In this document: piece by piece, positions 1-64,000 of the stretch | Layout of the letters: each line of letters opens with the position of its first letter | Position numbering within the stretch: the stretch's first letter is position 1 | Assembly (NCBI GenBank): GCA_035627595.1 | Contig: DASPLK010000001.1 | Location: 69,619 to 133,618 of the forward strand | Length of the DNA: 64,000 bases | From: Minisyncoccota bacterium | GTDB lineage: Bacteria; Patescibacteriota; Minisyncoccia; Phycocordibacterales; Phycocordibacteraceae | Direction: 5' to 3' | The notes under the pieces: generated by a model | The model's input: the letters and a program-made list of their open reading frames with translations, nothing else | Told to the model about the DNA's origin: nothing | The model's database searches: none | Position numbers and translations under genes: made by a program

Positions 1-112
1 GTTCGAAACACCTGCAGAAATTCGGGATTCAATAGCACACCTTTTGCGTGAGCATCAGAAAGAGATAAAGGATAATTGGGCGCGTTGAGGTTTGTGATAC
101 TCTGATTTTGAT

Positions 113-670
113 ATGGCAGGACACAGTAAATGGGCTCAGATAAAGCGCGCAAAGGCGGTAACCGACCAGGCACGCTCTAAGACGTTCGGCCGCCTCGCGC
201 GTGTTATCACCCTTGAATCCAAGAAAGCGGCGGGCAACCTCTCCTCCCCCTCCCTCCAGTCGGCAATCCAGCGCGCAAAGGAGGCAAATATGCCTAAGGA
301 CAATATCGAACGCGCGATCGCCAAGGGCACATCCAAAGAAGCCAGTGATCTTGAGACGGTTACGTACGAATGCTACGGCCCGGGCGGCAGCGCCTTAATT
401 GCGACTGCAGTGACCGACAACCGGAACCGCACTACCCAGGAGATAAAGCACCTTCTTTCTAAGAACGGGTATGAGCTCGCAGCTCCTGGTTCCGCGATGT
501 GGGCGTTCACAAAGTCACCAGACGGCTCTTTCTCTCCCAACGAACCTCTAGTCGACCTTACCAGCGAGGATGAGCAAAAGCTATTCGAGCTCCTTGACCT
601 GTTTGACGAGCACGACGATGTACAAGACACGTATACAAACGTGCGCGGTTATGAGGATTCTCGCGATTGA
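113..670 (+). CDS. yebC: YebC/PmpR-family transcriptional regulator (short form, 185 aa)
   Basis: N-terminus MAGHSKWAQIKRAKAVTDQARSKTFGRL and overall YebC family pattern; TGTGATACT extended -10 about 14 nt upstream of the ATG. Confidence 0.8.
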   Translation: MAGHSKWAQIKRAKAVTDQARSKTFGRLARVITLESKKAAGNLSSPSLQSAIQRAKEANMPKDNIERAIAKGTSKEASDLETVTYECYGPGGSALIATAVTDNRNRTTQEIKHLLSKNGYELAAPGSAMWAFTKSPDGSFSPNEPLVDLTSEDEQKLFELLDLFDEHDDVQDTYTNVRGYEDSRD

Positions 671-1127
671 CCCAGGGTTTGATCGCATGGGCGTCGCGGT
701 ACTTGAGGGTGATCCGAGTAGACCGACATATGTATGGAGCACATGTGTGACGCCGCCAAAAGGCGAACCGTCTGAGCGTCTCGCAGTTGTGCAAAGTGCG
801 GTTGAAGCAGCGATCGTAGAATACGCCCCTGATGCGCTCGCAATTGAATCTCTATTCTTTAGCGTGAATAAGAAGTCAGCGCTTGGCGTTGCAGAAGCTC
901 GCGGCGCGGTCCTTGCCGCAGCGGGAAAGGCATCACTTCTTGTGCGAGAGTATTCCCCGCAGCAAGTGAAGTTAGCAGTCACTGGGTATGGCGCGGCGGA
1001 TAAGAGCGCGGTTATGCAAATGGTTCCGCGACTCCTCACTCTCCCACCAGGCCCCAGACTTGATGACGAGCTTGATGCCATTGCGCTTGGGATAGCCGCA
1101 CTTGCCGGACGCTATCCCCAAGGTTAG
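651..1127 (+). CDS. ruvC: Holliday junction resolvase RuvC
   Basis: MRILAIDPGFDRMGVAVLEG... with RuvC catalytic-acid context; ATG at 651 overlaps the yebC end; the track ORF at 570 is an upstream extension. Confidence 0.8.
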   Translation: MRILAIDPGFDRMGVAVLEGDPSRPTYVWSTCVTPPKGEPSERLAVVQSAVEAAIVEYAPDALAIESLFFSVNKKSALGVAEARGAVLAAAGKASLLVREYSPQQVKLAVTGYGAADKSAVMQMVPRLLTLPPGPRLDDELDAIALGIAALAGRYPQG

Positions 1128-1219
1128 CTATCCACTATTGCAAAGAGGATGCCATCTGCTCAAATAGAGGAGCTCAGAGCCTGCGGCCGCGAGTATGAAT
1201 AAGCTTATTTTCTTGGTTC

Positions 1220-1366
1220 ATGATCTACGACGACATGGATATTCGTGATGAAGAGGTGGGCGTTTCCGCCGATGATGAGATGGACGAGGAGGACACTGCA
1301 GATGACGAGACTGAGGCAGAAGATGTTCTCTTCCCTGTTGAGGACGACGAGGAAGAGACCCTCTAG
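1220..1366 (+). CDS. small, highly acidic hypothetical protein (48 aa, about 50% D/E)
   Basis: ATG at 1220, ORF MIYDDMDIRDEEVGVSADDEMDEEDTADDETEAEDVLFPVEDDEEETL, stop at 1364-1366; absent from the ORF track (<60 aa); followed by a hairpin at 1377-1398. Confidence 0.25.
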   Translation: MIYDDMDIRDEEVGVSADDEMDEEDTADDETEAEDVLFPVEDDEEETL

Positions 1367-1376
1367 ATAATGAAGC

Positions 1377-1398
1377 GGCCCGCATCTGCGGGCCGCTT
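1377..1398 (+). terminator. GC-rich hairpin GCGGCCCGCA-tctg-CGGGCCGC followed by TTTCGTG
   Basis: perfect 9-10 bp inverted repeat directly after the small acidic ORF; it sits inside the 5' extension of the track PBP ORF, which argues for the PBP start at 1409 or 1427. Confidence 0.4.
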
Positions 1399-1408
1399 TC
1401 GTGATACG

Positions 1409-3670
1409 ATGTCTATAAAGCACCCTATGCCTCGTAAGAAGAAGCTATTTAAGGACCTTTCGGTGTTTCTGAACGACCCGCATCCGCTCATGCGTGCGGG
1501 CTACATTCTCGGCGGCATCGGCCTTCTCTTCGTTGGCCTCACCATCCTGTGGATCGCGTTCGCACCGGCACCCGATTTTGAATCCTTCCTAAATCGAAAG
1601 ATCGCACTTTCGACAAAGATTTACGATAGTACCGGAGAAGTTGTCCTATACGACCTCAATACTGACATTCGTCGCACGACCGTTCCCCTTTCCAGCATCT
1701 CTCCCTATATTCAGAAGGCGGCGATAGCTATTGAGGATGATAAGTTCTACGAGCACAGCGGAGTGCGTCCAATCTCCCTTATTCGCGCGATGCTTGCAAA
1801 CATACAGGCTGGCGAATTCGCGCAAGGCGGCTCAACCATCACCCAACAGGTAGTGAAGTTGACCGTGCTCACCGGCGAGAAGAGCATCGTAAGAAAGGTG
1901 CACGAGTGGTTCCTCGCGTGGAAACTTGAGAGTAAGTACACCAAGGATCAGATTTTGGAGATGTACCTCAACGACGCACCGTACGGCGGCACACTTTATG
2001 GCGCTGAAGCGGCTTCCCGTGCCTTCTTCGGCACCTCTGCAAGCGAACTTACTTTGGCAGAAGCCGCGTACCTTGCAGCTATTCCCCAGCGCCCAACGTA
2101 CTTCTCTCCATACGGCAACAATCGCGAGGATCTTGATGCGCGCAAAAACCTTGTTCTCGATCGCATGCTCGCGCTTGGCTACATTACGAACGAGCAGTAT
2201 GAGGAGGCGAAGAATGAAGTGGTTGCTTTCAATCCAATGCAAAACGGCTCTATTATCGCGCCACACTTCGTGTTCTATATCCGCCAGCAGCTTGAGGAAA
2301 AGTATGGTGCGGATGTGGTCACACAAGGACTTAAAGTTGTGACCACTCTTGATGCAGAGCTGCAGCACACTGCGGAATCTATTGTGTATCAGTACGCGCT
2401 TGAGAATGAGAGGCGCTTCAATGCATCGAACGCTGCTCTGGTTGCGATAGACCCGAAGACCGGATACATCCGCGCCATGGTGGGCTCACGTAATTATTTT
2501 GACCCAAACATACAAGGCAACTTCAATGTTGCGGTTGCCGCTCGTCAGCCTGGCTCAGCGTTTAAGCCGTTCGTATACGCAGCTGCGCTTGAGAAGGGCT
2601 TTACGCCGCAGACCATCATCTTTGATACACCGACCCAGTTCTCTACCGCGTGTGCACCATCGGACGTCTTTAATCACTCCACGCCGTGCTACGCACCAGG
2701 TAACTACGACGATAGGTTCCGTGGTCCGATGACGTTCACGACCGCGCTCGCGCAGTCGATCAACGTCCCCGCAGTGAAGACGATGTACCTCGCGGGTATC
2801 GATAATGTGCTCAATCTCGCGCAGCGTGCTGGTATTACTACACTTAACTTGCGTGAGGATGAGAAATCCTTAGCACTAGCGCTTGGTGCAGGCGAGGTGC
2901 GCCTTCTTGATCTTACGAACGCGTTCGCGACATTCGCAAACGATGGTGTATATAACAAAGCGACCGGTATCCTTCGCGTCGAGGATGTGAAGGGTAAGGT
3001 GCTTGAGGAGTATGAGGCTGACCCTCAACAGGCGCTTGATGCTGGCGTTGCTCGTGATGTTTCCTGGATGCTTTCCAATAATGAGGCACGTCAGCCGCAG
3101 TACCCCCCTAATAACCCGTTCTACTTCCCTGGTTATGATGTTGCTGCTAAGACGGGTACTACCAATGAGTACCGCGATGTGTGGACTGTAGGGTACACGC
3201 CCTCAATCGCAATTGGCGTCTGGGCCGGCAATAACGACAACAGTGCAATGGTCCGCGAGACTGCCGGGTACGTGGTCGCCCCAATGTGGAACGCGATCAT
3301 GCAGCAAGCGCTTGCCACATACCCACAGGAATTCTTCGGAGAGCCGCGCGGCATCCCGGAGAATGCTCCCCCTGCCCTTCGCGGGCAGCATTATGACGCG
3401 AGCGGTGCTCATGACATCCTCCACTACGTAAATAAAGACAATCCACTTGGAGGCGGCACCTCGCAGGGTGATGGACAGTATCCATATTGGGAGTACTCCG
3501 TACGCTCCTGGGGCGCGCCACAACCAACAGCAACTACTACTCCAGGTCTCATCTACGAAATCATTCCACCAGAGATTCTACGCACCCTTCCTGGATACGA
3601 AGACGGATTCCAGACCCCTCCCTCTGAGGACGATTCCGAAGAGAACACTAACGAATCTCGCGAAGAGTAA
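1409..3670 (+). CDS. mrcA: bifunctional class A penicillin-binding protein (transglycosylase GT51 plus transpeptidase), PBP1A-like
   Basis: GT51 motifs EDDKFYEHSGV and QGGSTITQQ; transpeptidase SAFKPF and KTGTT; N-terminal TM helix; ATG at 1409 (alternative 1427). Confidence 0.85.
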   Translation: MSIKHPMPRKKKLFKDLSVFLNDPHPLMRAGYILGGIGLLFVGLTILWIAFAPAPDFESFLNRKIALSTKIYDSTGEVVLYDLNTDIRRTTVPLSSISPYIQKAAIAIEDDKFYEHSGVRPISLIRAMLANIQAGEFAQGGSTITQQVVKLTVLTGEKSIVRKVHEWFLAWKLESKYTKDQILEMYLNDAPYGGTLYGAEAASRAFFGTSASELTLAEAAYLAAIPQRPTYFSPYGNNREDLDARKNLVLDRMLALGYITNEQYEEAKNEVVAFNPMQNGSIIAPHFVFYIRQQLEEKYGADVVTQGLKVVTTLDAELQHTAESIVYQYALENERRFNASNAALVAIDPKTGYIRAMVGSRNYFDPNIQGNFNVAVAARQPGSAFKPFVYAAALEKGFTPQTIIFDTPTQFSTACAPSDVFNHSTPCYAPGNYDDRFRGPMTFTTALAQSINVPAVKTMYLAGIDNVLNLAQRAGITTLNLREDEKSLALALGAGEVRLLDLTNAFATFANDGVYNKATGILRVEDVKGKVLEEYEADPQQALDAGVARDVSWMLSNNEARQPQYPPNNPFYFPGYDVAAKTGTTNEYRDVWTVGYTPSIAIGVWAGNNDNSAMVRETAGYVVAPMWNAIMQQALATYPQEFFGEPRGIPENAPPALRGQHYDASGAHDILHYVNKDNPLGGGTSQGDGQYPYWEYSVRSWGAPQPTATTTPGLIYEIIPPEILRTLPGYEDGFQTPPSEDDSEENTNESREE

Positions 3671-3899
3671 TACCCTCCCTTTCCAGGAGGGTTTTTGCTT
3701 CCTCAAACTTTATTACGAGAGCTGATTTCATTACTGGCGGCACAGCGAGCGATATCGCTCCATCTGTATAGCGAACCTGCTTAGAGGTTATTGGCACTCC
3801 GAGTACGCGTGTGAGAGCCTCCGCACATGCCCTACGCACCTCCGCCTCTTTAACGCCTGGTATTCGATGTGTTTTGAGTAGTTCGCTGAGAGATTTCAT
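3648..3899 (-). CDS. DUF721/DciA-like small protein downstream of dnaN (candidate helicase-loader antecedent)
   Basis: 83 aa, pattern ...VLGVPITSKQVRYTDGAISLAVPPVMKSALVIKFEEAKTLLE typical of DUF721; position immediately 3' of dnaN. Confidence 0.45.
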   Translation of the reverse strand: MKSLSELLKTHRIPGVKEAEVRRACAEALTRVLGVPITSKQVRYTDGAISLAVPPVMKSALVIKFEEAKTLLEREGITLREIR

Positions 3900-3902
3900 G
3901 CG

Positions 3903-5003
3903 CTACTGATTCATTGGCATCACAAGATATAGGAAGGACGCGTCTCCAGATCCGCGCATGACCAAAGGGCGGCCGATACCTGACGCTGAGAGAGTAAGAC
4001 TCTCGGCAGTAATCAGCGGGAGAGGAGCTGAGAGGTATCGATGGTTAAAGGAGAGCTCGATAGTGTCTCCGACAACTGACGCGGGGATAGATTCTGAAGT
4101 CTCACCAATATCATTGTTGCGTGCAGTAAGTGCTACCTGCTTCTCTTTAGAAGAAACTGAGAGGCGCACTTTTTGAAAAGTATCGGAGAAGATGGCAGTA
4201 CGGCGGAGTGCTGATTCAAGATCCTTACGGAGAAGTGTTGCCTCTGAAACGAATGCTTTAGGGATGATTTGTGCGTAATCAGGGTATGAGAGCGTAACAA
4301 GACGGGTTGTCACCATGCCAGAAGCCCAAGAAAACGCACATTGGTGCTCATCAACAAGCACTTCTACCGCATCATCTGGAAGCGTCTGAATGATGTCTAT
4401 AGCGTTCTTTGCTGGAATGAGTATGGAGAACGGATCCATCTTGCCGGAAACGGACAACTTTTTCTCCGCGAGGCGGAAGGAGTCGGTCGCGACCGCCTTA
4501 AGCGTACCCCCTTCAAATGAGAGCAGAATACTCGCGAGCTCAGGTCGAACAGTTGATGGAGATGCGCAGGACGCGACTGAGGTTACGAGAGATACCAGAG
4601 ATGCTCCTGGAAGCGAGAATTTGGCCTTAGGAGACTCAGGAAACGGGAGGGTGGGAAAATCCTCGAATGGAAGGGTCTTCATTTGGCTACGGCCCATCTG
4701 GGAGGTAATGACGACTGTCTCTCCCCCATACTCAAGAGACACAGTGCCTCCCCCAGTAAACGAGGAGGTCATCTCCCGAAGCGTGGCGGCTGGAAGCACA
4801 ACGACACCAGGCGCTTTGATATCGCCTGCGACTTTATAGTCGATACCAGTCTCAAGGTTAGTTGCACGTAGCTTTATACCGTCGTCGCCTGCGACTATGG
4901 CGATGCCGGAGAGAACTGGGAGTGTTGCTGAACGCCGTTCTGCGAACCTGGCGACTGCGCCCACGGCTTGGGCTAGTTCTTTCTTATCTACAGTTATGAT
5001 CAT
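3903..5003 (-). CDS. dnaN: DNA polymerase III beta sliding clamp
   Basis: 366 aa; N-terminus MIITVDKKELAQAVGAVARFAERRSATLPVLSGIAIVAGDDGIKLRATNLETGI; classic dnaA-dnaN synteny. Confidence 0.9.
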   Translation of the reverse strand: MIITVDKKELAQAVGAVARFAERRSATLPVLSGIAIVAGDDGIKLRATNLETGIDYKVAGDIKAPGVVVLPAATLREMTSSFTGGGTVSLEYGGETVVITSQMGRSQMKTLPFEDFPTLPFPESPKAKFSLPGASLVSLVTSVASCASPSTVRPELASILLSFEGGTLKAVATDSFRLAEKKLSVSGKMDPFSILIPAKNAIDIIQTLPDDAVEVLVDEHQCAFSWASGMVTTRLVTLSYPDYAQIIPKAFVSEATLLRKDLESALRRTAIFSDTFQKVRLSVSSKEKQVALTARNNDIGETSESIPASVVGDTIELSFNHRYLSAPLPLITAESLTLSASGIGRPLVMRGSGDASFLYLVMPMNQ

Positions 5004-5019
5004 ATGCCGCTCATTATTA

Positions 5020-5220
5020 TTAGCCGTGTGGATAGGGGGATAAGTCCCGTATACCTACAGTATACGCCCTTTTTGGAAGTCTGCCTGAAAGTAGAAGGTG
5101 TGGGGTACTGGCGGTGGAAATACCCTTGAAACGGGGATAGCTTTAAGGCCGTATATGGAGATGGGGAGAACTTAGATAGTTCTCCCCATGTTCCTATACC
5201 TGGTTTCCCACACCTATCCA
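5020..5220. promoter_or_regulatory. dnaN-dnaA intergenic region with DnaA-box-like 9-mers and a 9-bp-stem hairpin (candidate oriC part)
   Basis: TGTGGATAG at about 5026-5034; GGGATAAGT (rc TTATCC-) at about 5036-5044; CTATCCACA at about 5207-5216; hairpin GGGGAGAAC-ttagata-GTTCTCCCC at 5163-5187. Confidence 0.4.
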
Positions 5221-5223
5221 CAG

Positions 5224-6570
5224 CTATACCAACAAGCTACGGATATCTTGGATCTCTTTTGCAAGCTCCGCGTCGCTCACTATCTCACGCTTCACCTTCT
5301 CACAAGAGTGAATGACGGTTGTGTGGTCGCGGCCACCAAGCTTCGTGCCGATTGTTGGATAAGAGACAGAGAAATCCTCGCGGAGAATATACATAATCAC
5401 CTGCCGCGGCCTGACCACTTCCCTTCTGCGAGTCTTCTCATAGATACTTTCCTCATCAATGCCGTAGAACTCTGCGACTTTAGACACCACATGTTTTACC
5501 GAAACAGTCTTCGTTGGGCGTGAGAATGAGCGTAAGGACTGCTTCACCTCCGCAATATCCGGTGGCACTCCCTTTACCTGCGTGTGACAGACAATGGAGT
5601 TGATAACTCCCTCGAGCTCACGGATGTTGCCTGAAATAGAAGTCGCCACGAACTCCACCACCTCGTCAGAGAGCGTCACTCCGTTAGCCGCAGCCTTTTT
5701 ACGCACTATGGCCATACGGCTTTCAGTATCTGGCTCACTAATATCAACCGTCATGCCGGCCAAGAATCGGCCTTTGAGACGTTCAGCGATATCTGGAATA
5801 GATGCGGGCGCGCGGTCAGAGGAGAAGATGATCTGCTTATTGTTGTCGTGGAGTGTGTTGAATAGGTGGAATACCTCCTCTTGGGTCTTCTCCCGCTTAG
5901 CGAAGAACTGCACATCATCCATGATCAAAAGGTCGTAGTGCCTATACTTCTCTTTGAATCTGTTTGCGGTGCCGTTTTGAATAGCGTCCGTGTACTCATT
6001 ACCAAACTGCTCTGAGGAGAGATAGTAGACCTTACGGGTCGGGTACATCTTCTTAAACTGGTTCCCTATCGCCTGGATGAGGTGTGTTTTACCGCGTCCG
6101 GTCTCGCCGTAGATAAAGAGTGGATTGTAGAGAATGCCAGGATTCTTTATAGCTGCTTGTGCCGCTGCGTGCGCAAGCTCATTGAAGGATCCCACCACAA
6201 ACGTGTCGAAGGTGTAGCGAGGATTGAGATTGTCACTCTTATTCTTATAGAAATCGTTCAAAGGGAGCTCCACGGTAGGCTGCGGACGCTTCACCTCCTT
6301 AGGCTTCCGGGCGATATCCTTAACGATGTCGTACTCAACGTTGCGGTACTCATAAGAAACACCGCGGACTATCTTCAAAAGGAGTGTATGGAACTTCTTA
6401 AGGTACCAATCGCGATAGAATTGGCTCGGAACACCAATATGCACGACATTGTCCTCTATCTTTACGATCGAGCTGTCGCGGAACCAGGTATTGAAGTTAG
6501 CGGGAGAAATGGAAAGCTCGACCTGCGATAGAACATATTCCCAAAGTTCATGCGGATCTGACTTATTCAT
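5224..6570 (-). CDS. dnaA: chromosomal replication initiator DnaA
   Basis: 448 aa; Walker A GETGRGKTHL, AAA+ box, C-terminal DNA-binding domain (VIMYILREDF..., KLGGRDHTTVIH). Confidence 0.95.
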   Translation of the reverse strand: MNKSDPHELWEYVLSQVELSISPANFNTWFRDSSIVKIEDNVVHIGVPSQFYRDWYLKKFHTLLLKIVRGVSYEYRNVEYDIVKDIARKPKEVKRPQPTVELPLNDFYKNKSDNLNPRYTFDTFVVGSFNELAHAAAQAAIKNPGILYNPLFIYGETGRGKTHLIQAIGNQFKKMYPTRKVYYLSSEQFGNEYTDAIQNGTANRFKEKYRHYDLLIMDDVQFFAKREKTQEEVFHLFNTLHDNNKQIIFSSDRAPASIPDIAERLKGRFLAGMTVDISEPDTESRMAIVRKKAAANGVTLSDEVVEFVATSISGNIRELEGVINSIVCHTQVKGVPPDIAEVKQSLRSFSRPTKTVSVKHVVSKVAEFYGIDEESIYEKTRRREVVRPRQVIMYILREDFSVSYPTIGTKLGGRDHTTVIHSCEKVKREIVSDAELAKEIQDIRSLLV

Positions 6571-6660
6571 CGTTGCCGTATTATACGCGCCCAGGGAAAA
6601 GGCGGAAGCGCCTAAAATCTTGCGTTTGGCAGGTCACCCTGGTACTATCCTGTGGACAAC
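6571..6660. promoter_or_regulatory. divergent dnaA/rpmH promoter region with a DnaA-box-like site
   Basis: CTTGCG-17 bp-TACTAT promoter-like hexamers on the + strand at about 6619-6647, then TGTGGACAA (rc TTGTCCACA, 8/9 DnaA box) at about 6649-6657 overlapping the rpmH leader. Confidence 0.4.
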
Positions 6661-6798
6661 ATGCCTAAGCGCACCTATCAACCAAAGAAACGCAAGCGCG
6701 CGAAGACCCACGGGTTCCGCGCACGCTCCGCTACGCCATCCGGCCGCGCGGTCTTGCTGCGCCGCCGCCGAAAGGGCCGCGCAGAGCTCGCGGTATAA
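6661..6798 (+). CDS. rpmH: 50S ribosomal protein L34
   Basis: [45 protein letters not shown]; not in the ORF track (46 aa). Confidence 0.85.
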
Positions 6799-6799
6799 C

Positions 6800-7126
6800 A
6801 TGATCCCACGCCGTCTGCGTCTCTCCAGGAAGGATTTCGAGAGTGTCGTAAGCGGAAAGGAGCTGATGCGGGCTGTGAGCCCGCATTTCTCCATTTCCTA
6901 TGGCTCCTCCCCTGCCAAAGGCGGGTGTGGGGTCGTAGTATCCAAGAAGGTGGAGCGCAGCTCCGTAAAGCGGCATTTATTGAAGCGTCGCATCCGTGAA
7001 GTGTTGAGGGAGTACTGCTCCACAGACCACATCTTCATTGTTTATGCGCGCCCAGGTGCCGAGACCCTCTCGTTTGCTGACCTTTCAGCAGAGCTCTCCG
7101 CTGAGTTAGAGCGCATACGCGCATAA
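6800..7126 (+). CDS. rnpA: RNase P protein component
   Basis: MIPRRLRLSRKDFESV... basic RnpA pattern directly after rpmH; the track ORF 6449..7126 is a composite 5' extension. Confidence 0.8.
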   Translation: MIPRRLRLSRKDFESVVSGKELMRAVSPHFSISYGSSPAKGGCGVVVSKKVERSSVKRHLLKRRIREVLREYCSTDHIFIVYARPGAETLSFADLSAELSAELERIRA

Positions 7127-7147
7127 TCTGGTACTCTTTTGAGCACT

Positions 7148-7894
7148 ATGCTCGACTTCTTCCACCAGATTCTATACGTACCGATCTATAACCTCCTTAT
7201 CTACCTTGTTGGCGTCCTACCAGGCGCCGATGTCGGTCTTGCGGTCGTTATTGTGACGCTCATCGTGAAAGCCGTAACCTTTCCCCTTTCTCTCTCTGCG
7301 GTTAAGACCCAGGCAGCAATGCGAAAGATAGAGCCAGAGCTTAAAGCGCTCCGTGAGGCCCATAAAGACGACAAACAGAAGCAGGCAGAGGAAATGTTCG
7401 CGCTCTATAAGAAGTACGGTATACGCCCATTTTCGAGCATTCTTCTTATGCTCATTCAAATTCCTGTCTTGATCACCCTCTTCCTCGTATTCCAGCGTGA
7501 ATCGATGGATGCAGTTAATCCTGAGATCCTCTATCCATTCGTTTCTGACCCAGGAGTGTTCTCCGCGCTCTTCCTCGGATTCTTCGTAATTGCAGGCCAC
7601 AACCTTATTCTTGCCGGCCTTGCTGCCATCACGCAATTCATTCAAGCCCGCTATGCTATTCCTCTCCCAGAGAAGAAGGTTCGTGATTACAGCAAGGGGC
7701 CTACAAAGGAGGAGATGGGTGCTGAGTTTGGACGCGCAATGGCTATACAAGCCCGCTTTGTGCTCCCTATTGTGGTTGGATTCGTGGCCTTCACCTCAGG
7801 CGCAGTCGCTCTCTACTTGATAACGAGTAACTTGGTAGCGCTACTGCAAGAGTTCATCGTTAGAACGTCAGGACTCAAAACAAAGACTGTATAA
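7148..7894 (+). CDS. yidC: membrane protein insertase YidC (short form)
   Basis: YidC/Oxa1 core TM pattern (IYNLLIYLVG..., KYGIRPFSSILLMLIQIPVLITLFLVF); the track start 7139 is TTG, the first ATG is at 7148; rpmH-rnpA-yidC synteny. Confidence 0.8.
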   Translation: MLDFFHQILYVPIYNLLIYLVGVLPGADVGLAVVIVTLIVKAVTFPLSLSAVKTQAAMRKIEPELKALREAHKDDKQKQAEEMFALYKKYGIRPFSSILLMLIQIPVLITLFLVFQRESMDAVNPEILYPFVSDPGVFSALFLGFFVIAGHNLILAGLAAITQFIQARYAIPLPEKKVRDYSKGPTKEEMGAEFGRAMAIQARFVLPIVVGFVAFTSGAVALYLITSNLVALLQEFIVRTSGLKTKTV

Positions 7895-7895
7895 C

Positions 7896-7921
7896 AAAAC
7901 GGCCCCAAACGGGGCCGTTTT
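7896..7921. terminator. bidirectional rho-independent terminator AAAACGGCCCC-aaac-GGGGCCGTTTT
   Basis: perfect 11 bp palindrome with flanking A/T runs between convergent yidC (+) and the 7923..9143 (-) gene. Confidence 0.6.
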
Positions 7922-7922
7922 G

Positions 7923-9143
7923 TTATAGATCGTATGCCCACAGAGAGCCGTCGAGGCGGTTTCTGAAAGTGAGCACATCATTCCTGCCGTCTGTCTTGAG
8001 GCCGGTCATATCTATCGTCGCTTCTCCTGAGGACGTCGGATCGATGAGGAGCGTTGCTACACGTCCATCCATATCAATACGCCAGAGGCGATCAGAGAAC
8101 GCCACAACTCCCTGGTACCATTCATCCGGGAGAGATCCTGTAATACCACGTGGTATGCCGCAGAAGATGGCGCGGCTGTCTGAGGACCAAGTACACTTCT
8201 CTGCAAGAGTCGCGATCGGGAGCGCTGTACTGTCCCCTGTCGCTCTATCAAGCACTGACATACGCAATGTGCGCCCATCCATGTGGGTATAAAGTACAAG
8301 GCTACCCGATGGACTCGGGAGTATGGAAAGACCGCGCAACGGACCGAGTATTCTTGTGAATGCACCGTTCGCACCCACTGTAAACGCATATCCATCTAAT
8401 GAGGCGGACGCTTTCGTATGTGCCATGTACGGGCCATCGGAAAGATGTACGGTGAGGCTCGCAAGCGGTGAGGAGAAGAGTGTGCGAGAGTTTGTGCCAT
8501 CTGCATTTGATACAGTCCCTACAGATCCTGAAGTCGATGGCATCAGAGTGAAGAGGGTCGTCGTTCCAATAACACTCGCCTGGGAAAGGCCGCGTTCGAG
8601 GAAATATCCTCCTTCCCCAGCAGCAGGAAGTGCATACGTCTCTACGCGGTCCTCCCCATCACTACCAGAAAGGAACCGTGCGTACGCGAGCGAGCCATCT
8701 GAAAGCCAAGATGCTTCCTGTATGCCTGGCAGAGTACGGTTGGCGATACGCTCTAGGGTTCGGTCGTAGAAGCGGTATGCATAGATGTTTCCACTTGCAC
8801 GGTCGATGTAACGGATCTCAACATCCCCTGGCAACGTTTCAGGTGTGCCACTAGCTGTTTCGGCTGGCACTACCTGAGACGGTAGGTCATATATAGCCAT
8901 GCCAAGTGCGACCGGGCTCTCCGTAATGCGAATGAGACGCGGTGCGACTTCCTCCCCTGCTGGAACAGGACCGGTAGCGCCCTCGGTAGGGTCTGACGGA
9001 AGCGGAACATCATCTGCTTCATCGAATGAGACCCCATCTGAAGTTGAAAGAGAAGGCTCCTTAGGGCCAAAGATCATGTAGACACCAAACCCGATACCAG
9101 CCAGGAAGATGATACTTGCGACGATAATTAGTGCGCGCTTCAT
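7923..9143 (-). CDS. membrane-anchored secreted protein, TolB/PD40-like beta-propeller repeats (hypothetical; last gene of the T4SS-like operon)
   Basis: N-terminal TM MKRALIIVASIIFLAGIGFGVYMIF; repeated W/SxDG...LAY/LVLY motifs; 3 bp from the upstream gene. Confidence 0.4.
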   Translation of the reverse strand: MKRALIIVASIIFLAGIGFGVYMIFGPKEPSLSTSDGVSFDEADDVPLPSDPTEGATGPVPAGEEVAPRLIRITESPVALGMAIYDLPSQVVPAETASGTPETLPGDVEIRYIDRASGNIYAYRFYDRTLERIANRTLPGIQEASWLSDGSLAYARFLSGSDGEDRVETYALPAAGEGGYFLERGLSQASVIGTTTLFTLMPSTSGSVGTVSNADGTNSRTLFSSPLASLTVHLSDGPYMAHTKASASLDGYAFTVGANGAFTRILGPLRGLSILPSPSGSLVLYTHMDGRTLRMSVLDRATGDSTALPIATLAEKCTWSSDSRAIFCGIPRGITGSLPDEWYQGVVAFSDRLWRIDMDGRVATLLIDPTSSGEATIDMTGLKTDGRNDVLTFRNRLDGSLWAYDL

Positions 9144-9146
9144 ACG

Positions 9147-10034
9147 TTATTCTCTGGGGCACACTGGCTTATCACTCATCTGCGCCCATGTAGCAGATGG
9201 CTCGGGTGGCGTTACAGAACTACCGTTACAACGCTTCGTGAGAACGGTGCCGCTATACGTTCCGGCCAAAACGCGTGCTTCCTGCGCCTCACACTGCTGA
9301 AGCGTGTCGAAAGATTGGTAACTTGTAAGTCGGCATTGGTCCCCGCTCTCTTCGCTTGCTAAGTTCAGGTCGAGCTTCTGGGTGCTGATATTGAACTCTG
9401 CGCCACTTGGGGGCGGTGTAGGTGGTGTGTAGTACTTGCCATGCCCACAACATACCTGGCCCTCTCCACGCGTCCCGGAGCAACAGACTGCAGTCGCATC
9501 ACCAAGCGTGACCCATCCGCCGCCAAGTACGTCGTTGCACTGCCCTCCTTGTGGAACAGTCGCGTATTGGTACTGATCATGCGTATCGTTGGTGCAGATA
9601 GGGTTTTGCGAGGGGTCGCTATTTCCTGTTCCTCCTGATGGCGCCGGCGCAGTCTCAAGAAGGTCTGCACTGAAATTAAGCTCTAGAATCTTCGGATTGA
9701 TAATACCGAAAACGATTACGGGCGAGAGTACAAGGATGAGACCGAAGACGGCGCCCTGAAGGAGTGAACGTGCCTGTTCATTCTCAGAAACGCTTCCCTT
9801 GTTGGTCATAAATAGAATGCCGGCACGGATAATCTGGAGGACTGCGATAGCGGCTGCAACGCCAATACAAATCTTATACAACTGGTTGAGAAATGATGTG
9901 ATATTCGGCGCCTCCCCTGCAGTCTCGAGGCCAGGGATGCTGGTAAGTGGTGCGAATGAGTTGTCCGTCTGGCCAAACGCAGTAGCAGGAATCAAGATGA
10001 GTGCGAGTGCGAAGAAATGGATGAGGAGTGTCAT
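9147..10034 (-). CDS. VirB2/TrbC-like T4SS pilin candidate with a Cys-rich C-terminal extension
   Basis: signal peptide MTLLIHFFALALILIPATAFGQ, then two hydrophobic helices (LYKICIGVAAAIAVLQIIRAGILF; LLQGAVFGLILVLSPVIVFGII), the pilin-type topology; about 150 aa C-terminus with more than 12 Cys (CTND..CND..CCSG..CCGHG...). Confidence 0.4.
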   Translation of the reverse strand: MTLLIHFFALALILIPATAFGQTDNSFAPLTSIPGLETAGEAPNITSFLNQLYKICIGVAAAIAVLQIIRAGILFMTNKGSVSENEQARSLLQGAVFGLILVLSPVIVFGIINPKILELNFSADLLETAPAPSGGTGNSDPSQNPICTNDTHDQYQYATVPQGGQCNDVLGGGWVTLGDATAVCCSGTRGEGQVCCGHGKYYTPPTPPPSGAEFNISTQKLDLNLASEESGDQCRLTSYQSFDTLQQCEAQEARVLAGTYSGTVLTKRCNGSSVTPPEPSATWAQMSDKPVCPRE

Positions 10035-10036
10035 AG

Positions 10037-11011
10037 CTATAGTCCGAATATACCAAGAGCGCGGTCTTCACCGAAACGAACACTGAGCGACGTATCGGCT
10101 GACTGAAAATTCTCCTCATGCCGCGCCGTTGCTGATAGGAGTGCAGAACCCCGGCCGGAGCCAGTCGCGCGGACTGTTATATCGTCGTCTCCCCCACTCG
10201 CAACTGCGTTTACAGTCCAGGAGAGTATAGGACGCGCTGCGAAGTAGTATGGAACCATACGGAAGGAATCCTCCTCACCATTCATAGCAAACGTCCCACT
10301 GAACGCTCTATCAAATATCGGTCCTAGGAGTGGGTCGTTCCTATATATACGTACCAGCGGGTCTACGGGCGCAATAGCTGCAGTCGCCTGTGCCACGACT
10401 GCACTATCTTGCGTGGATACGGTCACCGAGACATTTGCGTCGCGGTATCTGACCGGCGCAGTCGCAGTGAGTGTTGAGCGTCCAATGCCGGAGGCGCTCT
10501 CAAGGATCTGATTTCCGAGCCGCCACGTGTAGACAAGATTCTCTGCTGCGACCGCGCCATTTGCAGTGCGGATATCGGGGATAGCGATGAGCCTGACCCT
10601 GCCCTCAGACGCTACGAGACTGCCGCCCTTATAAAATGGATGCGCGGTCGAGATGGGCTCGACGATGAGCGATACGTCGGCAGGCCGAACAGCGGTCTCC
10701 GCAGTATAGGTCTGACCGTTAGAGGTTACTGATACACGTATAGTTGAACGCTCCCCTGCCGCTCCAACCTGCGTGTATGCGGTGAGGACGCCTGTGCCCT
10801 CTTCTATAACGGTCCCATTGACCGAAACAGTCACTGTGCTCGCTGCCAGATTGAGTTGGGTGCTTCTCGGGGTGATTGCAATCGTCTGGTACGGCCGCGG
10901 GTACTGCGGCGAGATAGAAATAGTTATAGGAGCCGCTCCCACTTGAGCGTGCGCGGGAATGGCACCCGCTAATGCGGAGAGGAAAAGGACACTGAGAAGC
11001 ACGCGGAACAT
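10037..11011 (-). CDS. secreted hypothetical protein (signal peptide, beta-rich)
   Basis: MFRVLLSVLFLSALAGAIPAHAQV signal; no recognised motifs; embedded in the T4SS-like operon. Confidence 0.55.
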   Translation of the reverse strand: MFRVLLSVLFLSALAGAIPAHAQVGAAPITISISPQYPRPYQTIAITPRSTQLNLAASTVTVSVNGTVIEEGTGVLTAYTQVGAAGERSTIRVSVTSNGQTYTAETAVRPADVSLIVEPISTAHPFYKGGSLVASEGRVRLIAIPDIRTANGAVAAENLVYTWRLGNQILESASGIGRSTLTATAPVRYRDANVSVTVSTQDSAVVAQATAAIAPVDPLVRIYRNDPLLGPIFDRAFSGTFAMNGEEDSFRMVPYYFAARPILSWTVNAVASGGDDDITVRATGSGRGSALLSATARHEENFQSADTSLSVRFGEDRALGIFGL

Positions 11012-11062
11012 ATGCCTAGTATAGCTTGCATGTGAGCCACTGCAGAGAGTGGGCGTGGGTAT

Positions 11063-11488
11063 CTACGCAGCTTCCTCTTGCCTGCGGGTAGTGTAATTAT
11101 CATTAGCTGCTCTCAAACGGTTGTCATTCGCTGCCTGTCGCGCTGCTTTGTTCTTAGCTGCAAGCTTCTGCGCCTTCTCTTTGTCCTCTTTGCGGGTTAG
11201 GTAGACTACCCATATCACCGCCAGAAGTTGCGTAGGAAACATATTTATTAAGGGAAACGACTCGATAATACCTGCGCCTCCCATCGCCCCAAATTTCTTG
11301 AGCGCATTTTTCCCTGACATGAACCGCACTCCGAGTATGGCAAGCCATAGCCACATAACAAATATGCCGAACCATTCCCAAATGGTGCCCAGTATCGGCA
11401 CCATGCCAGCAAAGAAGCCTATGCCCTGGAACGTGGCTGAAGTGGCTATAAGGAAGAACGCGGTCCCGCGACTAATGCGCTCGTGCAT
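11063..11488 (-). CDS. small polytopic membrane protein with a basic C-terminus (hypothetical, T4SS-associated)
   Basis: 3-4 predicted TM helices, then a K/R-rich tail; operon context. Confidence 0.45.
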   Translation of the reverse strand: MHERISRGTAFFLIATSATFQGIGFFAGMVPILGTIWEWFGIFVMWLWLAILGVRFMSGKNALKKFGAMGGAGIIESFPLINMFPTQLLAVIWVVYLTRKEDKEKAQKLAAKNKAARQAANDNRLRAANDNYTTRRQEEAA

Positions 11489-11497
11489 ACTCCCCTA

Positions 11498-13309
11498 CTA
11501 TACTCCTTCCATTCGTTCCTTCTCCTTTCGAATCGCAAGAAGCTGCGACGGATCCGAGGTAATGATCTGATCCTCGGTATAGGAGGCAACAATCTTTATG
11601 GCGACGTGCTTCATACCCGCAAAGAAGAGTCCTTCTCCGACACCAGACTCGAGGAGGAGGTACTTCTCTTCATCGGTAAGATTGAAAGTCTCTTTGAGAA
11701 TGTCGATCGTTGTTGGCGACTGCTTTAGGAGGAGCTGTATGGATGAGTTTGTAAGTATTGGCCGGCCATACGGAGAGCGGAGGAAGTCCTCTACATCTTG
11801 GGTAATTGTGGCGAGTCCCAAATAGTACTTACGCCCACGCTTAGCCATAGAGTAGAGGAAGGATGCGGTATCATCCGATTTCATCATCCACCAAGCCTCG
11901 TCGATAACGAGGAGGCGCCTCTTCAACTCTTGGCGGACTGCGTTCCAGATGTAGTGCGTAATGATATACATTGCGACCGGCTTCAGGTCGTCCTCCATAT
12001 CACGCACAGAAAAAACGATGAGCTGTTTGTTGATATCGACGTTCGTCGGGCGGTTGAGGAATCCTGACCAAGTGCCCCTCGTGTACTTTGAAAGGCGCTG
12101 TACCAATGACTCGCTTCCTTCCATACCAGACAGCACACTTTCAAAATCAGACAGCAGGGGCGGCTCCATGCCAGTGAAGTCCGCGTCACCGGTTATATCC
12201 TTGAGTGCGTATGTCTCTGTTATCGCGCGGTCGACGATGGCATCCTCTTCAGGGCTAAGGCCGCCAAGCATGATGCGGAAAAGACCAACGAGGTTAATGA
12301 TGTTCGAGCGAAGTATGTCAGAGGGCTCCTCGTCGTCCTTGACTGCTGGCAGATCAAACGGATTGATATGGTGCTCGGAAGAGAGCGAGATATTAAATGT
12401 GCGGCCACCTGTCGCCTGCGCGAGGTACTCGTATTCTCGCTCCGGATCGATGACTATGACGTCCGTCTCAAACATGAGTGAGCGCAATACTTCGAGCTTC
12501 ACGGCGTAGCTCTTTCCAGAGCCGGACTTTGCGAACACGACCGAGTTGTAGTTCTCAAGCGAGAATCGATCGAAGAGCACCAGGGAGGCATTGTGGCGGT
12601 TGATGCCGTAGAGAATTCCCCTATCTGAGGTAAGGTCGAATGAGACGAATGGGAAGAGCGAGGATAGAGGCGAGGAATTGAGCTTCGAGTGCGAATTCAA
12701 TTCATCAACAGCGAGCGGAAGCGTAGAGCGGTAACCCTGCTCCTGCTGGAACAGAGCCGGCTTTGTATAGACGAGCTTCGCATCAAGAATGCCGCGTATC
12801 TCTGCCTCCACCTTATCGAGATCTTCCTTCGTACTTCCGTACACAGTTATATAAAGACCCACCTCAAAGAGACGCTCCTGTGCTTGCTGGAGCTGGTCGC
12901 GCAACTCTTCGAGATCTCGGTATGCGGTATCAAGCATAGGGTCGCGCACAAAGCCCTTCTCTTCCCTTTCAGCAATCTGGCTCTGCACTTCCGCAACCTT
13001 CTTTTGAAAGTTTCGCATTACAAGACTCGTATCAAGTGGATGTATATGGATGGATACATCAAGTTGCTTGGAGAGATTGATGATGGGGGTAAACCAGCTA
13101 TCGGACAGGAAGCGCGGATACGAAATCGTATAAAAGGTACGCGAGAACTTCTCTCCTATCTCAAGTTCCCGTGAGCCGACCTTAAGCGCTGCAGGTGCGA
13201 TGGTGTCTGCGAGGTCGAGCTCGCCTGCGGCATAGATATCAGCTGGCAGGACCGGTGTTATTTCCGGTCCATCTTGATTTTTCTTGCTAAAGAAGTCGAG
13301 TAGGGCCAT
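11498..13309 (-). CDS. virB4: VirB4/TrbE/CagE-family T4SS ATPase (C-terminal 603 aa including the NTPase domain)
   Basis: Walker A VVFAKSGSGKSYAV, Walker B LLVIDEAWWMM, VirB4 N-domain-like pattern near MALLDFF...; same frame as the upstream ORF, separated only by TAA. Confidence 0.85.
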   Translation of the reverse strand: MALLDFFSKKNQDGPEITPVLPADIYAAGELDLADTIAPAALKVGSRELEIGEKFSRTFYTISYPRFLSDSWFTPIINLSKQLDVSIHIHPLDTSLVMRNFQKKVAEVQSQIAEREEKGFVRDPMLDTAYRDLEELRDQLQQAQERLFEVGLYITVYGSTKEDLDKVEAEIRGILDAKLVYTKPALFQQEQGYRSTLPLAVDELNSHSKLNSSPLSSLFPFVSFDLTSDRGILYGINRHNASLVLFDRFSLENYNSVVFAKSGSGKSYAVKLEVLRSLMFETDVIVIDPEREYEYLAQATGGRTFNISLSSEHHINPFDLPAVKDDEEPSDILRSNIINLVGLFRIMLGGLSPEEDAIVDRAITETYALKDITGDADFTGMEPPLLSDFESVLSGMEGSESLVQRLSKYTRGTWSGFLNRPTNVDINKQLIVFSVRDMEDDLKPVAMYIITHYIWNAVRQELKRRLLVIDEAWWMMKSDDTASFLYSMAKRGRKYYLGLATITQDVEDFLRSPYGRPILTNSSIQLLLKQSPTTIDILKETFNLTDEEKYLLLESGVGEGLFFAGMKHVAIKIVASYTEDQIITSDPSQLLAIRKEKERMEGV

Positions 13310-13312
13310 ATG

Positions 13313-13945
13313 TTATGCGAAACGGATAGGGTTTTCATGCTCGCTCGGATTGAAAGAGCGGTATAGAAGCTCGATGATCTCCTCGGTACCAAGCGGCACG
13401 GCACGGACGCCGCTTCCCTGAAGCGCGCTTCCTACGAGCGCCATGCGCTGCTCAAGCTGCACACGAAATTGCACGAACTCATCCGTTCCTTCGCCAGTAG
13501 GCGCTGCACCGGCCTCCTTCTTTATGAACGGCAGTGCGCCAGAGACGGCAGTAACAGCAGCTGGGCTGTAGGGTACGACGACATAGAAGAGCTTCGTCAT
13601 AATGTCTGTTCCTTCTATGAATGAACTAATGAACTGCATGTACTCTCGAAGCTGGATGCGCATAAGCTCGGAGGACTGCTTGTCTGCGCGTTCCTCAAGA
13701 AGTGCGAGGTAAGGACGGATATCTATCTTTCTAGACTGTACGACTATTTCGACCGAGAAATCGAGCGTGTTGAGGAAGTTTTGGAAACCGCCTATGATAG
13801 CGCGCTGCTCATCCTCAGACTTAAGTGCGAAGTTCACTGATGAGCACATGAGAATACCGCGGTATCCTCCATCCTTAAGGATTACTACGCCGTTACGTAT
13901 TTCCTTAACCGGTACGAACTCTTGAGCTGCGCGTGCTGCGGGCAT
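13313..13945 (-). CDS. VirB4 N-terminal-like fragment (210 aa), separated from the ATPase ORF by a single in-frame TAA
   Basis: VPVKEIRNGVVILKDGGYRGILMCSSVNFALKSEDEQRAIIGGFQNFLNTLDFSVEIVVQS resembles the VirB4/TraC N-terminus; stop TAA at 13313-13315, then CAT, then ATG 13307-13309 in frame; combined about 813 aa, a typical VirB4 length. Confidence 0.5.
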   Translation of the reverse strand: MPAARAAQEFVPVKEIRNGVVILKDGGYRGILMCSSVNFALKSEDEQRAIIGGFQNFLNTLDFSVEIVVQSRKIDIRPYLALLEERADKQSSELMRIQLREYMQFISSFIEGTDIMTKLFYVVVPYSPAAVTAVSGALPFIKKEAGAAPTGEGTDEFVQFRVQLEQRMALVGSALQGSGVRAVPLGTEEIIELLYRSFNPSEHENPIRFA

Positions 13946-13947
13946 GA

Positions 13948-14361
13948 TTAAGAGGCGTTACTATCCTTAATATCCAAGGACCATGCGAGCTCATGGAGCT
14001 TGTTCTGCGAAAGCCCAAGCTTCTGTCTCGTTTCGACCGCAGGCGTAGGCGGGACAGGCATAGTCTGCACCTGAGTCTTCTTCTCTACCCTTTTCCAGAG
14101 GTATAGGCGGCTTCCAAGGTAATAATTAAAACCCGACTCGAGCACGTCGAGGAACGGTCGATTGTTTACCTTGTAAAACGCGAGCGCAAGCGTGAAAATC
14201 GCGAGCGGAATAGCAAGCGCGATGCCAATGATACGTGGGAGATAGAGTACGAGCACGGCGCAGAGACCAAAACCGCCAGCAACGTAAACAAACTGCTTGA
14301 TAGAAAGCGGGCCGAATACTTTCTCTTCGACCTCAATGAACTGTGGTACTTGGTACTCCAT
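13948..14361 (-). CDS. PrgI/VirB3-like small membrane protein
   Basis: 137 aa, two TM helices (FVYVAGGFGLCAVLVLYL; IGIALAIPLAIFTLALAFY), directly upstream of VirB4 as in Gram-positive-type T4SS. Confidence 0.5.
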   Translation of the reverse strand: MEYQVPQFIEVEEKVFGPLSIKQFVYVAGGFGLCAVLVLYLPRIIGIALAIPLAIFTLALAFYKVNNRPFLDVLESGFNYYLGSRLYLWKRVEKKTQVQTMPVPPTPAVETRQKLGLSQNKLHELAWSLDIKDSNAS

Positions 14362-14407
14362 TGCCTACATAGTATAGCAACACCCCGCAAGAAAGCGGGG
14401 TGTGCGT

Positions 14408-15127
14408 TTAAAATGGTTCGCGATACGGATCTGCCGCGTAGTCTTTCGTGAGCGGTGTGCGCTGCCCTTCTTCAGTCGGTAGGTTTGGCGGTGGCGGTGG
14501 CGGTTCCCACGCGGTGACTGGAGGAGGCGCTGGACGTTCGATCACCGGCTCCGGAACAGGCGGTGGCGGTGGCGGTGGCGCGGGAGGCTGTTGTGGAGCT
14601 TGGTACTGCAGCGGTGGCTGGGTGGTCATGTATGGCTGCGGCACAGCGGTAATTGATACCGGAACCCAGTATGTCTGTTGCTGAGCGCCTGGAATTGGTG
14701 GCGTATATACAGGCTGCGGCTGTTGCGGGACCTGATACTGAGGTGGTGCCTCTATTTGGGAAGGTGGAGAAACAGGACGTGGTGGTTCGGGGCGTCTCTC
14801 CGATTGCTCCTGCTCTTTTCGACGCAAGGGCTTGAATACCATCTCATTCACATCAGTAGTGAGTCCATTGATTGAAGGCTCAGGGATACCGGCTTCACGT
14901 AGAGAATCTCTAAACTCATCTGGTGTCTTTACTCCAAGCAGCATTTGAAGATACGCGCGTTCGAAATCCCCAGCCTGGTCAGCATGAAGACCGTATTTCT
15001 GCATGAGTTCGAGCGCAACACGGTCGCGCTCAGGGCTCATAACGAATTCCCGGATCGGTTCAGGTATCCGCAGCAGCGCCGTGGCAACTGCGTCATCGAC
15101 ATTGCTAAGCTGCTGAGGTTCATCCAT
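14408..15127 (-). CDS. proline-rich hypothetical protein (helical N-domain plus about 130 aa of P/Q-rich low-complexity sequence)
   Basis: ...APPPPPPPVPEPVIERPAPPPVTAWEPPPPPP; no TM segment; operon member. Confidence 0.5.
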   Translation of the reverse strand: MDEPQQLSNVDDAVATALLRIPEPIREFVMSPERDRVALELMQKYGLHADQAGDFERAYLQMLLGVKTPDEFRDSLREAGIPEPSINGLTTDVNEMVFKPLRRKEQEQSERRPEPPRPVSPPSQIEAPPQYQVPQQPQPVYTPPIPGAQQQTYWVPVSITAVPQPYMTTQPPLQYQAPQQPPAPPPPPPPVPEPVIERPAPPPVTAWEPPPPPPNLPTEEGQRTPLTKDYAADPYREPF

Positions 15128-15154
15128 ACCTCTATTGTATACGATGTGTGATCA

Positions 15155-17608
15155 CTAGTGACCACCACCGTGCCCATCGTCCTTCTTTGCGGCACCATGA
15201 CTGTCACCCGACGCCCCGTTCTTCTGCTGAGCCTTGAGTGCGTCCGCAAGTTTCTCTATCTCCCCCTTATTAATATTCTTAATAATCTTCTCCTTCGCAT
15301 GATGGTCGGCGTCCGGGCCTATGGTCTGACCGTAGGCAAATTTCGCTGTCGCATTAACGAGCCCGCCCTCTTTGCCCGGCATTTCACCCATTCGCTCAGC
15401 GTATACGCGCTGCGGCGCTGACTTGAGATCTTTCTTCGCAGCCTCCTGACCTGCGATCCACTGCTTCTGGCGTGCTTCCTCTGCAGCGCGCTCCTTATTC
15501 TGCTCTTCAGTCAGGCGCTTATACTTCTCGTTTAGATTGCTGATAGCAGTCTCAGCGGCGCTCACCGCAGCTTGATTGCCACGCGCTCGCGCATCCGCAG
15601 CTTCCTTCTCGCGCTCCTTAATTTCATCCCGTATTGGTGTGCGCTCGCTCCGATGGCGTACATCCATATCATTAAGAACCTCGGCGTCCTTTTGCTTCTT
15701 TGTAGCTATCTGCGTGTCAATTTCCTTTATTATTGTAGTCTCCTCCGCCGTGTTCTTTAGGTCCTTAGAGTACTTTTCGCGTTCCTCTTCAGCATGATGA
15801 ACGATTCCTGCGTATCCACCCTTCTTCGCGTCGCCAAGTTTTAGGTGCGCAGCACCAGCAGCGCCACTCACAATCTTAGAGGCGCGAGGATCAAAGCTTG
15901 ATTTAGCACCTGAATCAAGACCGCCAACAACCATCTTGCCAAGACCGCTACGGCCGAATTCGGTATGCCTGAGTTTGTCAGCCTGTTTGTACATGGCACG
16001 CCCGGCTGTTCTCCTACCTACAAACCCCATACCGCCCATTACCACGCCACTCGCTTTACTGGTCGCGAAGCTCGCGCCCATAGCTCCAAGGCTACTTGCG
16101 ATCATTAAAGAACCAACCATAAACCCGATTATGAGGAAGAAGAGAATGAATATGCCGCCCGTACCAGCACCTCCAGCAGCAAACGCCTGAACAAGGGATG
16201 CGCCTGTAGTATTAAATGTACTTTGAGCCCCCTCCATTATCTTCAGTCCAACAAAAAGCATAAGAAGGAATAATGGAGCAAAGAACGCTTGGGAGATGAG
16301 CTTGTTCCACCACATCTTGGAATACTCTTCGAACTGCGGGATTGCTGTTGCGGCGAACCCAAGAGGAGATATCACCAAAAGGAACATAAGGGTTACTGCA
16401 CGGATAATGAGCATGATGGAGGCGGCAATAAATACCACCATCATGACAATGATGAGTATGAGAAGGCCTGTGTAGGTTAGGAGCATCCCAAGTCCGTCGG
16501 TAGCAGTCCAAATGGCGCCCAGGCTTCTGAACCCTTCAAATGAGAATATGCTGCCCATCCCAGCAGCCGCAAGAATCTTTCCTGAGATACCATCACCAAC
16601 GCACTCTGCCGGCGTGCCGCCGCTTGCAATAGTTCCTGCATCCCCACCGCAGTTCACATTTCCAGCTTCTGTATAGAACGCTGCGCTAAAAACGTTTGCA
16701 ACATCCACAATTGCAGACGACACAAGAAGGCTGAAGTTGATAAGAATGGCAAAGATAAGGAGGCGTGGCAGTGCCTTTCCGACACTGAAGTGTCCAACGT
16801 TAAGAATGGTCTGAATACCGATGAATATAAATCCAAAGAGAAGAAGTATGTTGCCAAGATCTCGAAGCACGCTCCATGCGACGAGAAGACCAGGAGAGTT
16901 ACCGAAGTAAGTGCTGTATTGGAAGACTGTGACAAGCACAATCCAGTTGAACAGCATGCCAAACACACCAAGGAGTGCGCCAAGTACTGAGACAAGAATC
17001 CAAAGTACAGATGCGCCAAGCTTACCTATGATGCTGCCGAGACAATCAGACAAGTTTCCCCCGATTAAACTACAACTGTCAGTTCCCGCAGCGCCATCTA
17101 CCTGTTGAACAGATTGAGTGCCACCATTCCCATCTGGAACTTCCGTGACGGTTACATTTGCAATATCAGACTGCCGACCAATCTCAGTGCCATCGGGTAG
17201 TACAACCTCTGCAACAATTTTCTGGGAAGCGAGATCATCCTCAAACCAAAGCGTATATCGATTATCACTAAATGTGACCCTACAATTCTCTAGCGAGTCT
17301 CGATTCGTGACTCGATAGGTACAGATAGAGGTAATGGTGACCGCCGGATTAGTCCCTAGCTCTAAGCCTTGATGAGTACAATTAGGCTCATCGTTCGGGG
17401 TGTTACAAAGGACAGCTTCAAACTGCTGCTGGGTAAAACCTACAGCATTGGGTCTTGCCTGTTCTTTAGGGAAAGAGGGCCACGTGGGTAGCGCAGTCTG
17501 CGCCTGAGACGCGCTTGGAAGGAACGCAAACCCACTAACGAGAACCGCAGCGGTCGCGAACGCGACCCCTGCTTTTCCTAGCCAACCTTTGAAGCGCGAT
17601 ACCCGCAT
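15155..17608 (-). CDS. VirB6/TrbL-like polytopic membrane protein with N-terminal extracellular domain and long charged/coiled-coil C-terminus
   Basis: signal peptide, about 200 aa ectodomain, at least 6 TM helices (LGASVLWILVSVLGALLGVFGMLF...), then a K/E/A-rich tail of about 300 aa ending GGGH. Confidence 0.55.
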   Translation of the reverse strand: MRVSRFKGWLGKAGVAFATAAVLVSGFAFLPSASQAQTALPTWPSFPKEQARPNAVGFTQQQFEAVLCNTPNDEPNCTHQGLELGTNPAVTITSICTYRVTNRDSLENCRVTFSDNRYTLWFEDDLASQKIVAEVVLPDGTEIGRQSDIANVTVTEVPDGNGGTQSVQQVDGAAGTDSCSLIGGNLSDCLGSIIGKLGASVLWILVSVLGALLGVFGMLFNWIVLVTVFQYSTYFGNSPGLLVAWSVLRDLGNILLLFGFIFIGIQTILNVGHFSVGKALPRLLIFAILINFSLLVSSAIVDVANVFSAAFYTEAGNVNCGGDAGTIASGGTPAECVGDGISGKILAAAGMGSIFSFEGFRSLGAIWTATDGLGMLLTYTGLLILIIVMMVVFIAASIMLIIRAVTLMFLLVISPLGFAATAIPQFEEYSKMWWNKLISQAFFAPLFLLMLFVGLKIMEGAQSTFNTTGASLVQAFAAGGAGTGGIFILFFLIIGFMVGSLMIASSLGAMGASFATSKASGVVMGGMGFVGRRTAGRAMYKQADKLRHTEFGRSGLGKMVVGGLDSGAKSSFDPRASKIVSGAAGAAHLKLGDAKKGGYAGIVHHAEEEREKYSKDLKNTAEETTIIKEIDTQIATKKQKDAEVLNDMDVRHRSERTPIRDEIKEREKEAADARARGNQAAVSAAETAISNLNEKYKRLTEEQNKERAAEEARQKQWIAGQEAAKKDLKSAPQRVYAERMGEMPGKEGGLVNATAKFAYGQTIGPDADHHAKEKIIKNINKGEIEKLADALKAQQKNGASGDSHGAAKKDDGHGGGH

Positions 17609-17612
17609 AGCG

Positions 17613-19001
17613 CTATGTCCTACCGCACAGTTTTGCCTTTTCCGTCATCTGCATATATAGAGAGTCTCCTCCCTCACCGCTTGTGCGGCTTTCAGTTTGT
17701 GAGCGTGCAAGGTCGCTCGCAGTCGGCATCGTATTAGCCATGAGTTGCTGGTACTCAGTTGAGACCTCCTCAAGTGCTGCGATCTGGTTGCCGCCTGCGG
17801 CATTATTTGCCGCAGCAAGCTTGGTGGTGAGAGAGTCGATGCCTGCAACCGCTGCGTCGGCGCGTGCAATCGCTGCGGCCGACTCGGTAAGTACAGCTTG
17901 AACTTCGGAGTCGTTGGTACAACTTGCCGCGGCCTGCGCTGCGCCCTGAATCTTCTGCCAATTAGACTTATGCGTCTCCACTTGGCCGCGCTGGTTGCGT
18001 AGGGTCTGCGTGAAGGTTGCGTTCGCCCCCTGCGCGTTTGTCTGGTCAGAACTTGATGCGCGATCAATGTATGAAGAGCCGCCGCCGGAACTAGGCTGCG
18101 TAAGTCCGCCAAGTCCGCTGCCGCCAAGAATGTTCGAAGTAAGCTGTGCAAGAAGTGCGCCGACGATCTCATTGAACTCATCAGCAAGACCGAGCTGGTC
18201 AAGCTGGGATCCGAGGGTCTTCTCGAGTTGGCCCTCAATGACGGCGCCCGGGGTCTGAATCTCTCCGCCCGCACACTCACTTTCTGCGCCAGAGAGATCT
18301 ACAGTTTCATCGCCTGCTGATGAACTGGTAGTACACTCACCGCGCCAGGAAAGGAATCCCCTACCCCATTCAAGCTCGGTGCGACGTTGATCCTCTGCAC
18401 TTGAGACACGGCTGCCAAGCTCATGCTGTGCTTCATGGAGCGCACCAATAGGATTGTTCTGTGGATTTCTCCATGCCTCAATCCAAGCGTCCCATCCGCC
18501 CTTAGAGAAATCACCCGCAAGAAATGCGTTCGGATCTTCTGACACCTCATTAAGAGTGAAGCGGTTTGTGTTGAAATAAGAGCCTGAGCCGGTCGAGCGG
18601 AAGTAATCATCACGCACTGCCTGCACAATATCGTCCCTGAATGGTGAATCTATCTCGTTCCGGTCGCGCAACTCCTCAAAGAAATCGTCGGCAACACGGT
18701 CCCCTACCCTAAGCAAGTTACGGTTGAGGTCAGTTACATATGCAGGAGAGCCGTCAAAGCCTGAATTGATCCAGTTAACAGTGCTCTTGGTGACGGATTG
18801 GAGCGCAGACCGTGCCATGGTCCACGCGATCGCATCGAGACCACCTTCCTTTAGCATGTCCCAGCCCTGAGATGCCGCTGTTATGGTGTTCTGGATGAGG
18901 TTTATCGGGTCTTGAACGATAAACTGCGCATGCGTCGTGCGCGGTACGCTCGTAAAGAGAAGCGCTGCTACAAGAAGAAGTGCAAGTGGTGTGCGGATCA
19001 T
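17613..19001 (-). CDS. secreted hypothetical protein (462 aa), T4SS-associated
   Basis: signal peptide MIRTPLALLLVAALLFTSVPRTTHAQ; Gly/Ser-rich linker; C-terminal A/Q-rich helical region; 4 nt from the VirB6-like gene. Confidence 0.55.
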   Translation of the reverse strand: MIRTPLALLLVAALLFTSVPRTTHAQFIVQDPINLIQNTITAASQGWDMLKEGGLDAIAWTMARSALQSVTKSTVNWINSGFDGSPAYVTDLNRNLLRVGDRVADDFFEELRDRNEIDSPFRDDIVQAVRDDYFRSTGSGSYFNTNRFTLNEVSEDPNAFLAGDFSKGGWDAWIEAWRNPQNNPIGALHEAQHELGSRVSSAEDQRRTELEWGRGFLSWRGECTTSSSAGDETVDLSGAESECAGGEIQTPGAVIEGQLEKTLGSQLDQLGLADEFNEIVGALLAQLTSNILGGSGLGGLTQPSSGGGSSYIDRASSSDQTNAQGANATFTQTLRNQRGQVETHKSNWQKIQGAAQAAASCTNDSEVQAVLTESAAAIARADAAVAGIDSLTTKLAAANNAAGGNQIAALEEVSTEYQQLMANTMPTASDLARSQTESRTSGEGGDSLYMQMTEKAKLCGRT

Positions 19002-20026
19002 AGGCTTGGTACGGCAGCCGCCGCATCTTTAGCGCCCTTTACGAAGAAGTATCCGGTCGCACCCTGACCGATAGAGATGCCGTTGCCAGAGAAAAGTGTA
19101 TTAAGTTCTGCATACGCGCGCACCATCTGATCTGCTGCGCTTTTGTACTCGCTCATACCGAGCATGCCACGAAGTGGATCATTTTCTACGCTTGTCATGT
19201 TCTCGACGACAGTGCCCATGTATGCGATTGCATTTACAAAATTGAGGTGTGCCGACTGCGCTTCGTTTGGTACAGATATTTGAATGAGTGCAGCTGCAAT
19301 ATTTGTGTACGCACGAGAAATAGCACGCACTTGATTCATCGCACCCTCGTCTCCCTTCTGAACTGCTTCGGTGAAGTAGAAAAGTTCATTCTGGTCAGTG
19401 TCGACCGTGTTTTGTGTAAATGCTTCTTCCGCAGCGATAGCATATGCGCGGAGTGCCTCCTGTCCTGAACCTGAGACACGCACGCTTCCAAGTGAGTATG
19501 CCTTTACTGCTCGCTGCTTCGCGGCAAGGTCTGCGAGCGCATCCTGCATGAACGCATCTATCTCCTCTGCGGTCGGCGGGACGCCGCTTCGTGAGTTCAT
19601 GTAGTTTGTGAACAGGTCACGCGCAAATGCTCCGGTAACGGTATTGGCATCTGCATCAACGCCAGGGACGGTCACTTCGCCAGCAAGACCTGAAAGGTCG
19701 GTGCGGAACTTCGGCTCAAGGAGCCCTTGAGAGGAAGCTTCCCCATCGGTCATCTCAAGGCTGAACGAGTGCGCGTTATCAGGATCGGTTCCGTACAGTG
19801 ATTCCTGCCAATCCGGCAAGCCATCACTATCTGTGTCGCGCGAAGAGAACGCACGGAGAAGTTCCTCGGTTGACTCAGCGCCTGCGAGCTTTGAGGAAAA
19901 AATGGAAGGGCCCGAGAGCGCGTACGCGAGCGTCATCAATGCTCCCGTTATCACGAGCGAGCCGATGATGCGCAGGGTCCGCGTAGAAAGTGGAAGAGTA
20001 GGCACTATATATATGGTATCACGCAC
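18998..20026 (-). CDS. bitopic membrane protein (N-in TM plus about 290 aa ectodomain), possible VirB8-like component
   Basis: TM LRIIGSLVITGALMTLAYAL; the start at 20026 is GTG and the exact start is unsure; overlaps the next gene by ATGA. Confidence 0.45.
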   Translation of the reverse strand: MRDTIYIVPTLPLSTRTLRIIGSLVITGALMTLAYALSGPSIFSSKLAGAESTEELLRAFSSRDTDSDGLPDWQESLYGTDPDNAHSFSLEMTDGEASSQGLLEPKFRTDLSGLAGEVTVPGVDADANTVTGAFARDLFTNYMNSRSGVPPTAEEIDAFMQDALADLAAKQRAVKAYSLGSVRVSGSGQEALRAYAIAAEEAFTQNTVDTDQNELFYFTEAVQKGDEGAMNQVRAISRAYTNIAAALIQISVPNEAQSAHLNFVNAIAYMGTVVENMTSVENDPLRGMLGMSEYKSAADQMVRAYAELNTLFSGNGISIGQGATGYFFVKGAKDAAAAVPSL

Positions 20027-20062
20027 AAGTTGTGCGCTTCACTACTTGTACATGTGTATTAC

Positions 20063-20848
20063 TCAATCCTTGAGCGACTCCGCAAGTGCGGTCCATCCAG
20101 CAAGCGGTACATCTTCTGGACGGATATCCTCGTGAAGCAGGGCTGCGGCAAAGGCTTCCTGAATATCCCCTTTCTCCGCGACTGCCTCGAGGTTCTTCAT
20201 AAGCCGCTTCCTTTTATGTGCGAATCCAGCGCGGAGAATAGCAAAAAAGCGTGCTTCCTGGTTGGGGCTTTGAAACGTCGCAGTGATATCTCGTACCGAA
20301 AGTACGGCAGAATCTACCTTTGGTGCAGGCACAAAGGCGCCTTTCGGGACGGTGAACTCATACTTAGGCGTGCCATATGCCTTCACGGATAGAGATAAAA
20401 GGCTCTCTTTCTCGCTTCTCGCGACCCGCTCGGCAACCTCCTTCTGAACGAGGAGTGTCATGGATGAGGGTTTATGGGTGGTTGTTAAGAACTGGCGGAC
20501 GATCTCACCAGTGATGTAGTACGGGATATTGGCGACCAGTAGATAGGGGCCGTCTATAGTACTTGGGTCAAACTTCCGTACGTCTATATGTATAAGGACC
20601 AGCTTTCCGCTAGCTATCTCTTCCGCAAAGGTAGCTTCTAACCGCGGGATGAGTTCAGCATCGGTCTCAACCGCATATACCTTCCCTGCCTTTGCTAGGA
20701 GCTCACGTGTCAGTACGCCAGTGCCTGGTCCGATCTCGAGCACGGTATCTCTTTCAGTTACATTTGCCGCAAGCACAATACGCTCACTCGTCTGGCGGTG
20801 CATTAGAAAATGTTGACCGAGCCCTTTCTTTGCAGAGAGATGCATCAT
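20063..20848 (-). CDS. rsmA: 16S rRNA (adenine1518/1519-N6)-dimethyltransferase RsmA/KsgA
   Basis: GQHFL motif, SAM-binding EIGPGTGVLT, NIPY motif. Confidence 0.85.
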   Translation of the reverse strand: MMHLSAKKGLGQHFLMHRQTSERIVLAANVTERDTVLEIGPGTGVLTRELLAKAGKVYAVETDAELIPRLEATFAEEIASGKLVLIHIDVRKFDPSTIDGPYLLVANIPYYITGEIVRQFLTTTHKPSSMTLLVQKEVAERVARSEKESLLSLSVKAYGTPKYEFTVPKGAFVPAPKVDSAVLSVRDITATFQSPNQEARFFAILRAGFAHKRKRLMKNLEAVAEKGDIQEAFAAALLHEDIRPEDVPLAGWTALAESLKD

Positions 20849-22761
20849 GCCTCTATGATAAAGCCATCATCATCACCGTATGCATTGGTATGTTCCATAA
20901 GGGACGCATCTATGTCATGGAGGAATTGCGATGGCTCTTGCAGATAATCAGTGCCGTAGATGCGACGTACGCGTGCCATGGAGAGTATGAGGCACTTACG
21001 TGCGCGTGTAACCGCAACGTAGAACAGTCGGCGCTCCTCTTCCTCGTCTCGATCTTCATCCCCGCCCATACCCTCGTGTGGAAAGAGTCCTTCCTCAAGT
21101 CCTGCAACGAATACGATATCGAACTCAAGGCCCTTGGCAGCGTGCACCGTCATTAATGTAACGCCCGACTTACCTGGCCGATCCATCTCGTCCTGATCTC
21201 CCGCGAGCGCAGCATCTGCAAGAAACGCGGCAATACCCTCTTCGCCAGTTAGGTAGTCGTAACGTGCCGCGAGCGTCGCAAGTTCTTTTGCATTCTCAAG
21301 CCGCTCCTTGTCCTCCTCGCTCCCCTTCGCAAGCGTATCCTCGATGCCGCTTCTTTGAATGACTGTTCGCACAAATACGGAGGGCGTCGCGCCTGGAAGA
21401 AACGCGTTCAATCCGTATACGATTTCCTCGAACGCCTCAACTTTCGTTTTCTCCCCAGCTCGTAGTTCGGAGCGCTTTCCGGCCGTAAGCTTGCCCAGTG
21501 TTACTTTGCCAATGCCACGCGAGGGAAACTGCACGGCACGCATGCGGTCTGCTTCACGTGCAGGATCGAGCGCGAGCCTAACCCAGCTCAGCACATCCTT
21601 CACCTCCTTACGATCAAAGAAGCGCGTACCTAGGAGGCGGTATGGTACCTGTTCATGTAGGAATGCTTCTTCGATTGCGCGCGACTGGAAGTTTGTGCGG
21701 AATAGCACCGCGACCTCTTCAGGTGCGACACCAGCGCGTATGCGGCGCTTCGTTTCTTTTGCAATCCACAGTGCTTCGCGCTCCGAGGTATCTGCCATGT
21801 GGAGCATGATGCGATCACCATAATCGTTGCCGGTTACAGATACCTTCTCCTTGCGGTTGCGGTTCTTCTCTATGATCTGATTTGCTGCTTCAACAATTGT
21901 TTTGGTTGAGCGGTAGTTGTGCTCGAGAATAATTGTCTTCGCATTTGGGTATGCGTGATCAAACGAGAGAAGGTTGTCGATAGTCGCACCGCGCCATGTG
22001 TAGATAGTCTGGTCGATATCACCTACGACAAACAGATTCTTTCGCTCACCGCACAAAAGTGCCGCAAGTCTTCCCTGCAGTTCGTTCGTGTCCTGAAACT
22101 CATCGATATGTATGAAATGGAATCGCTCTTGCACCTCTTTGCGCACATCTGCATGCTCTTCTAAGAGTCGCACAGGCAAGCAGATGAGATCATCAAAATC
22201 GAGTGCTTTCTCCTTCTTCAGAGTGCTCTCGTATCTGGCCCATGCTTCCGCAGCGATACGACTCTTGAAACTCTCTCGAGAATGCTTCTCGCGGAACGAT
22301 GAGAGCGTGTACCCTTCGCTTTTCGCTTTAGAGATGCGGCTTAGGATGGAACGCGGCGGCACTTCCTTTGGATCCACATCAAGTGCCTTCAAGGCTTCCT
22401 TTATCGCACGCTCCGAATCATCGCGGTCGAAGATGGTGAAATAACGAGGCACATCCAAGGGGCGACCGTACTTCTCAAGGATCTCGCGGCCAAGCCCGTG
22501 AAAAGTGGCGACAAATGGAAGAGATGCACCTTCAAGTCTATGGGAGAGGCGCTCTTTCATCTCGCGAGCGGCCTTATTAGTGAAAGTAACCGCAAGGATG
22601 TTTTCCGGAAGCACGCCCTCACGGATAAGATGGTAGATGCGAGTGGTCAGCACCTTTGTTTTGCCAGATCCAGCGCCGGCGAGCACGGAAACCGGGCCGT
22701 GGGTAGCGAGGACAGCTTCCTTCTGTCGATCGTTCAATCCTTCGAGGTACGTCACCAGCAC
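20845..22761 (-). CDS. pcrA: ATP-dependent DNA helicase UvrD/PcrA family
   Basis: LAGAGSGKTKVLTTRI Walker A, DEFQDTN, YRST, VTLMTVHAAKGLEF motifs. Confidence 0.9.
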   Translation of the reverse strand: MLVTYLEGLNDRQKEAVLATHGPVSVLAGAGSGKTKVLTTRIYHLIREGVLPENILAVTFTNKAAREMKERLSHRLEGASLPFVATFHGLGREILEKYGRPLDVPRYFTIFDRDDSERAIKEALKALDVDPKEVPPRSILSRISKAKSEGYTLSSFREKHSRESFKSRIAAEAWARYESTLKKEKALDFDDLICLPVRLLEEHADVRKEVQERFHFIHIDEFQDTNELQGRLAALLCGERKNLFVVGDIDQTIYTWRGATIDNLLSFDHAYPNAKTIILEHNYRSTKTIVEAANQIIEKNRNRKEKVSVTGNDYGDRIMLHMADTSEREALWIAKETKRRIRAGVAPEEVAVLFRTNFQSRAIEEAFLHEQVPYRLLGTRFFDRKEVKDVLSWVRLALDPAREADRMRAVQFPSRGIGKVTLGKLTAGKRSELRAGEKTKVEAFEEIVYGLNAFLPGATPSVFVRTVIQRSGIEDTLAKGSEEDKERLENAKELATLAARYDYLTGEEGIAAFLADAALAGDQDEMDRPGKSGVTLMTVHAAKGLEFDIVFVAGLEEGLFPHEGMGGDEDRDEEEERRLFYVAVTRARKCLILSMARVRRIYGTDYLQEPSQFLHDIDASLMEHTNAYGDDDGFIIEA

Positions 22762-22885
22762 ACTATACTCGCTGACCCCGTTATCCCCCTAGTTTTGATA
22801 CTGGCATCCCTTCACATATCCCCGAAAGTGGGTCGTAGCTCGTTTTCAACATCTCTTCATACAAACCGTTGACCCGACACTTGAG

Positions 22886-22915
22886 CACGGTATACTTCCC
22901 TAGTCGTCTGATACG
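22886..22915 (+). promoter_or_regulatory. candidate sigma70-like promoter TTGACC-16 bp-TATACT
   Basis: hexamers in the divergent uvrD/M23 intergenic region; followed by a short hairpin AATGGCTTA-gg-TAAGCCATT plus TTTTG at 22925-22952. Confidence 0.3.
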
Positions 22916-23023
22916 GTTGATTGAAAGAATGGCTTAGGTAAGCCATTTTGTATTCTGAAGAAACGCTGAAGTGCCTACTCCCGACTTATAACGTCTTTCA
23001 ATAAAACTTCCGATTCCACCCTT

Positions 23024-24064
23024 GTGCGCAGTAATCGGAACGCATACTGGGCCCTGAGCCTCGTTGCTGTAGTTACTACCGCAACCGGCGTCATTTACCT
23101 CTCGCTTGCGCCTACGGCCGGCGCGTTCTGGCCTTTCTCTGTAAGCCGCGCTGCTGGCGATACCGCTATGATCCACAACCCGGGACAGGTGGAGCTTCTT
23201 TCCTCTACCCTCTCGAATGCCCAGGGCGGCGCAGATATTGCCGTTTCCGGTGGTTCGGCCCTTATGGCCAATACCGGACCTGGCGGAAGCGTCTCCTATG
23301 TTGAGAGTCGTCCGGCAAAGGGCGCAATTACTACCTATGCTGTTAAGGAGGGCGATTCCCTCTCTGAGATTGCCTCATCCCACGGCGTATCTACCAATAC
23401 TGTCCTTTGGGCCAACGATATCAGTGACGCCTCCCTCATAAAGCCGGGCATGGAGCTTATTATCCTTCCGGTTTCAGGTATTCAGTACAAGGTGAAGTCA
23501 GGCGATACTTTGGGCAGCATCGCCAAGAAGTACTCGGGCGAGGCTGGCGATATCGCCTCCTATAACGGCCTTTCAGTAGGCGCTGCCCTTACCGAGGGCA
23601 CGGTACTCATCATTCCGGGCGGTGAGCTTGCGGAGGCACCTGCTAAGAAGGCTGCTGTGTCCTCTTCATCCTCAAAGAAAGCATCTCCAAAGGCAGCACG
23701 CGCCCTTCCAGCTCTCTCCGGCTACTTTGGTAATCCGCTCCCCGGCGGAAAGCTCTCCCAGGGCATCCATGGCTATAACGGTGTTGATATCGCAGCCCCG
23801 TCCGGTACACCGATATACGCAGCAGCAGCAGGCTCTGTTATTGTCGCGAAGAACGGTGGATACAATGGCGGCTACGGCAGCTATGTGGTCATCAGTCACG
23901 GCAACGGTACCCAGACCCTGTATGCGCACATGTCCTCAGTTGCTGCAGGCGGAGGTGCTGTCGAGAAGGGCGCCCTGATTGGTTATGTGGGTAACACAGG
24001 TAAATCAACCGGTAACCATCTCCACTTCGAGGTCCGCGGCGCAAAGAACCCGTACGCAAACTAA
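23024..24064 (+). CDS. LysM-domain (x2) M23-family peptidoglycan endopeptidase
   Basis: two LysM repeats (YAVKEGDSLSEIASSHGVS..., YKVKSGDTLGSIAKKY...), M23 motif HMSSV...GNTGKSTGNHLHFEV; GTG start at 23024 with N-terminal TM anchor. Confidence 0.85.
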   Translation: MRSNRNAYWALSLVAVVTTATGVIYLSLAPTAGAFWPFSVSRAAGDTAMIHNPGQVELLSSTLSNAQGGADIAVSGGSALMANTGPGGSVSYVESRPAKGAITTYAVKEGDSLSEIASSHGVSTNTVLWANDISDASLIKPGMELIILPVSGIQYKVKSGDTLGSIAKKYSGEAGDIASYNGLSVGAALTEGTVLIIPGGELAEAPAKKAAVSSSSSKKASPKAARALPALSGYFGNPLPGGKLSQGIHGYNGVDIAAPSGTPIYAAAAGSVIVAKNGGYNGGYGSYVVISHGNGTQTLYAHMSSVAAGGGAVEKGALIGYVGNTGKSTGNHLHFEVRGAKNPYAN

Positions 24065-24091
24065 AAACGCCTCCTTAAAGGAGGCGTTTTT
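24064..24091. terminator. bidirectional terminator AAAAACGCCTCC-ttaa-AGGAGGCGTTTTT
   Basis: perfect 12 bp palindrome flanked by A5/T5. Confidence 0.65.
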
Positions 24092-24189
24092 AGTTCCTCA
24101 TTACCGGTTCAGGTAAAGAGAGTATGATATGAACGGAGCAGGGACCGCCACTTCTGGCGGTCCCTGCGTTTTTCACATGAGATAGCTAG

Positions 24190-24540
24190 TTACACCATGT
24201 GCGCCTTGCAGGTTTTTGCTGCAGGGTCCGCATTCAAACGGTCCTCCTCGATCTCCTCTCCTCCTACTGTACAGGTGCCATACGTGTCGTCCTCGACGCG
24301 CTTTAGTGCTGCAAGGACATCGTTATAGCGGTTTTCTAGGTCGGCAAGGATGGCTGCGTTCTCACTGTATCCTTCCATCTGGTCTGCAGCATCATTTGGG
24401 TCTGCGGCATGCTCGCCTTCCGGTGGGACTGCTTCCCAGTCAGCTGGGTTACTTGGGTTCCTGCGGCCGAGCGTTTGAAGCTCAGCCTCAAGCCTCTCCT
24501 TCTCTTCGGTGAGGCGGGTCGAAAATGCGGTGGTATCCAT
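24190..24540 (-). CDS. DksA/TraR-family protein (degenerate zinc finger)
   Basis: N-terminal coiled coil, C-terminus CTVGGEEIEEDRLNADPAAKTCKAH fits the DksA CxxC-(17)-CxxC spacing with only 2 Cys plus His; ATG verified at 24540. Confidence 0.55.
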   Translation of the reverse strand: MDTTAFSTRLTEEKERLEAELQTLGRRNPSNPADWEAVPPEGEHAADPNDAADQMEGYSENAAILADLENRYNDVLAALKRVEDDTYGTCTVGGEEIEEDRLNADPAAKTCKAHMV

Positions 24541-24574
24541 GAGCGGAACTGTACCACACAGAGACGCTTCCCTT

Positions 24575-26140
24575 CTACTGTCCGCTCGTGTTGAGGCGCG
24601 ATACCAGTTCGAGGAACGCCGCTTCGTCACGGGCAATAATTAGCGTTTCCTTATCCTTGTATCCGTAAAGCATGAGGCTCCTGCCATCTGCATCTCTCAA
24701 AATGCGTACGTCGTAGTTGCGGACGACTGCATCAGCGAACGAGGCAGGTGCTCTACGTACTGGCGGCGGTTCGACAGCTGTGGTGGTCGTCGCGGTCGTA
24801 GTCTCAATTGGCGCCTCAACCGGCGCATTTGGGTATGACGGATACAGAAGTGAGAGTGACGAGCGCATTCCAGGCTCCCAGGCGAGCATGCCAGCGAACG
24901 TACGCTCGAACGAAGAAACCTTAAGTATAAAGAACGGGCGCGTTTCCGCTCCTGCGTGAATGACACCTACCGTGCTCTCTGGGCGTATGTTACGCATGAG
25001 AATATCAGGCGCGTTGAGTGCGAGCGCTTTCACGAGTGCACCTCCCGGCTGCGGCAGTTCAATTGGCAAACCCTTTGTGGTTGAGGACGCGGAGGTGGTG
25101 TAAGTGACGAGTACATTGCCCGATACGAGCGGCTCCTCAGCAACAGAACGAAGCGCAAGTATAAGCTCCGTGCCAGTTACCCCCTCAAGCTTTACGGTCT
25201 CATCCGCCTCGATCAGAGACGGCACACCCTGAGTCACAACAACCGCTTCTGGGCGTGTGAGGTAGTAGAAGACGCCGAAAGAAAGCGTACCAACACCAGC
25301 AACCACAAACAGCACAGCGATTATTGCCGTCGGCTTCACCTGACGTCGATATGTTTTGGTGCTGCGAACGACTGAGCGCGGCTGCGCATCAGCTTGTGCC
25401 GCAAGTACGGAGAACGTGGATGCCCCCTTGCTATCAATGCGATCTGCAAAGTCTGTCGTATAGCTATGAAACGGCTCTGCCTTCTTTGGAGCTGGTGGTG
25501 GAGGCGGTGGCGGAGGCGGTGGCGGTGGCGGGGCGGGCTCAAATACAGGCGTGACAGCTGGAGCCTGCTCGCGTTCCTGTGCCCGCGTTTTCAAGCGTGC
25601 AAGTATTGATTCGCGTGTGGCGTCGGCAGCAGGTGCCATAGACATCGTGGAGATCGGTGCTGGTGTCGGCTTGGCTGCCGGGGGCATCGATACAGGCGCT
25701 GTACCCTGCTCTCGCATCATCGCCTGTTGCTTTAAGCGTGCAAGTATTGATTCGCGTGTGGCGTCGGCAGCAGGTGCCATAGACATCGTCGAGACAGATG
25801 CTGGCACGGGTACAGACGCCGGTACTGGTCCTTGCTTTTCTTGTTCGAATACAGAGACCGAGCCCATGCTCTGGTCGTCAGAGAGATCGAGCGGCTCGTC
25901 GCCGGTCTTTATGAGACGGTCCTGAGTTATGAGTGACTCGTCGACTTCTGGAAGAGTGACACCGTCAGTAGTCTGCGCTGCAGGTGTCATCGACATCGTC
26001 GAGACCGGCGCAGATGATACTGCTGGTTGAGCCGGTTGAGTACCCTGCGCTTGTGAAAGCGCAGCCATATCTTTCGCATACGTACGCATGTACTTCGATG
26101 CGTCTATGGTCTCTTCAGGCTGATCCGGTGGTGTACTCAT
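24575..26140 (-). CDS. repeat-containing single-pass membrane protein (anti-sigma-like topology), hypothetical
   Basis: cytoplasmic N-region with tandem peptide repeats STMSMAPAADATRESILARLK, P13 tract, central TM TAIIAVLFVVAGVGTLSFGVFYYL, about 250 aa ectodomain. Confidence 0.55.
   Translation of the reverse strand: MSTPPDQPEETIDASKYMRTYAKDMAALSQAQGTQPAQPAVSSAPVSTMSMTPAAQTTDGVTLPEVDESLITQDRLIKTGDEPLDLSDDQSMGSVSVFEQEKQGPVPASVPVPASVSTMSMAPAADATRESILARLKQQAMMREQGTAPVSMPPAAKPTPAPISTMSMAPAADATRESILARLKTRAQEREQAPAVTPVFEPAPPPPPPPPPPPPPAPKKAEPFHSYTTDFADRIDSKGASTFSVLAAQADAQPRSVVRSTKTYRRQVKPTAIIAVLFVVAGVGTLSFGVFYYLTRPEAVVVTQGVPSLIEADETVKLEGVTGTELILALRSVAEEPLVSGNVLVTYTTSASSTTKGLPIELPQPGGALVKALALNAPDILMRNIRPESTVGVIHAGAETRPFFILKVSSFERTFAGMLAWEPGMRSSLSLLYPSYPNAPVEAPIETTTATTTTAVEPPPVRRAPASFADAVVRNYDVRILRDADGRSLMLYGYKDKETLIIARDEAAFLELVSRLNTSGQ
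25593..25791. repeat. intragenic direct repeat, two about 58 bp copies about 140 bp apart (plus a degenerate third copy near 25975-26010)
   Basis: AAGCGTGCAAGTATTGATTCGCGTGTGGCGTCGGCAGCAGGTGCCATAGACATCGT present at about 25593-25651 and about 25733-25791. Confidence 0.6.
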
Positions 26141-26209
26141 GCAATATGCAATCCGTGTATACGGATTATACCTGCTCTAGGCAGATGAACGGTGCGTTGA
26201 CCTTAACTT

Positions 26210-26725
26210 CTATCCGCGACCACCGATGAGGTATCGCTTCGGATCCTCGCACATGTCCGTGAAAGCATGTGCGGCCTCCTTCAATTTCTGAGAAGATGAG
26301 CGGCCGAACGAAATTACCTCAACCTGACAACCTTCGTTCATATCGAGGTACTCAATTAGAGGCACGAAGTCACCGTCACCGGTTGCAAGGATAACGGTGT
26401 CCAGTTTTGGTGCGAGCTTCACTGCGTCGATCGCAAGACCGACATCCCAGTCAGCTTTCTTTGCGCCATCAGAAAATACCTGAAGGCCCTTAACCTTGGT
26501 CTCGATGCCAATCTTGGTGAGGGCGTCGAAAAAGTTCGACTCTTCCCCGCTCTCGGTCGAGATGACGTAGGCGATGGCGCGCACGAGAGTGCGGCCCCCT
26601 ACGGCCTCGTTGAGGACGTTGGCGAAGTTAACGCGCGTCTTATAAAGATGCTTGGCGCTGTGGTAGAGGTTCTGAGTGTCTATGAAAACCCCAACACGCT
26701 GCGCCGGGTGCTTGATTACCGGCAT
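26210..26725 (-). CDS. NYN/LabA-like domain protein
   Basis: VGVFIDTQNLYHSAK...VRAIAYV...ATGDGDFVPLIEYL, NYN nuclease-fold signature. Confidence 0.7.
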   Translation of the reverse strand: MPVIKHPAQRVGVFIDTQNLYHSAKHLYKTRVNFANVLNEAVGGRTLVRAIAYVISTESGEESNFFDALTKIGIETKVKGLQVFSDGAKKADWDVGLAIDAVKLAPKLDTVILATGDGDFVPLIEYLDMNEGCQVEVISFGRSSSQKLKEAAHAFTDMCEDPKRYLIGGRG

Positions 26726-26805
26726 ATGGGTGTGATGAATGTGTATTAAAACTGTGCGAGAGGCGCACGTATATATGGTAGCACCTGCTTACTGAGGAAA
26801 AGGCG

Positions 26806-26830
26806 AAAAGCAGCTCATGGCTGCTTTTCG
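26806..26830 (-). terminator. rpsO terminator GAAAAGCAGC-tcatg-GCTGCTTTTC
   Basis: 10 bp inverted repeat immediately 3' of the rpsO stop, T-rich on both sides. Confidence 0.6.
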
Positions 26831-26831
26831 A

Positions 26832-27098
26832 TTACTTCTTGAGACCGGTCTTCTTCAAAACCGCGTTGTAGCGGCGCTTGTCGTTCCTCTCGAGGTAACG
26901 AAGATGCGCCCTACGATCTGCGACCATCTGGAGAAGGCCGCGACGTGAGTGGAAATCCTTAGGATTCTTCTTGAGGTGTTTGGTAAGATCCTCAATCTGA
27001 CGGCTAAGGACAGCCACCTGCACCTCGGCAGAGCCGTTATCGGTCTCATGACGTGCCGCGTTCTTAATAACGGCTGTCTTCACTCGTTTCGTAAGCAT
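26832..27098 (-). CDS. rpsO: 30S ribosomal protein S15
   Basis: 88 aa; LSRQIEDLTKHLKKNPKDFHSRRGLLQMVADRRAHLRYL, S15 signature. Confidence 0.9.
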   Translation of the reverse strand: MLTKRVKTAVIKNAARHETDNGSAEVQVAVLSRQIEDLTKHLKKNPKDFHSRRGLLQMVADRRAHLRYLERNDKRRYNAVLKKTGLKK

Positions 27099-27159
27099 TG
27101 ACGTAACCTTACCACACCTTGATTAAAAGCGCAAGTGTGTTCCCGTAGGAGCCGCCGCC

Positions 27160-27930
27160 TTACTCACCTCCCCCGGAACGACGCCCAAAGCCCTCAAGAG
27201 CCTTCAAGATCTCCATAGGTACCGCAAAAACAACCGTATTGGACTGATCTGAGGATATATCGTTAATGGATTGCAGGGTTCTTAAGTGCAATGCTCCCGG
27301 AACATTCGATAGAACCTGTGCCGCTTGAGCCATATTCTGAGATGCTGCCAGCTCGCCTTCAGAGGTAATGATGACCGCGCGCTTCTCACGCTCGGCTTCC
27401 GCCTGTTTCGCGATGGTGCGTTCCATATTCTCGGGCAAGGAAACATCCTTCAATTCCACGTTTTGCACTTTGAGCCCCCAGGCATCGGTCTCAAGATCGA
27501 CGATCTCCCGAATACGGTCAGCGATACGGTCGCGGCTGGAGAGGAGCTCATCGAGCGTTACCTCACCAACGATATTACGCATGGTGGTCTGTGCGTATTG
27601 GCTGATTGCATAGCGGAAGTCCTCCACCACGACGATGGCTTTCTCAGCATCCGAAACGTTGTAGTAGATGACCGCGTTCACTCGTACCGGAACGTTGTCC
27701 TTAGTAATTGCGTTCTGATCCGGCACATCAACTGCTTTCGTGCGAATATCCACCTTCTGAAAGGTCTGAAAGACGGGGATGATAATGCGCCAACCCGGCT
27801 CCATGATTCCTGAGAACCGGCCCATAGTGAATCGCACGCCGCGTTCGTACTGATTTATCTGCTTGATGAGTGCGATAAGAACAACAATAGCTATTGGTAT
27901 TAGGATGGGAAGCGAGAATAGGAATTCCAT
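27160..27930 (-). CDS. SPFH/band-7 (stomatin/HflC-like) membrane protein
   Basis: N-terminal TM, SPFH core (RTKAVDVPDQNAITKDNVPVRVNAVIYYNV...), coiled-coil AEAEREKRAV. Confidence 0.85.
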   Translation of the reverse strand: MEFLFSLPILIPIAIVVLIALIKQINQYERGVRFTMGRFSGIMEPGWRIIIPVFQTFQKVDIRTKAVDVPDQNAITKDNVPVRVNAVIYYNVSDAEKAIVVVEDFRYAISQYAQTTMRNIVGEVTLDELLSSRDRIADRIREIVDLETDAWGLKVQNVELKDVSLPENMERTIAKQAEAEREKRAVIITSEGELAASQNMAQAAQVLSNVPGALHLRTLQSINDISSDQSNTVVFAVPMEILKALEGFGRRSGGGE

Positions 27931-28001
27931 ATGCTTCCATACTATCAGGGAAGCGTGTCACACGGGTGAAGCAATATTGTGCGAAATGCTAAGATTTACG
28001 T

Positions 28002-28919
28002 ATGGAAATAGAGAGCGCAAAGCGCCAGTTTCTCGAACACACGGAGATCGAGCGCGGCCGCGCGGTTAAAACGATCGAAAACTACGACCGATACCTCACC
28101 CGCTTCTTTCACTGGGGAGAAATAAAGGATACGAACCAAATAACGGAAGAGAAGGTGCGCGAGTTCCGGCTTTGGCTCAACCGGCAGCCAGGCGCTGGAA
28201 AGGACTCGATGAAGCGCAAAACCCAAAACTACTATCTCATTGCACTCCGCTCGTTCTTGAAGTTCCTCCGGAAGCGCGGTATCGATGGCATGTCTCCTGA
28301 GCGTATTGAACTTGCTAAGGTTCCTGAACGATCTCTCGACATCCTCACCTCCCAGGAGCTCGAACGACTCATGAGCGCGCCGATGGAGGCGTTCGCAAAG
28401 GAGGAAGATGAGTATAAACGGCTTACTTGCTTGCGTGATCGGGCAATCTTCGAACTTCTCTTCTCCACCGGACTTCGTGTTTCGGAGCTCTGTGCCCTAA
28501 ACTCCGACATCGATCTTTCACGAGACGAACTTTCGGTGCGCGGAAAGGGAGATAAAGTGCGTGTGGTATTCCTCTCCCCTGCTGCTAAAGATGCTGTACG
28601 CGCATACCTAAAGGAGCGTAAGGATATGGACGAGGCGCTATTCATGCATGGCAGACCAGCGAGCCTCCATCGCATCATTCCACGCGATATCCAGTTGCTG
28701 ATTAAGCGCTACGCTGCCCTTGCCGGCATCACGAGCAAAGTAACGCCGCATACCATACGCCACGCGTTCGCTACGGACCTTCTCTCAAACGGCGCTGATA
28801 TCAGGAGCGTGCAGGTTCTTTTGGGTCATGCCTCAATCAATACGACGCAGATCTACACTCACGTGACGGATGCGCACCTCAGAGAAGTGCATAAACGGTT
28901 CCATTCACGGCAGAAGTAA
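28002..28919 (+). CDS. xerC: tyrosine site-specific recombinase XerC/XerD family
   Basis: R...HxxR...Y catalytic pattern: HTIRHAFATDLL, LLGHASINTTQIYTHV. Confidence 0.85.
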   Translation: MEIESAKRQFLEHTEIERGRAVKTIENYDRYLTRFFHWGEIKDTNQITEEKVREFRLWLNRQPGAGKDSMKRKTQNYYLIALRSFLKFLRKRGIDGMSPERIELAKVPERSLDILTSQELERLMSAPMEAFAKEEDEYKRLTCLRDRAIFELLFSTGLRVSELCALNSDIDLSRDELSVRGKGDKVRVVFLSPAAKDAVRAYLKERKDMDEALFMHGRPASLHRIIPRDIQLLIKRYAALAGITSKVTPHTIRHAFATDLLSNGADIRSVQVLLGHASINTTQIYTHVTDAHLREVHKRFHSRQK

Positions 28920-29480
28920 CTAGTTGCCACCCACGCACGCGCTCGCACTACTCCAGTAGTTCCAGCTCCCGTTTGTGCCTGAATACTTGTTCTTGCAATA
29001 CCCCGGCAATTCCCCAGTCTCATACATGCCTTCGTAGTATCCGCCGTCATTAACACCAGGACCTGTACTTGATTCAAGAGTTACGCCAAGCGCATACATC
29101 TGCTTCGTTCCAACCGACTTGTATAGGTATCTACGATTAGCAGGAGGTGTTCCTGTGTCGCGTGGCAATGATGACATGTACGGGCTTAGCGCCTCTTCAA
29201 GATCGCACCAACCATTGCTGTAGCCGCAATGGTTGAACGTTCCTGACGATTCGTGTGGAGTCATCGCGTAGTAGTAGACCTCGGGGGTGCCCGGGTACAC
29301 ACCATGGTCACTATAGTAGAGCGCAAGTGCTTTCTGCATCTGCTGTATCTCTTGAACTCGAGCTGCATCACGTGCCTTCGCGCGAGCAGAGTTTAAGGAC
29401 ACGAGTACGGTAGCTGAAAGTATGCCGATGATCGCAATGACAACGAGTAGCTCAATCAGAGTAAAGCCTCTGGATCTCAT
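28920..29480 (-). CDS. type IV pilin (prepilin with class III signal peptide)
   Basis: MRSRG|FTLIELLVVIAIIGILSATVLVSL N-methylation/cleavage motif; ATG verified at 29480; the track ORF start 29630 is a spurious extension. Confidence 0.7.
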   Translation of the reverse strand: MRSRGFTLIELLVVIAIIGILSATVLVSLNSARAKARDAARVQEIQQMQKALALYYSDHGVYPGTPEVYYYAMTPHESSGTFNHCGYSNGWCDLEEALSPYMSSLPRDTGTPPANRRYLYKSVGTKQMYALGVTLESSTGPGVNDGGYYEGMYETGELPGYCKNKYSGTNGSWNYWSSASACVGGN

Positions 29481-29535
29481 TGAACCACTATAGCAATAGC
29501 GTACGGCAGTAATAGTCGTGCGATAGAATAAACAC

Positions 29536-30327
29536 ATGCGCATCGTCTCTTGGAATGTTAACGGCATCCGCGCCGTACACCGCAAAGGTCTGTTCCTCCC
29601 TTTCCTTAAGGAATTAAAGCCTGACATCATTTGCCTTCAGGAAACAAAGGCCGAGCAGCACCAATCGGAAGTAGATCTCATGGGATATGAGGAATACTGG
29701 CACTCTGCCAAGAAAAAGGGCTACAGCGGCACAGCCATCTTCACGAAACAGGTCCCGGAGGACGTGCTGTTCGGCATGCCTGTGGACATAGCAGAAAAAT
29801 ATTCCCTTTCAGACGATAGCTATGGAGATCCAAATGAGGAGGGCCGCGTTATTGCCGCAGATATGGGCGATTTTTATGTCGTCAGCGTGTACACGCCTAA
29901 CGCCAAAGATGACCTCTCTCGCCTATCACTTCGCCACAAGCAGTGGGATCCGGCCTTCCTTGAGTACATGAAGAGGCTCGAGGCTGAAAAACCCGTTATT
30001 TTCTGCGGTGATTTGAATGTTGCACATACTGAGGACGATCTCGCGCGACCCAAGGAGAACAAGGGTAAGAAGGGATTTACCGATGAAGAGCGAGTAGGAA
30101 TCAATACTATTATCGATTCCGGCTTTGTTGACTCATACCGCCTATTTACTAAAGGAAACGGCCACTATACGTGGTGGAGCCATTTTGCACAGGCGCGAGC
30201 CCGCAATGTCGGCTGGCGTATCGATTATATTTTTGTATCGAAAAAGTTATCCACAAAGGTAAAGAAAGCAGAGATACACGATGACATTCTCGGGTCAGAT
30301 CACTGCCCCGTCTCAATTACTCTTTAA
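29536..30327 (+). CDS. xth: exodeoxyribonuclease III (AP endonuclease, EEP fold)
   Basis: MRIVSWNVNGIRA..., LQETK, ...GWRIDYIFVS...SDHCPV. Confidence 0.9.
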   Translation: MRIVSWNVNGIRAVHRKGLFLPFLKELKPDIICLQETKAEQHQSEVDLMGYEEYWHSAKKKGYSGTAIFTKQVPEDVLFGMPVDIAEKYSLSDDSYGDPNEEGRVIAADMGDFYVVSVYTPNAKDDLSRLSLRHKQWDPAFLEYMKRLEAEKPVIFCGDLNVAHTEDDLARPKENKGKKGFTDEERVGINTIIDSGFVDSYRLFTKGNGHYTWWSHFAQARARNVGWRIDYIFVSKKLSTKVKKAEIHDDILGSDHCPVSITL

Positions 30328-30479
30328 GGACATAAAGGACATTATCCCCATGTATGTCCTTTACTATGTCCGATAGAGGATTAGTATGGTCTATAGGCCG
30401 TTCGGCAGGAAGGACTCGCGAGAGAACAACCTGCCTTACGGGGCGTGTTGATCTTTGAGAGCTCTTTCCTATCAGGTGC

Positions 30480-30775
30480 ACGTTTCATGTGTAACCAGCC
30501 GACCACGACCTTCGGGGCGTATCCCCTAAAACAAAAGAGGCTCTGGCTACGTTCCATGTGTAACAGCACAATTCATACAAAGCCGCCCGGGTATGCACTC
30601 TCGGGATGACCGCCAATCAATTTGCCCTCGCTCCAACTTTTGGTCATCTCACGCACAAATGCCTATGGCGGCTTTTGTTATATAGGGTTTTCACATGAAA
30701 CAAGAGAAAAACGGCCTAGTTAGGCCGTTTTCTATGTTCCACGTGAAAGATTCCTGCTCTGTTACACGTGAAAAC
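30480..30775. repeat. cluster of near-palindromic TTYCAYRTGRAA motifs (CACGTG core) in a convergent intergenic region
   Basis: sites at about 30486, 30553, 30689 (CACATG), 30740 (CACGTG) and 30765 (CACGTG); further copies inside cca at 31284, 31323 and 31540. Confidence 0.5.
30707..30733. terminator. bidirectional terminator AAAAACGGCC-tagtta-GGCCGTTTT
   Basis: about 45 nt 3' of the cca stop (minus strand) and about 380 nt 3' of the xth stop (plus strand). Confidence 0.6.
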
Positions 30776-32238
30776 TAGGATACGTGGTGCTTTTCTAAGA
30801 TCTTGCTCACCTCTTCCTCTTCTGCCAGCTCGCGCTTACGCTTTCCCGAGTCCCCTAACTCTTTAAGTTCGGTGTCAGGAAGTGCAAGAAGTTCCTTTGT
30901 TCTAGAGTCAAGATAATCCTCAGTATTATGCTTAGGGTCCTCAAGTACTTCTTCAAGAAGAGCGTTTAAGGTCCACCCGATGCGGGGACCCGGTTCCACA
31001 TGGAACATCTGCATGAGTCTTGAGCCGTCAGTCTTAAGCATGGTGACTGAAATGGGGTCGCGTAACGCCTGCTCGACCATAGCTTTGTACTTTCTGAACC
31101 TGAACGGCTGCTCCTTAGGCCTACCTGTGCCAATACGATCGCAAATGCGAAGGTTAAGTAGATCCCATATATTCTCCTCACCGACATTGCGGACCATGCG
31201 ACGAACGGCTGAAAGGGTAATTTGGTCCGGGTCTGAGAAGAACATGTGCCAACGGACCAGTTTTACTACCTTATCTATGGTTTCACGTGGAAACTTAAGG
31301 TCCTCAAGCACCTTCTTTGTTACACGTGAACCAACTACCTCATGCCCGTAGAAGGTCCAATCGCGCTTCTCATCTGACCAACGTCGCGTTTCTGGCTTGG
31401 ATACGTCGTGAAATAGGGCAGCGAGCCGTACTTCAAATGGCCAATCCTTGTCAGCGGCATGTTGTACGGCGCGCATGAGGTGTCCAAACACGTCGTAGCT
31501 ATGTGCCTGGTTCTGATCAATACCTATTCCACGTGAAAGATCCGGAGCTATGTGCTCAAGTAGTCCGAGCTGCTGGCATAGAATAAGCGCCATCATGGGC
31601 TGCTTTGAGTTAAGTATGCGTATAAACTCATCCCTAATGCGCTCTTTGGATATATGGCCTAGATTTGCTGCTTTCCCCTGTATGGCCGCTGCGGTGTCCG
31701 CATCCAACGCAAAGCCAAGCTCTGCGACCAGGCGCACAGCACGCATTAGGCGGAGAGCGTCTTCCTCAAAGCGCTCCTGGGGGTCTCCTACGGTCCGTAA
31801 TACCTGCGTCTCGATGTCCTTTTGTCCTTTATACGGGTCTATAATCTGTCCTTTAGCTTCGTCATAAGCTATGGCATTTATAGTGAAATCACGCCGAGCG
31901 AGATCATCCTCAAGATTGTCACCAAAACTAACTGAATCAGGACGGCGCTTGTCTGAATAACCTGTTTCAGTACGGTACGGGGTAACTTCTATGACTTTCA
32001 GACTTTCTTCTTCTGTTTCATGTAGAACACCCACCGTTCCGAAATCGTTTGTGTAGAAAGAGTCTGGAAATACTTCCTGTATCTGCTCAGGCGTGGCATT
32101 CGTGGTGACGTCCCAGTCCTTGGGTTTCCTGCCGAGGAAGATGTCACGGACGCAGCCGCCAACAAGGTATGCCTCAAAACCGGCTGTACGCAGCCGCTCG
32201 GTCACATCACGCACCTCATCAGGGACTTGTACGGTCAT
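30775..32238 (-). CDS. cca: CCA-adding tRNA nucleotidyltransferase (PolyA_pol head plus HD domain)
   Basis: LVGGCVRDIFLGRKPKDWDVTT..., RRDFTINA, HD motif HDVSKP; ATG verified at 32238; the track start 32502 is a spurious extension overlapping a tRNA. Confidence 0.85.
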   Translation of the reverse strand: MTVQVPDEVRDVTERLRTAGFEAYLVGGCVRDIFLGRKPKDWDVTTNATPEQIQEVFPDSFYTNDFGTVGVLHETEEESLKVIEVTPYRTETGYSDKRRPDSVSFGDNLEDDLARRDFTINAIAYDEAKGQIIDPYKGQKDIETQVLRTVGDPQERFEEDALRLMRAVRLVAELGFALDADTAAAIQGKAANLGHISKERIRDEFIRILNSKQPMMALILCQQLGLLEHIAPDLSRGIGIDQNQAHSYDVFGHLMRAVQHAADKDWPFEVRLAALFHDVSKPETRRWSDEKRDWTFYGHEVVGSRVTKKVLEDLKFPRETIDKVVKLVRWHMFFSDPDQITLSAVRRMVRNVGEENIWDLLNLRICDRIGTGRPKEQPFRFRKYKAMVEQALRDPISVTMLKTDGSRLMQMFHVEPGPRIGWTLNALLEEVLEDPKHNTEDYLDSRTKELLALPDTELKELGDSGKRKRELAEEEEVSKILEKHHVS

Positions 32239-32300
32239 TACAAAAAATACTAGTACGCAGGTGGCTATTCTCCTAGCTCTCCCGTAGTATTGGGAGTATT

Positions 32301-32372
32301 GCTCCTGTGGTGAAATGGATATCACAACTGTCTTCGGAACAGTCGTTCCAGGTTCGAGTCCTGGCGGGAGCA
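32301..32372 (+). tRNA. tRNA-Arg (anticodon TCG), no encoded CCA
   Basis: manual cloverleaf: acceptor GCTCCTG/CGGGAGC, D-arm GTGA-AATGGATA-TCAC, anticodon arm ACTGT-CTTCGGA-ACAGT, T-arm CCAGG-TTCGAGT-CCTGG, discriminator A. Confidence 0.75.
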
Positions 32373-32374
32373 CT

Positions 32375-33565
32375 ATGATGCGTGCGATAGGCGGAGTAGT
32401 GGGGGAGGAGCTCCGGAAGCGGTTCGGTACGCCTTTATACGTATATGACGCTTCTGTCGTATCGAAGCGAAGCAGAGAGCTCCTAGAGGCGTTTCCAGGC
32501 ATGCTGGTCCACTATGCAGTGAAAGCCAACGCCAATCCTGCGCTCCTTAAGATTATCAAAGAGGAAGGACTCGGTGCAGAAGCGGTAAGTCCGGGAGAGT
32601 TGCTTGTCGCAGAACATGCAGGATTCAAGAAGAAGGACATCAGCTTTACCGGCCCGAGTCTTACTGAGGCAGAATTGCGCTTCGTCGCGAATCGCGCAGG
32701 GCGAGTCCATTTGGATTCGCTTACGCAGCTGGAGACTTGGGGAAGGCTTAAGTTAGGGAGCACAGTATCCCTGCGCCTCAACCTCGGCATAGGTGCCGGA
32801 CACCATGCTCATGTGAAGACGGGAGGAGACGGTAGCAAGTTCGGCATAGTGCCGCGCGATATACCACATGCAAAGGAGAGGGCGGCGCGACACGGTCTAG
32901 CGATAACTGGCCTCCAGCAGCATATTGGCTCGCATGTGCCGGACGGCAGCGACTACATAGAGGGGGCGGCAGCGCTTCTCAAAGCTGCTCGAGAGTTCCC
33001 CGATGTCGTGCATGTAGATTTCGGCGGTGGGTTTGGTGTTCCATACCGCAGCGGAGAGAAGCAACTAAACCTGAAGAGGATCGGCAGGGAAGTGCTGCGG
33101 CTCGTACGGAACTTTGAGAGGCAGACGGGACGATCTGCGAGCTATGCGCTTGAGCCTGGGCGCTTTCCGATTGCTGAAGCGGGATACCTTCTCGTATCCG
33201 TGACTGATCGTAAGGAAACTGCCGCACATACATTCATTGGTGTAGATTCCGGGTTCAATCACCTCATCCGTCCCGCGCTCTATGGCGCGCACCATGAGAT
33301 AGAGAACATGAGCCGAATGAGTTATAGGAGGGAGAGCGTGACCATTGCAGGGAATATCTGCGAATCTGGCGACGTGTTCGCATGGAATCGAGGTATGCCT
33401 GTTCCCAAGATTGGAGATATCCTCGCTATAAAAAACGCAGGAGCATACGGGATTAGCATGGCCTCAACCTACAACCTCCGTGCGCTGCCGCAGGAGATTC
33501 TTATCAAGAACGGTAAGGTTAAGGACATTACCTTCGATCGATTCCCGTTCCTGGTCCGGCTCTAG
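32375..33565 (+). CDS. lysA: PLP-dependent (fold III) decarboxylase, diaminopimelate decarboxylase-like
   Basis: HYAVKANANPALLKII, EAVSPGELL, GGGFGVPY, CESGDVF; ATG at 32375 directly after the tRNA. Confidence 0.7.
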   Translation: MMRAIGGVVGEELRKRFGTPLYVYDASVVSKRSRELLEAFPGMLVHYAVKANANPALLKIIKEEGLGAEAVSPGELLVAEHAGFKKKDISFTGPSLTEAELRFVANRAGRVHLDSLTQLETWGRLKLGSTVSLRLNLGIGAGHHAHVKTGGDGSKFGIVPRDIPHAKERAARHGLAITGLQQHIGSHVPDGSDYIEGAAALLKAAREFPDVVHVDFGGGFGVPYRSGEKQLNLKRIGREVLRLVRNFERQTGRSASYALEPGRFPIAEAGYLLVSVTDRKETAAHTFIGVDSGFNHLIRPALYGAHHEIENMSRMSYRRESVTIAGNICESGDVFAWNRGMPVPKIGDILAIKNAGAYGISMASTYNLRALPQEILIKNGKVKDITFDRFPFLVRL

Positions 33566-33608
33566 CTCTGGAATTCTTTACAGGCTGTGTGCTATGATGC
33601 CTCTCGAA

Positions 33609-33679
33609 GCGGATATGGTTTAGTGGTAAAACGGGTCCTTGCCAAGGACCAGTCGGGAGTTCGATTCTCCCTATCCGCA
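33609..33679 (+). tRNA. tRNA-Gly (GCC), no encoded CCA
   Basis: acceptor GCGGATA/TATCCGC, anticodon loop TTGCCAA, T-loop TTCGATT; TGCTATGAT extended -10 upstream. Confidence 0.85.
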
Positions 33680-33686
33680 CCGGTAG

Positions 33687-33712
33687 CAAAAGCGCCCCTA
33701 CGGGCGCTTTTG
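33687..33712 (+). terminator. terminator AAAAGCGCCC-ctac-GGGCGCTTTT
   Basis: 10 bp inverted repeat plus T-run after tRNA-Gly. Confidence 0.6.
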
Positions 33713-33975
33713 CGTTATGCAGTAATTAGCACATAGAATTCAGGTTAGCTTCACCTAAAATAGCAAAATATGGCCTAGATAAGCCTTTTTATGCTTAAAG
33801 ACGCTTGGGGACAAGTCTGTTAATACTGGGGATAAAGGACATAGGACAACCCTGTGGATTTTGTGGATAGTCTCAAAGATAGGGCGCAGTTCTGCTACAT
33901 TTCAAAAGCACGACCGTATTGGACGAGCGTCATGCACTCCCGTTTCGGCCATAAACCTGATAGGATGAGCGGACT

Positions 33976-34046
33976 CGGGGCGTAGTGTAGTGGTAGCACG
34001 AGTCCTTTGGGAGGATTTAGCTCGAGTTCGAATCTCGGCGCCCCGA
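33976..34046 (+). tRNA. tRNA-Pro (TGG), no encoded CCA
   Basis: acceptor CGGGGCG/CGCCCCG, anticodon arm AGTCC-TTTGGGA-GGATT, T-loop TTCGAAT. Confidence 0.8.
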
Positions 34047-34095
34047 CAAGTACCACGTCACCCAGGCTTTAGCGTTGGTTGTGTATACCCGAAGT

Positions 34096-34869
34096 ATGAA
34101 GGTCTACTCCTGGAATGTGTATTGCTATAACCGCAAGCTACAAGCGGTATGTGATTTCATAGAGCGACTTGAGTTCGATGTCTTGTGTCTGCAGGAGGTG
34201 ACGCCAGAACTTCTCGAATGCCTTAAGGCGATGCCATACGAGATGGCATACCATACGGACGTCATTCGTCTTTACTCACCACGTAGAGAGGAGCTGAACT
34301 ACGTAGTTATTCTTTCCCGCCACCCCATGTCCTATAGGGGCACGCTCCAGTTTCCGGACTTCCCGTTCCCGAAGCATACGCGGTATTTCATCGCGCTCAT
34401 GACCGGACTCGGGTGGACACTCATAACGGAGCGCGGCTCGGTGTATGCGGATATTGAGATAGCAGGGAAGACGATACGCATCTTCTCGGCGCACCTCACG
34501 CTTTGGGGACCAAGCAACCGAAGCGAGGAGTTCCTTGAGCTCATGAAGCACGTAAAGAAAGACATGCCGACTATCATTGCGGGAGACTTCAACGTGATTG
34601 AGCACCCGCCCATGAAGATCATCAACTGGCTCCTCGGCGCACCGATCCAGGAAGCGCTGCCATGGTATCCGGAGCGCGCATTGTTTGAGGAGCGCTTCCT
34701 CCGCTACGGATTCAAGAATCCGCACCGCAGGAAGGTGACGCATGGGTTCTCAAAATCACAACTTGATCACATACTGCTCTCAAATGATCTTGTCGCAAAG
34801 AGCGCATGGGTCCTACCAGATCTCCATGGCTCGGACCACTATCCGGTCGGAGTGGAGATCGGGAAGTGA
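34096..34869 (+). CDS. endonuclease/exonuclease/phosphatase (EEP) family protein
   Basis: MKVYSWNVYCYN...LCLQEV...SDHYPV; the track start 34075 is TTG, the first ATG is at 34096. Confidence 0.7.
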   Translation: MKVYSWNVYCYNRKLQAVCDFIERLEFDVLCLQEVTPELLECLKAMPYEMAYHTDVIRLYSPRREELNYVVILSRHPMSYRGTLQFPDFPFPKHTRYFIALMTGLGWTLITERGSVYADIEIAGKTIRIFSAHLTLWGPSNRSEEFLELMKHVKKDMPTIIAGDFNVIEHPPMKIINWLLGAPIQEALPWYPERALFEERFLRYGFKNPHRRKVTHGFSKSQLDHILLSNDLVAKSAWVLPDLHGSDHYPVGVEIGK

Positions 34870-34908
34870 GTGCAGGAGGGAAGGGGGTGTGGTATTCTCG
34901 CCCTATCG

Positions 34909-34979
34909 CGGGATTAGTTTAATGGTAGAACAACAGTTTTCCAAACTGTGAGCAGGAGTTCGATTCTCCTATCCCGCAC
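34909..34979 (+). tRNA. tRNA-Gly (TCC), no encoded CCA
   Basis: acceptor GCGGGAT/ATCCCGC, anticodon loop TTTCCAA, T-loop TTCGATT; TGGTATTCT extended -10 upstream. Confidence 0.85.
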
Positions 34980-35072
34980 AACAACATCTAGCATCTTCAT
35001 CAAGATGCGCATGCTATCGTAAAGACATAAGCTGCTCGCGCGGCGCCGTTATTGTCCTCTAGTTTCATTCCT

Positions 35073-35957
35073 ATGAATCGAACACTGTACCTCATACCCA
35101 TTGTGCTTCTTGCAGGCATTCTTATTAGCGCCCCGGAGAGCGCGCATGCAGAGACTTGCTCCTTTACAGGAAATCTCGAACTTGGATACCAGGGTGAAGA
35201 GGTGCGCTGCCTTCAGCGGTACTTGAACTCGACCGGCTTCGTAGTCGCGACAGAGGGCGTTGGCTCCTCAGGCCAAGAGACGAGCTTGTACCGCGAGAAG
35301 ACAGTGGACGCTGTGCGTCGCTGGCAGACTGCATATGGGGTCTCACCAGCAACAGGCACGTTTGGCCCACTTTCTCAGGCTAAGTACCTCTCATTGGTAG
35401 GTACAACCGCACCCACCACTCCAACCACACCTACCCCTGTTCCGACGACCTCTTCAAGCGCGCAGGCAAAGGCACGTACTGCAATACAGTCCGCCATTAG
35501 CTCCATCGAAGATGTTGAGGACAAGGTTGAACAGGCAGACGATGCTGGATGGGATATCGACGAGGCTGAAGACTTTCTTCGAGATGCAGATGGAGACCTC
35601 CTAAACGCACTGTACGCGTTTATTGATGAGGACTATAGCGATGCGCTCGTGAGCGGCCAAAGCGCCCGAGATTTCGCCCGTAAGGCGCTCGATTCGCTTA
35701 CTACGGGCAATGACAGCGAGAACGCTGAAGATGCGCTTGAGAACGCTGAGGAGGCCATTGAGGACGCATGGGACGATGTAATCGAGGCAGAGAACGACGA
35801 TAAAGATGTCGATGAGGCAGAGGACCTCCTTGAGGAAGCGGAAGATCTCCTCGAAGAGGCCGAAGAGGCACTCGATGACGAAGACTACGACGATGTGGTT
35901 GAACTAGCGAACGATATCGATGACTTGGTAGAAGAGGCACTCGACAGTATCGATTAA
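35073..35957 (+). CDS. secreted protein with a peptidoglycan-binding (PG_binding_1-like) domain and acidic repeat C-terminus
   Basis: signal peptide MNRTLYLIPIVLLAGILISAPESAHA; LELGYQGEEVRCLQRYLN...AVRRWQ; C-terminal DEAEDLLEEAEDLLEEAEEALDDEDYDD repeats. Confidence 0.6.
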   Translation: MNRTLYLIPIVLLAGILISAPESAHAETCSFTGNLELGYQGEEVRCLQRYLNSTGFVVATEGVGSSGQETSLYREKTVDAVRRWQTAYGVSPATGTFGPLSQAKYLSLVGTTAPTTPTTPTPVPTTSSSAQAKARTAIQSAISSIEDVEDKVEQADDAGWDIDEAEDFLRDADGDLLNALYAFIDEDYSDALVSGQSARDFARKALDSLTTGNDSENAEDALENAEEAIEDAWDDVIEAENDDKDVDEAEDLLEEAEDLLEEAEEALDDEDYDDVVELANDIDDLVEEALDSID

Positions 35958-35977
35958 GAAGGACATATACGAACAGC

Positions 35978-36003
35978 AAAAGGCCCCGCATGGGGCCTTT
36001 TGC
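35978..36003 (+). terminator. terminator AAAAGGCCCC-gcat-GGGGCCTTTT
   Basis: perfect 10 bp stem flanked by A/T runs. Confidence 0.65.
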
Positions 36004-36044
36004 TGTTCGATTGCTTTTCACACTGAGAAGCGTACGCTTTTTAC

Positions 36045-37184
36045 ATGGAACCGCTCGCATCTCGTATACGTCCAAAGACACTTGATGAGTTCGTTGGGCA
36101 AGAGCATTTGGTAGGGGAGGGAAAGCCCTTGCGGGTTGCTATCGAGAAGAAGCATCGCTTTTCCTTCATCTTGTGGGGACCGCCTGGAACTGGGAAGACA
36201 ACGCTCGCGCGTATCTACGCGAACGCACTTGATGCAGAGCTACATGAACTATCCGCAGTGTCAGCGGGGAAGGAAGATATACGAAAGATCATCTCCAAGA
36301 GAGATGGGCTCTTTGGACGACCCCAGGTGCTTTTCCTCGATGAGATACATAGGTTCAACAAGAGTCAGCAGGACTTCCTCCTGCCGTACGTAGAAAGCGG
36401 CGCGCTCACCCTTATCGGCGCCACCACTGAGAACCCGTCCTTCGAGGTAATCCCAGCGCTCCTCTCTCGCGCCCGAGTGTTCGTGCTGGAGCCTATATCA
36501 GAGGAGTCCCTCAAAGCAATCGTAAAGCGTACGAAGCTAAAGCTAAATAGGGATGCCTTTGAGTGGCTAATGGGATATGCAAACGGTGACGCAAGGAAGG
36601 CACTTACCCTCCTTGAGGGTGTGGAGAGTCTCTACGGGAAAGTAACTGTTGAGAACCTCAACAAAGCGCTTGAATCGCCACACTTGCGGTACGACAAAAA
36701 GGGCGACGAACACTACGACACCATTAGCGCGTTCATTAAGAGCATGCGTGCCTCGCAACCTGATGCCGCTGTGTACTACCTAGCCCGCATGGTGGAGGCA
36801 GGAGAGGATCCCCTCTTCATTGCTCGCCGCATGGTCATATTTGCCTCGGAAGATATTGGGCTCGCACAGCCAACTGCGCTCGTGGTCGCAAATGCGGTCT
36901 TTAGGGCGTGCGAAACCATTGGATACCCTGAATGTGCAATAAATCTCGCACATGGCGTAGCGTATCTAGCAAACGCGCCAAAGACGAAGTCCTCATATGA
37001 TGCGCTACGTGCGGCCCAGGCTGACATCATGAAGCACGGTAATCTGCCTATTCCGAAGAAGATACGCAATGCGCCGACGAAGTTAATGAAAGAACTTGAG
37101 TACGGCAAGGGATACGAGAAGTACGACGAGGAGAGTTACCTTCCAGAGAAGCTAAAAAATAAGAAATACTTTAAGAACAAATAG
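36045..37184 (+). CDS. rarA: replication-associated recombination protein A (AAA+ ATPase RarA/MgsA)
   Basis: RPKTLDEFVGQEHL, Walker A GPPGTGKTTLA, LFLDEIHRFNK, C-terminal MgsA helical domain. Confidence 0.9.
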   Translation: MEPLASRIRPKTLDEFVGQEHLVGEGKPLRVAIEKKHRFSFILWGPPGTGKTTLARIYANALDAELHELSAVSAGKEDIRKIISKRDGLFGRPQVLFLDEIHRFNKSQQDFLLPYVESGALTLIGATTENPSFEVIPALLSRARVFVLEPISEESLKAIVKRTKLKLNRDAFEWLMGYANGDARKALTLLEGVESLYGKVTVENLNKALESPHLRYDKKGDEHYDTISAFIKSMRASQPDAAVYYLARMVEAGEDPLFIARRMVIFASEDIGLAQPTALVVANAVFRACETIGYPECAINLAHGVAYLANAPKTKSSYDALRAAQADIMKHGNLPIPKKIRNAPTKLMKELEYGKGYEKYDEESYLPEKLKNKKYFKNK

Positions 37185-37214
37185 AAAACACGTCGCAGTA
37201 CTGCGACGTGTTTT
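37185..37214. terminator. bidirectional terminator AAAACACGTCGCAG-ta-CTGCGACGTGTTTT
   Basis: 14 bp palindrome between convergent rarA and hup. Confidence 0.65.
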
Positions 37215-37228
37215 CTAAGAATTGAATA

Positions 37229-37501
37229 CTACTTAACTGCGTCCTTGAGCGCCTTTGCTGCGCGGAACTTCGGGGTGCGAGTTGCAGCGATCTTGATGGT
37301 TTCACCAGTGCGCGGGTTGCGGCCAGTGCGAGCCGGACGTGCCTTTGCACTGAAAATACCAAGACCTGCGATAGAAACCTCATCACCAGAGCTAAGGCCG
37401 GAAGTGATGGCGTCGATAACGGTCTCGACTGCACGGTCTGCGTCAGCGCGAGTGCCGCCGAGGACCTCCTGCACCTTTGCTACGATATCTGCTTTGTTCA
37501 T
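37229..37501 (-). CDS. hup: DNA-binding protein HU
   Basis: MNKADIVAKV...GFGTFE-like core, arm RNPRTGETIKIAATRTPKFRAAKALKDAV. Confidence 0.9.
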   Translation of the reverse strand: MNKADIVAKVQEVLGGTRADADRAVETVIDAITSGLSSGDEVSIAGLGIFSAKARPARTGRNPRTGETIKIAATRTPKFRAAKALKDAVK

Positions 37502-37652
37502 AGGGAGCGTTTAGGGTTAAAGAGTCACCCTTCTTGAGGGTATGCTAAAAAGTATAGGAAATGCGCCATTTTACGCAATACCTAGAAAAATGGGTGGGGA
37601 TAGCAAGAAAATAGGCCCCTGACACTTGCCAGGGGCCTATTTTCGTTTCGTA

Positions 37653-39161
37653 CTATCGCGCGTACTCCACCACGCGGTTCTCCCTAATGATGTTCACTTT
37701 GATCTCTCCTGGGTACTTAAGCTCTTCCTGCACGCGGGAAGCTATTTCCTTAGCCATTTTGTGCATCTGCAGGTCGGTGACCTTGCCCGGGTTCACAAAT
37801 ATGCGAATCTCGCGCCCCGCGGAGATGGCGTAGCTCTTTTCAACGCCTGGGAATCCGGATGCAATGCGCTCCAAATCGTTTAGGCGCTCAAGATAACGCT
37901 CGACGGTGTCGCGGCGCGCGCCTGGGCGCCCCGCGGAGATAGCATCCGCGACCTGCACAATGACAGACTCAGGCGTTTCATACGGATGCTCTTCGTGATG
38001 TGACTGCATTGCCTGGATAATACGTGTATCTACAGCGTATTTCTCAAGGATACGGCGACCGATCTCTACATGCGTACCCTGTACCTCATGGTCGACGGCT
38101 TTGCCGATATCATGGAGGAGCGCACCCGCCTTTGCGATTTCAGGATCTGCGCCTAGTTCCTCAGCAAGCATGCCAGCAATGTGTGCCATCTCGATTGAAT
38201 GCTGGAGTACGCTCTGACCGTAGCTGGTACGGAAGTGGAGGCGGCCGATAAGGGGAATAAGTCGCGGATCAAGACCAACAATGCCGACCTCATATGCTGC
38301 TTCCTCTCCCTTTTGCTTGATTATATCGTTCACGTCCTGACGGGTCTTCTCGACGGTCTCCTCTATCTTTGCTGGCTGGATGCGTCCATCCTCAATAAGC
38401 GTTTCAAGTGCAAGTTTTGCGATGTGCCGCCTCAAAGGGTCAAAGGATGAGAGTGTTATACGGTCCGGTGCATCATCGATAATGACATCGACGCCCGTAG
38501 CCTTCTCGAAAGTCTTAATATTGCGACCTTCCTTGCCGATGATTTTACCTTTCAATTCCTCCGAAGGAATGTTTACGGTGAGCGTCATGACTTCTGCATT
38601 CACCGGATTAGCCATGCGGTGAATGACCGAAAGAAGAATAGAGCGCGCTTTAGACTCAAGCTGCTTCTTGCCATGCGTGTCGAGCTTCTGCATACGGGAA
38701 AGAAGTGAGGTCTCATGCGCTTTCTCTACTTCGCGAAGAAGAATGGCACGCGCCTCCTCTTCAGTGAGGTTGGCTAGGTTCGCAAGCTCCGCACGGCGAT
38801 CTCTGAGGAGATTCTCCGCCTCCTTTCTAAGATTCGCTGCTTCAGTCTCGCGATTCTTCACGTCATCCGCTTCTTCGGTAATGTTGCGCTCGCGCTCATC
38901 AAGGAACGCTTCACGCTTCGCGAGACGCTCTTCGCGCTCGCGCAAAGGATCAAGGCGCTCCTCCTCAATCATTTCTGCCTCGTTGCGCGCTTCGTCGATG
39001 ATGCGGTCCGCCCGCTCCTTGGCCTCAAGAAGTTTGCGCTTCACCTCAAGCTCCAAAGAGCCGCGCTGGCCGAGCGCAATGAGGAGTCGCAAGACATAGC
39101 CGAGTGCAATCCCTGCCATACCAGATACGGCAAGCAGGATGAGAACTAGTTTTATAGACAT
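37653..39161 (-). CDS. rny: ribonuclease Y (TM, coiled coil, KH, HD)
   Basis: N-terminal TM, KH region (VNIPSEELKGKIIGKEGRNIKTFEKATGVDVII), HD domain LLHDIGKAVDHE. Confidence 0.9.
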   Translation of the reverse strand: MSIKLVLILLAVSGMAGIALGYVLRLLIALGQRGSLELEVKRKLLEAKERADRIIDEARNEAEMIEEERLDPLREREERLAKREAFLDERERNITEEADDVKNRETEAANLRKEAENLLRDRRAELANLANLTEEEARAILLREVEKAHETSLLSRMQKLDTHGKKQLESKARSILLSVIHRMANPVNAEVMTLTVNIPSEELKGKIIGKEGRNIKTFEKATGVDVIIDDAPDRITLSSFDPLRRHIAKLALETLIEDGRIQPAKIEETVEKTRQDVNDIIKQKGEEAAYEVGIVGLDPRLIPLIGRLHFRTSYGQSVLQHSIEMAHIAGMLAEELGADPEIAKAGALLHDIGKAVDHEVQGTHVEIGRRILEKYAVDTRIIQAMQSHHEEHPYETPESVIVQVADAISAGRPGARRDTVERYLERLNDLERIASGFPGVEKSYAISAGREIRIFVNPGKVTDLQMHKMAKEIASRVQEELKYPGEIKVNIIRENRVVEYAR

Positions 39162-39323
39162 AACACGGTTTCAGTCCTTTCCCGGGCGCGGGCTCGAGAA
39201 AGGCTCGATAAAATCAAAGTAATAAGCCCAGCACAAATTCACCATACGCCAAAAGGATGGCAGAGCCAAGTTTCGCAGAATCCTCATGTGATTTAGGTGT
39301 GCTGCCTGGTACCATGCGGGTAT

Positions 39324-40103
39324 ATGGGGGAGAAAATGCCGCAATCAGCTGCAAAGGTCGAGTCTATGGAAGCGACGCTCAGTCAGGCGGAGAAAGCTGC
39401 CATTAGTGAGCTCGCGTTTCCTATCCAGCGCATCCTAAGCCAGATCGAGCCAGAGCTCGAGGAAGGAGCGTACCGCGTTATTATCGGTGACGACGTGTCT
39501 GGCCGCATCCCAGCGATAATTATGAACGAGGCGGTCGCGAAGATATATAAAGCATATGGGCACCCTGCGCCCATGCTCCGATTCGTTGCAGGAGGGCGCC
39601 GCCCTGGCGAGCATGGATTGGATAGTAGAGATAGATCGAACGATATGAAGGAGCGCGTGCGAGGATTCAGTGGTGAACTATTGCAGAAGGAGGATAATCC
39701 TCGTGCGCTATTGGTAACTGAGGCGGTGGCGACAGGTGCTGCCATGCAAATGGTGACTGGTGCCTTGCAGAATGAGCGTATTAAGACGGATATTGCTGCA
39801 CTCGGTTTCATTGGTAAGCATGTTGAGAATGGAATTGAGGACCTTGAGCAAGTTAAGGCAAAGTTACATGGTGCTCGGCTTATTATAGGTACCGAGAATC
39901 TTCCGAGCTTATATGGAGACAGAAACCTGCGTTTGTTGCAGGGAGTCGCAAAGGAACATGGTTCCTCGACCTCGACGCGTCTCACAGACTACGAAATCCA
40001 CCGAGACGACGTCCCCTATATACAAGGAAAGATTAATGCCGCGCGAGTACTTGCAACCAAAGTCGGAAGCGATGTCGCGGACGTATATCTTGCGGGTAAA
40101 TAA
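39324..40103 (+). CDS. hypothetical protein with a degenerate phosphoribosyltransferase-like PRPP motif
   Basis: ALLVTEAVATGAAM resembles the type-I PRTase motif hhhhVDDvxxTGxT; start uncertain (track GTG 39297; ATGs at 39324 and 39336). Confidence 0.35.
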   Translation: MGEKMPQSAAKVESMEATLSQAEKAAISELAFPIQRILSQIEPELEEGAYRVIIGDDVSGRIPAIIMNEAVAKIYKAYGHPAPMLRFVAGGRRPGEHGLDSRDRSNDMKERVRGFSGELLQKEDNPRALLVTEAVATGAAMQMVTGALQNERIKTDIAALGFIGKHVENGIEDLEQVKAKLHGARLIIGTENLPSLYGDRNLRLLQGVAKEHGSSTSTRLTDYEIHRDDVPYIQGKINAARVLATKVGSDVADVYLAGK

Positions 40104-40135
40104 GAAACGAGCCGCATAGGAGCGGCTCGTTTCTT
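40104..40135 (+). terminator. terminator GAAACGAGCCGC-atagg-GCGGCTCGTTTC
   Basis: inverted repeat immediately after the stop at 40101-40103. Confidence 0.55.
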
Positions 40136-40146
40136 AGGAACATTAA

Positions 40147-40725
40147 CTACTTGCTCTTGTATACCTGATCGATGATGCCGTACTTCTTGGCTTCGTCTGC
40201 GGTCAGGAAGAAGTCACGGTCCACATCGCGTTCGATCTTCTCCAAAGGCTGACCGCTCTGCTTGGCCAGAATCTTGTTCAAACGGTCGCGAAGGGAAAGG
40301 ATGCGCTTAGCGCTGATCTCGATATCGGATGCCTGACCCTCAGCGCCGCCATGAGGCTGATGGATCATGATGTCGGCGTTCGGGAGCGCAAAGCGTTTGC
40401 CCTTTGCGCCGCTGGCGAGGATGATAGAGCCCATTGATGCCGCCATACCGACTGCAACAGTCGCGACGTCAGGCTTTACATGGTTCATCGCATCCACGAT
40501 AGCGAGTCCCGAGTGTACGTGTCCGCCCGGAGAGTTCACATAAAGGAAGATGTCCTTCTTGGGATCCTCAGCTTCAAGGAATAGAAGCTGTGAGATGATG
40601 AGGTTCGCCACTTCATCATTGATGCCGCCGCCAAGGAACACGATGCGCTCTCGGAGGAGGCGGGAATAGATGTCGTATGCCCGTTCACCAAACTGCGACT
40701 TCTCGATGACCATAGGCACGAGCAT
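40147..40725 (-). CDS. clpP: ATP-dependent Clp protease proteolytic subunit
   Basis: [33 protein letters not shown]...NSPGG..., Ser-His-Asp context ([15 protein letters not shown]); ATG at 40725 by alignment to canonical ClpP N-termini (alternative 40755); the 107-codon track extension is spurious. Confidence 0.85.
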
Positions 40726-40780
40726 ATTTGCGGAGGGGATAGCGGTGTTTCTCATAGATACGCATAGTACCAAAATTGAG

Positions 40781-40804
40781 AGGGATAGGAAAAAACCGCG
40801 GTTT
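40781..40804 (-). terminator. minus-strand terminator CCGCGG-aaaa-CCGCGG plus T5
   Basis: self-complementary CCGCGG pair; lies between the small membrane ORF and clpP. Confidence 0.45.
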
Positions 40805-40817
40805 TCCGCGGCCTCTC

Positions 40818-41012
40818 CTAGTATCGTTGGCTCTCGATAAGCTCCAGGTACGCTCTCTCCTCCGCGATACGCTTGCCCCAGGCATAGAAGGCACCAGTGA
40901 CGATCATCGCCAAGAGCACGATGATGACGAAGACGGTGCCCCAGGACGCGTTCTTGCTCGCTGCTTCCTGGACCTGGCGTACATGTTCCTGTAGTTCGGG
41001 ACTTTGTTCCAT
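40818..41012 (-). CDS. small single-TM protein (64 aa), hypothetical
   Basis: [53 protein letters not shown]...; bracketed by terminator-like hairpins on both sides. Confidence 0.4.
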
Positions 41013-41050
41013 GGTGAGTAGTATACAACCGTGTTGGAAGTTCCATAACG

Positions 41051-41080
41051 CAAAGCGCCCCGATTGCTCGGGGCGCTTTG
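41051..41080 (-). terminator. hairpin CAAAGCGCCCCG-attgct-CGGGGCGCTTTG 3' of ppa
   Basis: 12 bp inverted repeat; weak U-tract. Confidence 0.45.
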
Positions 41081-41093
41081 CTAAGAGTAAGTG

Positions 41094-41612
41094 TTACTTC
41101 TTGTCCTGGTACATCTGTACCGCACGGATGAATGCTGCTTCCGCAGCGTTCTTTCCCTCAAACTCACCAACCTCTACCTCCTTCTTCTGGATCTGCTTGT
41201 AGGTTGCGAAGAAGTGGGCAATTTCCTTTACCGTGTGCTTGTTGATGTCCTGGAGATCCTGTACATCACTGAAGCGTGGGTCATCTACTGGAACTGCAAT
41301 GACCTTCTCATCAGCTTCGCCGCCATCGATCATGTGCATGATCGCGACCGGGCGCGCACGCACAAGGATGCCGGGGAGCAGCGGGTATGTGGTGAGCAGC
41401 ACCACATCGAGCGCATCGCCATCGTCCCATAGGGTCTGCGGCACAAAGCCGTAGTCAAAGGGATAATCCTGTGCGCTGTGCATCACACGATCTAGTGCGA
41501 TGATGCCGGTCTTTTTGTCGATTTCGTACTTGTTCTTCGAGCCGCGGTTGATCTCGACGATGACGTTCATCTCGCCTGAAGAACCGGGAGCGATGTCGTG
41601 AAGTAGGTTCAT
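41094..41612 (-). CDS. ppa: inorganic pyrophosphatase (family I)
   Basis: [14 protein letters not shown]..., [10 protein letters not shown], ...[11 protein letters not shown]. Confidence 0.9.
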
Positions 41613-41624
41613 ACGACAATAATA

Positions 41625-43055
41625 CTATGCCTGATTCTCTGCCTGGCTCTCGGTGGTGACGTCGCGGTCTTCCATGTTGACCGGCGTACCATCGTCAGAG
41701 AGCGTAGTCTCCTCTTCCATAGTAAGTGTAGTCTGAGACTCATTCTCCTCAGAGGTGATGACCGACTCAGTTTCACCAGAGTCGACACCCGCCTCCTTTG
41801 CAGGGTCATTCTCTGCATCTTCCTCAGCCTCTTCAAGTGCAATCTCAGCGTCAGCGACGCGCACTTCGCCCGGGCGTGGCGCATCCTGATTCACAGACAC
41901 CTCCTCTCCGTTACTTTCCGCGACATTCTCGCCGGCTACCGACTTGATGTCGATGTTCCAACCAGTGAGCTTTGCTGCTAAGCGTACGTTCTGTCCTCCG
42001 CGACCAATAGCAAGGGACTGCTGATCCTCAGAGACGGTGACAGTTGCGCGGTGATCAGCCTCGTCGAGTTCTACGTCGATGACGGTAGCAGGGGAGAGCG
42101 CCTCCTTAATGAATGCGGACTGATCTTCAGACCACTCGATGATGTCGATGCGCTCGCCACCTAGTGCACCCATGACGGTTGAAACGCGGACACCCCTCTG
42201 TCCCACAAGGGAACCGACCGGGTCGACATGCGGATCAAGGGATGCAATTGCGATCTTTGTGCGGGAACCTGGTTCACGCGCGAGTCCCTTCACTTCAATA
42301 GCGCCTGACGCGAGCTCAGGTGCCTCCATTTCAAACAGCTTCACGAGGAACTTCGGGTGGGAACGGGAAAGGCGAAGGTATACGCCGCGGAATCCTTCGT
42401 CTACCGCGTAGAGGTACGCCTGGATGCGCTCACCATTACGATAGCGCTCGCCCGGAATCTGCTCCTCGTACGGAATGATGCCGGTTGCACGGCCGAGGTC
42501 GATAAAGATAGCGCCGCGCTCAACGCGCTGCACGATACCAGAAACGATCTCACCCTTTTTGTGGCCGAATTCGTCGAGAATAGAAAGCTTCTCAGCCTCC
42601 CTGATTTTCTGGATAACGACCTGCTTTGCGGTCTGGGCTGCGATGCGGCCGAAATCGTCCTGGGGCTCAAGCGGGAAGACAATTTCACTACCAAGAACCG
42701 CGTCGCGCTTGATGCGCTTCGCGTCCTCAAGGAGCATGTGCTTCTCGCTATCGTAGCGGGGAAGCTCACCCTCAAGCACTTCCTCGTGCTCCTGGTGTGG
42801 GTGCGCCTCCTCGATGACCTCATCAGGCTCGGGGAAACGGACCATAGTTTCATCAACGATGGTCTTTACCTGCTCAAAGGACACCGTACCGGTGTTCATA
42901 TCAAGCTTGGCATGCACGACTTGGCCGCGCTTTCCGTATTCCTTCTTGTACGCAGTCGCCATCGCAGACTCGATCGCTTCGATCATCGTCTCTTTGGAGA
43001 TGCCCCGCTCTTCGAACTCGCCCAGAACCAGATTGATTGTCTTTAGGTCCAACAT
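41625..43055 (-). CDS. nusA: transcription termination/antitermination factor NusA with acidic C-terminal extension
   Basis: NusA N-domain, S1 and 2xKH pattern (GEIVSGIVQRVERGAIFIDLGRA..., IGRGGQNVRLAAKLTGWNIDI), acidic tail. Confidence 0.9.
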   Translation of the reverse strand: MLDLKTINLVLGEFEERGISKETMIEAIESAMATAYKKEYGKRGQVVHAKLDMNTGTVSFEQVKTIVDETMVRFPEPDEVIEEAHPHQEHEEVLEGELPRYDSEKHMLLEDAKRIKRDAVLGSEIVFPLEPQDDFGRIAAQTAKQVVIQKIREAEKLSILDEFGHKKGEIVSGIVQRVERGAIFIDLGRATGIIPYEEQIPGERYRNGERIQAYLYAVDEGFRGVYLRLSRSHPKFLVKLFEMEAPELASGAIEVKGLAREPGSRTKIAIASLDPHVDPVGSLVGQRGVRVSTVMGALGGERIDIIEWSEDQSAFIKEALSPATVIDVELDEADHRATVTVSEDQQSLAIGRGGQNVRLAAKLTGWNIDIKSVAGENVAESNGEEVSVNQDAPRPGEVRVADAEIALEEAEEDAENDPAKEAGVDSGETESVITSEENESQTTLTMEEETTLSDDGTPVNMEDRDVTTESQAENQA

Positions 43056-43164
43056 ACTTCCGATATTTAGTTGTATCGCCCGGGTTTCTTAAAAAGAAAG
43101 GCCCGCGGGAGCGGACATTTCAGATATTGGAAGGATACCATTCCTATATATAGTGTCAATGAAG

Positions 43165-43199
43165 AAATATTGACATATATAGGATGTAAGTCATTATAT
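43165..43199 (+). promoter_or_regulatory. candidate sigma70 promoter TTGACA-17-ATTATA overlapped by an inverted repeat GTCAAT-N8-ATTGAC
   Basis: in the AT-rich 450 bp nusA/pil intergenic region; the inverted repeat spans the -35 element. Confidence 0.4.
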
Positions 43200-43281
43200 A
43201 GACACTGCTTATGGGATAACACCCAGTCATCGAAACGATGGCGAAGCATAGCTCTTTGCCATCCTTGGGGGAAATATCATC

Positions 43282-43467
43282 ATGCAACGTTCCAATGACC
43301 GCGCGTCGGCTGAGGCTGATGATCATCGGGCCATCAACGGCGAGGTGCAGGCTGAAGGAAAGACCTCGAGCTTCTTTCCGATCCTCGGCATCGTTTTTCT
43401 CGGCGTCATCGCAATGACCGTGATGATCCTCGCGGGTCACCAACATCCGCAGCCTTTTCTCGGGTGA
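43282..43467 (+). CDS. small single-TM protein (61 aa), hypothetical
   Basis: SD GGGGGA 9 nt upstream of the ATG; TM FFPILGIVFLGVIAMTVMILAG; higher GC than neighbours. Confidence 0.45.
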   Translation: MQRSNDRASAEADDHRAINGEVQAEGKTSSFFPILGIVFLGVIAMTVMILAGHQHPQPFLG

Positions 43468-43588
43468 ACGATAGATCAAGACTCCAAGGAAACGCGCCCC
43501 AATGCTTCGGCAGCGGAGCGTGTTTTCTGTTTCATACACATATATAGGTACGAACGAAGTTCATGCGCTGCGTTATACTTTGTTGAGC

Positions 43589-45340
43589 ATGCAAGTTTCA
43601 GAGCGAGAGCTGAAGGAGTTCATCATCGATTCGGGACTTGTTGCCCGAAAGGACGTCGATGCTGCAGAGCAGGAAGCAAAGGCGCGGAAGCAATCCGTGG
43701 GCGACGTACTTGTTTCTCAGGGCTCCCTTTCTGAAGATGCGCTCCGCCGCATCAAAGCGTACGTACTCGGCATCCCATTTGTGAACCTGAAGGATAAAAA
43801 GATACCCTTCGAAGTGCTCTCTCTTATTCCTGAGCCGATTGCACGCACGCACAACATTGTCGCGTTCAGAAAAGATGGCGACACGCTTGAGGTCGCGATG
43901 CTTGATACTGAGGACCTTGTATCAATCGATTCGGTAAAGAAGAAGACACGGCTCAAGATTATGCCGCGCCTAACTGACGACGATTCGCTCAGAAACGTGC
44001 TTCTGCAGTATCAGAAGTCCCTAAAGGAAGAGTTCGGCGATCTTATTTCTACTGAAGCAGGGAAGCTCTCCTTGGTAAAAGACGGGGCAACCGACGAGGT
44101 ATCAGAGAAAGATCTTAAGAAGCTGGCGGAGGATCTGCCGATCGTCCGCATTATCGATACGCTCTTGCGGCACGCAATTATCCAAAACGCATCTGACATT
44201 CATATTGAGCCAGCTGAGCACGAAGTCATTGTGCGGTACCGCATTGACGGCATATTGCATGATGCGATGACACTCCCTAAAAATGCTGCGTCCGGTATCG
44301 TCGCGCGTATCAAAGTGCTCTCCAACTTGAAGTTGGATGAGAAGCGACTTCCGCAAGACGGACGCTTCAAGATGGAGACCGAGCGCGACAAGGTGTCGTT
44401 CCGCGTATCCCTGCTGCCGGTATATTTTGGCGAGAAAGTTGTCATGCGCCTCCTTAGGGAGAGCGGCGAAGGGTTTACACTCGAGGGTCTTGGCTTCCAT
44501 GGCGAGAATCTAGAGCGCATACATCATGCAACCAAGCAGACAACCGGCATCATTCTTGTATCAGGCCCAACCGGCTCCGGAAAGACGACAACCCTCTATA
44601 CGATTCTCGATATTCTCAATACGCCTGACGTAAACATCTCCACCATTGAGGATCCGATCGAGTACCAGATGAAGCGGGTGAACCAAACGCAGGTGAATCC
44701 GGCGATCGGCTTCTCGTTCGCCAATGGACTCCGTGCGCTTCTTAGACAGGACCCGAACATCATCATGGTCGGCGAGATTCGTGATAGCGAGACGGCAGCG
44801 CTTGCGATTAACGCGGCACTCACCGGACACATCGTGCTCTCAACTATTCACACGAACTCAGCGACCGGCGCAATTCCGCGTCTCATGGATATGGGCGTTG
44901 AGCCGTTTCTTCTAGTTTCCACGCTTCGCGCGGTTGTGGGCCAGCGACTTGTTCGCCGTCTTTGCGATGATAAGGAGGAGTATGCGCTCGATAAGATTGA
45001 ACGAGAGAAGGTCGCATCCCCAGAGCATTTTGATGCAGCATTGAAAGCCCTTACCGACGAGAAGCTTGTAAAGGCAGGAACTAAGATTGATGCACTGCCG
45101 TTCTATAAGCCAAAGGAGGGGGGTGATTGCGAAGAGGGATACAAGGGCCGTATGGGTATCCATGAGGTGCTCGCCGTTTCTCCTTCTATTCGCGAACTCA
45201 TCCTTCACGGAGCGTCTGGTGATCAGATTGAAGCGCAAGCAAGAAAAGAAGGAATGCTTACCATGCTCGAAGATGGCATTTATAAGGCATCGAGAGGCAT
45301 CACCTCACTAGAGGAGGTATTGCGCGCTGTTTCTGAATAA
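43589..45340 (+). CDS. pilB: type IV pilus assembly ATPase PilB/GspE family
   Basis: GSPII_E N-domain, Walker A GPTGSGKTTTLY, Asp box, Walker B IMVGEIRD, His box, tetracysteine-like CDDKEEYALD...C; ATG at 43589. Confidence 0.9.
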   Translation: MQVSERELKEFIIDSGLVARKDVDAAEQEAKARKQSVGDVLVSQGSLSEDALRRIKAYVLGIPFVNLKDKKIPFEVLSLIPEPIARTHNIVAFRKDGDTLEVAMLDTEDLVSIDSVKKKTRLKIMPRLTDDDSLRNVLLQYQKSLKEEFGDLISTEAGKLSLVKDGATDEVSEKDLKKLAEDLPIVRIIDTLLRHAIIQNASDIHIEPAEHEVIVRYRIDGILHDAMTLPKNAASGIVARIKVLSNLKLDEKRLPQDGRFKMETERDKVSFRVSLLPVYFGEKVVMRLLRESGEGFTLEGLGFHGENLERIHHATKQTTGIILVSGPTGSGKTTTLYTILDILNTPDVNISTIEDPIEYQMKRVNQTQVNPAIGFSFANGLRALLRQDPNIIMVGEIRDSETAALAINAALTGHIVLSTIHTNSATGAIPRLMDMGVEPFLLVSTLRAVVGQRLVRRLCDDKEEYALDKIEREKVASPEHFDAALKALTDEKLVKAGTKIDALPFYKPKEGGDCEEGYKGRMGIHEVLAVSPSIRELILHGASGDQIEAQARKEGMLTMLEDGIYKASRGITSLEEVLRAVSE

Positions 45341-45427
45341 TTTGATTTGCGCGGTTTGCGTTGTATAGTCATTTTGGGTTGTATCCCGTGTGTAGGCTGT
45401 TCTATGCGCGTATAAGGGGAATTAAGC

Positions 45428-45793
45428 ATGAAAGGTGTAACTCTTGAAAGTGTGGTGACTGCAATGGTCGCCGCTGGGCTTCTGGGCTGGGTCGCTTCTG
45501 ACATCGTGGGCCTGACCAACATCTGGCACCTGTTGCCGGATGTTTGGGACAACGCATTCATCGCGAGTCTGCTGGCGTCCGTCGTTGCTTTGGGCGGCCC
45601 GAGAGTTTTCGACAAGCTCTTGGCCTGGTGGGCGATCATCATCGTTCCGCCCGTTACGGCGGCCGTCGCCGTGATCAACGGCATTGCTGTGCCGTCAGGC
45701 GTCTTGATCACGATCGTCATGACCTTCGCGGTTTGCGCCGGCGTCCTCGTGGCCAACCACTGGTTTGGCCGAAAGGAAGCCATTGCGGCCTGA
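45428..45793 (+). CDS. polytopic small membrane protein (121 aa), hypothetical, between pilB and pilC
   Basis: SD AAGGGGA 7 nt upstream; 3-4 TM helices; about 60% GC with strong GC3 bias; hairpin GGCCGGG...CCGGCC plus T-rich run at 45814-45846 downstream. Confidence 0.55.
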   Translation: MKGVTLESVVTAMVAAGLLGWVASDIVGLTNIWHLLPDVWDNAFIASLLASVVALGGPRVFDKLLAWWAIIIVPPVTAAVAVINGIAVPSGVLITIVMTFAVCAGVLVANHWFGRKEAIAA

Positions 45794-45870
45794 CTTCTCG
45801 TCACTGCGCTCAAGGCCGGGTCTCATTGGGATCCGGCCTTTCGCTTTGTCTGCGTGCTAAGATTTTCGTA

Positions 45871-47085
45871 ATGAAGTTCCGCGTAATCCTTAAGAGAGAA
45901 GACGGCAGTGAAGAAAAGCGTGTCATGGATGCTGCTTCGAAGTTCGTGGTGTACGAAACTGCGGAAAGAGAGCGTGCGACCGTAATCTCTATAGAGGAGG
46001 ATGCAAGTGGAAGTATTTTTGAGAAGCTCTCGAGCGTGTCCTTTGGGGTTGGCATAAATACGATGCAGCGCATTACGTTCACAAAGAACCTCGCTGCAAT
46101 GCTTTCTGCGGGGCTTACGCTCTCGCGTGCGCTCTCTGTCATTAACCGTCAGTCCACCAATCCTTCCTTAAAGAAAATAGTCATCGACCTTGAGGGAAAG
46201 GTAAAAGAGGGTAGTGGATTCCATGAGGCGCTTGCCGCACATCCAAAGGTTTTCTCTAAACTTTTTATTGCCATGACCAAGGCAGGTGAAGAGTCGGGCA
46301 CCTTGTCTGAATCATTGACGAACGTTGCGCGTCAGATGGACCGCTCATACACGCTACAGAAGAAGATCCAGGGCGCGATGATCTATCCCGCAGTCATTCT
46401 AGTCGCGATCGTCGTCATTGGTGTCCTCATGATGATGTTCGTTGTGCCGACCCTATCTGCCACCTTTACCTCGATGAATGTGGAGCTTCCAACCTCGACC
46501 AAGATCATCATCGCGGTCTCGGACTTTATGAAAGAGCACATGGTCGTAACGCTTGTCCTGCTCGTCGCATCATTTGTCGGGCTCTTCCTTTTTATGCGCT
46601 CGAAGCTTGGAAGTGCACTTATCCTCTGGGGAGCGCTCCGTACGCCGGTCATTGGCGAACTGGTCAAGGAGACGATGAGCGCCCGCGCTGCACGCGCGCT
46701 TTCCTCGCTCCTCTCTTCTGGTGTTGAGATGCTTACCGCTATCTCTATCGCACGTGAAGTTGTGGGCACTAAGATGTTTGCGGACGTACTTGTAGAGGCA
46801 GAGGCGCGTGTGAAAAAGGGAGAACAGCTTTCTGCCGCGTTTGCGGACCATCCGAAGCTCTACCCGGTGTTCGTCGCCGATATGATCGCGGTGGGTGAGG
46901 AGACGGGAAAAGTCTCCGACATGCTCGCGCAGGTTGCGACCTACTATGAAGTGGACGTTGAAGACCGCACCAAGGATCTCTCAACAATTATCGAGCCAAT
47001 CCTGATGCTCTTGATCGGTCTCTTCGTCGGCATCTTCGCAGTCTCCATGATGGCGCCGATCTACTCGCTCTCGTCTCAAATCTAA
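45871..47085 (+). CDS. pilC: type IV pilus platform protein PilC/GspF (two T2SF domains)
   Basis: duplicated GspF pattern (FTKNLAAMLSAGLTLSRAL...; SARAARALSSLLSSGVEMLTAI...), 3 TM; ATG at 45871; the track ORF 45544 is a spurious extension. Confidence 0.85.
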   Translation: MKFRVILKREDGSEEKRVMDAASKFVVYETAERERATVISIEEDASGSIFEKLSSVSFGVGINTMQRITFTKNLAAMLSAGLTLSRALSVINRQSTNPSLKKIVIDLEGKVKEGSGFHEALAAHPKVFSKLFIAMTKAGEESGTLSESLTNVARQMDRSYTLQKKIQGAMIYPAVILVAIVVIGVLMMMFVVPTLSATFTSMNVELPTSTKIIIAVSDFMKEHMVVTLVLLVASFVGLFLFMRSKLGSALILWGALRTPVIGELVKETMSARAARALSSLLSSGVEMLTAISIAREVVGTKMFADVLVEAEARVKKGEQLSAAFADHPKLYPVFVADMIAVGEETGKVSDMLAQVATYYEVDVEDRTKDLSTIIEPILMLLIGLFVGIFAVSMMAPIYSLSSQI

Positions 47086-47112
47086 AACGCGCGTGCGCTA
47101 TCATAGGAAGGT

Positions 47113-48828
47113 ATGCACCGTCCGATGCGCGGAGTCTCACTCGTCGACGTGGTCGTCGGCACCTTCCTTGTACTCGTCGTGTTCCTCGCGCTCTTTGGTC
47201 TCTTGCGTGCTTCCATACTTGTATCATCGGTCGCTAAGTCACGCGCGACCGCAACCTCTATTGCGAGCAGTCAGATCGAGTATGTGCACTCGCTCTCTTA
47301 TGATTCCGTCGGCACTGTTGGCGGCATCCCGCCGGGCGTGGTGCCACAGTATGCGACCACGACGCATAATGGCATCGACTTCGTTACGCGCACGACTATT
47401 CAGTATGTCGATGACCCTGCAGATGGCACGGACGCCTCTGATGTGACCGGCATCACCACCGACTACAAGCGGGTGCGCGTTGCTGTTACGTACACTGTGA
47501 ACTATCGGAGTCGGGAGGTGGCGCTCATTACAAATGTCGTGCCACCAGGACTTGAGACCTCAACCGGCGGTGGAACACTAAAGATTGATGTCGTGAGCGC
47601 GACCGGCATGCCAGTCGCAGGTGCGTCAGTCCGTATTGAGAACGATGACGTATCGCCCGCGGTCGACGTGACCACATTCTCCAATGCGCTTGGTGTCGTG
47701 TATCTTCCGGGAGCAGCAACTTCCACTGCGTACCGCGTATCGGTTCTCAAGACCGGTTACTCGAGCGCGCAGACATATGCACGCGATGCGATCAACCAGA
47801 ATCCGACGCCAGGCTACCTCACTGTTGCCAAGGATCAGACGACGACCGGCACATTCGCAATCGATACACTTGCAACGCTCGTCCTCCGTACGTTCTCACC
47901 TATCGAGCGTGCAACCACTACCGATGCGTTCGATGATGCATCTGGGATTGCGCAGAGTACAAATGTTTCCGTTGGTTCCGGCGCGCTCGAGCTATCAGGA
48001 ACGGTAGGCACCTATCCAAGCACAGGAAGTGCGCGAGGTACGGCGGTTTCACCCGAGCACTTGGCAGCATGGGGAGACATCTCTGCGCAAATCTCTGTGC
48101 CTACGAACACGACTGCGCGCGTGCAAGTTACCGATAGTGCAGGAACACCCCTTCCGGATGCAGTTCTCCCTGGGAACGGAACCGGTTTCACCAACTTTCC
48201 GGTATCGCTCTCGAATGTTTCCACGACCACGTACCCGACACTCGCGCTACTTGCGTCGCTTACTTCAAGCGACGCAAGTACGACACCTGCGGTATTAGCT
48301 TGGTCGCTATCGTACGACGAAGGGCCGCTCCCGCTTCCAGACGTTGGCTTCTCTCTTGTGGGCACTAAGACTATCGGTTCCACGGGAGCGGGTGAGCCGC
48401 TTCATAAGAGCGAAGTATCAGACGTAACCGGTGCGGATGGTACTTGGAATGGAGAGCTTGAATGGGACGTGTACACGCTTTCAATCGAAGGATACGACGT
48501 GGTTGATGCGTGCGGCGCGCCGCCGTTCACCCTTCCGCCGGGCACCACGAGCGACAATCGGCTCATGCTTGGTGACGAAAGCGCGCACATGATTCTCATA
48601 TCTGTGCGTGACACATCGGGCGCGGCTATTGAAGGAGCATCAGTCACGCTCTCGCAAAGCGGTTATGCCTCGACAAAGGTGACCGGAGCATGCGGCACTG
48701 CGTACTTCGGGGACCTCATCAGTTCCACGGCGTATACCGTTGAGGTTGTCAAAAGCGGATACGCCTTGTCGACGCATACGCCGGTCTCGGTATCGGGGAA
48801 GACGTTCTATGCCGCAACACTTGAGTAG
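47113..48828 (+). CDS. large pilin-like protein (571 aa) with a prepilin-type N-terminus and beta-sandwich (CarboxypepD_reg-like) repeats
   Basis: MRG|VSLVDVVVGTFLVLVVFLALFGLL (G then hydrophobic helix, D at +5); repeated ...GASVRIENDDVS...VYLPG...YRVSVLKTGY... modules. Confidence 0.5.
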   Translation: MHRPMRGVSLVDVVVGTFLVLVVFLALFGLLRASILVSSVAKSRATATSIASSQIEYVHSLSYDSVGTVGGIPPGVVPQYATTTHNGIDFVTRTTIQYVDDPADGTDASDVTGITTDYKRVRVAVTYTVNYRSREVALITNVVPPGLETSTGGGTLKIDVVSATGMPVAGASVRIENDDVSPAVDVTTFSNALGVVYLPGAATSTAYRVSVLKTGYSSAQTYARDAINQNPTPGYLTVAKDQTTTGTFAIDTLATLVLRTFSPIERATTTDAFDDASGIAQSTNVSVGSGALELSGTVGTYPSTGSARGTAVSPEHLAAWGDISAQISVPTNTTARVQVTDSAGTPLPDAVLPGNGTGFTNFPVSLSNVSTTTYPTLALLASLTSSDASTTPAVLAWSLSYDEGPLPLPDVGFSLVGTKTIGSTGAGEPLHKSEVSDVTGADGTWNGELEWDVYTLSIEGYDVVDACGAPPFTLPPGTTSDNRLMLGDESAHMILISVRDTSGAAIEGASVTLSQSGYASTKVTGACGTAYFGDLISSTAYTVEVVKSGYALSTHTPVSVSGKTFYAATLE

Positions 48829-48832
48829 CTAT

Positions 48833-49420
48833 ATGACCCACCGCGCTTTTACGCTCATTGAGACCCTGGTCGTTGTCGCTGTTGTGGCAATCGTTGGACT
48901 CGCGCTGCATGCGATCATCCTTCGTTTCTATCAAGCGAACACGTATGTGTTACAGGGAACGGCTGCGGTCAATAGTGCGCGTAACGGTGTCACGACCCTA
49001 TCCTCAAATATTCGTGAGGTGACCTATAGTGACGATGGAGCATACCCGCTGAGCCAGGCAGCGACCTCCTCGGTCACGTTTTATGCAGACGTCGACAAGG
49101 ATGGTGGCGTGGAACGTGTGCGCATGTACCTCATCGAGGGCACCTTTTATCGCGTCGTTACAAACGCAGCAGGTAGCCCGCCAACCTACATGGGCCAGGC
49201 ACCCGCGACGACGACAATTGCGACCTATGTCGCAAACGGTACCTCAACGCCGCTCTTTAGATACTTCAACGCAAGTGGTACAGAGCTAACCGGCTCGGTC
49301 GATACGACAGAAGTCGCATCCATACTTACGACTCTTATGGTCGACATCAACCCGCATCGCGCGCCAGACATCTACACCCTAACCCAGAGCGCGACACTCC
49401 GTAACTTGCGGAACGAGTAA
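48833..49420 (+). CDS. type IV (pseudo)pilin
   Basis: MTHRA|FTLIETLVVVAVVAIVGLAL canonical prepilin N-terminus; ATG at 48833, 5 nt after the upstream stop. Confidence 0.7.
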   Translation: MTHRAFTLIETLVVVAVVAIVGLALHAIILRFYQANTYVLQGTAAVNSARNGVTTLSSNIREVTYSDDGAYPLSQAATSSVTFYADVDKDGGVERVRMYLIEGTFYRVVTNAAGSPPTYMGQAPATTTIATYVANGTSTPLFRYFNASGTELTGSVDTTEVASILTTLMVDINPHRAPDIYTLTQSATLRNLRNE

Positions 49421-49421
49421 T

Positions 49422-50849
49422 ATGAAACCTATGACCCCTCAGCCGCGCGGCTACCTCATGCTCCTTACAATCGTCTTCGGCGCGATCTTCCTCGGCGTTC
49501 TCGGTTCGCTTTCAGGGTACGTACTCTCGCAAAACGAAGCGCAGGTGCGCGCAACAGGGGATGCCAAAGCGTTCTCCATGGCGGAAGCCGGACTCGAGTA
49601 CTACCACTGGTACCTCGCGCACAACCCGGGCGACATTACGCACGGCACCGGGCAGCCCGGGCCCTATGTCATTCCATACAACGACCCGGAAGGCGGAGAG
49701 GCTGGAGAGATAGCGCTTGAGGTGACCGGCAATCTTTCATGCGGGCAGACCACTTCGATTGATATACGCTCGACCGGTATACCAAGTGATGGATCAGGTG
49801 CAGAAAAGACTGTTGTCGGCCGCTACGCGCAGCCGACAGTCGCACAATTCTCGTATGTGCTTAACGACAGTGTCTGGGCAGGTGAGGACCGTGTCATCAA
49901 TGGTCCCTACCATAGCAATGGAGGCATTCGCATGGACGGCACCGCGAATGCGCCGGTCACAAGCTCACTCTCTACATGGCTGTGTACGTCATCATTCGGC
50001 TGTTCACCGAACCAGACGAAAAATGGTGTGTGGGGAAATGGTTCCAATCAGGAGCTCTGGAGCTACCCGGTGCCGCAGGTTGACTTCAGCGGCATCGCTG
50101 CAGACTTCTCAACTCTAAAGACGTACGCGCAGGCCGACGGCATATACCTTCCGCGCTACAGTTCGGGTAATAGTAATGGAGCAGCGTACTGGAGGGGTTA
50201 TCACCTCATCTTTAACGCGAACAATACGGTAACGGTGCGTCGTGTCTCTTCGACCGTCTCTATGGATGTCGTGCCGGTCAACTCCGCGGACCCGGACTGG
50301 GATCGTGCACGGATACAGAACGAAACCAACTACGCGACGTACTCCATACCAGAGGACTGCGGACTCATCTATGTCGAAGACAATGTCTGGGTAGAGGGAA
50401 CGATATCGGACAAGGTAACTGTGGTCGCGGCTAATGTAATCAATACGGGTGTTGAGCCGAGCGCATACCTCAAAGGAAACATCACTTACTCCACCACCAA
50501 CGGCACGGCCGGCCTTGCGCTCATTGCTGAGAAGAATGTGCTTATAGTGCCCGACTCGCCACACAACATGACTCTCAACGGCATCTTCATCGCACAGGGC
50601 GGAGCGTTTGGAAGAAACCTCTACGGATGCCCGAGTTCGTACGAACCGCGTGGCACTCTCACAATTCTTGGTACGACAGTGTCGAACAAGCGCACCGGTA
50701 CTAAATGGGAGAACGGGTGTGGTTGGAGAGGAGACGCTGGATACCAGACGCGCGTGGATGCGTATGACAGAAAGCTCGCGACCGACCCGCCACCGTTTAC
50801 ACCCACTGTCTCTTCCGACTACACCTTCGTCGACTGGCGAGAAGAATAG
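49422..50849 (+). CDS. PilX-like minor pilin or pilus tip-associated protein (475 aa)
   Basis: N-terminus MKPMTPQPRG|YLMLLTIVFGAIFLGVLGSL, a pilin-like hydrophobic segment without E5; beta-rich remainder; start 2 nt after the previous stop. Confidence 0.45.
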   Translation: MKPMTPQPRGYLMLLTIVFGAIFLGVLGSLSGYVLSQNEAQVRATGDAKAFSMAEAGLEYYHWYLAHNPGDITHGTGQPGPYVIPYNDPEGGEAGEIALEVTGNLSCGQTTSIDIRSTGIPSDGSGAEKTVVGRYAQPTVAQFSYVLNDSVWAGEDRVINGPYHSNGGIRMDGTANAPVTSSLSTWLCTSSFGCSPNQTKNGVWGNGSNQELWSYPVPQVDFSGIAADFSTLKTYAQADGIYLPRYSSGNSNGAAYWRGYHLIFNANNTVTVRRVSSTVSMDVVPVNSADPDWDRARIQNETNYATYSIPEDCGLIYVEDNVWVEGTISDKVTVVAANVINTGVEPSAYLKGNITYSTTNGTAGLALIAEKNVLIVPDSPHNMTLNGIFIAQGGAFGRNLYGCPSSYEPRGTLTILGTTVSNKRTGTKWENGCGWRGDAGYQTRVDAYDRKLATDPPPFTPTVSSDYTFVDWREE

Positions 50850-50871
50850 GCGTCCGTGCTAGCATGGACGT

Positions 50872-51609
50872 ATGATCATCGTCGCTAATTGGAAGGCATA
50901 CGTCGATACAACGGAAAAGGCGAAGAAGCTCTTCACTTCTGCGAAGCGCCTTACACAGTATGCGGATATCGTGCTCGCAATGCCGCATCCATATATAGGT
51001 ATGTGTGGAGGTAGCGCTAAGTCTAAGGTCGCACTTGCTGCCCAGGACGTTTCTATAAGTACGGGCGGGGCGGACACGGGAGAGGTGACAGCAGGTACGC
51101 TCGCGTCTCTCGGGGTTTCGTATGCGATCGTCGGCCATTCGGAGCGTCGCGCAAAGGGAGAGACAGATGAAATGGTCCTCGAGAAAGTGAAGCGTGCGCT
51201 CGCACATAACATCACACCAATTCTGTGCGTAGGGGAGCAGGAGCGTGACCCGGATGCTAAGTACCTGAACACGGTACGCGCGCAACTCTCAGCGGTCTTC
51301 TCCCAGCTTTCACAGAAGGAGCGCTTGGCGGTGGTTGTCGCCTATGAGCCTATTTGGGCTATCGGTAAGACCGCAGCAGAATCCATCCAGCCAGTCGATC
51401 TTGAGGAGATGGTTCTGTACATTCGTAAGGTGCTCGGCGAATACCTTCCTGGGAAGAGTCCTTTGAAGGTGCGCGTTATTTATGGAGGTTCCGCTGAGCC
51501 AGGAAACGCACGAGCGCTTGCTGGCGGGAGCGGAATCGACGGCTTCCTCGTAGGGCATGCGAGTGTCGATGTACCTACTTTCTCAGCGCTCGTAAGAGCG
51601 GTCTCATAA
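50872..51609 (+). CDS. tpiA: triosephosphate isomerase
   Basis: MIIVANWKAY..., AYEPIWAIGKT, GGS... Confidence 0.9.
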   Translation: MIIVANWKAYVDTTEKAKKLFTSAKRLTQYADIVLAMPHPYIGMCGGSAKSKVALAAQDVSISTGGADTGEVTAGTLASLGVSYAIVGHSERRAKGETDEMVLEKVKRALAHNITPILCVGEQERDPDAKYLNTVRAQLSAVFSQLSQKERLAVVVAYEPIWAIGKTAAESIQPVDLEEMVLYIRKVLGEYLPGKSPLKVRVIYGGSAEPGNARALAGGSGIDGFLVGHASVDVPTFSALVRAVS

Positions 51610-51612
51610 CTC

Positions 51613-52746
51613 ATGCGGAGCGTCCGCAACATTCCGCACCTTGAAAACGCACCAGTACTAGTGCGCGCCGCACTTAATGTACCGATCGCGGACGGCAAGG
51701 TCGCTAATACATTTCGACTACGTCAAGCATTGCCTACGATTGAGTATCTTCAAAAGAAGCACGCGCGAGTGATACTCATCGGCCATATTGGCGATAAAGG
51801 CACGGAGACTCTGCTGCCGGTAGCTCAGGCATTGCGTGAGTTCATACCACGCCTTTCGTTCTGCCCGTACACCACAGGGGCACAGGCTCGCGCCGCAGTC
51901 CGTGCACTTGTGCCGGGCGAAGTTCTGATGCTTGAGAATTTGCGCAGACACGCGGGTGAGAAGGCGAATGACCCAGAATTTGTCGCAGACCTTGCAGAGC
52001 TCGCGGACGTTTTCGTGCAGGACTCATTTGATGTGTGTCATAGAAAGCACGCATCCGTTATTGGTGTGCCGGAGCTCCTCCCGAGCTACGCGGGCCTTTT
52101 GCTAGAGACAGAGGTGAAGGAGCTGAAGAAGGCGCTAACACCTAAGCGTCCATCGCTCGCGGTGATCGGCGGCGCAAAGTTCAGCACCAAGGAACCAGTC
52201 ATTAAGACGCTCCTCGAGCGGTACGATCGCGTGTTTGTCGGCGGCGCGCTCTCAAACGATTTCTTGCGCGCTAAAGGATATCCGCTTGAAGCGTCTCTGG
52301 TCTCTGAGACTGATCACGATGCAATCAAAAAACTTCTTACGCATCCACGTCTGGTGATTCCTTCGGATGAGATATACGCCGTTCCTGGCGCGCCAGTGTC
52401 TGAAAGTAAGGAGGGTATGCTCGACGGCAAGGCACCGTTCGAGGCCGTCTTAGATAATGGGCCGCGAACTTTAGCGCAGCTTGAATCGATGGTACAGAGC
52501 GCAAAGACCATTCTCTGGAACGGTCCGTTGGGAAACTATGAGAGAGGATATGTAGCAGGGACCGAACGGCTCGCCAAGGCAATCGCAAAGAGTGGCGCGT
52601 ACTCGATACTTGGGGGCGGTGATACGATTGCCGCGGTAGAGAAGCTCGGACTTTCCGGCAGGTTCTCATTCATCTCGACCGGCGGCGGCGCGATGCTCGA
52701 TTTCATCGCTACCGGCACGCTGCCTGGTATTGACGCGCTCTCTTAG
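51613..52746 (+). CDS. pgk: phosphoglycerate kinase
   Basis: VLVRAALNVP, ILIGHIGDKG, GGGDT...GGGA motifs. Confidence 0.9.
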   Translation: MRSVRNIPHLENAPVLVRAALNVPIADGKVANTFRLRQALPTIEYLQKKHARVILIGHIGDKGTETLLPVAQALREFIPRLSFCPYTTGAQARAAVRALVPGEVLMLENLRRHAGEKANDPEFVADLAELADVFVQDSFDVCHRKHASVIGVPELLPSYAGLLLETEVKELKKALTPKRPSLAVIGGAKFSTKEPVIKTLLERYDRVFVGGALSNDFLRAKGYPLEASLVSETDHDAIKKLLTHPRLVIPSDEIYAVPGAPVSESKEGMLDGKAPFEAVLDNGPRTLAQLESMVQSAKTILWNGPLGNYERGYVAGTERLAKAIAKSGAYSILGGGDTIAAVEKLGLSGRFSFISTGGGAMLDFIATGTLPGIDALS

Positions 52747-53156
52747 CAGGCCTTGCGGATCTTCTCCGCGTAATCGTCCATCTCGGTCGCGTTGTAAGTG
52801 CCGACGCCGAACCACTCCCTGAACCCATCGCCGATGTGGCGCGGGATGACATGAAGGTGTACGTGGTCGGTGACCATCTGCCCTGCAGCCGGGTCGTTGT
52901 TCATAATGATGTTTATACCGTCGGCTTTGACGGCTTTTTTAATAGCGGTCGCGAGCTTCTTCGCGACAATCATCATCTTTGCCAATGTGTCTTCCGGCGT
53001 ATCGTAGATGGTTCGGTACTGCTTCTTCGGTACCACAAGCACATGGCCCTTATTGATAGGGTGGATATCGAGAAACGCGACGACATCATCATCCTCATAG
53101 ACCTTGGATGAAGGAATCTTGTCTTTGATGATCTGAGTGAAAATACTGTCGGACAT
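52743..53156 (-). CDS. HIT-family nucleotide hydrolase/transferase
   Basis: MSDSIFTQIIKDKIPSSKVYEDDDVVAFLDIHPINKGHVLVVPK..., histidine triad HVHLHVIP; ATG at 53156; the track extension to 53582 is a shadow of recJ. Confidence 0.8.
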   Translation of the reverse strand: MSDSIFTQIIKDKIPSSKVYEDDDVVAFLDIHPINKGHVLVVPKKQYRTIYDTPEDTLAKMMIVAKKLATAIKKAVKADGINIIMNNDPAAGQMVTDHVHLHVIPRHIGDGFREWFGVGTYNATEMDDYAEKIRKAC

Positions 53157-53201
53157 ATACGTAAAGGATACCGCAGACCTGTTCTGATACAATCCACCCA
53201 C

Positions 53202-54908
53202 ATGACGTCCTTCCCAGAAGCTATTCCCGAGTCCGTACGAGAGGCACTTTCTGGATACGACGACTTCACTGCAGGGCTTCTTGCGCGTAGAGGCATAACA
53301 ACCGCTCCTGAGGCAGAAGCGTTCCTGTCGCCCTCCTATGACGAGCATATTGGGAATCCGATGCGAATACTTAATATGCCAAAAGCAGCAGCGCGTGTGG
53401 CGCGCGCGATAGACGCGCACGAGCGCATTGGCGTCTGGAGCGATTACGACTGTGATGGCATACCGGGAGGTGTGCTGTTTCATGACTTTCTGAAAAAGAC
53501 GGGAGCGAACTTTGTTAACTACATACCGCACCGGCACAAGGAGGGTTTTGGACTGAATGAGAATGGCATCGATAAGCTTCATGCAGATGGTGTCACACTC
53601 CTCATCACTATCGATTGCGGCATAGCAGATGTGGACGCTGTCGCCTATGCGTCTTCACTTGGTATTGATGTCATCATTACTGACCACCACCTCCCAGGTG
53701 TGCTTCCTGACGCATATGCGATTGTGGATCCAAAGCAAGACGGTGAAACAAATGCGTACACAGACTTCTGCGGAGCAGGGCTCGCGTGGAAACTGGTTTG
53801 CGCCGTTCTTCAGCACGGTTTTGCGGGGAGGGAGAAGATACCGGAAGGGTGGGAGAAGTGGCTTCTCGATATGGCAGGTATGGCGACGATTGCCGATATG
53901 GTTCCCCTTACTGGCGAGAACCGTGTTATTGCCCGCTACGGGCTGCTGGTGATGCGCAAGTCGCGCAGACTTGGGCTACAGAAGTTGTGCAAAGTCGCAC
54001 GCGTAAACCAGAGGAGTATTACGGAGGATGATGTAGGTTTCATGCTCGCACCTAGGATCAATGCCGCAAGCCGCATGGGAAACCCAACCGATGCATTCCA
54101 TCTTCTTACAACTAGCGATGAGATCGAAGCAGATACTCTTGCTAAAGAACTCGAACGCATCAATAGAAGTAGAAGAGCTGCCGCAGCTGCAATCACACGC
54201 TCAGTGCATGAGCGACTTGCTGCGCGAACTGATGTGCCTGCAGTTATCGCGATGGGTGACCCTGAGTGGCGCCCGGGGCTCTTGGGGCTTGTAGCGAACT
54301 CAGTTGCAGAGGAGTACGAACGGCCCGTGTTCCTCTGGGGACGCGAGGCAAGTATGCGCGCGAAGGGATCCTGTCGCGCAGGGAAGAAAGGCATGCACGT
54401 CGTCCGCATCATGGAAGCCGCGAAGGACGTGTTCAAGGAGTACGGCGGACACGCAGCATCTGGCGGTTTCACTGTCCATGATGACCAGGTGTTTTTTCTT
54501 GAAGAGAAATTAAATGAGGCTCTATCCTCGCTTGAGGAAATGGGAGAGACAGTAACGCTCCACGAGGCGGATGCATCCGTCGCACCGCATGAGGCTAACA
54601 TCAGACTTCTCTCGTCGTTGGAGAAGTTCGCACCCTTTGGCATGGGAAACCCAAAGCCCGTGTTTCTCCTGAAGGATGTCTTGGTGCGCGAGGTGTCATG
54701 GTTCGGAAAGTCTGAAGAGCACCTGCGCGTCAAAATTGCGCATGAGTCAGGCCAGGTAGAAGCAATCTCTTTCTTTGCAAAGCGCGAACTAGGGAAGGAA
54801 GTCGAACGGGTTACACCGGGCGGGCGGGCGGATTTATTAGCGAACTTGGAACGCGAGCAGTTCACACGCGGTATGCCGGTGCGTCTGAGGATAGTTGCCA
54901 TACGGTAG
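53202..54908 (+). CDS. recJ: single-stranded-DNA-specific exonuclease RecJ (DHH plus DHHA1)
   Basis: SDYDCDGI, ITDHH, DHHA1 region GGHAASGG. Confidence 0.85.
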   Translation: MTSFPEAIPESVREALSGYDDFTAGLLARRGITTAPEAEAFLSPSYDEHIGNPMRILNMPKAAARVARAIDAHERIGVWSDYDCDGIPGGVLFHDFLKKTGANFVNYIPHRHKEGFGLNENGIDKLHADGVTLLITIDCGIADVDAVAYASSLGIDVIITDHHLPGVLPDAYAIVDPKQDGETNAYTDFCGAGLAWKLVCAVLQHGFAGREKIPEGWEKWLLDMAGMATIADMVPLTGENRVIARYGLLVMRKSRRLGLQKLCKVARVNQRSITEDDVGFMLAPRINAASRMGNPTDAFHLLTTSDEIEADTLAKELERINRSRRAAAAAITRSVHERLAARTDVPAVIAMGDPEWRPGLLGLVANSVAEEYERPVFLWGREASMRAKGSCRAGKKGMHVVRIMEAAKDVFKEYGGHAASGGFTVHDDQVFFLEEKLNEALSSLEEMGETVTLHEADASVAPHEANIRLLSSLEKFAPFGMGNPKPVFLLKDVLVREVSWFGKSEEHLRVKIAHESGQVEAISFFAKRELGKEVERVTPGGRADLLANLEREQFTRGMPVRLRIVAIR

Positions 54909-54954
54909 AGTAGTGGTAGGGTAGAGTCTTCCAATAGAAACGGGAGGAAAGAAA

Positions 54955-55353
54955 TTGGAAATAGAAACTAGTTCTTCCGAGGACGAGGACGACATTCAGC
55001 TCAGGCTCGAGTTTGATCCGTGCCGTTGGGTGGAGGTGAAGTTGCGACGTGCTAAGCCGATCGACTTTTCTCTGCTTCCTGACCGGGCATCTGGATTTAA
55101 ACCAACCGGTGAGGTGGCAACACCGCGCATGCTGCTTTTGCTCGGCGAGATTCGCCGGCGTGAACAGCGGCGTAAGCAGCTCGTTGATGCGCGCAAGGTC
55201 GTGAACAACGAGAGTGCGATTGTGATCATGCAGGAGTTCCTTGCAATCGCGATACGCCAAGTTGTGAGTCCCAAATACGCACGATGTGAGTTCCGGATCG
55301 TCCATCCCAATGGCGAGCCGATCATCGTCGCGAGGGGACGTCTCACTCGCTAA
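54955..55353 (+). CDS. hypothetical protein (132 aa)
   Basis: TTG start preceded by SD GGGAGG with a 7 nt spacer; hairpin terminator downstream (55394-55420). Confidence 0.4.
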   Translation: MEIETSSSEDEDDIQLRLEFDPCRWVEVKLRRAKPIDFSLLPDRASGFKPTGEVATPRMLLLLGEIRRREQRRKQLVDARKVVNNESAIVIMQEFLAIAIRQVVSPKYARCEFRIVHPNGEPIIVARGRLTR

Positions 55354-55393
55354 CTGCCGCAAAACGCGTCAGTCCTCAAATCGAAGCAAACAC

Positions 55394-55420
55394 CGGGCCG
55401 ACGCTAAGCGTCGGCCTTTG
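55394..55420 (+). terminator. terminator GGCCGACGC-taag-CGTCGGCC plus TTTGG
   Basis: 9 bp inverted repeat between the hypothetical gene and rnhA. Confidence 0.5.
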
Positions 55421-55438
55421 GCTTGCTATACTCCCTCT

Positions 55439-55861
55439 ATGCATTTCACACTCTATGCCGATGGCGGATCGCGTGGAAACCCAGGACCTGCAGGGGCCGG
55501 CGCGGTTGTGTTTGATCAGGGTGGCAAACGCGTCGTCGAGGTAGCGGATTTTCTCGGAGTTGCGACGAATAACATAGCTGAGTACGAGGCGGTCTTGCGT
55601 GGGCTTGTCGCACTTAAGGATGCGTACCCTGAGGGTTTCTTTATGCATGCAACGGTCACCGTGAAGATGGATAGTAAGCTTGTCATTGAGCAGATGAAAG
55701 GCGCATATCGCGTGAAGCATCCAAACCTCATTCCGCGGCACCTGGAGATTAAGAATCTTATTGCCCGATACTTCTCAACAGTGGAGTTCGTACATGTGCC
55801 TAGAGCGCAGAACGCGGATGCAGATGCGCTTGCCAATAAAGCGATGGACGCTGGCAGATGA
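55439..55861 (+). CDS. rnhA: ribonuclease HI
   Basis: MHFTLYADGGSRGNPGPAGAGAV..., TNNIAEYEA, ...DSKLVIEQM..., RAQNADADALAN; TATACT 9 nt upstream of the ATG. Confidence 0.8.
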   Translation: MHFTLYADGGSRGNPGPAGAGAVVFDQGGKRVVEVADFLGVATNNIAEYEAVLRGLVALKDAYPEGFFMHATVTVKMDSKLVIEQMKGAYRVKHPNLIPRHLEIKNLIARYFSTVEFVHVPRAQNADADALANKAMDAGR

Positions 55862-56676
55862 GCGTAAGGCGCGCTTTTATGAGGAAATTTCACTACCTTA
55901 CCGCAAGCGCCGCAATCTTAATAGGTATTGCACTCATATTTAGTTGGATAATTGAATCCTTTCCATCCCCCGAACAGAAGGCACATGATTTAATTGTCGA
56001 TTTAAATGCAAAAGCCGGTCTTAAATCACAAATAGAAATATCTGCTGACGGAAATTCCAAAGAGACATATCGCGTTCAAAGAGTTGTGGATGGCGATACT
56101 CTTGTAGTTGATATAAGCGGCTCCGAAATAACGTTGCGGTTGATTGGTGTGAATACACCCGAAACAGTCGATCCTAGGAAGCCAGTGGAGTGTTTTGGAA
56201 AGGAAGCATCTGCACAAACTACTTCGTTGCTCGCAGGTCAGAATGTTCTACTAGGATTCGATAGTTCTCAAGGCAATTGGGATAAATATAATCGCCTGCT
56301 TACATATGTGTACCGCGAGGATGGTCTGTTCATCAACAAGTATCTAATCGAAAACGGGTATGGACACGAATACACATACAACACGCCATATAAGTTTCAA
56401 GAGGAATTTGATGAGGCAGAGGAATATGCTCGCGAAAATAAAAAAGGTTTATGGGCACCTGAAGCGTGTAAGGAGTTCGTAGAAACGCAAAACACAGGCA
56501 AAAGGACAGAGCCTATCGAAACAGACGGTCTTAGTTATACTTGCGCGGTAAATTCTTACAACTGCTCAGACTTTGAGAACAAAGCACAAGCTCAGAATAT
56601 TTATCTAGCGTGTGGCGGCTTGCAAGCTGATGTGCACAAATTAGATGCAGATAGAGATGGTGAAGCGTGCGAATAG
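55858..56676 (+). CDS. membrane-anchored thermonuclease (SNase) with a C-terminal Excalibur Ca-binding domain
   Basis: N-terminal TM; SNase core VVDGDTLVV...RLIGVNTPE...; Excalibur DADRDGEACE; AT-rich relative to neighbours. Confidence 0.8.
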   Translation: MSVRRAFMRKFHYLTASAAILIGIALIFSWIIESFPSPEQKAHDLIVDLNAKAGLKSQIEISADGNSKETYRVQRVVDGDTLVVDISGSEITLRLIGVNTPETVDPRKPVECFGKEASAQTTSLLAGQNVLLGFDSSQGNWDKYNRLLTYVYREDGLFINKYLIENGYGHEYTYNTPYKFQEEFDEAEEYARENKKGLWAPEACKEFVETQNTGKRTEPIETDGLSYTCAVNSYNCSDFENKAQAQNIYLACGGLQADVHKLDADRDGEACE

Positions 56677-56692
56677 TTGTATGCATCTAACT

Positions 56693-57283
56693 TCACGCAA
56701 TTTCTTCGAGCATTCGCTTCTCGACAACGTTCCAGTTAACATTCTGTAAAAAGGCATCTACATACGACATTTTTTCTGCAGGAACATAGTCGACCATGTA
56801 TGCATGCTCCCATAGGTCGACGGCAAGAACGATGGGAAGGCCTGCAAGCTGGCCAAGCTCATGATCGCCAACAAAAACCGTGTGGAGTGTTCGACCTGCC
56901 GGGTCGTAGTAGACAACGACCCATCCAATGCCACGGGTACCCGCTACTTCTTTCACGTGCGAGATAAACGCACTCCAATCTCCGTACTTATCGGTAATGG
57001 CGCTGGCTAGTGCGCCATCTTTTGGATACGCCTGGGCACCGCCTTCGAATTGTTCAAAATAGTATTCGTGCATGCGCATTCCATCGAACTCAAACGCAAA
57101 ACGCCGTCTCAATTCGCTAATGACGTACGCATTAGTTTCTGAGTCCTTTAATTCCTTAATTTGGGAGCGGATAAGGTTCACATGCTTCACATATCCTTCG
57201 TACAGGCCGAGGTGAACCTCCATCTGCTTCTGCGAGAGACCATCAAGCTGTGGGATGGTGAACGGGCGGGCAACGTATTCCAT
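56693..57283 (-). CDS. sodA: Fe/Mn superoxide dismutase
   Basis: HLGLYEGYVKHVN..., DLWEHAYMVDY metal-ligand motif. Confidence 0.85.
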   Translation of the reverse strand: MEYVARPFTIPQLDGLSQKQMEVHLGLYEGYVKHVNLIRSQIKELKDSETNAYVISELRRRFAFEFDGMRMHEYYFEQFEGGAQAYPKDGALASAITDKYGDWSAFISHVKEVAGTRGIGWVVVYYDPAGRTLHTVFVGDHELGQLAGLPIVLAVDLWEHAYMVDYVPAEKMSYVDAFLQNVNWNVVEKRMLEEIA

Positions 57284-57379
57284 ATAGGAAAATCATAGCA
57301 TTTCACTTATCCAGAAGTCGGGTTGCAATGCTCTGCACGAGTGGGAGAATATAAATACTTACTGTAATCGAACAGCTAT

Positions 57380-57796
57380 ATGAAGTTTGGTTTTGAAAGT
57401 TTTGGATTTGGAAAGAAGCCGGCAGCTGAGACTAATGAGATGGAACCGCAGGTGACTGATGAAGCTACCCGCACCCTCTTGGAGGGTAAGGTCCGCTCGA
57501 TGGTTTCGCAGACGCCCGAGCTCGCAGGTATTCTCGATGATTACGACATGCACCGCATCGCGAACTACGTTGCTATACAACAGGAGAAGACAGGTACTCC
57601 ATACACGGTTCAGATGATAGAAGAGGCCGGCTCGGAATTCGATGAGAATGTTCTTGCATCGATCCAAAATCGTGCCGCAGCAAAGCCTGGCTCAGGACCT
57701 GCCTACCGTGTCGTGGGTCCGGACGGGTTTGTCGCTGGACAGACTGATCACAAGAGCGATATCGGAAGGATGGCAGAAGAAGAACGCGCGCACTAG
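57380..57796 (+). CDS. hypothetical protein (138 aa)
   Basis: ATG at 57380; no recognised motifs; strong terminator downstream. Confidence 0.4.
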   Translation: MKFGFESFGFGKKPAAETNEMEPQVTDEATRTLLEGKVRSMVSQTPELAGILDDYDMHRIANYVAIQQEKTGTPYTVQMIEEAGSEFDENVLASIQNRAAAKPGSGPAYRVVGPDGFVAGQTDHKSDIGRMAEEERAH

Positions 57797-57814
57797 AAAT
57801 TGTATAGATAAGAA

Positions 57815-57852
57815 GAAGGGGCGCTTGCGAGCAATCGCAAGCGCCCCTTTTT
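57815..57852. terminator. bidirectional terminator GGGGCGCTTGCGA-gcaa-TCGCAAGCGCCCC plus T5
   Basis: 13 bp stem. Confidence 0.65.
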
Positions 57853-57866
57853 GCGCCCTGCCGTAC

Positions 57867-58115
57867 TTAGGCGAGGCGCGCGACGACTGGCCTAGATCGT
57901 TCGGCTTCTGCGAGAGCGAACCCAAGCATCACCCGCCGGTAGGCAGCGACCTTGTCAGGGCGGTCGATCCTTCTGGTCATGTCGTCCTCGATGTCTTGGC
58001 CCGGAAAGAACCCATCGTCGAGCTCTTTCAGTTGCCGTTTAGCATCGGCCTTGTGTCGACGGGGCGATGTCGCCCCCGGGACCTTCTTGCGGTTCAGTCC
58101 TCGTTTCAGCGCCAT
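57867..58115 (-). CDS. hypothetical basic/acidic 82 aa protein (high GC)
   Basis: ORF with about 60% GC; possible SD GGTGGTGGAAAG upstream; no homology recognised. Confidence 0.3.
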   Translation of the reverse strand: MALKRGLNRKKVPGATSPRRHKADAKRQLKELDDGFFPGQDIEDDMTRRIDRPDKVAAYRRVMLGFALAEAERSRPVVARLA

Positions 58116-58239
58116 CTTTCCACCACCACTTTTTGTTCAGGCGAACTGCAGTATGACACAATGTAAGGAATGTGCAAGTAGTGCGGCTCGCGGACGCTAA
58201 TATGGCCGCATAAATTATGAAAATTAACTACATAAAGCA

Positions 58240-58263
58240 AAAAGCCCCGTTTCCGGGGCCTTT
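58240..58263 (-). terminator. rpmB terminator AAAGGCCCCGG-aaac-GGGGCTTTTT (minus strand)
   Basis: hairpin plus T-run immediately 3' of the rpmB stop. Confidence 0.55.
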
Positions 58264-58265
58264 AC

Positions 58266-58511
58266 TTATTTTAGGATGCCTACTTTCTTGAGGGTAGCGA
58301 ATGCACCGTTCTTCTTGATGGTGCGAAGTCCCTTGGTGGAGACATCTACAAGAACGGTCTTGGCGAGCTCGGGGACGAAAATGCGGCGCTTTTGAAGATT
58401 GGCCTGGCGGCGTACCTTACCCGTCGGATTAAACTGGGTAGCACGCGTCCGGTTCGAGTACCGTCCGCCAATCTGGGTGGTCTTTCCTGTAACTGCGCAG
58501 CTTCGTGCCAT
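58266..58511 (-). CDS. rpmB: 50S ribosomal protein L28
   Basis: MARSCAVTGKTTQIGGRYSNRTRATQFNPTGKVRRQANLQKRRIFVPE... Confidence 0.85.
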   Translation of the reverse strand: MARSCAVTGKTTQIGGRYSNRTRATQFNPTGKVRRQANLQKRRIFVPELAKTVLVDVSTKGLRTIKKNGAFATLKKVGILK

Positions 58512-58542
58512 AGTTCCAGGATGTTACCATAGCCGTATCCTT

Positions 58543-59184
58543 ATGCAACCTGAACTCGCCTTGATGGTTTTCACCATCGTCATCCTTATTTTCTCAGTCA
58601 TCCTCCACGAGGTGGCCCACGGTTACGCCGCTAATTGGCTCGGTGACAAGACCGCAAAGCTAGCTGGCCGCCTTACCCTAAACCCGCTTCCTCATATCGA
58701 CCCGATTGGATCCGTCTTTATTCCAGCCCTTCTGGTACTTACAAATGCTGGTTTTATGTTCGGTTGGGCGAAACCAGTACCTTACAATCCATACAATCTG
58801 CGTAACCAACGCTGGGGAGAGGCATTCGTCGCTGCCGCTGGCGTTCTCACGAACTTGTTCATTGCAGTCCTGTTCGCTGTTATCTTCCGCATTGCGGACG
58901 CGCAGGGCGCAGATATGTTCGGAATGCTTGCGGCACTCGTCTGTATGGTCAACCTGTTCCTCGGCCTTTTCAACCTTATCCCGATACCACCTCTAGATGG
59001 CTTTGGTGTACTCCGCGGCCTAGCTCCTGTGCGTATGGGCATGTGGCTTCGTGATATAGAGGAAAAAGTACACCGCATGGGCATCCTGTCGCTCTTTCTA
59101 GTGCTATTCCTATTTATGTATGTCTTGTCTACGCCTTTCTACTGGCTTGTACAGTTAGTGGCGGGGATTCTCTTGGGGCAATAG
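58543..59184 (+). CDS. site-2 protease-like zinc metalloprotease (peptidase M50 family)
   Basis: HExxH: LHEVAHGY, LNPLPHIDPIG, polytopic; ATG at 58543; the track start 58399 overlaps rpmB on the other strand and is spurious. Confidence 0.75.
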   Translation: MQPELALMVFTIVILIFSVILHEVAHGYAANWLGDKTAKLAGRLTLNPLPHIDPIGSVFIPALLVLTNAGFMFGWAKPVPYNPYNLRNQRWGEAFVAAAGVLTNLFIAVLFAVIFRIADAQGADMFGMLAALVCMVNLFLGLFNLIPIPPLDGFGVLRGLAPVRMGMWLRDIEEKVHRMGILSLFLVLFLFMYVLSTPFYWLVQLVAGILLGQ

Positions 59185-59198
59185 CTGAGTTCCGGGCT

Positions 59199-59459
59199 AT
59201 GATGGATCTTATGAAGCCTCGAACTAATGTATTCATAGAGTATCTCGGTTGGTATGGCGCAATTGCGATAGTTACTGCCTATGGGCTCTATGCATTTGGC
59301 GTATGGGAAGCGGATAACATCTGGTACCACCTACTCAACCTCACGGGCGCAACTGGAATTATCGTAGTCTCAATCTATAAGAAGGCATGGCAGCCTGCTG
59401 TTGTGAATGTGATGTGGGTGGCACTCGCTGCGTACGCACTGTACGTATATCTGATATAG
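59199..59459 (+). CDS. small 2-3 TM membrane protein (86 aa), hypothetical
   Basis: W/Y-rich TM segments (GWYGAIAIVTAYGLYAFGVW; GATGIIVVSIY; VMWVALAAYALYVYLI). Confidence 0.45.
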   Translation: MMDLMKPRTNVFIEYLGWYGAIAIVTAYGLYAFGVWEADNIWYHLLNLTGATGIIVVSIYKKAWQPAVVNVMWVALAAYALYVYLI

Positions 59460-59486
59460 GTCGGTCCTAACTAAAGATTTGCATTT

Positions 59487-59543
59487 ATTTACTAGCTCCT
59501 ATATATTGCTGAGGACTCCCACGGGGGAGTTTTCATTTACGAA
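59487..59543 (+). promoter_or_regulatory. rpsL promoter TTGCAT-17-TATATT plus leader hairpin ACTCCC-acg-GGGAGT
   Basis: hexamers at 59487-59515; hairpin plus TTTT at about 59502-59525 in the 5' UTR. Confidence 0.4.
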
Positions 59544-59954
59544 ATGGCCACAATCAACCAGCTATCCAAGAAGCCTCGCTCAAGCAAGGCCCGCAAGACC
59601 AAGGTAGTCGCCCTGGGTCGCGGCTTTAACACACTTAAGAACCGCCCGACCTTCTATCCGGCGCCGTTCAAGCGTGGCGTGTGCACCAAGGTGACCACCA
59701 AGACCCCCCGTAAGCCTAACTCCGCTATCCGTAAGATTGCCCGTGTCCGCCTCACCAACGGCATGGAAGTAACCGCCTACATCCCGGGCGAGGGCCACAA
59801 CCTCCAGGAGCACTCCGTCGTGCTTCTGCGCGGTGGCCGCGTGAAGGATATCGGTGTCCAGTACACTGTTGTGCGCGGTAAGCTCGATGCTGCTGGCGTA
59901 GACAAGCGCCGCCGTGGCCGCTCCCGTTACGGTGCTAAGAAGCCTAAGGCCTAA
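59544..59954 (+). CDS. rpsL: 30S ribosomal protein S12
   Basis: MATINQL...PKKPNSA(I)RK...canonical S12. Confidence 0.95.
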
Positions 59955-59959
59955 TATTT

Positions 59960-60430
59960 ATGCGCCACCCTATCAAGAACAAGCCTGTCCGCCGCCCGGA
60001 CATTCAGTACAAGTCGGAGGCTATCTCCCGCTTTATAAATACCGTAATGCTCGATGGTAAGAAGGACACTGCCCGCAAGGTTGTCTACGATGCCCTCGAT
60101 CTCATTGCTGCGCAGGAAGGTAACCCGGATCCGCTTGAGACCTTCGAGACTGCTATTCGCAACGTCGCTCCTTTGATGGAAGTCCGTTCTCGCCGCGTCG
60201 GTGGTGCAAACTACCAGGTGCCGCGCGAGGTTCCTCAGCAGCGCCGTGTATCGCTCGCATACCGTTGGCTCATCAATGCCGCTCGCGCAAAGAAGGGCAA
60301 GCCGATGGCGCAGAAACTCGCTGATGAGATCATGCTCGCCGTTAAGAACGAAGGCTCCGCTATCAAGAAGAAGGACGACATGCACCGCATGGCCGAGGCC
60401 AACAAGGCATTCGCCCACTTCGCCTGGTAA
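59960..60430 (+). CDS. rpsG: 30S ribosomal protein S7
   Basis: 156 aa, S7 signature ...VMLDGKK..., ...VEVRSRRVGGANYQVP... Confidence 0.95.
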   Translation: MRHPIKNKPVRRPDIQYKSEAISRFINTVMLDGKKDTARKVVYDALDLIAAQEGNPDPLETFETAIRNVAPLMEVRSRRVGGANYQVPREVPQQRRVSLAYRWLINAARAKKGKPMAQKLADEIMLAVKNEGSAIKKKDDMHRMAEANKAFAHFAW

Positions 60431-60435
60431 GAAGG

Positions 60436-60458
60436 ACCGCCCGAAAGGGCGGTTTTTC
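60436..60458 (+). terminator. terminator GACCGCCC-gaaa-GGGCGGT plus T5 after rpsG
   Basis: hairpin plus T-run; unusual because fusA normally follows rpsG co-transcribed. Confidence 0.6.
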
Positions 60459-60473
60459 GTTATACTGTCTGTA

Positions 60474-61082
60474 ATGAAGCACCCACGTCTTTGGATAGGT
60501 TGCCTCGTTCTTCTAATCGCCACAGGAAGCGCTATGTATCTCCACATGGCACGCGAAGTAGAGGTCGAGGTGCAGCCAACTCCAATTGCGCCTGAAGCCG
60601 TAGAGCAAGGGGCTATGCAGGTAGGGCAAGCTCCAGTGCAGGCTGTATCGCTTGCTGAGATGACCCCGCAGCATGTGACCGTCACCGGCAATACCGTACG
60701 CGTAGAGAAAGACAATCTCGAATTCGTCATCCCAGAAGGATTTAAGGTGACGCGTCTGTCTGGCTCGGATGATAGAACCCCACCGATGGTCGTGATTGAC
60801 CTAGAGAAGGATGGCAAGGAGATATCAGTGTTGGTTAACTATCCGGGCGAGTTCTACGGCGACATAGAAGAAATTGAATTGTCCGTAGAAAGCGAGGAAA
60901 AGACTGCCTGGCAACGTCCGAGCGTCCATCATCAAGCAGCAGGGCCATTTGATGTGTCATGGGGTAACGTGCGTGTCGTAGAGGATACATCGCGGTATCT
61001 CACCGTTATGTTCAAAGGCTACGCGCCAGAAGATAGGACGGCGTTTGAAGCGCTCATAGATTCGTTACGCTACGCGCCATAG
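60474..61082 (+). CDS. membrane-anchored or lipoprotein-like hypothetical protein (202 aa)
   Basis: TATACT 8 nt upstream of the ATG; signal-anchor LWIGCLVLLIATGSAMYL; the track ORF 60201 is an extension. Confidence 0.5.
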   Translation: MKHPRLWIGCLVLLIATGSAMYLHMAREVEVEVQPTPIAPEAVEQGAMQVGQAPVQAVSLAEMTPQHVTVTGNTVRVEKDNLEFVIPEGFKVTRLSGSDDRTPPMVVIDLEKDGKEISVLVNYPGEFYGDIEEIELSVESEEKTAWQRPSVHHQAAGPFDVSWGNVRVVEDTSRYLTVMFKGYAPEDRTAFEALIDSLRYAP

Positions 61083-61134
61083 GCACAAAGAAAGCGCCGC
61101 TGGGGAAACCGAGCGGCGTTTTCATTGGTCCGGG

Positions 61135-61467
61135 TCAGTGAGGCAGTATTTCCTGAGTAACATCACGAAACCCAAAGCGGGAAAGATCAATATCTCTGTA
61201 CGCAACCCAGACAACATCTGAGTGCGGGACATACGCGAACGTTGCTTCCATGCGCAGCTTAGATGCCCGGCAGAATACGGGTGTTTCATCTCCGCGCCTA
61301 CTCGCTTCTCTCAGTCGGCGCAATGAATGCTTTAGTTCGTACGACTCAAAATGTTCATCCCGTAAGACTTCCTCGGGATCAGGCATTGCGGCATGTCCCA
61401 TGGGGAGCTCCTCTTCTTCCATATAAATAGACGATGCAGGCGAGCATGGGTTACCTTTTTCTTTCAA
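61135..61467 (-). CDS. hypothetical protein (up to 110 aa; start uncertain)
   Basis: ORF only; no motifs. Confidence 0.25.
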   Translation of the reverse strand: MKEKGNPCSPASSIYMEEEELPMGHAAMPDPEEVLRDEHFESYELKHSLRRLREASRRGDETPVFCRASKLRMEATFAYVPHSDVVWVAYRDIDLSRFGFRDVTQEILPH

Positions 61468-61509
61468 TTGGGGTTATGGTATGCGGGACCTAGGGCGAAC
61501 GTGCCCGGG

Positions 61510-62412
61510 ATGGTCTTTGGAGACTCAGTTATGGAAACCCTTCGACTTGGCCTGCATAGGCCGTCGGGGGAGATCCCCGGCGGCCAGACGATCAAGAAGT
61601 ACGTGCGCATTCGCGTCGCGAATGCGCAGTGCTACGGATACCTCGGTGAGGAGCTCAAGAACGCGAGCTTCCTGCTGTTCGGCGAGACAGTGCCTCTGCT
61701 GGATGATACGGGATCCCTGTTCAAGATCCTCGTGTTCGGAAAGTATGAGGAGCTCATTCCTCCCGCCTGCGTTACCGATGAACTTATCGAATCCACGCAC
61801 TACATATCCGTGCCCTACGCCCGCGTGGTGGAGAGTGAGGACGTGAAGTCATCGCGTGAGATCAAGAAGCTCGGCAGCGAATACCTCCGCTTCACCTCGC
61901 CGGTACGCGTGGTGAAGGAAGCAGACCGCGGCACCGGCAGGCACGTGCTTGTCGAGGGTGCGGGGTGGATACCGGCGAACGCTGTTCGAGAGATCGGCGA
62001 CCACTTCCCGGACTTCGTCGAGGTCGTGGGCATGCTTATGCCTTCAAGCGTCTATGGTCATGGCGAGCGCGGCGGTTTGGCAGGCGATTGCTCGTCCGTC
62101 ATCCAGTCAGCGTGCTTGGTCTGCGGCATACCCTGCCCGCGCATTGCGGGAGACATCGCCAAGGAGTTCGGCATCCCTGTGTCGCTTTCGGCGCTTGATG
62201 GCGACCTTCGTTGCGGCGATATAGTCTGCTGGTCAGGGCACGTTGGCGTCATGCTAGACGCCACGACCATACGCCACTCGTCCGAATGGACGATGGGTCT
62301 CGCGGAGGAACCTCTCCGCGACCTCATCGCCCGCAGGCGGGAGCACGAGCCTCCCGGCAAGAGGGAAGTCACCGCCATCAGGCGTTGGCCCTTCTACAAA
62401 CCACTCCCTTAA
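61510..62412 (+). CDS. NlpC/P60 (C40) family cell-wall peptidase with N-terminal SH3b-like region
   Basis: catalytic Cys context LAGDCSSVIQSAC, His GHVGVML; about 62% GC with GC3 bias, distinct from flanks; ATG at 61510. Confidence 0.6.
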   Translation: MVFGDSVMETLRLGLHRPSGEIPGGQTIKKYVRIRVANAQCYGYLGEELKNASFLLFGETVPLLDDTGSLFKILVFGKYEELIPPACVTDELIESTHYISVPYARVVESEDVKSSREIKKLGSEYLRFTSPVRVVKEADRGTGRHVLVEGAGWIPANAVREIGDHFPDFVEVVGMLMPSSVYGHGERGGLAGDCSSVIQSACLVCGIPCPRIAGDIAKEFGIPVSLSALDGDLRCGDIVCWSGHVGVMLDATTIRHSSEWTMGLAEEPLRDLIARRREHEPPGKREVTAIRRWPFYKPLP

Positions 62413-62535
62413 GCGGGGAAAGGGCGCGGACCATTCGTTCCGCGCCCTTTTTGCACATTGCAGAGGGCGCAACTGCATGATTAAGTACGTCCTTGTGCCT
62501 GGCGAATGGTCGCTCGGGCACATGGGGAGGTCGAA

Positions 62536-62760
62536 ATGAAACGGCAAACGATCAAATTGCTCACCTGGATCTTCCTGGGCCTCGGGGCCGTCCTCGCAGG
62601 CTCGGGCATTCTCGGCTGGAATCTGCCCGATGTGATGGGTGCGAACGGCGATTGGGTGCCCGGTGTGTCAGCTGGCTACACGGCCATCGGCATCTTCCTG
62701 TTCGGCATGGCGGTGATGGGCATCCTGCTCCTCGCTTTCAACAAGGTTCCGCGAACCTGA
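62536..62760 (+). CDS. small 2-TM membrane protein (74 aa), hypothetical
   Basis: strong SD GGGGAGG 5 nt upstream of ATG 62536; TM helices LLTWIFLGLGAVLAGSGILGW and AIGIFLFGMAVMGILLLAF. Confidence 0.5.
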   Translation: MKRQTIKLLTWIFLGLGAVLAGSGILGWNLPDVMGANGDWVPGVSAGYTAIGIFLFGMAVMGILLLAFNKVPRT

Positions 62761-62780
62761 GGATTCGAATGTTTTCTCAA

Positions 62781-62816
62781 GGCCCGCCGTTGCGTGATGC
62801 GCGGCGGGCCTTTCTG
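62781..62816 (+). terminator. terminator GGCCCGCCG-N12-CGGCGGGCC plus TTTCTG
   Basis: 9 bp GC stem followed by a T-rich stretch, upstream of the fusA promoter region. Confidence 0.55.
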
Positions 62817-62894
62817 TATATTCTTGCGTTTTTCACCCCAAAACCGTATCGTATCGGTAACGCCTCCGCGGCTTTTATTTTTATTCCAAGCTAT

Positions 62895-64000
62895 ATGCAA
62901 CGCGATTATCCTCTTGAGAAAGTGCGCAACTTCGGCATCGTCGCCCACGTCGACGCCGGAAAGACCACCACGTCTGAGCGAGTGCTCTACTACACAGGCT
63001 CCCAGCATAAGATCGGCGAGGTCCATGAGGGCGAGACCACGACCGACTGGATGGAACAGGAGCGCGAGCGCGGCATCACCATTACTGCAGCTGCCATTAC
63101 CTGTTTTTGGTCTAAGACCAAGGAGGAGGACAAGAAGGATGCTTCCAAGAAGTACCGCTTCAATGTTATCGATACCCCAGGGCACATCGACTTCACAGCG
63201 GAGGTGAAGCGTTCGATGCGTGTGCTCGACGGTGCAGTCGTCGTCTTTGACGGCGTTGCCGGCGTTGAGCCGCAGTCAGAGACTAACTGGCGTCTTGCCG
63301 ACGAGGCAGGTGTGCCGCGTATTTGTTTCATTAACAAGCTCGATCGTACCGGCGCATCCTTCGAGAACTCGTATAAGTCTATTCTCGAACGCTTGTCCAA
63401 GAATGCCGTACGCATGCAGATCCCGATCGGTGCAGAGGGCGACTTCGAGGGTGTCGTCGACCTTCTCGAGAGGAAGGCGTATCGCTTCGAGGGCAAGATG
63501 GGTGATGAGGTGATTCCGGGTGATTACCCAGAGAGCATGAAGGATGATGTCGAGACCTATCGTGCTGAGCTCGTCGAGCGCATTGTCGAGCATGATGAGG
63601 CGCAGATGGCAGCCTTCTTCGAGGGCAACGAGCCTTCAGTAGAGGAACTTAAGGCAACGCTCCGCAAGGCAGTCATTGCTAACCAGATCTTCCCGGTCTA
63701 CACCGGTTCTGCACTTAAGAACAAGGGTGTGCAGCTCGTTCTGGACGCGGTCGTTGACTACCTCCCCTCTCCTGTGGATTTGCCTCCAGTTAAGGGTATT
63801 AACCCAAAGACCGGAGAAGAGGTTGAGCGCGCAGCATCTGATTCAGAGCCGTTTACCGCGCTCGCTTTCAAGCTCCAGACCGACCCGTTCGTCGGAGCAC
63901 TTACCTTCTTCCGCGTATACGCGGGCTCTGTTACAGCAGGCTCGTACGTCTACAACGCGAACACCGGTAACAAGGAGCGCGTGGGCCGTATCGTGCGCCT
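62895..64000 (+). CDS. fusA: elongation factor G (5' part; continues beyond the window)
   Basis: MQRDYPLEKVRNFGIVAHVDAGKTTTSERVLYYTG...DWMEQERERGITI... G-domain motifs; no stop in-window. Confidence 0.9.
   Translation, partial: MQRDYPLEKVRNFGIVAHVDAGKTTTSERVLYYTGSQHKIGEVHEGETTTDWMEQERERGITITAAAITCFWSKTKEEDKKDASKKYRFNVIDTPGHIDFTAEVKRSMRVLDGAVVVFDGVAGVEPQSETNWRLADEAGVPRICFINKLDRTGASFENSYKSILERLSKNAVRMQIPIGAEGDFEGVVDLLERKAYRFEGKMGDEVIPGDYPESMKDDVETYRAELVERIVEHDEAQMAAFFEGNEPSVEELKATLRKAVIANQIFPVYTGSALKNKGVQLVLDAVVDYLPSPVDLPPVKGINPKTGEEVERAASDSEPFTALAFKLQTDPFVGALTFFRVYAGSVTAGSYVYNANTGNKERVGRIVR

Follow-up and report, generated by a model that had tools for sequence, protein, structure and literature searches.

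Positions 7923-20026 of the window (the whole 64-kb stretch of DNA that was analysed) carry eleven intact ORFs on the minus strand, all in one direction, as claimed in an earlier note that described a co-directional operon of about 12 kb following uvrD-rsmA; the region is 98.8% coding. From g2 to g12, the encoded proteins are 342, 462, 817, 239, 137, 210, 603, 141, 324, 295 and 406 aa in length. Intergenic spacing is -4 to 51 nt, rather than the 3-46 nt first given, and the two ATGA overlaps reported both exist, with only one of them (g2/g3) within the cluster and the other (uvrD/rsmA) just upstream. The genes uvrD and rsmA lie upstream of the cluster and yidC, rnpA, dnaA and dnaN downstream, and the cluster has the same G+C content (0.51-0.54) as the DNA around it, with no compositional break. 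A hairpin with a perfect 17-bp stem (7890..7927, no strand assigned) lies between g12 and yidC, whose ends converge; it is the top terminator-like site within 6500-23200, and is likely a bidirectional terminator closing the operon. The public record for the same contig has matching gene calls of 406, 295, 324, 141, 603 and 210 aa, and the NCBI locus tags VEA92_00520/00525/00555 increase one gene per step. Full-length orthologues of every cluster ORF occur in dozens of species, which excludes a reading of the ORFs as frameshift fragments. The locus is an eleven-gene operon of a Paceibacterota genome, made up of a type IV secretion system (T4SS) core and six accessory proteins.

The T4SS parts named in the earlier note (VirB4, PrgI/VirB3, VirB6/TrbL-like and VirB2/TrbC-like proteins) were all recovered, the last two mainly through their orthologues. 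g8 (11498..13309, 603 aa) is the body of a VirB4 ATPase of the CD1110/MPF_FATA type, scoring 386.9 bits against NCBIfam conju_CD1110 (cutoff 325, model positions 184-733), matching P-loop_TraG (E = 1.9e-24) and carrying intact Walker A (AKSGSGKS) and Walker B (LLVIDE) motifs. The stretches scanned contain at least 568 relatives of it; the best 80 of these are 74-93% identical, all are from MAGs, and every one with a taxon name belongs to a Patescibacteria lineage. g7 (13313..13945, 210 aa) is TrsD/TraC-like. Its matches to VirB4 models fall in their N-terminal portion (Mbov_0397 positions 105-233, E = 1.1e-7, and CD1110 positions 2-104); it also matches TrsD/TraD (E = 1.1e-3), and its precomputed family is PF26593 TraC-like. 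Judged by these sequence matches, g7 corresponds to the VirB4 N-terminal domain, here carried by a gene of its own, so that VirB4 is split between g7 and g8. The two-gene arrangement is conserved with a gap of 1-12 nt in most of 79 loci, which excludes a frameshift at the junction of the 210-aa and 603-aa proteins. g6 (13948..14361, 137 aa) is a membrane protein of the PrgI/VirB3 family (PF12666, E = 7.1e-9, 36.5 bits, cutoff 27) found directly upstream of g7 in 76 of 80 loci, and is expected to be the membrane anchor for VirB4.

g4 (15155..17608, 817 aa) is an extended VirB6-like polytopic protein with eight hydrophobic segments, comprising a signal or anchor, a Cys-containing outer domain of ~180 aa, ~7 TM segments and a charged coiled-coil C-terminal domain of ~290 aa. 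The protein of the window itself has no Pfam match; TrbL/VirB6 (PF04610) is matched by 5 of 44 orthologues (best E = 1.9e-7) and TrbL_4 by one of the 44, and hhalign gives a weak match to pCF10 PrgH over 113 columns, ranking third of 230 comparisons. Residues W245, R249, D250, N253 and N291-F292-S293 are invariant. g11 (9147..10034, 295 aa) is a pilin of the VirB2/TrbC type, with a signal peptide and two hydrophobic helices in residues ~1-115, followed by an unusual Cys-rich extension of ~180 aa (11 Cys). The window protein stays below the T4SS_pilin cutoff (PF18895, 25.1 bits against 26.6) and matches TrbC at E = 6e-4, while its orthologues match T4SS_pilin in 37 of 45 cases (best E = 3e-11) and TrbC in 18 of 45.

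The remaining six proteins have no family assignment, as had been claimed. g2 (18998..20026, 342 aa) is bitopic, with a single N-terminal TM segment (20-38) and an acidic, probably helical ectodomain that opens with a calcium-binding TSP3-type repeat (64-82). TSP3_bac is matched by 17 of 24 g2 orthologues (best E = 2.8e-10; E = 0.02 for the window protein), and in the PDB the g2 profile matches only a biofilm surface protein, in its TSP3 region (E = 3e-4); similarity of g2 to VirB8 or VirB10 was sought and not found. tblastn finds g2 in 24 of 80 loci, and several of the 80 stop short of its position. g3 (17613..19001, 462 aa), encoded immediately 5' of the VirB6-like g4, is a secreted all-helical protein whose signal peptide ends in AHAQ. 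A TrbJ/VirB5-like motif covers its ~40-50 N-terminal residues, including the signal peptide, at a probability of 46%; family thresholds are missed and the fold match is not specific. The VirB5-like helical bundle suggested earlier thus gains weak support, and g3 is a tentative candidate for a VirB5/TrbJ-like subunit. g5 (14408..15127, 239 aa) has neither TM segment nor signal peptide, and an alignment of 31 orthologues shows conservation in a helical N-domain of ~110 aa and in a DPYREP motif at the C-terminus, with a Pro-rich linker (22% Pro) between them that varies. Neither the window protein nor its orthologues match a Pfam family, and g5 is probably a cytoplasmic adaptor or tether. g10 (10037..11011, 324 aa) is secreted and tentatively consists of three tandem Ig/FN3-like beta-sandwich domains. 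g12 (7923..9143, 406 aa), the last gene of the operon, encodes a protein with an N-terminal membrane anchor and an invariant Cys pair (C317, C328); its profile matches eleven TolB entries of the PDB (E = 3e-3 to 6e-3), tentatively suggesting a TolB/PD40-like beta-propeller, with PD40 itself matched by just 2 of 49 orthologues. Signal peptides or anchors, the Ig-like folds, the TolB-like profile, the TSP3 repeat and the Cys pairs support an extracytoplasmic location for g2, g3, the g4 N-domain, g10, g11 and g12.

g9 (11063..11488, 141 aa) is a small membrane protein with three hydrophobic segments, a conserved segment E-x2-P-x-[ILV]-N-x2-P and no relation to PrgI, VirB3 or VirB2. A positional orthologue with at least two hydrophobic segments occurs in 43 of the 79 loci that have both flanking genes, and the family has 658 representatives at E <= 1e-3. 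The charged tail of g9 ends in ...AANDNRLRAANDNYTTRRQEEAA, resembling a tmRNA tag. Among the family members examined, 66 of 152 terminate in AA and 27 of 152 in AAND-x6-13-AA; within the loci, an AA terminus is seen in 22 of 44 g9 proteins against 2 of 708 control proteins, and 15 of the 44 contain AAND, where shuffling gives a mean of 0.16. The SsrA (tmRNA) degradation tag is AANDENYALAA in E. coli and AANDNFAEEFAVAA in Caulobacter. With these tags, the g9 family (AAND[NDE]-x6-10-[ERKQ]AA-COOH) shares the opening motif, a length of 13-16 residues and the terminal Ala-Ala; the sequences searched contained no ssrA gene from which to read the tag of these organisms themselves. However, the g9 tail is encoded in its own gene, whereas the SsrA tag is added by trans-translation, and the residue preceding the final AA is usually charged in g9, not Leu or Val. 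We tentatively regard the tail as a natively encoded tmRNA-tag look-alike, AANDN-x6-10-AA.

Comparison with related Patescibacteria loci, which end at uvrD, shows the order uvrD-rsmA-[11 genes]-yidC/rnpA-dnaA-dnaN to be colinear in 62 of 67, and deeply diverged relatives also have the block between rsmA and the origin region at dnaA. Median identity across loci is 76% for VirB4, 57% for DnaA and 39% for DnaN, and VirB4 identity exceeds that of DnaA in all 55 loci compared, although the 80 loci are the best VirB4 matches of at least 568, a choice that inflates VirB4 identity relative to that of other genes. Because of this colinearity and conservation of VirB4, the block is a vertically inherited core locus and not a mobile element, much strengthening the housekeeping, non-mobile setting proposed before, and the six lineage-specific proteins have been co-inherited with the T4SS core. 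As all eleven genes belong to the conserved block, calling the machine minimal, as the earlier note did, is a stretch.

It is very unlikely that the block is part of an ordinary conjugative element, whether ICE or integrated plasmid, with its relaxase, coupling protein and oriT outside the window. In favour of this reading, the VirB4, PrgI and TrsD families bear the names of Gram-positive conjugative elements, Patescibacteria genomes commonly have VirD4-like genes at other sites (PMC12102498), and a tyrosine recombinase lies 8 kb from the cluster (28002-28919). However, the recombinase has the two-domain layout of the XerC/D type, with housekeeping genes between it and the cluster, and the block lacks repeats or an integrase at its borders as well as a G+C break; the rsmA-dnaA gene order is kept even though DnaN identity is only ~39%, VirB4 changes at a lower rate than DnaA, and of 3,035 Patescibacteria genomes no more than 103 have relaxases, of which only 15 lie near virB4 (PMC12102498). 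It is extremely unlikely that the block is what remains of a T4SS acquired long ago, now decaying and without function; canonical VirB1, VirB8 and VirD4 are missing from the cluster and VirB4 is in two pieces, but all eleven ORFs are intact and densely coding, the Walker motifs are present, the VirB4 split is itself conserved, few proteins of the region are as conserved as VirB4, and homologues are essential in Southlakia epibionticum (PMC10633639).

No VirD4-type coupling protein, relaxase or VirB11 was detected among the 30 ORFs of at least 225 aa (including all of at least 450 aa) scanned outside the cluster in the 64-kb window, consistent with the earlier note, and the sole T2SSE ATPase among them is PilB, adjoining PilC. 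VirD4-like genes are found in most Patescibacteria genomes, far from virB4 (PMC12102498), and such a protein may well be encoded elsewhere in this genome, leaving room for transfer of DNA or coupled substrates. The cluster has no detectable VirB8 or VirB1 homologue, and the suggestion that VirB8 folds or cell-wall hydrolases are hidden among the unassigned proteins found no support; thus wall crossing is not explained by the cluster genes. A LysM-LysM-peptidase M23 cell-wall hydrolase (23024..24064, plus strand; Pfam Peptidase_M23 4.6e-28, LysM 1.8e-22), divergent from uvrD, is a possible stand-in for the missing VirB1, as VirB1-like proteins with M23/LysM domains occur near virB4 in Paceibacteria (PMC12102498).

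The system is already described (Wang 2023, Quinonero-Coronel 2025 and a 2025 FEMS review), including its dnaA position, TrsD, PrgI, VirB6, pilins and lack of a relaxase, and the novelty earlier ascribed to it does not stand, the same conclusions having been published for Patescibacteria and Paceibacteria (PMC12102498; PMC10633639; PMC12857230). Quinonero-Coronel et al. 2025 (Microb Genom 11:001409) found a monophyletic Patescibacteria VirB4 clade within MPF_FATA, with a TrsD-like protein and PrgI/VirB3 directly upstream of VirB4 and with VirB6 and a VirB2-like pilin in its vicinity; neither a relaxase nor a T4CP lies near virB4, and in Paceibacteria the locus is placed by dnaA, dnaN, rnpA and ksgA (rsmA) (PMC12102498). 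The window agrees on every one of these points, with no essential difference. In that survey the other neighbours are unassigned ("grey") and no VirB5 is reported for the clade (PMC12102498), whereas here there is a conserved 11-gene block with tentative folds or motifs for g2, g3, g5, g9, g10 and g12. What is added, all tentatively, is the TrbJ/VirB5-like N-terminal motif of g3, the Ig-like domains of g10, the TolB-like g12 and the g9 tail.

The T4SS of S. epibionticum ML1 (SEML1_0006-0019), essential for epibiotic growth (Wang et al. 2023, Cell 186:4803; PMC10633639), is likewise chromosomal, origin-proximal and similar to Gram-positive conjugation systems, with pilin genes but no coupling protein or relaxase that can be recognised (PMC10633639; PMC12857230). 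It belongs to another class, Saccharimonadia, and has an array of six divergent pilins where here there is one with a long Cys-rich extension, and peptidase/lysozyme genes directly after virB4 where here there are small membrane, Ig-like and propeller proteins. Gram-positive MPF_FATA systems (pCF10 Prg/Pcf; pGO1/pSK41 Trs) share the CD1110-family VirB4, PrgI, a PrgH-type VirB6 and the absence of an outer-membrane core complex, and pGO1 also has TrsD as a separate N-domain protein. They differ in having VirD4 (PcfC), a relaxase, the VirB1 hydrolase PrgK, VirB8-like PrgL/PrgD and LPXTG adhesins, none of which were detected here, and in having no pilin, where this locus has one of the VirB2 type. 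The VirB2/TrbC-type pilin is shared with Gram-negative MPF_T systems (VirB/Trw/Trb), as is the virB5-virB6 order (trbJ-trbK-trbL in R751, trwJ-eex-trwI in R388), given the TrbJ-like mature N-terminus of g3 directly upstream of g4. Unlike MPF_T systems, the locus lacks VirB11 and the VirB7, VirB9 and VirB10 outer-membrane complex, g3 is twice the size of VirB5 and below family thresholds, and the 180-aa pilin extension is absent from VirB2 proteins.

A DNA-uptake (competence-type) T4SS resembling Helicobacter ComB or archaeal Ced, which would pull in host or environmental DNA for nucleotides or genes, is improbable. The absence of a relaxase and coupling protein from the window is as in import systems, the flanking uvrD, dnaA and dnaN act in DNA metabolism, T4SS loci of class ABY1 sit with comF, recG and radA (PMC12102498), and nucleotide synthesis is absent in these organisms (PMC12857230; PMC10633639). 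The VirB4 body also weakly matches the archaeal DNA-import ATPases CedB (E = 3.9e-9) and CedD (E = 1e-3), but only over the shared P-loop region and far below cutoffs, and no ComB-specific or Ced-specific components were detected. Moreover, transformation of S. epibionticum needs comEC, and comEC can be deleted while the T4SS is essential (PMC12857230), so the essential role of the T4SS is not DNA uptake through ComEC.

We therefore consider it quite probable that the locus is the Paceibacteria version of the Patescibacteria-clade T4SS, chromosomal and vertically inherited, derived from a monoderm MPF_FATA conjugation apparatus and no longer conjugative. In such a machine, VirB4 hexamers on VirB3 and VirB6 would power the extraction of pilin from the membrane, which would polymerise into a surface fibre or conduit, with g3 seated on the platform formed by VirB6 and at the tip of the fibre, and the Cys-rich extension of g11 decorating the exterior. 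Roles for g2, g5, g9, g10 and g12 are proposed from fold, topology and co-inheritance: g2, g10 and g12 would form or guard the wall passage and contact the host cell, while on the cytoplasmic side g5, Pro-rich and with its C-terminal DPYREP peptide, would be a tether, and g9, with its SsrA-like tail, a turnover-controlled regulator. The most likely function is contact-dependent exchange of macromolecules with a host bacterium, extrapolated for Paceibacteria from a single Saccharibacteria species, S. epibionticum, whose epibiotic growth requires the homologous system, in keeping with such a role. Export or import of protein would be more likely than that of DNA.

The eleven genes of the cluster (g2-g12, numbered in transcription order; window 7923-20026, minus strand) are predicted to encode proteins of 342, 462, 817, 239, 137, 210, 603, 141, 324, 295 and 406 aa, respectively. 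They are separated by gaps of -4 to 51 nt, coding sequence occupies 98.8% of 7923-20026, and the G+C content of 0.51-0.54 is no different from that of the remaining window. On the same strand the cluster is preceded by uvrD and rsmA, which are joined by an ATGA overlap, and at its other end a perfect 17-bp hairpin (7890-7927) closes it against the convergent yidC, past which lie rnpA, dnaA and dnaN, with dnaA 1.35 kb beyond the last cluster gene. Gene calls in the public record for this contig are identical, and NCBI annotates g3 (VEA92_00555), g9 (VEA92_00525) and g10 (VEA92_00520) as “hypothetical protein” of a “Candidatus Paceibacterota” MAG. The earlier note, made from the sequence alone, had described a tightly spaced, co-directional minus-strand operon among housekeeping neighbours, and this description is accurate. 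Only 8-16 nt separate TATAC[TA]- or TATAGT-like boxes from the ATG that follows them in g5, g6, g10 and g9 (in the gaps 15128-15154, 14362-14407, 11012-11062 and 11489-11497), and there are small hairpins in the g5-g6 gap (CACCCCGC...GCGGGGTG) and in the g9-g10 gap. The boxes may act as promoters inside the cluster; the leaders would then be very short, and the cluster would be split into sub-operons.

Five of the genes make up a recognisable type IV secretion system (T4SS) core. By its profile match, g8 is a VirB4 ATPase of the Gram-positive CD1110/MPF_FATA type: it scores 386.9 bits against conju_CD1110 (cutoff 325) over model positions 184-733, with intact Walker A (AKSGSGKS) and Walker B (LLVIDE) motifs. 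The preceding g7 matches CD1110 model positions 2-104, the N-terminal region of a mycoplasma VirB4 model and TrsD/TraD, and is listed in the precomputed record as TraC-like (PF26593); on these matches g7 is the N-terminal part of VirB4 encoded as a gene of its own, VirB4 thus being split in two. A frameshift artefact is ruled out as the origin of the split because the two-gene arrangement, with a gap of 1-12 nt, recurs across most of 79 related loci, which settles for g7 and g8 the earlier doubt that ORFs of the cluster might be fragments. Upstream of both, g6 matches PrgI (PrgI/VirB3) above the Pfam cutoff, and the order g6-g7-g8 is kept wherever a locus extends that far (of 80 loci, 76 have g6 and 79 have g7 by tblastn). 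The window g11 protein alone scores 25.1 bits against T4SS_pilin, just under the cutoff of 26.6; its orthologues match T4SS_pilin in 37 and TrbC/VirB2 in 18 of 45 cases, and it is through them that g11 is classified as a VirB2-type T4SS pilin. It has an unusual additional C-terminal region of about 180 residues with 11 cysteines, and a profile search of PDB sequences gave nothing useful. The earlier assignments of VirB4, PrgI/VirB3 and VirB2-like proteins therefore stand, g8 and g6 above their cutoffs and g11 by way of the 37 orthologues. Of the proposed VirB6/TrbL-like protein, g4, the polytopic core is borne out by eight hydrophobic segments. Family membership is seen in orthologues, five of 44 matching TrbL/VirB6 (best E = 1.9e-7), and the window protein has no Pfam match, no match of its profile to PDB sequences and a weak hhalign match to PrgH. 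The core is flanked by an outer, Cys-containing domain at the N-terminus (about 180 aa) and a charged domain at the C-terminus (about 290 aa), and g4 is best described as VirB6-like with an “extended VirB6” layout.

A VirB4 scan with one genome per GTDB species recovered at least 568 relatives, the best 80 of which (loci L001-L080) are 74-93% identical and all from MAGs; those named to taxon among the best 80 all belong to Patescibacteria lineages (Paceibacterota, Parcubacteria, Kaiserbacteria and others). Placed by its nearest relatives alone, the predicted MPF_FATA/CD1110-type VirB4 thus has its closest relatives in Patescibacteria. When cluster and flanking proteins were searched for with tblastn, uvrD-rsmA-g2...g12-dnaA-dnaN proved colinear in 62 of 67 loci, counting those in which six or more of the genes were detected, and this order is kept even where DnaA and DnaN are only ~53% and ~37% identical to the window proteins. 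In the remaining five loci (L013, L038, L047, L068 and L075) g11 comes after g12; no other rearrangement of the block was seen. Detection is widest for g6, g7, g8, g10 and g12 (67-80 of 80 loci) and lower for g2-g5 and g11 (24-51 of 80), partly owing to contigs that are short on that side. Median identities are 76% for VirB4, 57% for DnaA and 39% for DnaN, with VirB4 above DnaA in all 55 loci holding both; this would be an unusual constraint for a secretion ATPase, in a comparison biased by the choice of loci as best VirB4 matches.

Because of this synteny and conservation across loci, the cluster is not a mobile element but a core locus beside the origin of replication that is passed on vertically. 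Its borders, rsmA and yidC, carry no integrase, which together with the colinear loci and uniform G+C upholds the placement among housekeeping genes proposed earlier, and the synteny comparison called for at that time returns the same block order. Two rival explanations are contradicted at this point. One is that the genes belong to an ordinary conjugative element and the other that they are a decaying remnant; synteny, conservation and the intact motifs speak against both, and the former also lacks its expected companions among the window ORFs scanned. The Pfam scan took in 30 ORFs that lie outside the cluster and are 225 aa or longer, among them all those of 450 aa or more; it found no VirD4/TcpA coupling protein, no relaxase and no VirB11 in these 64 kb, in agreement with the earlier reading.

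The only T2SSE ATPase in the scan is the PilB of a type IV pilus, since it carries an MshEN domain and adjoins PilC (T2SSF); with a prepilin bearing an N-methylation motif, the pilus genes lie at 43502-47085 (plus strand) and 28920-29630 (minus strand). A second PilB-like ATPase is found just upstream of the window (positions 5466-7136 of the upstream sequence, L083). The domain layout of a tyrosine recombinase encoded at 28002-28919 is that of XerC/D, and housekeeping genes lie between it and the cluster. The scan assigned no Pfam family at E <= 0.001 to the ORFs at 24575-26140 (minus strand, 521 aa) and 49422-50849 (plus strand, 475 aa). Two paralogous Exo_endo_phos nucleases/phosphatases, at 29536-30327 and 34075-34869 (both plus strand), lie within 5 kb of each other and flank a tRNA cluster (Arg, Gly, Pro, Gly).

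Ten cluster profiles were compared by hhalign with twelve Prg/Pcf proteins of pCF10 and eleven proteins of R388/R751. Only g3-TrbJ stands out among the 230 comparisons, and the expected pairs g6-PrgI and g4-PrgH follow weakly. None of the ten profiles matches PrgL, PrgK, TrwG, TrbF, VirB9 or VirB10, and no profile resembles VirB8 of R388, TrbF of R751 or PrgL of pCF10 (all probabilities ~1% or less). VirB8, VirB1, VirB9 and VirB10 were accordingly rejected as identities hidden among the unassigned proteins. Structures were predicted for g3, which is helical, and g10, which is Ig-like; neither is an NTF2 fold. The VirB8 and cell-wall hydrolase folds that the earlier note had thought worth seeking among these proteins are thus not in evidence in the profiles or the two models, and by hhalign no protein of the cluster resembles VirB1 or PrgK; g2 may still conceal an NTF2 fold. 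Outside the cluster, a LysM-LysM-peptidase M23 cell-wall hydrolase is encoded at 23024-24064 (plus strand), divergent from uvrD and behind a good sigma-70-like promoter (22869-22896). This protein could supply the wall-cutting activity as a possible VirB1 substitute, consistent with the M23/LysM-containing VirB1-like proteins remarked on near virB4 in Paceibacteria (Quinonero-Coronel et al. 2025, PMC12102498).

The interpretation first offered for the locus, a non-conjugative T4SS-like machine, is right, yet it is already the published view, and the locus is a further case of a published system. In the survey just cited, VirB4 was found in 2,417 of 3,035 Patescibacteria genomes as a monophyletic clade inside MPF_FATA, with TrsD, PrgI/VirB3, VirB6 and VirB2-like pilins encoded near virB4; VirB8 and VirB1 were mostly undetectable, relaxases occurred in only 103 genomes, T4CP homologues were common and far from virB4, and the Paceibacteria cluster was located near dnaA, dnaN, rnpA and ksgA (PMC12102498). 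The present locus has the features of the Patescibacteria clade: a CD1110 VirB4 with adjacent TrsD-like and PrgI/VirB3 proteins, a pilin, an origin-proximal position and no adjacent relaxase or T4CP. The homologous cluster of Southlakia epibionticum, in which no coupling protein or relaxase is recognisable, is essential for epibiotic growth by Tn-seq (Wang et al. 2023, PMC10633639), and in a 2025 FEMS review these systems figure as the first T4SS to be essential to the bacterium that carries it, and also the first with possible pili to come from a monoderm (PMC12857230). The locus therefore adds no new kind of system. Its residual value is in a conserved accessory set, a VirB5-like lead and an SsrA-like tail: in Paceibacteria six partners, g2, g3, g5, g9, g10 and g12, are inherited along with the known core as a fixed set.

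Four of these partners can be described by their domains. The N-terminally anchored g12 has an invariant Cys pair, and its family profile matches eleven TolB structures (E ~3e-3), both of which support the earlier guess of a PD40-like propeller. In the bitopic g2 family, 17 of 24 orthologues have a calcium-binding repeat of the TSP3 type directly outside the membrane, and this repeat is the only match of the g2 profile to PDB sequences. The secreted g10 is, according to its predicted structure, made up of three Ig-like domains. Some of its homologues (e.g. P0162 and P0187) bear the JGI name “ribosomal protein L31”, which is spurious: the name is traced to a chance weak L31 match (E ~0.01), and is rejected because g10 is secreted and has the three Ig-like domains. 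No membrane segment is present in g5, which consists of a conserved N-terminal domain (about 110 aa), a Pro-rich linker whose length varies from ~40 to 200 residues and a nearly invariant C-terminal DPYREP (at the 3' end of the gene, window 14408-14440) that looks like a short docking peptide.

The fifth partner, g3, is the candidate for a VirB5/TrbJ-like protein, a component not reported for the Patescibacteria clade in the survey (PMC12102498). A signal peptide is present, and the predicted structure is helical throughout (pLDDT 68 for the whole model), with confidence in the bundle at the C-terminus. In the hhalign comparisons g3 and R751 TrbJ form the top pair, aligned over the signal peptide and a “V.D..NL.QN..TA” motif (E = 2e-4, probability 46%), and the pair with R388 VirB5 comes fifth. 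Matches to NCBIfam TrbJ models are weak and confined to the N-terminus; they occur in 13, 3 and 2 of 60 g3 family members, among which no other family recurs. The gene ends 4 nt before the VirB6-like g4, and the order g3-g4 is found in every colinear locus with both detected, as in R751 (trbJ-trbK-trbL) and R388 (virB5-virB6). Against this, g3 falls below the curated TrbJ/VirB5 thresholds (best 19.6 bits against a cutoff of 225 for PRK13874, positions 7-45 only), Foldseek returned no match below E = 0.1, and the profile found nothing useful among PDB sequences. The VirB5-like protein that the earlier note had proposed looking for thus has weak support, from the N-terminal TrbJ match and the gene order and not from curated threshold or Foldseek, and we consider a VirB5-like role of g3 plausible, with the chances for and against about equal.

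The sixth partner, g9, is a small membrane protein encoded directly after virB4. As a word-index search returned only four homologous proteins, an exhaustive HMMER search was used, which places 658 cluster representatives in the family at E <= 1e-3. The protein evolves too fast for tblastn detection; a small protein with at least two hydrophobic segments occupies the g9 slot in 43 of 79 loci holding both flanking genes. It was also considered as a second VirB3 or pilin, and this was rejected as it has no similarity to PrgI, VirB3, TrbD or VirB2. There is a sublineage without room for a g9-like gene, where virB4 overlaps or abuts g10 with a gap of -3 to ~50 nt (L038, L039, L041, L043, L045-L048, L051-L053, L056-L058 and others), and in which g9 has been either lost or relocated.

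What distinguishes g9 is its C-terminus. The tail of the window protein is AANDNYTTRRQEEAA, ending in AANDNRLRAANDNYTTRRQEEAA, and the form AAND[NDE]-x6-10-[ERKQ]AA-COOH, sometimes with a second AAND and an “EEIP” motif, is natively encoded (window 11063-11110). It resembles in form the tmRNA (SsrA) tag, which reads AANDENYALAA in E. coli and AANDNFAEEFAVAA in Caulobacter. The family members examined number 152, made up of the matches listed and two close homologues. An Ala-Ala end is found in 66 of them, 27 times as EAA, and 27 of the 152 end in AAND-x6-13-AA; of the 44 AA-ending members that carry an [AP]ND motif, 31 have the last one at a distance of 12-15 residues from the C-terminus. A C-terminal AAND...AA of tag length is strongly enriched over controls: in syntenic loci an AA end is present in 22 of 44 g9 positional orthologues vs 2 of 708 other proteins of the same loci, and AAND occurs in 15 of 44 g9 tails vs a shuffle mean of 0.16. 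The tail is found in the same slot in L005, L011, L015, L020, L022, L033, L035, L037 and others. By the positive-inside rule the basic tail of g9 should be cytoplasmic. The window encodes ClpP at 40147-41046 (minus strand; Pfam match at residues 120-298 of 299), and the N-terminal extension of ~115 residues in this protein is either an over-called start codon or a real extra domain. A search for ssrA in the window and the 8.6 kb upstream of it (L083), as well as in 60 loci, found no such gene, an smpB motif was looked for and not found, and a literature search found no Patescibacteria tmRNA tag sequences. If it is a real degron, the g9 tail would be an unusual control of a secretion machine.

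The locus thus combines VirB3, a split VirB4, a VirB6-like protein and a VirB2-type pilin with the six co-inherited partners, four of which are exported or anchored outside, and has no DNA-processing genes nearby. In the mechanism that we consider most likely, VirB4 on VirB3/VirB6 would drive pilin extraction and polymerisation, g3 would sit on VirB6 and at the tip, and the extension of the g11 pilin would face outward; g2, g10 and g12 would organise wall passage and host contact, g5 and g9 would act on the cytoplasmic face, and the machine would exchange macromolecules with the host cell. The main rival is that the T4SS imports DNA, and it is weakened by the result in Southlakia that comEC deletion abolishes competence and viability is kept (PMC12857230). 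Returning to the host-contact machine, a more specific and rather unlikely reading would join the two leads: a pilus-building apparatus in a monoderm with g3 as VirB5-like tip or stalk and an extended VirB6, in which the tmRNA-tag look-alike encoded by g9 (AANDN-x6-10-AA-COOH) would feed g9 without pause into SsrA proteolysis (by ClpXP or FtsH), and this proteolysis would gate the assembly or activity of the machine. Both features, if true, are not yet described for any T4SS.

The six partners now carry testable labels: g3 as a VirB5-like candidate, g10 as a protein of three Ig-like domains, g12 as an anchored TolB-like propeller, g2 as a bitopic protein with a calcium repeat, g5 as a Pro-rich protein with DPYREP, and g9 as a protein with a built-in SsrA-like tail. 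These labels are starting points for complex prediction, for the interpretation of cryo-ET and for genetics once a Paceibacteria-host culture is open to manipulation. The T4SS of Patescibacteria belongs to a small number of machines for which an essential role in the epibiotic lifestyle of these ultra-small bacteria has been demonstrated.

Follow-up and report, generated by a model that had tools for sequence, protein, structure and literature searches.

A TraC-like gene and a shortened virB4 gene lie back to back in a Patescibacteria type IV secretion cluster

Two open reading frames (ORFs) on the minus strand of a Minisyncoccota contig encode proteins of 210 and 603 amino acids that together resemble a single VirB4 ATPase, and they are parted by a stop codon and one further triplet. 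This raises the question of whether a virB4 gene has been broken here, in the organism or in the assembly, whether the stop is read through, or whether the locus holds two genes. We examined the question in the 64,000-nucleotide stretch of DNA around the pair (the window), labelling the 210-aa protein A and the 603-aa protein B. The reading that we favour, with a probability of about 0.93, is that A and B come from two real, separately translated genes that lie back to back in a chromosomal type IV secretion system (T4SS) cluster of Patescibacteria (Paceibacteria).

The junction and its gene cluster

The first-pass annotation had reported that the two ORFs share a frame and are separated by TAA, CAT and ATG in turn, which the minus strand bears out: across the junction it reads ATC CGT TTC GCA TAA CAT ATG GCC CTA CTC, that is, I R F A, stop, H M A L L (Table 1). 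The same annotation presented the locus as a VirB4 split by a single in-frame TAA. The TAA is indeed in frame, but the emphasis is misleading, as the frame common to the two ORFs is incidental. The ten gene junctions of this packed minus-strand cluster have spacers of -4, 4, 27, 46, 2, 3, 9, 51, 2 and 3 nt, and because half of them (5/10) keep the frame, a shared frame at this one is unremarkable and within chance expectation. The arrangement of TAA, 3 nt and ATG also recurs between the pilin-like and 406-aa genes (9143-9149). Judged by its spacing, TAA CAT ATG is probably a tight operon junction of the translationally coupled type. A scan for promoters and terminators around the 210-aa/603-aa junction returned nothing on the coding strand.

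The genes flanking the pair place it in a T4SS cluster. On the minus strand the order is prgI(virB3-like)-trsD-like-virB4, with spacers of 2 and 3 nt. Further cluster genes lie upstream (14408..20026) and downstream (7923..11488), all on the same strand. The 817-aa upstream protein is a possible VirB6 analogue, given its position in the cluster and its hydrophobic sequence. Downstream, the pilin-like gene matches PF18895 T4SS_pilin (E 1.9e-5) and PF04956 TrbC (E 6e-4), both under the curated cut-offs. With dnaN and dnaA, a replication-origin context adjoins the cluster, and the same context is found in loci L081, L082 and L083.

Table 1. Features at and around the trsD-like/virB4 junction, in window coordinates
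Feature	Position	Strand	Basis
trsD-like gene, 210-aa soluble protein (A), Pfam PF26593 TraC-like	13313..13945	-	NCBIfam, PF26593, homologues, AF2 model
virB4 gene, 603-aa ATPase (B): second half of N-terminal domain and C-terminal P-loop domain	11498..13309	-	NF045971, PF19044
Gene junction: TAA 13313-13315, 3-nt spacer CAT 13310-13312, virB4 ATG 13307-13309	13307..13315	-	sequence
prgI/virB3-like, 137-aa membrane protein, 2-nt spacer to trsD-like	13948..14361	-	PF12666 PrgI, E 7.1e-9, 36.5 bits vs cut-off 27
239-aa Pro-rich protein	14408-15127	-	ORF, no significant Pfam match
817-aa protein, possible VirB6 analogue	15155-17608	-	ORF, no significant Pfam match
462-aa protein	17613-19001	-	ORF, no significant Pfam match
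342-aa protein	18998-20026	-	ORF, no significant Pfam match
141-aa hydrophobic protein	11063-11488	-	ORF
324-aa protein	10037-11011	-	ORF
295-aa VirB2/T4SS-pilin-like protein	9147-10034	-	PF18895, PF04956
406-aa protein	7923-9143	-	ORF
dnaN	3903-5003	-	Pfam
dnaA	5224-6570	-	Pfam
ksgA	20063-20848

Domains of the two products

B is a member of the CD1110 VirB4 family (NF045971; 386.9 bits against a cut-off of 325), covering model positions 184-733 of 752, and of PF19044 P-loop_TraG (E 1.9e-24; 86.5 bits against a cut-off of 25.8). Its Walker A motif (GSGKS, residues 263-267, 12509-12523) and Walker B motif (VIDEAW, residues 468-473, 11891-11908) are intact. Residues 112-559 of B align to TrwK/VirB4 287-741, and residues 229-585 align to the C-terminal domain of Thermoanaerobacter VirB4 (4AG5). 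Alone, B does not hold a complete N-terminal domain in one polypeptide; CD1110 positions 2-104 come from A.

A is the equivalent of the opening part of the VirB4 N-terminal domain, about 200 residues that make up its first half. The first-pass annotation had called the upstream ORF VirB4/TraC N-terminal-like on the strength of a peptide, VILKDGGYRGILMCSS...NTLDF, which is found at residues 21-63 of A, and both model and fold matches agree with that call. Three full-length VirB4/TraC models put A before B without overlap. One of the checks proposed in that annotation was whether a VirB4 HMM alignment extends into the upstream ORF, and it does, with CD1110 positions 2-104 matched by A and 184-733 by B. 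On the mycoplasma Mbov_0397 VirB4 model, A occupies positions 105-233 and B 293-893, and weak TraC_F_IV matches are likewise collinear (A at model positions 134-176, B at 276-374).

At the level of families, A belongs to PF26593: the identical 210-aa protein of locus L083 carries a precomputed match (E <= 1e-5 class), and precomputed annotations place PF26593 on all of the best 120 A homologues as well. These homologues are 203-226 aa long and 68-90% identical to A, and come from Paceibacterota/Patescibacteria where named. Our local Pfam scan of A, made with a copy that probably does not include the PF26593 model, found no family at E <= 0.1, and at E <= 10 gave weak PF11130 matches alone. Against the TrsD/TraD model NF041427, A aligns to positions 16-130 of 201 with 18.8 bits (E 1.1e-3), which is remote homology only, given a curated cut-off of 200 bits. 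In the literature discussed below, TrsD assignments (PMC12102498) rest on the CONJScan TrsD profile, whereas A was scored here against NCBIfam NF041427.

Structure prediction points the same way. The AlphaFold (AF2) model of A has moderate confidence (pLDDT 69.6, pTM 0.58), and in a fold search of the PDB its top 14 matches were R388 TrwK/VirB4 chains (E 1e-4 to 8e-3), with nothing else significant. Searching PDB sequences with a profile of the A family gave nothing meaningful, and VirB4 was found by the fold search alone.

A different view of A would make it an independent paralogue, an extra copy of the ATPase's own N-terminal subdomain. The predicted secondary-structure order of the A-like domain and of the next subdomain does look similar, but a profile-profile comparison (hhalign) of the A family with the N-terminal region of B finds nothing (probability <1%), which rules out A as an internal duplicate of that subdomain. 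The full-length VirB4 models, moreover, put A where B has no coverage, and the fused homologue described next aligns over the whole of TrwK. We consider a paralogous origin very improbable and read A as the opening portion of the VirB4 N-terminal domain that B lacks.

The strongest evidence at hand that A and B act as one VirB4 comes from a natural fusion. Among the best 150 representatives of A at 50% identity, 149 are not fused, some of them carrying long low-complexity tails; the sole fused one, P0206, has 797 aa. When P0206 was used as a query, 118 of its 120 best matches were 775-807 aa long and combined PF26593 with ATPase domains, and those that were named belong to Candidatus Colwellbacteria, so that a whole clade has the fused form of about 790 aa. 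The other two matches, P0408 and P0504, are of about 600 aa. P0408 (600 aa, 88% identical to P0206) was considered as a possible recent fission and rejected as an artefact, because its contig has a stretch of N inside what is a fused gene; this finding concerns P0408. P0206 residues 1-213 are matched by A at 41% identity, and P0206 residues 225-796 by B residues 28-598 at 57% identity. The model of P0206 (pLDDT 71.4, pTM 0.50, moderate confidence) spans the full TrwK/VirB4 length with E 5e-27 over 850-886 columns. The earlier suggestion that the two ORFs together amount to a full-length VirB4 is thus upheld by their collinearity on VirB4 models, on P0206 and on TrwK. B also begins with a conserved extension of about 27 residues (MALLDF...) that the fused form does not have.

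The junction in related genomes

A recent nonsense mutation that left a formerly one-piece virB4 as a pseudogene was the first of the explanations listed in the first-pass annotation. It would account for two ORFs in frame with TAA and CAT alone between them, and one-piece versions of about 790 aa do exist in another clade of Paceibacteria. However, the comparison with relatives speaks strongly against it. We fetched 80 related genome loci, of which 78 still hold the downstream gene. In 78 of 78 a stop is followed by the same conserved start, ATG-GCN-CTN-CTN-GAT (M-A-L-L-D); none (0/78) has an uninterrupted gene. Together with the window these loci give 79 junctions, with spacers of 1 nt (11 junctions), 2 nt (15), 3 nt (32) and 4-6 nt (8), the rest longer, up to 719 nt. 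In frame are 40 of the 79, and 39 are out of frame. The annotation had also suggested looking at orthologous loci for the same stop: a stop stands at the same boundary in every one of the 78, not always in frame and not always TAA.

The products themselves look intact as well. Both are full-length and conserved, the best 120 B homologues (clusters) all being 588-617 aa long and 84-100% identical to B, and the N-terminal extension of B has no counterpart in the fused form. An alignment of 27 A sequences has 80 invariant columns. In comparisons with relatives, dN ranges over 0.14-0.24 in A and 0.06-0.13 in B; dS is saturated for most pairs, and numerical dN/dS values are therefore not given. By these sequence measures both A and B are under strong constraint, with purifying selection evident, where a pseudogene would be expected to show relaxed constraint. 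Taken with the conserved lengths, the 78 of 78 junctions and the changes of spacer and frame described below, this excludes a recent nonsense mutation, to which we assign next to no probability.

The same evidence bears on a false stop introduced by sequencing or assembly, which could be suspected in a metagenome-assembled genome. The architecture is repeated in 78 independently assembled genomes with differing stops and spacers, and an artefact at this site is accordingly refuted, its likelihood being negligible. The sequence also recurs in contig k141_478039 of ENA assembly ERZ27252484, where a 15.8-kb match to the window has zero mismatches and the 210-aa and 603-aa products are annotated as separate genes; this contig may derive from the same underlying assembly, so it does not give the base calls independent confirmation.

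Readthrough of the stop, whether programmed or leaky at a low level, would yield a functional fused VirB4 of 815 aa wherever the junction is in frame. In its favour, the Colwellbacteria fusion is evidently functional, and the trsD-virB4 junction is in frame in 40/79 cases (51%) against 15/80 (19%) for the neighbouring prgI-trsD junction. The naive binomial p for the in-frame excess is 0.001 and ignores kinship; the loci share ancestry, and one large subclade has the 3-nt spacer in common. Yet at 39 of the 79 junctions the second gene is out of frame or lies beyond a long spacer, so that readthrough cannot be a requirement. Neither frame nor stop context is kept in the relatives. All three stop codons end A (TAA in 63, TAG in 13 and TGA in 3, the window included), TAA being the usual one, and the codon in the spacer varies (CAT, CGT, TCT, CCT, ATA and others). 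On a neighbour-joining tree of 76 taxa at least 37 changes of spacer length and at least 28 changes of frame are required, and the nearest relatives of the window have spacers of 3, 5, 6 and 6 nt. No conserved structure was seen downstream of the junction. Required readthrough is thereby excluded, and even an occasional fused product has only a slight chance of being the explanation. Of the four explanations that the first-pass annotation had listed, the evidence supports the remaining one, a two-piece VirB4 whose second piece starts with its own ATG.

Known systems and a proposed assembly

The two-gene VirB4 layout of the window is ordinary and conserved, and it has been published before. TrsD was described as a remote homologue of the VirB4 N terminus that is abundant next to virB4 in Patescibacteria, with 2,272 homologues, 1,664 of them associated with virB4 (Quinonero-Coronel et al. 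2025, PMC12102498). The window resembles the pairs reported there, including that of Ca. Southlakia epibionticum ML1, in having a TrsD homologue beside virB4. It also has the features of the Patescibacteria TrsD-VirB4 T4SS clusters of that study: the order prgI-A-B, PrgI/VirB3 and VirB2-like pilin genes, dnaA nearby and no relaxase in the vicinity. Paceibacteria T4SS clusters lie near dnaA, dnaN and ksgA (PMC12102498), as does the one in the window, and nothing substantive differs between them. The fused clade and the anatomy of the junction over about 80 genomes are the only small additions to published knowledge: TrsD-VirB4 fusions and junction anatomy have no mention in the main text of PMC12102498, TrsD has none in the main text of Guglielmini et al. 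2014 (PMC4027160), and the FEMS 2025 review of T4SS (PMC12857230) mentions neither TrsD nor a split VirB4. For annotation, the consequence is that a 210-aa 'hypothetical protein' and a 603-aa 'DUF87 protein' at such a locus are to be read as two subunits of one VirB4 and not as a disrupted gene. The Patescibacteria T4SS is of real interest, as the single strain tested is reported to need it for epibiotic growth; the TrsD homologue is listed as essential in Ca. Southlakia epibionticum (PMC12102498).

The separate-gene prototype is TrsD of plasmid pGO1 (PMC12102498). Like TrsD/TrsE of the staphylococcal plasmids pGO1/pSK41 and TraD/TraE of pIP501 (MPF-FATA), the window has a gene for a protein of about 200 aa beside that for a shortened VirB4 ATPase. 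Those plasmid systems, however, serve conjugation and include a relaxase and a coupling protein; the cluster in the window is instead chromosomal, close to the origin and without a relaxase in view, and the similarity is as remote as the NF041427 score indicates. One-piece VirB4 proteins (TrwK of R388, CD1110 of CTn2 and the Colwellbacteria form) have the same domains in the same order as A and B joined. Unlike them, the polypeptide in the window is divided inside the N-terminal domain, at about TrwK residue ~175 as extrapolated from the B-TrwK alignment, and its second part has an N-terminal extension of its own. The VirB3-VirB4 fusions of some conjugative systems offer a further parallel, in that VirB3, the VirB4 N-terminal domain and the VirB4 C-terminal domain are modules that can be joined or parted with their order kept, although the direction there is the opposite one, fusion and not fission. 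No VirB3-VirB4 fusions were found in Patescibacteria (PMC12102498).

We propose the following for the pair. The first gene supplies a TrsD/TraC-like product that corresponds to the N-terminal domain of a one-piece VirB4 over its first ~200 residues, and the second the remainder of that domain and the P-loop motor, each from its own start codon. Ribosomes that end the first gene probably restart on the second across the 3-nt gap, as the spacing suggests. The small protein would then bind the ATPase in trans and rebuild a complete VirB4 N-terminal domain, so that A may bind both B and PrgI as part of a two-subunit VirB4; the Colwellbacteria fusion and the analogy with R388 are the support for this. 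[quoted passage not shown]

A minor point concerns the in-frame excess at trsD-virB4, which could date from a fission or a fusion event at one stop codon. The in-frame TAA-NNN-ATG junction, the modal form, might in that case preserve how the two genes arose or were re-joined, a suggestion that we regard as unlikely on balance. With it goes the idea that a separate N-terminal module could allow a stoichiometry independent of the motor, since in R388 VirB3 is bound only by the six central VirB4 subunits of the twelve. If the junction were such a relic, either VirB4 was cut by one ancient nonsense mutation beside a usable ATG, or the Colwellbacteria re-fused the genes by stop loss; in both cases the Paceibacteria would provide a natural comparison of fused and split forms.

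Spacing at the two junctions

The spacer between the trsD-like gene, which encodes the TraC-like module, and virB4 was most often 3 nt long and in frame (32 of 79 junctions, the window at 13307-13315 included), and 40 of the 79 junctions were in frame overall, these being raw counts that ignore shared ancestry. By contrast, the junction between prgI and the trsD-like gene (13943-13950 in the window; both junctions were compared over L001-L080 from related genomes) had a modal spacer of 2 nt and was in frame in only 15 of 80 cases, again counted without regard to shared ancestry. Five relatives carried long gaps before virB4 (L014, 102 nt; L015, 142 nt; L037, 92 nt; L043, 55 nt; L080, 719 nt), in some of which an ATG lay directly 3' of the trsD-like stop; such spacers may represent small inserted ORFs or elements.

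One-piece proteins and tailed homologues

Among the best 120 matches, P0206 and 117 further protein clusters combined the TraC-like module and VirB4 in a single protein of about 790 aa. These one-piece proteins constitute a whole clade, the named members of which are Candidatus Colwellbacteria, and their genes share the prgI ... dnaA context with the two-gene form. The main text of the 2025 study of Patescibacteria T4SSs (Quinonero-Coronel et al., PMC12102498) makes no mention of TrsD-VirB4 fusions. The apparent split of P0408, a protein 88% identical to the fused clade, proved to be an artefact, since its fused gene is broken by a stretch of Ns in the contig sequence. In other lineages, the TrsD-like proteins P0172, P0216 and P0227 bear long, low-complexity C-terminal tails rich in Pro, Gln and Ala, reaching total lengths of 406-443 aa.

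Further proteins and repeated elements of the cluster

Neither the 239-aa protein, whose C-terminal half is very proline-rich, nor the 817-aa protein matched Pfam. The 817-aa protein, a candidate VirB6 analogue, has extended hydrophobic segments and, at its C terminus, a charged region in which Lys, Glu and Ala are abundant. The VirB2/T4SS-pilin-like protein carries at its C terminus a long extension rich in Cys; for a monoderm-type T4SS this is unusual, although pilins of the VirB2 type have been reported in Patescibacteria.

The 64 kb contain just two copies of the motif GCTATACTA, each lying within the T4SS cluster and a few bases 5' of a start codon, that of prgI and that of a 324-aa gene. 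Two matches were reached in 7 of 100 shuffles. Together with the G+C-rich hairpin, the copies may act as promoters or terminators inside the cluster, and the leaders would then be very short.

Positions of the cluster features and of two homologues from further loci
Feature	Position	Strand	Remark
239-aa and 817-aa proteins	14408-17608	-	just upstream of prgI
Hairpin ACACCCCGC-TTTCTT-GCGGGGTGT	14380-14403	-	precedes first GCTATACTA copy
GCTATACTA, two copies	14370-14403 region; 11017-11025	-	
VirB2/T4SS-pilin-like protein	9147-10034	-	Pfam scores under cut-offs
P0206	L082:544-2937		fused TraC-like/VirB4
P0408	L081:1282-3470		600-aa VirB4, seemingly split

Follow-up and report, generated by a model that had tools for sequence, protein, structure and literature searches.

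The locus analysed here, which lies in a window of 64 kb (the whole stretch of DNA described), belongs to an ultrasmall bacterium of the Paceibacteria (CPR) and is the ordinary type IV pilus core, which is widely conserved. It contained pilB (nt 43589–45340), pilC (nt 45871–47085), and three tightly packed pilin-like genes (p571, p195, and p475; nt 47113–50849), all on the + strand. The order nusA / pilB / pilC / p571-p195-p475 / tpiA-pgk was shared by about 30 related genomes, indicating that the pilus locus is a vertically inherited core and not an oddity. The overall gene identities, conservation of the prepilin motifs, synteny, and predicted folds are established, and there is good reason to regard the locus as encoding the core components of a type IVa-like pilus machine in a monoderm-like CPR bacterium (Candidatus Paceibacterota). 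The type IV pilus module claimed in the preliminary description was borne out by the domain matches of PilB and PilC and by the pilin-like trio.

The ORF at nt 43502–45340 encoded PilB, a type IVa-type pilus extension ATPase of 583 aa when read from the start at nt 43589 that was backed by about 30 orthologues, with an N-terminal MshEN/GSPII_E_N domain and the Walker A motif GPTGSGKT. The protein matched T2SSE (E = 4e-126) and MshEN (2e-14) of Pfam and T4aP PilB of NCBIfam (7e-163, with the alignment covering 2–562 of 564), and shared a median identity of 81% with 30 relatives. The product of pilC (start at nt 45871) was a GspF/PilC-type inner-membrane platform protein of 404 aa, which matched T2SSF of Pfam in two stretches (4e-55) and GspF and PilC of NCBIfam (5e-89 and 4e-77, respectively), with a median identity of 66%. 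The NCBIfam scores of GspE/GspF were close to those of PilB/PilC, such that a type IV pilus and a T2SS-like pseudopilus are inseparable by sequence alone.

The spacer between nusA and pilB contained an inverted repeat (nt 43142–43184), TCCTATATAT / ATATATAGGA, around two back-to-back TTGACA boxes, with perfect arms of 10 nt at nt 43142–43151 and 43175–43184. These arms corresponded to the left arm and the first of two right-arm copies of an inverted repeat kept in the closest relatives, whose loci (L001 and L027) retained CCTATATATAGTGT...ACACATATATAGG. A promoter-like site was located at nt 43170–43197 (10/12 matches), such matches not being enriched in the region over shuffled sequences (6 found versus 5.8 expected). 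Located 9 nt before the pilB ATG was a -10-like box, GCGTTATACT (nt 43570–43579, + strand), and some 30 loci had GCG[CT]TATACT or TGATATACT 6–15 nt ahead of pilB; this box is probably the pilB promoter, whose transcript would be leaderless or nearly so. An extended -10-like box, TGCTAAGAT (nt 45855–45863, + strand), preceded the pilC ATG by 7 nt, and TGCTA[CAG]GAT was found at an equal distance before pilC in about 27 loci. A third -10-like box, GCGCTATCAT (nt 47095–47104, + strand), was situated 8 nt before the p571 ATG; GCG[YG]TATCAT was present there in most close-clade loci, whether the end of pilC was 28 nt or 3.3 kb upstream. This is probably the promoter of the three-pilin unit, and neither p195 nor p475 had a -10 box of its own upstream. 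Since conserved -10-like boxes occurred 7–9 nt before the starts of pilB, pilC, and p571, and unrelated cargo genes interrupted the spacing of pilB, pilC, and the pilin trio in relatives, we infer that the three would each be transcribed from the box just before the start codon; this suggests separate, probably leaderless transcripts, not the single operon behind one promoter that had been proposed earlier.

Two small membrane ORFs had also been counted as parts of the module, an assignment that did not hold, as both were lineage-specific and not conserved. The ORF at nt 43282–43467 (+ strand; 61 aa, one hydrophobic helix, with a GGGGG Shine-Dalgarno-like sequence upstream) is doubtful. The codon score favoured its frame (+0.17 bits/codon); it had no match in Pfam or NCBIfam and none by tblastn in 44 loci, and it sat in a segment of about 380 nt missing from L001 and L027. 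The ORF at nt 45428–45793 (+ strand; 121 aa), polytopic and hydrophobic, was an ORFan at the insertion-prone junction between pilB and pilC, having no homologue besides itself (NCBI VEA92_00710) among 5.8 billion proteins. Its codon score preferred the + frame over the antisense frame. At this position, the Logan gene caller picked an antisense ORF. Small hydrophobic + strand ORFs, none with robust homology to the 121-aa ORF, occupied the pilB-pilC position in loci L003, L006, L009–L011, L020, L021, and L023, while L001, L004, and L027 had no small ORF there. The putative 121-aa protein may be a member of the pilus machine, as a candidate only.

Among the ORFs of at least 100 aa scanned in the window, no Pfam match to PilM/N/O/Q, PilT, or PilD (Peptidase_A24) was observed, nor were these proteins encoded in the 8.6 kb to its left (72 kb covered in total). 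In about 30 relatives, the 10 kb flanking pilC on each side was likewise devoid of PilM/N/O/T, and the compactness of the pilus locus, lacking secretin and alignment genes, was kept. The absence of these genes noted in the preliminary description thus stood for the window and its left flank but not as a genome-wide statement: PilC, PilM, and PilO are reported from about 88% of the MAGs of small-celled Patescibacteria (Paceibacteria and Microgenomatia), as well as from each of the three genomes chosen as representatives in that study (PMC8672522), and PilM/N/O/T/D families are reported to be widespread in CPR (PMC6744442). Because PilM and PilO are reported from most small-celled Patescibacteria, the absence of alignment genes is a property of the locus, not of the genome. 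Secretin-less type IV pili are already known in CPR, those with PilB/PilC but without PilQ having been documented (PMC6744442).

A self-sufficient minimal machine, in which PilB and PilC would act alone without PilM/N/O and PilT as in the ComG pilus of Firmicutes, and in which lineage-specific small membrane proteins at the pilB/pilC junction might replace the alignment proteins, would agree with the absence of PilM/N/O/T in the window, left flank, and relatives and with the recurrence of small hydrophobic ORFs between the two genes. It is nevertheless unlikely, given the wide occurrence of the PilM/N/O/T/D families mentioned above, the spread of T4P genes over four loci in TM7x, the lack of small ORFs in the closest relatives and of robust homology among those present, and a PilB that is full-length and of the T4aP type, unlike the short ComGA. 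In the type IVa-like machine favoured here, the genes for the prepilin peptidase and, if present, for PilM/N/O and a retraction ATPase would most probably lie elsewhere in the genome. The bulk subunit would also be encoded elsewhere, and the candidate filament subunit is a GspG-like prepilin of 186 aa (nt 28920–29480, - strand; RG/FTLIELLVV) located 14 kb away. This prepilin, previously pointed out beside xerC, is real, as judged from its matches to N_methyl (5e-9) and T2SSG (7e-4) of Pfam and GspG of NCBIfam (1e-14), and is a putative major pilin.

The three consecutive pilin-like genes described earlier were confirmed, with measured gaps of 4 nt (p571-p195) and 1 nt (p195-p475), and each product had a conserved prepilin-type N-terminal motif, a class-III signal, in about 30 orthologues and a predicted pilin helix. 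The first gene (nt 47113–48828, + strand) encoded p571, a modular minor pilin of 571 aa with the N-terminus MRG/VSLVD; the motif RG/[MVT]S[LFM][IV]D was kept across the orthologues, the +5 residue being D in this genome and E among distant relatives. Its AF2 model (pLDDT 82.5) comprised an alpha1 helix of about 50 residues, a small four-stranded sheet, and four Ig-like/CnaB-like beta-sandwich domains, in agreement with the sandwich repeats previously ascribed to it, with two CarboxypepD_reg matches in Pfam and Foldseek matches to TIE, BcpA, RrgB, and SpaA (E 1e-12 to 1e-5). The second gene encoded p195, a canonical minor pilin (RA/FTLIETLVVV) similar to PilV/PilW or GspI/GspJ; its extent was read as 195 aa (nt 48833–49420, + strand), in place of a 226-aa ORF. 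The motif [RK][GA]/FTL[IV]E was conserved in its orthologues, whose profile matched type IV pilin N-termini in PDB, and p195 itself matched N_methyl of Pfam, the GFxxxE domain of NCBIfam, and, weakly, PilV and GspI. Of p571 and p195, one may be PilV/GspI-like and the other PilW/GspJ-like, either way round.

The third gene (nt 49422–50849, + strand) encoded p475, a tip pilin of the ComZ/PilX/GspK type with 475 aa, six invariant cysteines, and the N-terminal motif PRG/YLMLL, which, like those of GspK and PilX, lacked an acidic +5 residue and was conserved across about 30 orthologues of p475. Homologues numbered 1848 (955 clusters at 50% identity). The AF2 model (pLDDT 82.8, pTM 0.77) showed an alpha1 helix of 59 residues, the pilin sheet, and a large beta-solenoid, so that in both p571 and p475 an N-terminal helix of 50–59 residues was followed by beta-sheet. 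By Foldseek, the Thermus tip pilin ComZ was the best PDB match (6qvi; full length, with E 5e-10 and probability 1.0), ahead of solenoids of ice-binding proteins, although the global TM-score was low (0.31), with an rmsd of about 16 Å and 11–12% identity, and the PDB search by sequence profile revealed no link to ComZ or GspK. The PilX-like protein of the earlier description is PilX/GspK-like and, more precisely, ComZ-like.

By analogy with GspI-J-K and PilV-W-X, we infer a tip-complex role for p571-p195-p475, which would be co-transcribed and translationally coupled: the hexameric ATPase PilB would drive the PilC platform, by which processed pilins would be drawn from the membrane and polymerised, and the minor-pilin set would prime assembly and become the tip. 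Lacking a charged residue at +5 and bearing a bulky beta-solenoid, p475 would cap the filament like ComZ and GspK, and p571 would contribute an Ig-like stalk. Saccharibacteria are known to have large non-canonical tip pilins of the PilX type (PMC11623550), the architecture of p475 has been reported for cyanobacterial PilX (bioRxiv 2026.02.12.705559), and ComZ has a GspK-like pilin domain and binds a neighbouring GspI-like pilin (PMC6561018). A T2SS-like pseudopilus, that is, not a long surface pilus but a piston by which hydrolases or other proteins would be pushed across the cell wall, is very improbable: the Ig stalk and solenoid tip modules suit an exposed filament, pili have been seen on CPR cells, T4P have been shown genetically in Saccharibacteria, the PilB N-terminal region aligned full length to T4aP PilB, and GspC, GspD, GspL, and GspM were not found, even though GspE, GspF, and GspG models scored near or above the pilus models, the minor pilins were GspI/J/K-like, and a pseudopilin-like character is shared by ComZ and the minor pilins of Thermus.

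The tip of the type IV pilus is most likely a generic plug and an adhesin whose target is conserved, with DNA as the leading specific candidate ligand. Capture of DNA by the pilus is possible, and a dedicated competence-type pilus, whose p475/p195 tip would bind extracellular DNA like Thermus ComZ/PilA2 and either pass it to ComEC or leave it to be degraded by a membrane-anchored nuclease, feeding a nucleotide-auxotrophic cell, may be entertained tentatively. ComZ, the top structural match of p475, binds DNA and is required for transformation, whereas piliation does not depend on it (PMC6561018), although the DNA-contact lysines of ComZ were not mappable onto p475. With a median identity of 65%, on par with PilC and Pgk, p475 was as conserved as housekeeping enzymes, which suits a universal over a host-specific ligand; however, the beta-solenoid PilX proteins of cyanobacteria, proposed as tip plugs, include a motility/EPS subfamily. 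In at least 16 relatives recJ-RNaseH-comEC lay 5–6 kb downstream of the pilin trio, and ComEC together with T4P is widely reported in CPR, but, because housekeeping DNA is syntenic throughout the region, this linkage may be functionally meaningless; in this genome a membrane-anchored SNase-Excalibur nuclease (nt 55858–56676), which itself would suit the degradation route, filled the comEC slot, and the window had no comEC. In Saccharibacteria, the T4P functions demonstrated are host binding and twitching, and comEC was non-essential. The DNA-capture route proposed earlier thus gained from the ComZ-like fold and from comEC in most relatives, but is still speculative.

Compared with known systems, the locus resembles the T4P of CPR (Meheust et al. 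2019) and T4P-1 and T4P-2 of Saccharibacteria TM7x in having PilB and PilC but no PilQ, pilin genes dispersed among several loci, large accessory domains on the minor pilins, and tip pilins of the PilX type whose signal peptides are non-canonical. In TM7x, however, PilM/N/O adjoin pilB/pilC and PilT/PilD are in locus 1, whereas none is linked here; the accessory domains are jelly-roll and beta-propeller in TM7x, whereas this locus has a beta-solenoid of the ice-binding-protein type and an Ig-like stalk, and its tip pilin shows high conservation, in contrast to the fast-diverging pilins of Saccharibacteria. ComZ-PilA2 of Thermus thermophilus (PDB 6QVI) shares with p475 the GspK-like pilin with a non-acidic position 5, the large triangular beta-solenoid of ice-binding-protein type, and a gene directly following small pseudopilin-like minor pilins. 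The differences are that the identity is 11–12% without a sequence-profile link, that Thermus is a diderm with PilQ, that p475 has six invariant cysteines, and that DNA binding by p475 is putative.

The PilX-PilV-PilW-FimT sets of cyanobacteria are similar in that core minor pilins are encoded together and PilX carries a beta-solenoid, proposed as a tip plug in organisms without PilY1, but this locus has no FimT/FimU/GspH-like fourth member and its p571 has a long Ig-like stalk. The GspI-GspJ-GspK tip of T2SS is likewise encoded by three consecutive genes, the last protein lacking E5 and having an inserted domain, with presumed priming; the GspK insertion is alpha-helical, unlike that of p475, GspC/D/L/M are absent here, and GspI and GspJ are much smaller than p571. 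The ComG operon of the monoderm Firmicutes similarly lacks PilM/N/O and PilT and has its peptidase encoded elsewhere, but ComGA is short, without N-terminal domains, the major pilin gene comGC directly follows comGB, and the minor pilins are small. In the modular pilins of Streptococcus sanguinis, the grafted modules are vWA (PilB) and lectin (PilC), instead of the four CnaB/transthyretin-like sandwich domains of p571; as in p571, these functional domains are placed C-terminally on a pilin module.

pilB (nt 43589-45340) encoded a 583-aa extension ATPase with an N-terminal GSPII_E_N/MshEN domain (Pfam T2SSE, 4e-126; MshEN, 2e-14), which matched the NCBIfam PilB model across positions 2-562 of 564 (7e-163) with a score under the equivalog cut-off; pilC (nt 45871-47085) encoded a 404-aa PilC/GspF platform protein with two T2SSF domains (Pfam T2SSF, 4e-55, two stretches). 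They were followed by three tandem pilin-like genes, here called p571 (nt 47113-48828), p195 (nt 48833-49420) and p475 (nt 49422-50849) after the lengths of their products, 571, 195 and 475 aa. The flanks of the locus were housekeeping genes, with clpP, ppa and nusA upstream on the minus strand and tpiA and pgk downstream. With the ATPase and the platform unambiguous and the prepilin motifs conserved, the compact module of pilB, pilC and three pilin-like genes proposed in the preliminary description is real. The p475 protein was identical to hypothetical protein VEA92_00730 of a Candidatus Paceibacterota MAG, and the 44 related loci, taken from GTDB species genomes, came nearly all from Paceibacterota, Parcubacteria or Kaiserbacteria MAGs.

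The three downstream proteins began with a short basic leader, G (or A) and a long hydrophobic stretch. In p195 the motif was the canonical [RK][GA]/FTL[IV]E (slash, prepilin cleavage site); in p571 it was RG/[MVT]S[LFM][IV]D, position +5 being D in its own clade and E in distant relatives. The p475 motif, PRG/YLMLL, had G at -1 and L at +5, followed by a conserved AEAGLEYY; a non-acidic +5 residue is likewise found in GspK and ComZ. The class III signal peptide pattern, with G at -1, a hydrophobic helix and E at +5, was canonical in p195 and also in the GspG-like prepilin encoded about 14 kb away next to xerC (nt 28920-29480, minus strand); p571 and p475 shared the G at -1. These N-termini were conserved in about 30 orthologues of each of the three proteins, and the lack of a cleavable prepilin-type N-terminus, which would have spoken against pilins, did not arise. 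Homologues numbered 820 for p571, some of them annotated as "autotransporter adhesin" or "PulG", and 1848 for p475 in a large protein collection, the latter family comprising 955 clusters at 50% identity. Profile searches from p475, p571 and p195 against solved structures returned only pilin N-termini, for p195, and no GspK or ComZ match.

Structure prediction for the two large proteins gave, in both models, a pilin N-helix with large accessory domains. In the AF2 model of p475 (pLDDT 82.8, pTM 0.77), an N-terminal helix of 59 residues was followed by a four-stranded sheet and a large domain rich in beta structure. Its best PDB matches in Foldseek were three chains of Thermus thermophilus ComZ (E 5e-10 to 2e-8; full-length alignments, probability 1.0), and beta-solenoids of ice-binding proteins ranked next. 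The global TM with ComZ was only 0.31, so the agreement lies in the domains and not in how they are oriented to one another. In ComZ, a solenoid of the ice-binding-protein type is inserted into a GspK-like pilin; the protein binds DNA and the neighbouring GspI-like PilA2, and has been proposed to cap the competence pilus (PMC6561018); cyanobacterial PilX, which shares this architecture, forms competence and motility/EPS subfamilies of proposed tip plugs (bioRxiv 2026.02.12.705559). The model thus predicts for p475 the same combination of a GspK-like pilin fold with a large triangular beta-solenoid. As ComZ was not named together with Patescibacteria by any paper in the searched literature, this Paceibacteria family may not have been assigned to the ComZ type before; the architecture and system of the locus are already known. 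Six cysteines of p475 were invariant, and its residues 159-173 (INGPYHSNGGIRMDG) showed full conservation. The model is least confident over this stretch, which could thus bind a ligand or metal or else form a disulfide-stabilised loop. In the p571 model (pLDDT 82.5), a helix of 50 residues and a small sheet preceded four beta-sandwich domains that resembled the CnaB/Ig-like domains of Gram-positive surface proteins, making p571 a predicted modular pilin in the sense applied to Streptococcus sanguinis PilB.

The gene order nusA, pilB, pilC, p571, p195, p475, tpiA, pgk was kept in about 30 genomes, with median identities to the window of 81% for PilB, 66% for PilC, 65% for p475, 64% for Pgk, 62% for TpiA, 55% for p571 and 52% for p195. 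Conserved order and identity levels together indicate that the locus is core and vertically inherited, and its compactness is a stable property in this clade. The pilB/pilC and pilC/p571 junctions held 0-4.4 kb of unrelated cargo in the relatives, where they were insertion hot spots (L005, nt 5624-10001; L007, 7995-10001; L017, 11212-14569; L022, 11212-13152; L020, L023 and L028, about 11210-12150). The cargo included glutathionylspermidine synthase, ion channels, a DUF350 protein, a kinase-like AAA protein and a TMEM175-type channel, which ruled out hidden pil genes in these inserts.

Among window ORFs of at least 100 aa, a Pfam scan found no PilM, PilN or PilO, no secretin domain (PilQ) and no Peptidase_A24 (PilD), and no PilT-length paralogue was seen in the window, as stated in the preliminary description. 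The 8.6-kb left flank also lacked PilM/PilN/PilO, a PilT-length paralogue and Peptidase_A24, none of pilM/N/O/Q being matched just outside the window on that side, and in about 30 relatives PilM/PilN/PilO were absent from the 10 kb flanking pilC on each side. A single further T2SSE protein was seen, a 556-aa PilB/GspE-like ATPase with MshEN, about 3.2 kb left of the window. It was not of the short PilT type and lay isolated between tsaE/polA and ruvB (nt 5466-7136 of L046, the locus reaching into the left flank), with no adjoining platform or pilin gene. At the window's own left end, a YebC/TACO1-like ORF of only 185 aa overlapped the ruvC ORF by about 100 nt (nt 113-670 and 570-1127); its best Pfam stretch covered only positions 2-55 of the 160-position second/third-domain model, and it could be a truncated gene or a frameshift. 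In CPR bacteria, PilB, PilT, PilC, PilM, PilN, PilO and PilD have been reported as widespread and PilQ not, the secretin-less state being a documented rule (PMC6744442), and about 88% of the MAGs of small-celled Patescibacteria carry PilC/PilM/PilO (PMC8672522).

Both the promoter-like site and the inverted repeat described ahead of the module exist, but the picture of a single promoter serving one operon is changed by the -10 boxes, the spacer comparison and the cargo inserts. The nusA-pilB spacer was only 190 nt in the closest relatives (L001 and L027), which lacked a segment of about 380 nt (nt 43163-43540) containing a 61-aa ORF. A copy of the right arm (ACATATATAGG) of the inverted repeat conserved upstream of pilB stood at either end of this segment, which looks like the product of an insertion or duplication. 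A -10-like box was conserved 6-15 nt 5′ of pilB in about 30 genomes (9 nt in the window, 43570-43579), and equivalent boxes lay 7-9 nt 5′ of pilC (45855-45863), p571 (47095-47104) and tpiA (about 50855-50863), all at the same positions in loci L001-L029, with the consensus forms GCGYTATACT, TGCTAMGAT and GCGYTATCAT; no equivalent was found 5′ of p195 or p475. As pilB and pilC also had no Shine-Dalgarno sequence, the closeness of these boxes to the starts suggests that leaderless transcripts are widespread in this lineage. Judged from conservation, pilB, pilC and p571-p195-p475 are best read as three separate units, each probably leaderless. GCGYTATMMT was rejected as a general promoter motif (3 window matches versus 1.0 expected; 7 of 100 shuffles reached 3), the support for the boxes being cross-genome conservation, not enrichment. 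Several relatives had a TetR-family regulator gene, absent in the window, directly 5′ of pilB (L020, nt 6982-7623; likewise between nusA and pilB in L009, L011, L022 and L023), and its product possibly regulates the pilus genes in those genomes.

For the two small membrane ORFs, the 61-aa one with one hydrophobic helix (nt 43282-43467) and the polytopic 121-aa one between pilB and pilC (nt 45428-45793, annotated at NCBI), codon statistics favoured the plus-strand frames. Neither had a tblastn match in the 44 loci, a search of 5.8 billion proteins with the 121-aa ORF returned itself alone, and iterated HMM searches among ORFs of the pilB/pilC junction gave no link to its positional analogues. 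It was weakly similar to one small hydrophobic ORF from the same junction in other genomes, and the closest relatives had no such ORF there. A place for the two as conserved parts of the pilus machine was rejected as unproven; they are regarded as putative, lineage-specific additions.

A use of the pilus for DNA capture, with p475 as the receptor, is a tentative reading that we consider rather doubtful. It draws on the predicted ComZ-like fold, the DNA-contact lysines of ComZ itself being K98 and K233, and on the slow evolution of p475, which keeps the pace of housekeeping enzymes and so fits a ligand of universal kind. The genes recJ, RNase H and comEC lay 5-6 kb 3′ of the pilin trio in at least 16 relatives, but this linkage is weak evidence because the whole region is syntenic, and in the window the comEC slot was taken by a membrane-anchored SNase-Excalibur nuclease (nt 55858-56676). 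Solenoid PilX proteins, moreover, serve motility too (bioRxiv 2026.02.12.705559), and the CPR pilus roles demonstrated so far are host binding and twitching (PMC11623550). The slot itself, between RNase H and superoxide dismutase, held comEC (DUF4131 and Competence domains; e.g. L048, nt 403-1848; L007, 18769-20199; L010, 19378-20814) in 16 or more related genomes, one of them a strain-level relative whose RNase H was 90% identical; it was empty in L021 and held an unrelated small gene in L019, and comEC was undetected anywhere in the 64 kb of the window. The exonuclease beside the distant pilin (nt 29536-30327) was discarded as a surface nuclease, since its Exo_endo_phos domain begins at residue 4, leaving the product without a signal peptide and probably cytoplasmic. 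Far less probable is a wider scenario, to which we give little credence, in which Kaiserbacteria-like Paceibacteria would use a minimal type IVa-derived pilus (PilB, PilC and pilins, without PilM/N/O or PilT) mainly as a nucleic-acid scavenger with a strongly conserved ComZ-like cap as DNA receptor, the linked ComEC channel having given way to a surface nuclease in lineages like the present one, and DNA import to extracellular digestion. A monoderm-type T4SS operon (nt 7923-20026, minus strand; VirB4/TraG P-loop, 11498-13309; PrgI/VirB3-like, 13948-14361; VirB2/T4SS pilin-like, 9147-10034) lay beside the replication origin genes yidC, rnpA, dnaA and dnaN, in agreement with the published CPR pattern, and no relaxase was seen.

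A central part in host attachment and nucleic acid acquisition by ultrasmall CPR bacteria is attributed to type IV pili, and, to our knowledge, experimental work on CPR type IV pili concerns Saccharibacteria only. For the much larger Paceibacteria group, the present analysis defines a conserved core of PilB, PilC and a three-member tip set, presents p475 as a slowly evolving, putatively ComZ-like cap and a concrete candidate for ligand or DNA binding, and suggests that each unit has its own promoter and probably a leaderless transcript. Current views are not overturned. p475 and p571 offer testable targets for biochemical work and a basis for annotating, with the help of structure, thousands of proteins that now appear as hypothetical or under the mistaken label "autotransporter adhesin".

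Most likely, the locus encodes the core assembly machinery of a type IVa-like pilus and the minor pilins that prime it and form its tip; genes for the filament subunit, for the peptidase and for any proteins of alignment or retraction would lie elsewhere. T4P genes of TM7x are spread across four loci (PMC11623550). In the ComG competence pilus, the ATPase ComGA is short and the major pilin gene comGC directly follows comGB, whereas here PilB has 583 aa with N-terminal domains, the ComGA model covering only residues 191-456, and a 571-aa modular pilin follows pilC. Type II secretion systems, in turn, possess the GspD secretin and a GspC/L/M platform, none of which had a Pfam match in the window.
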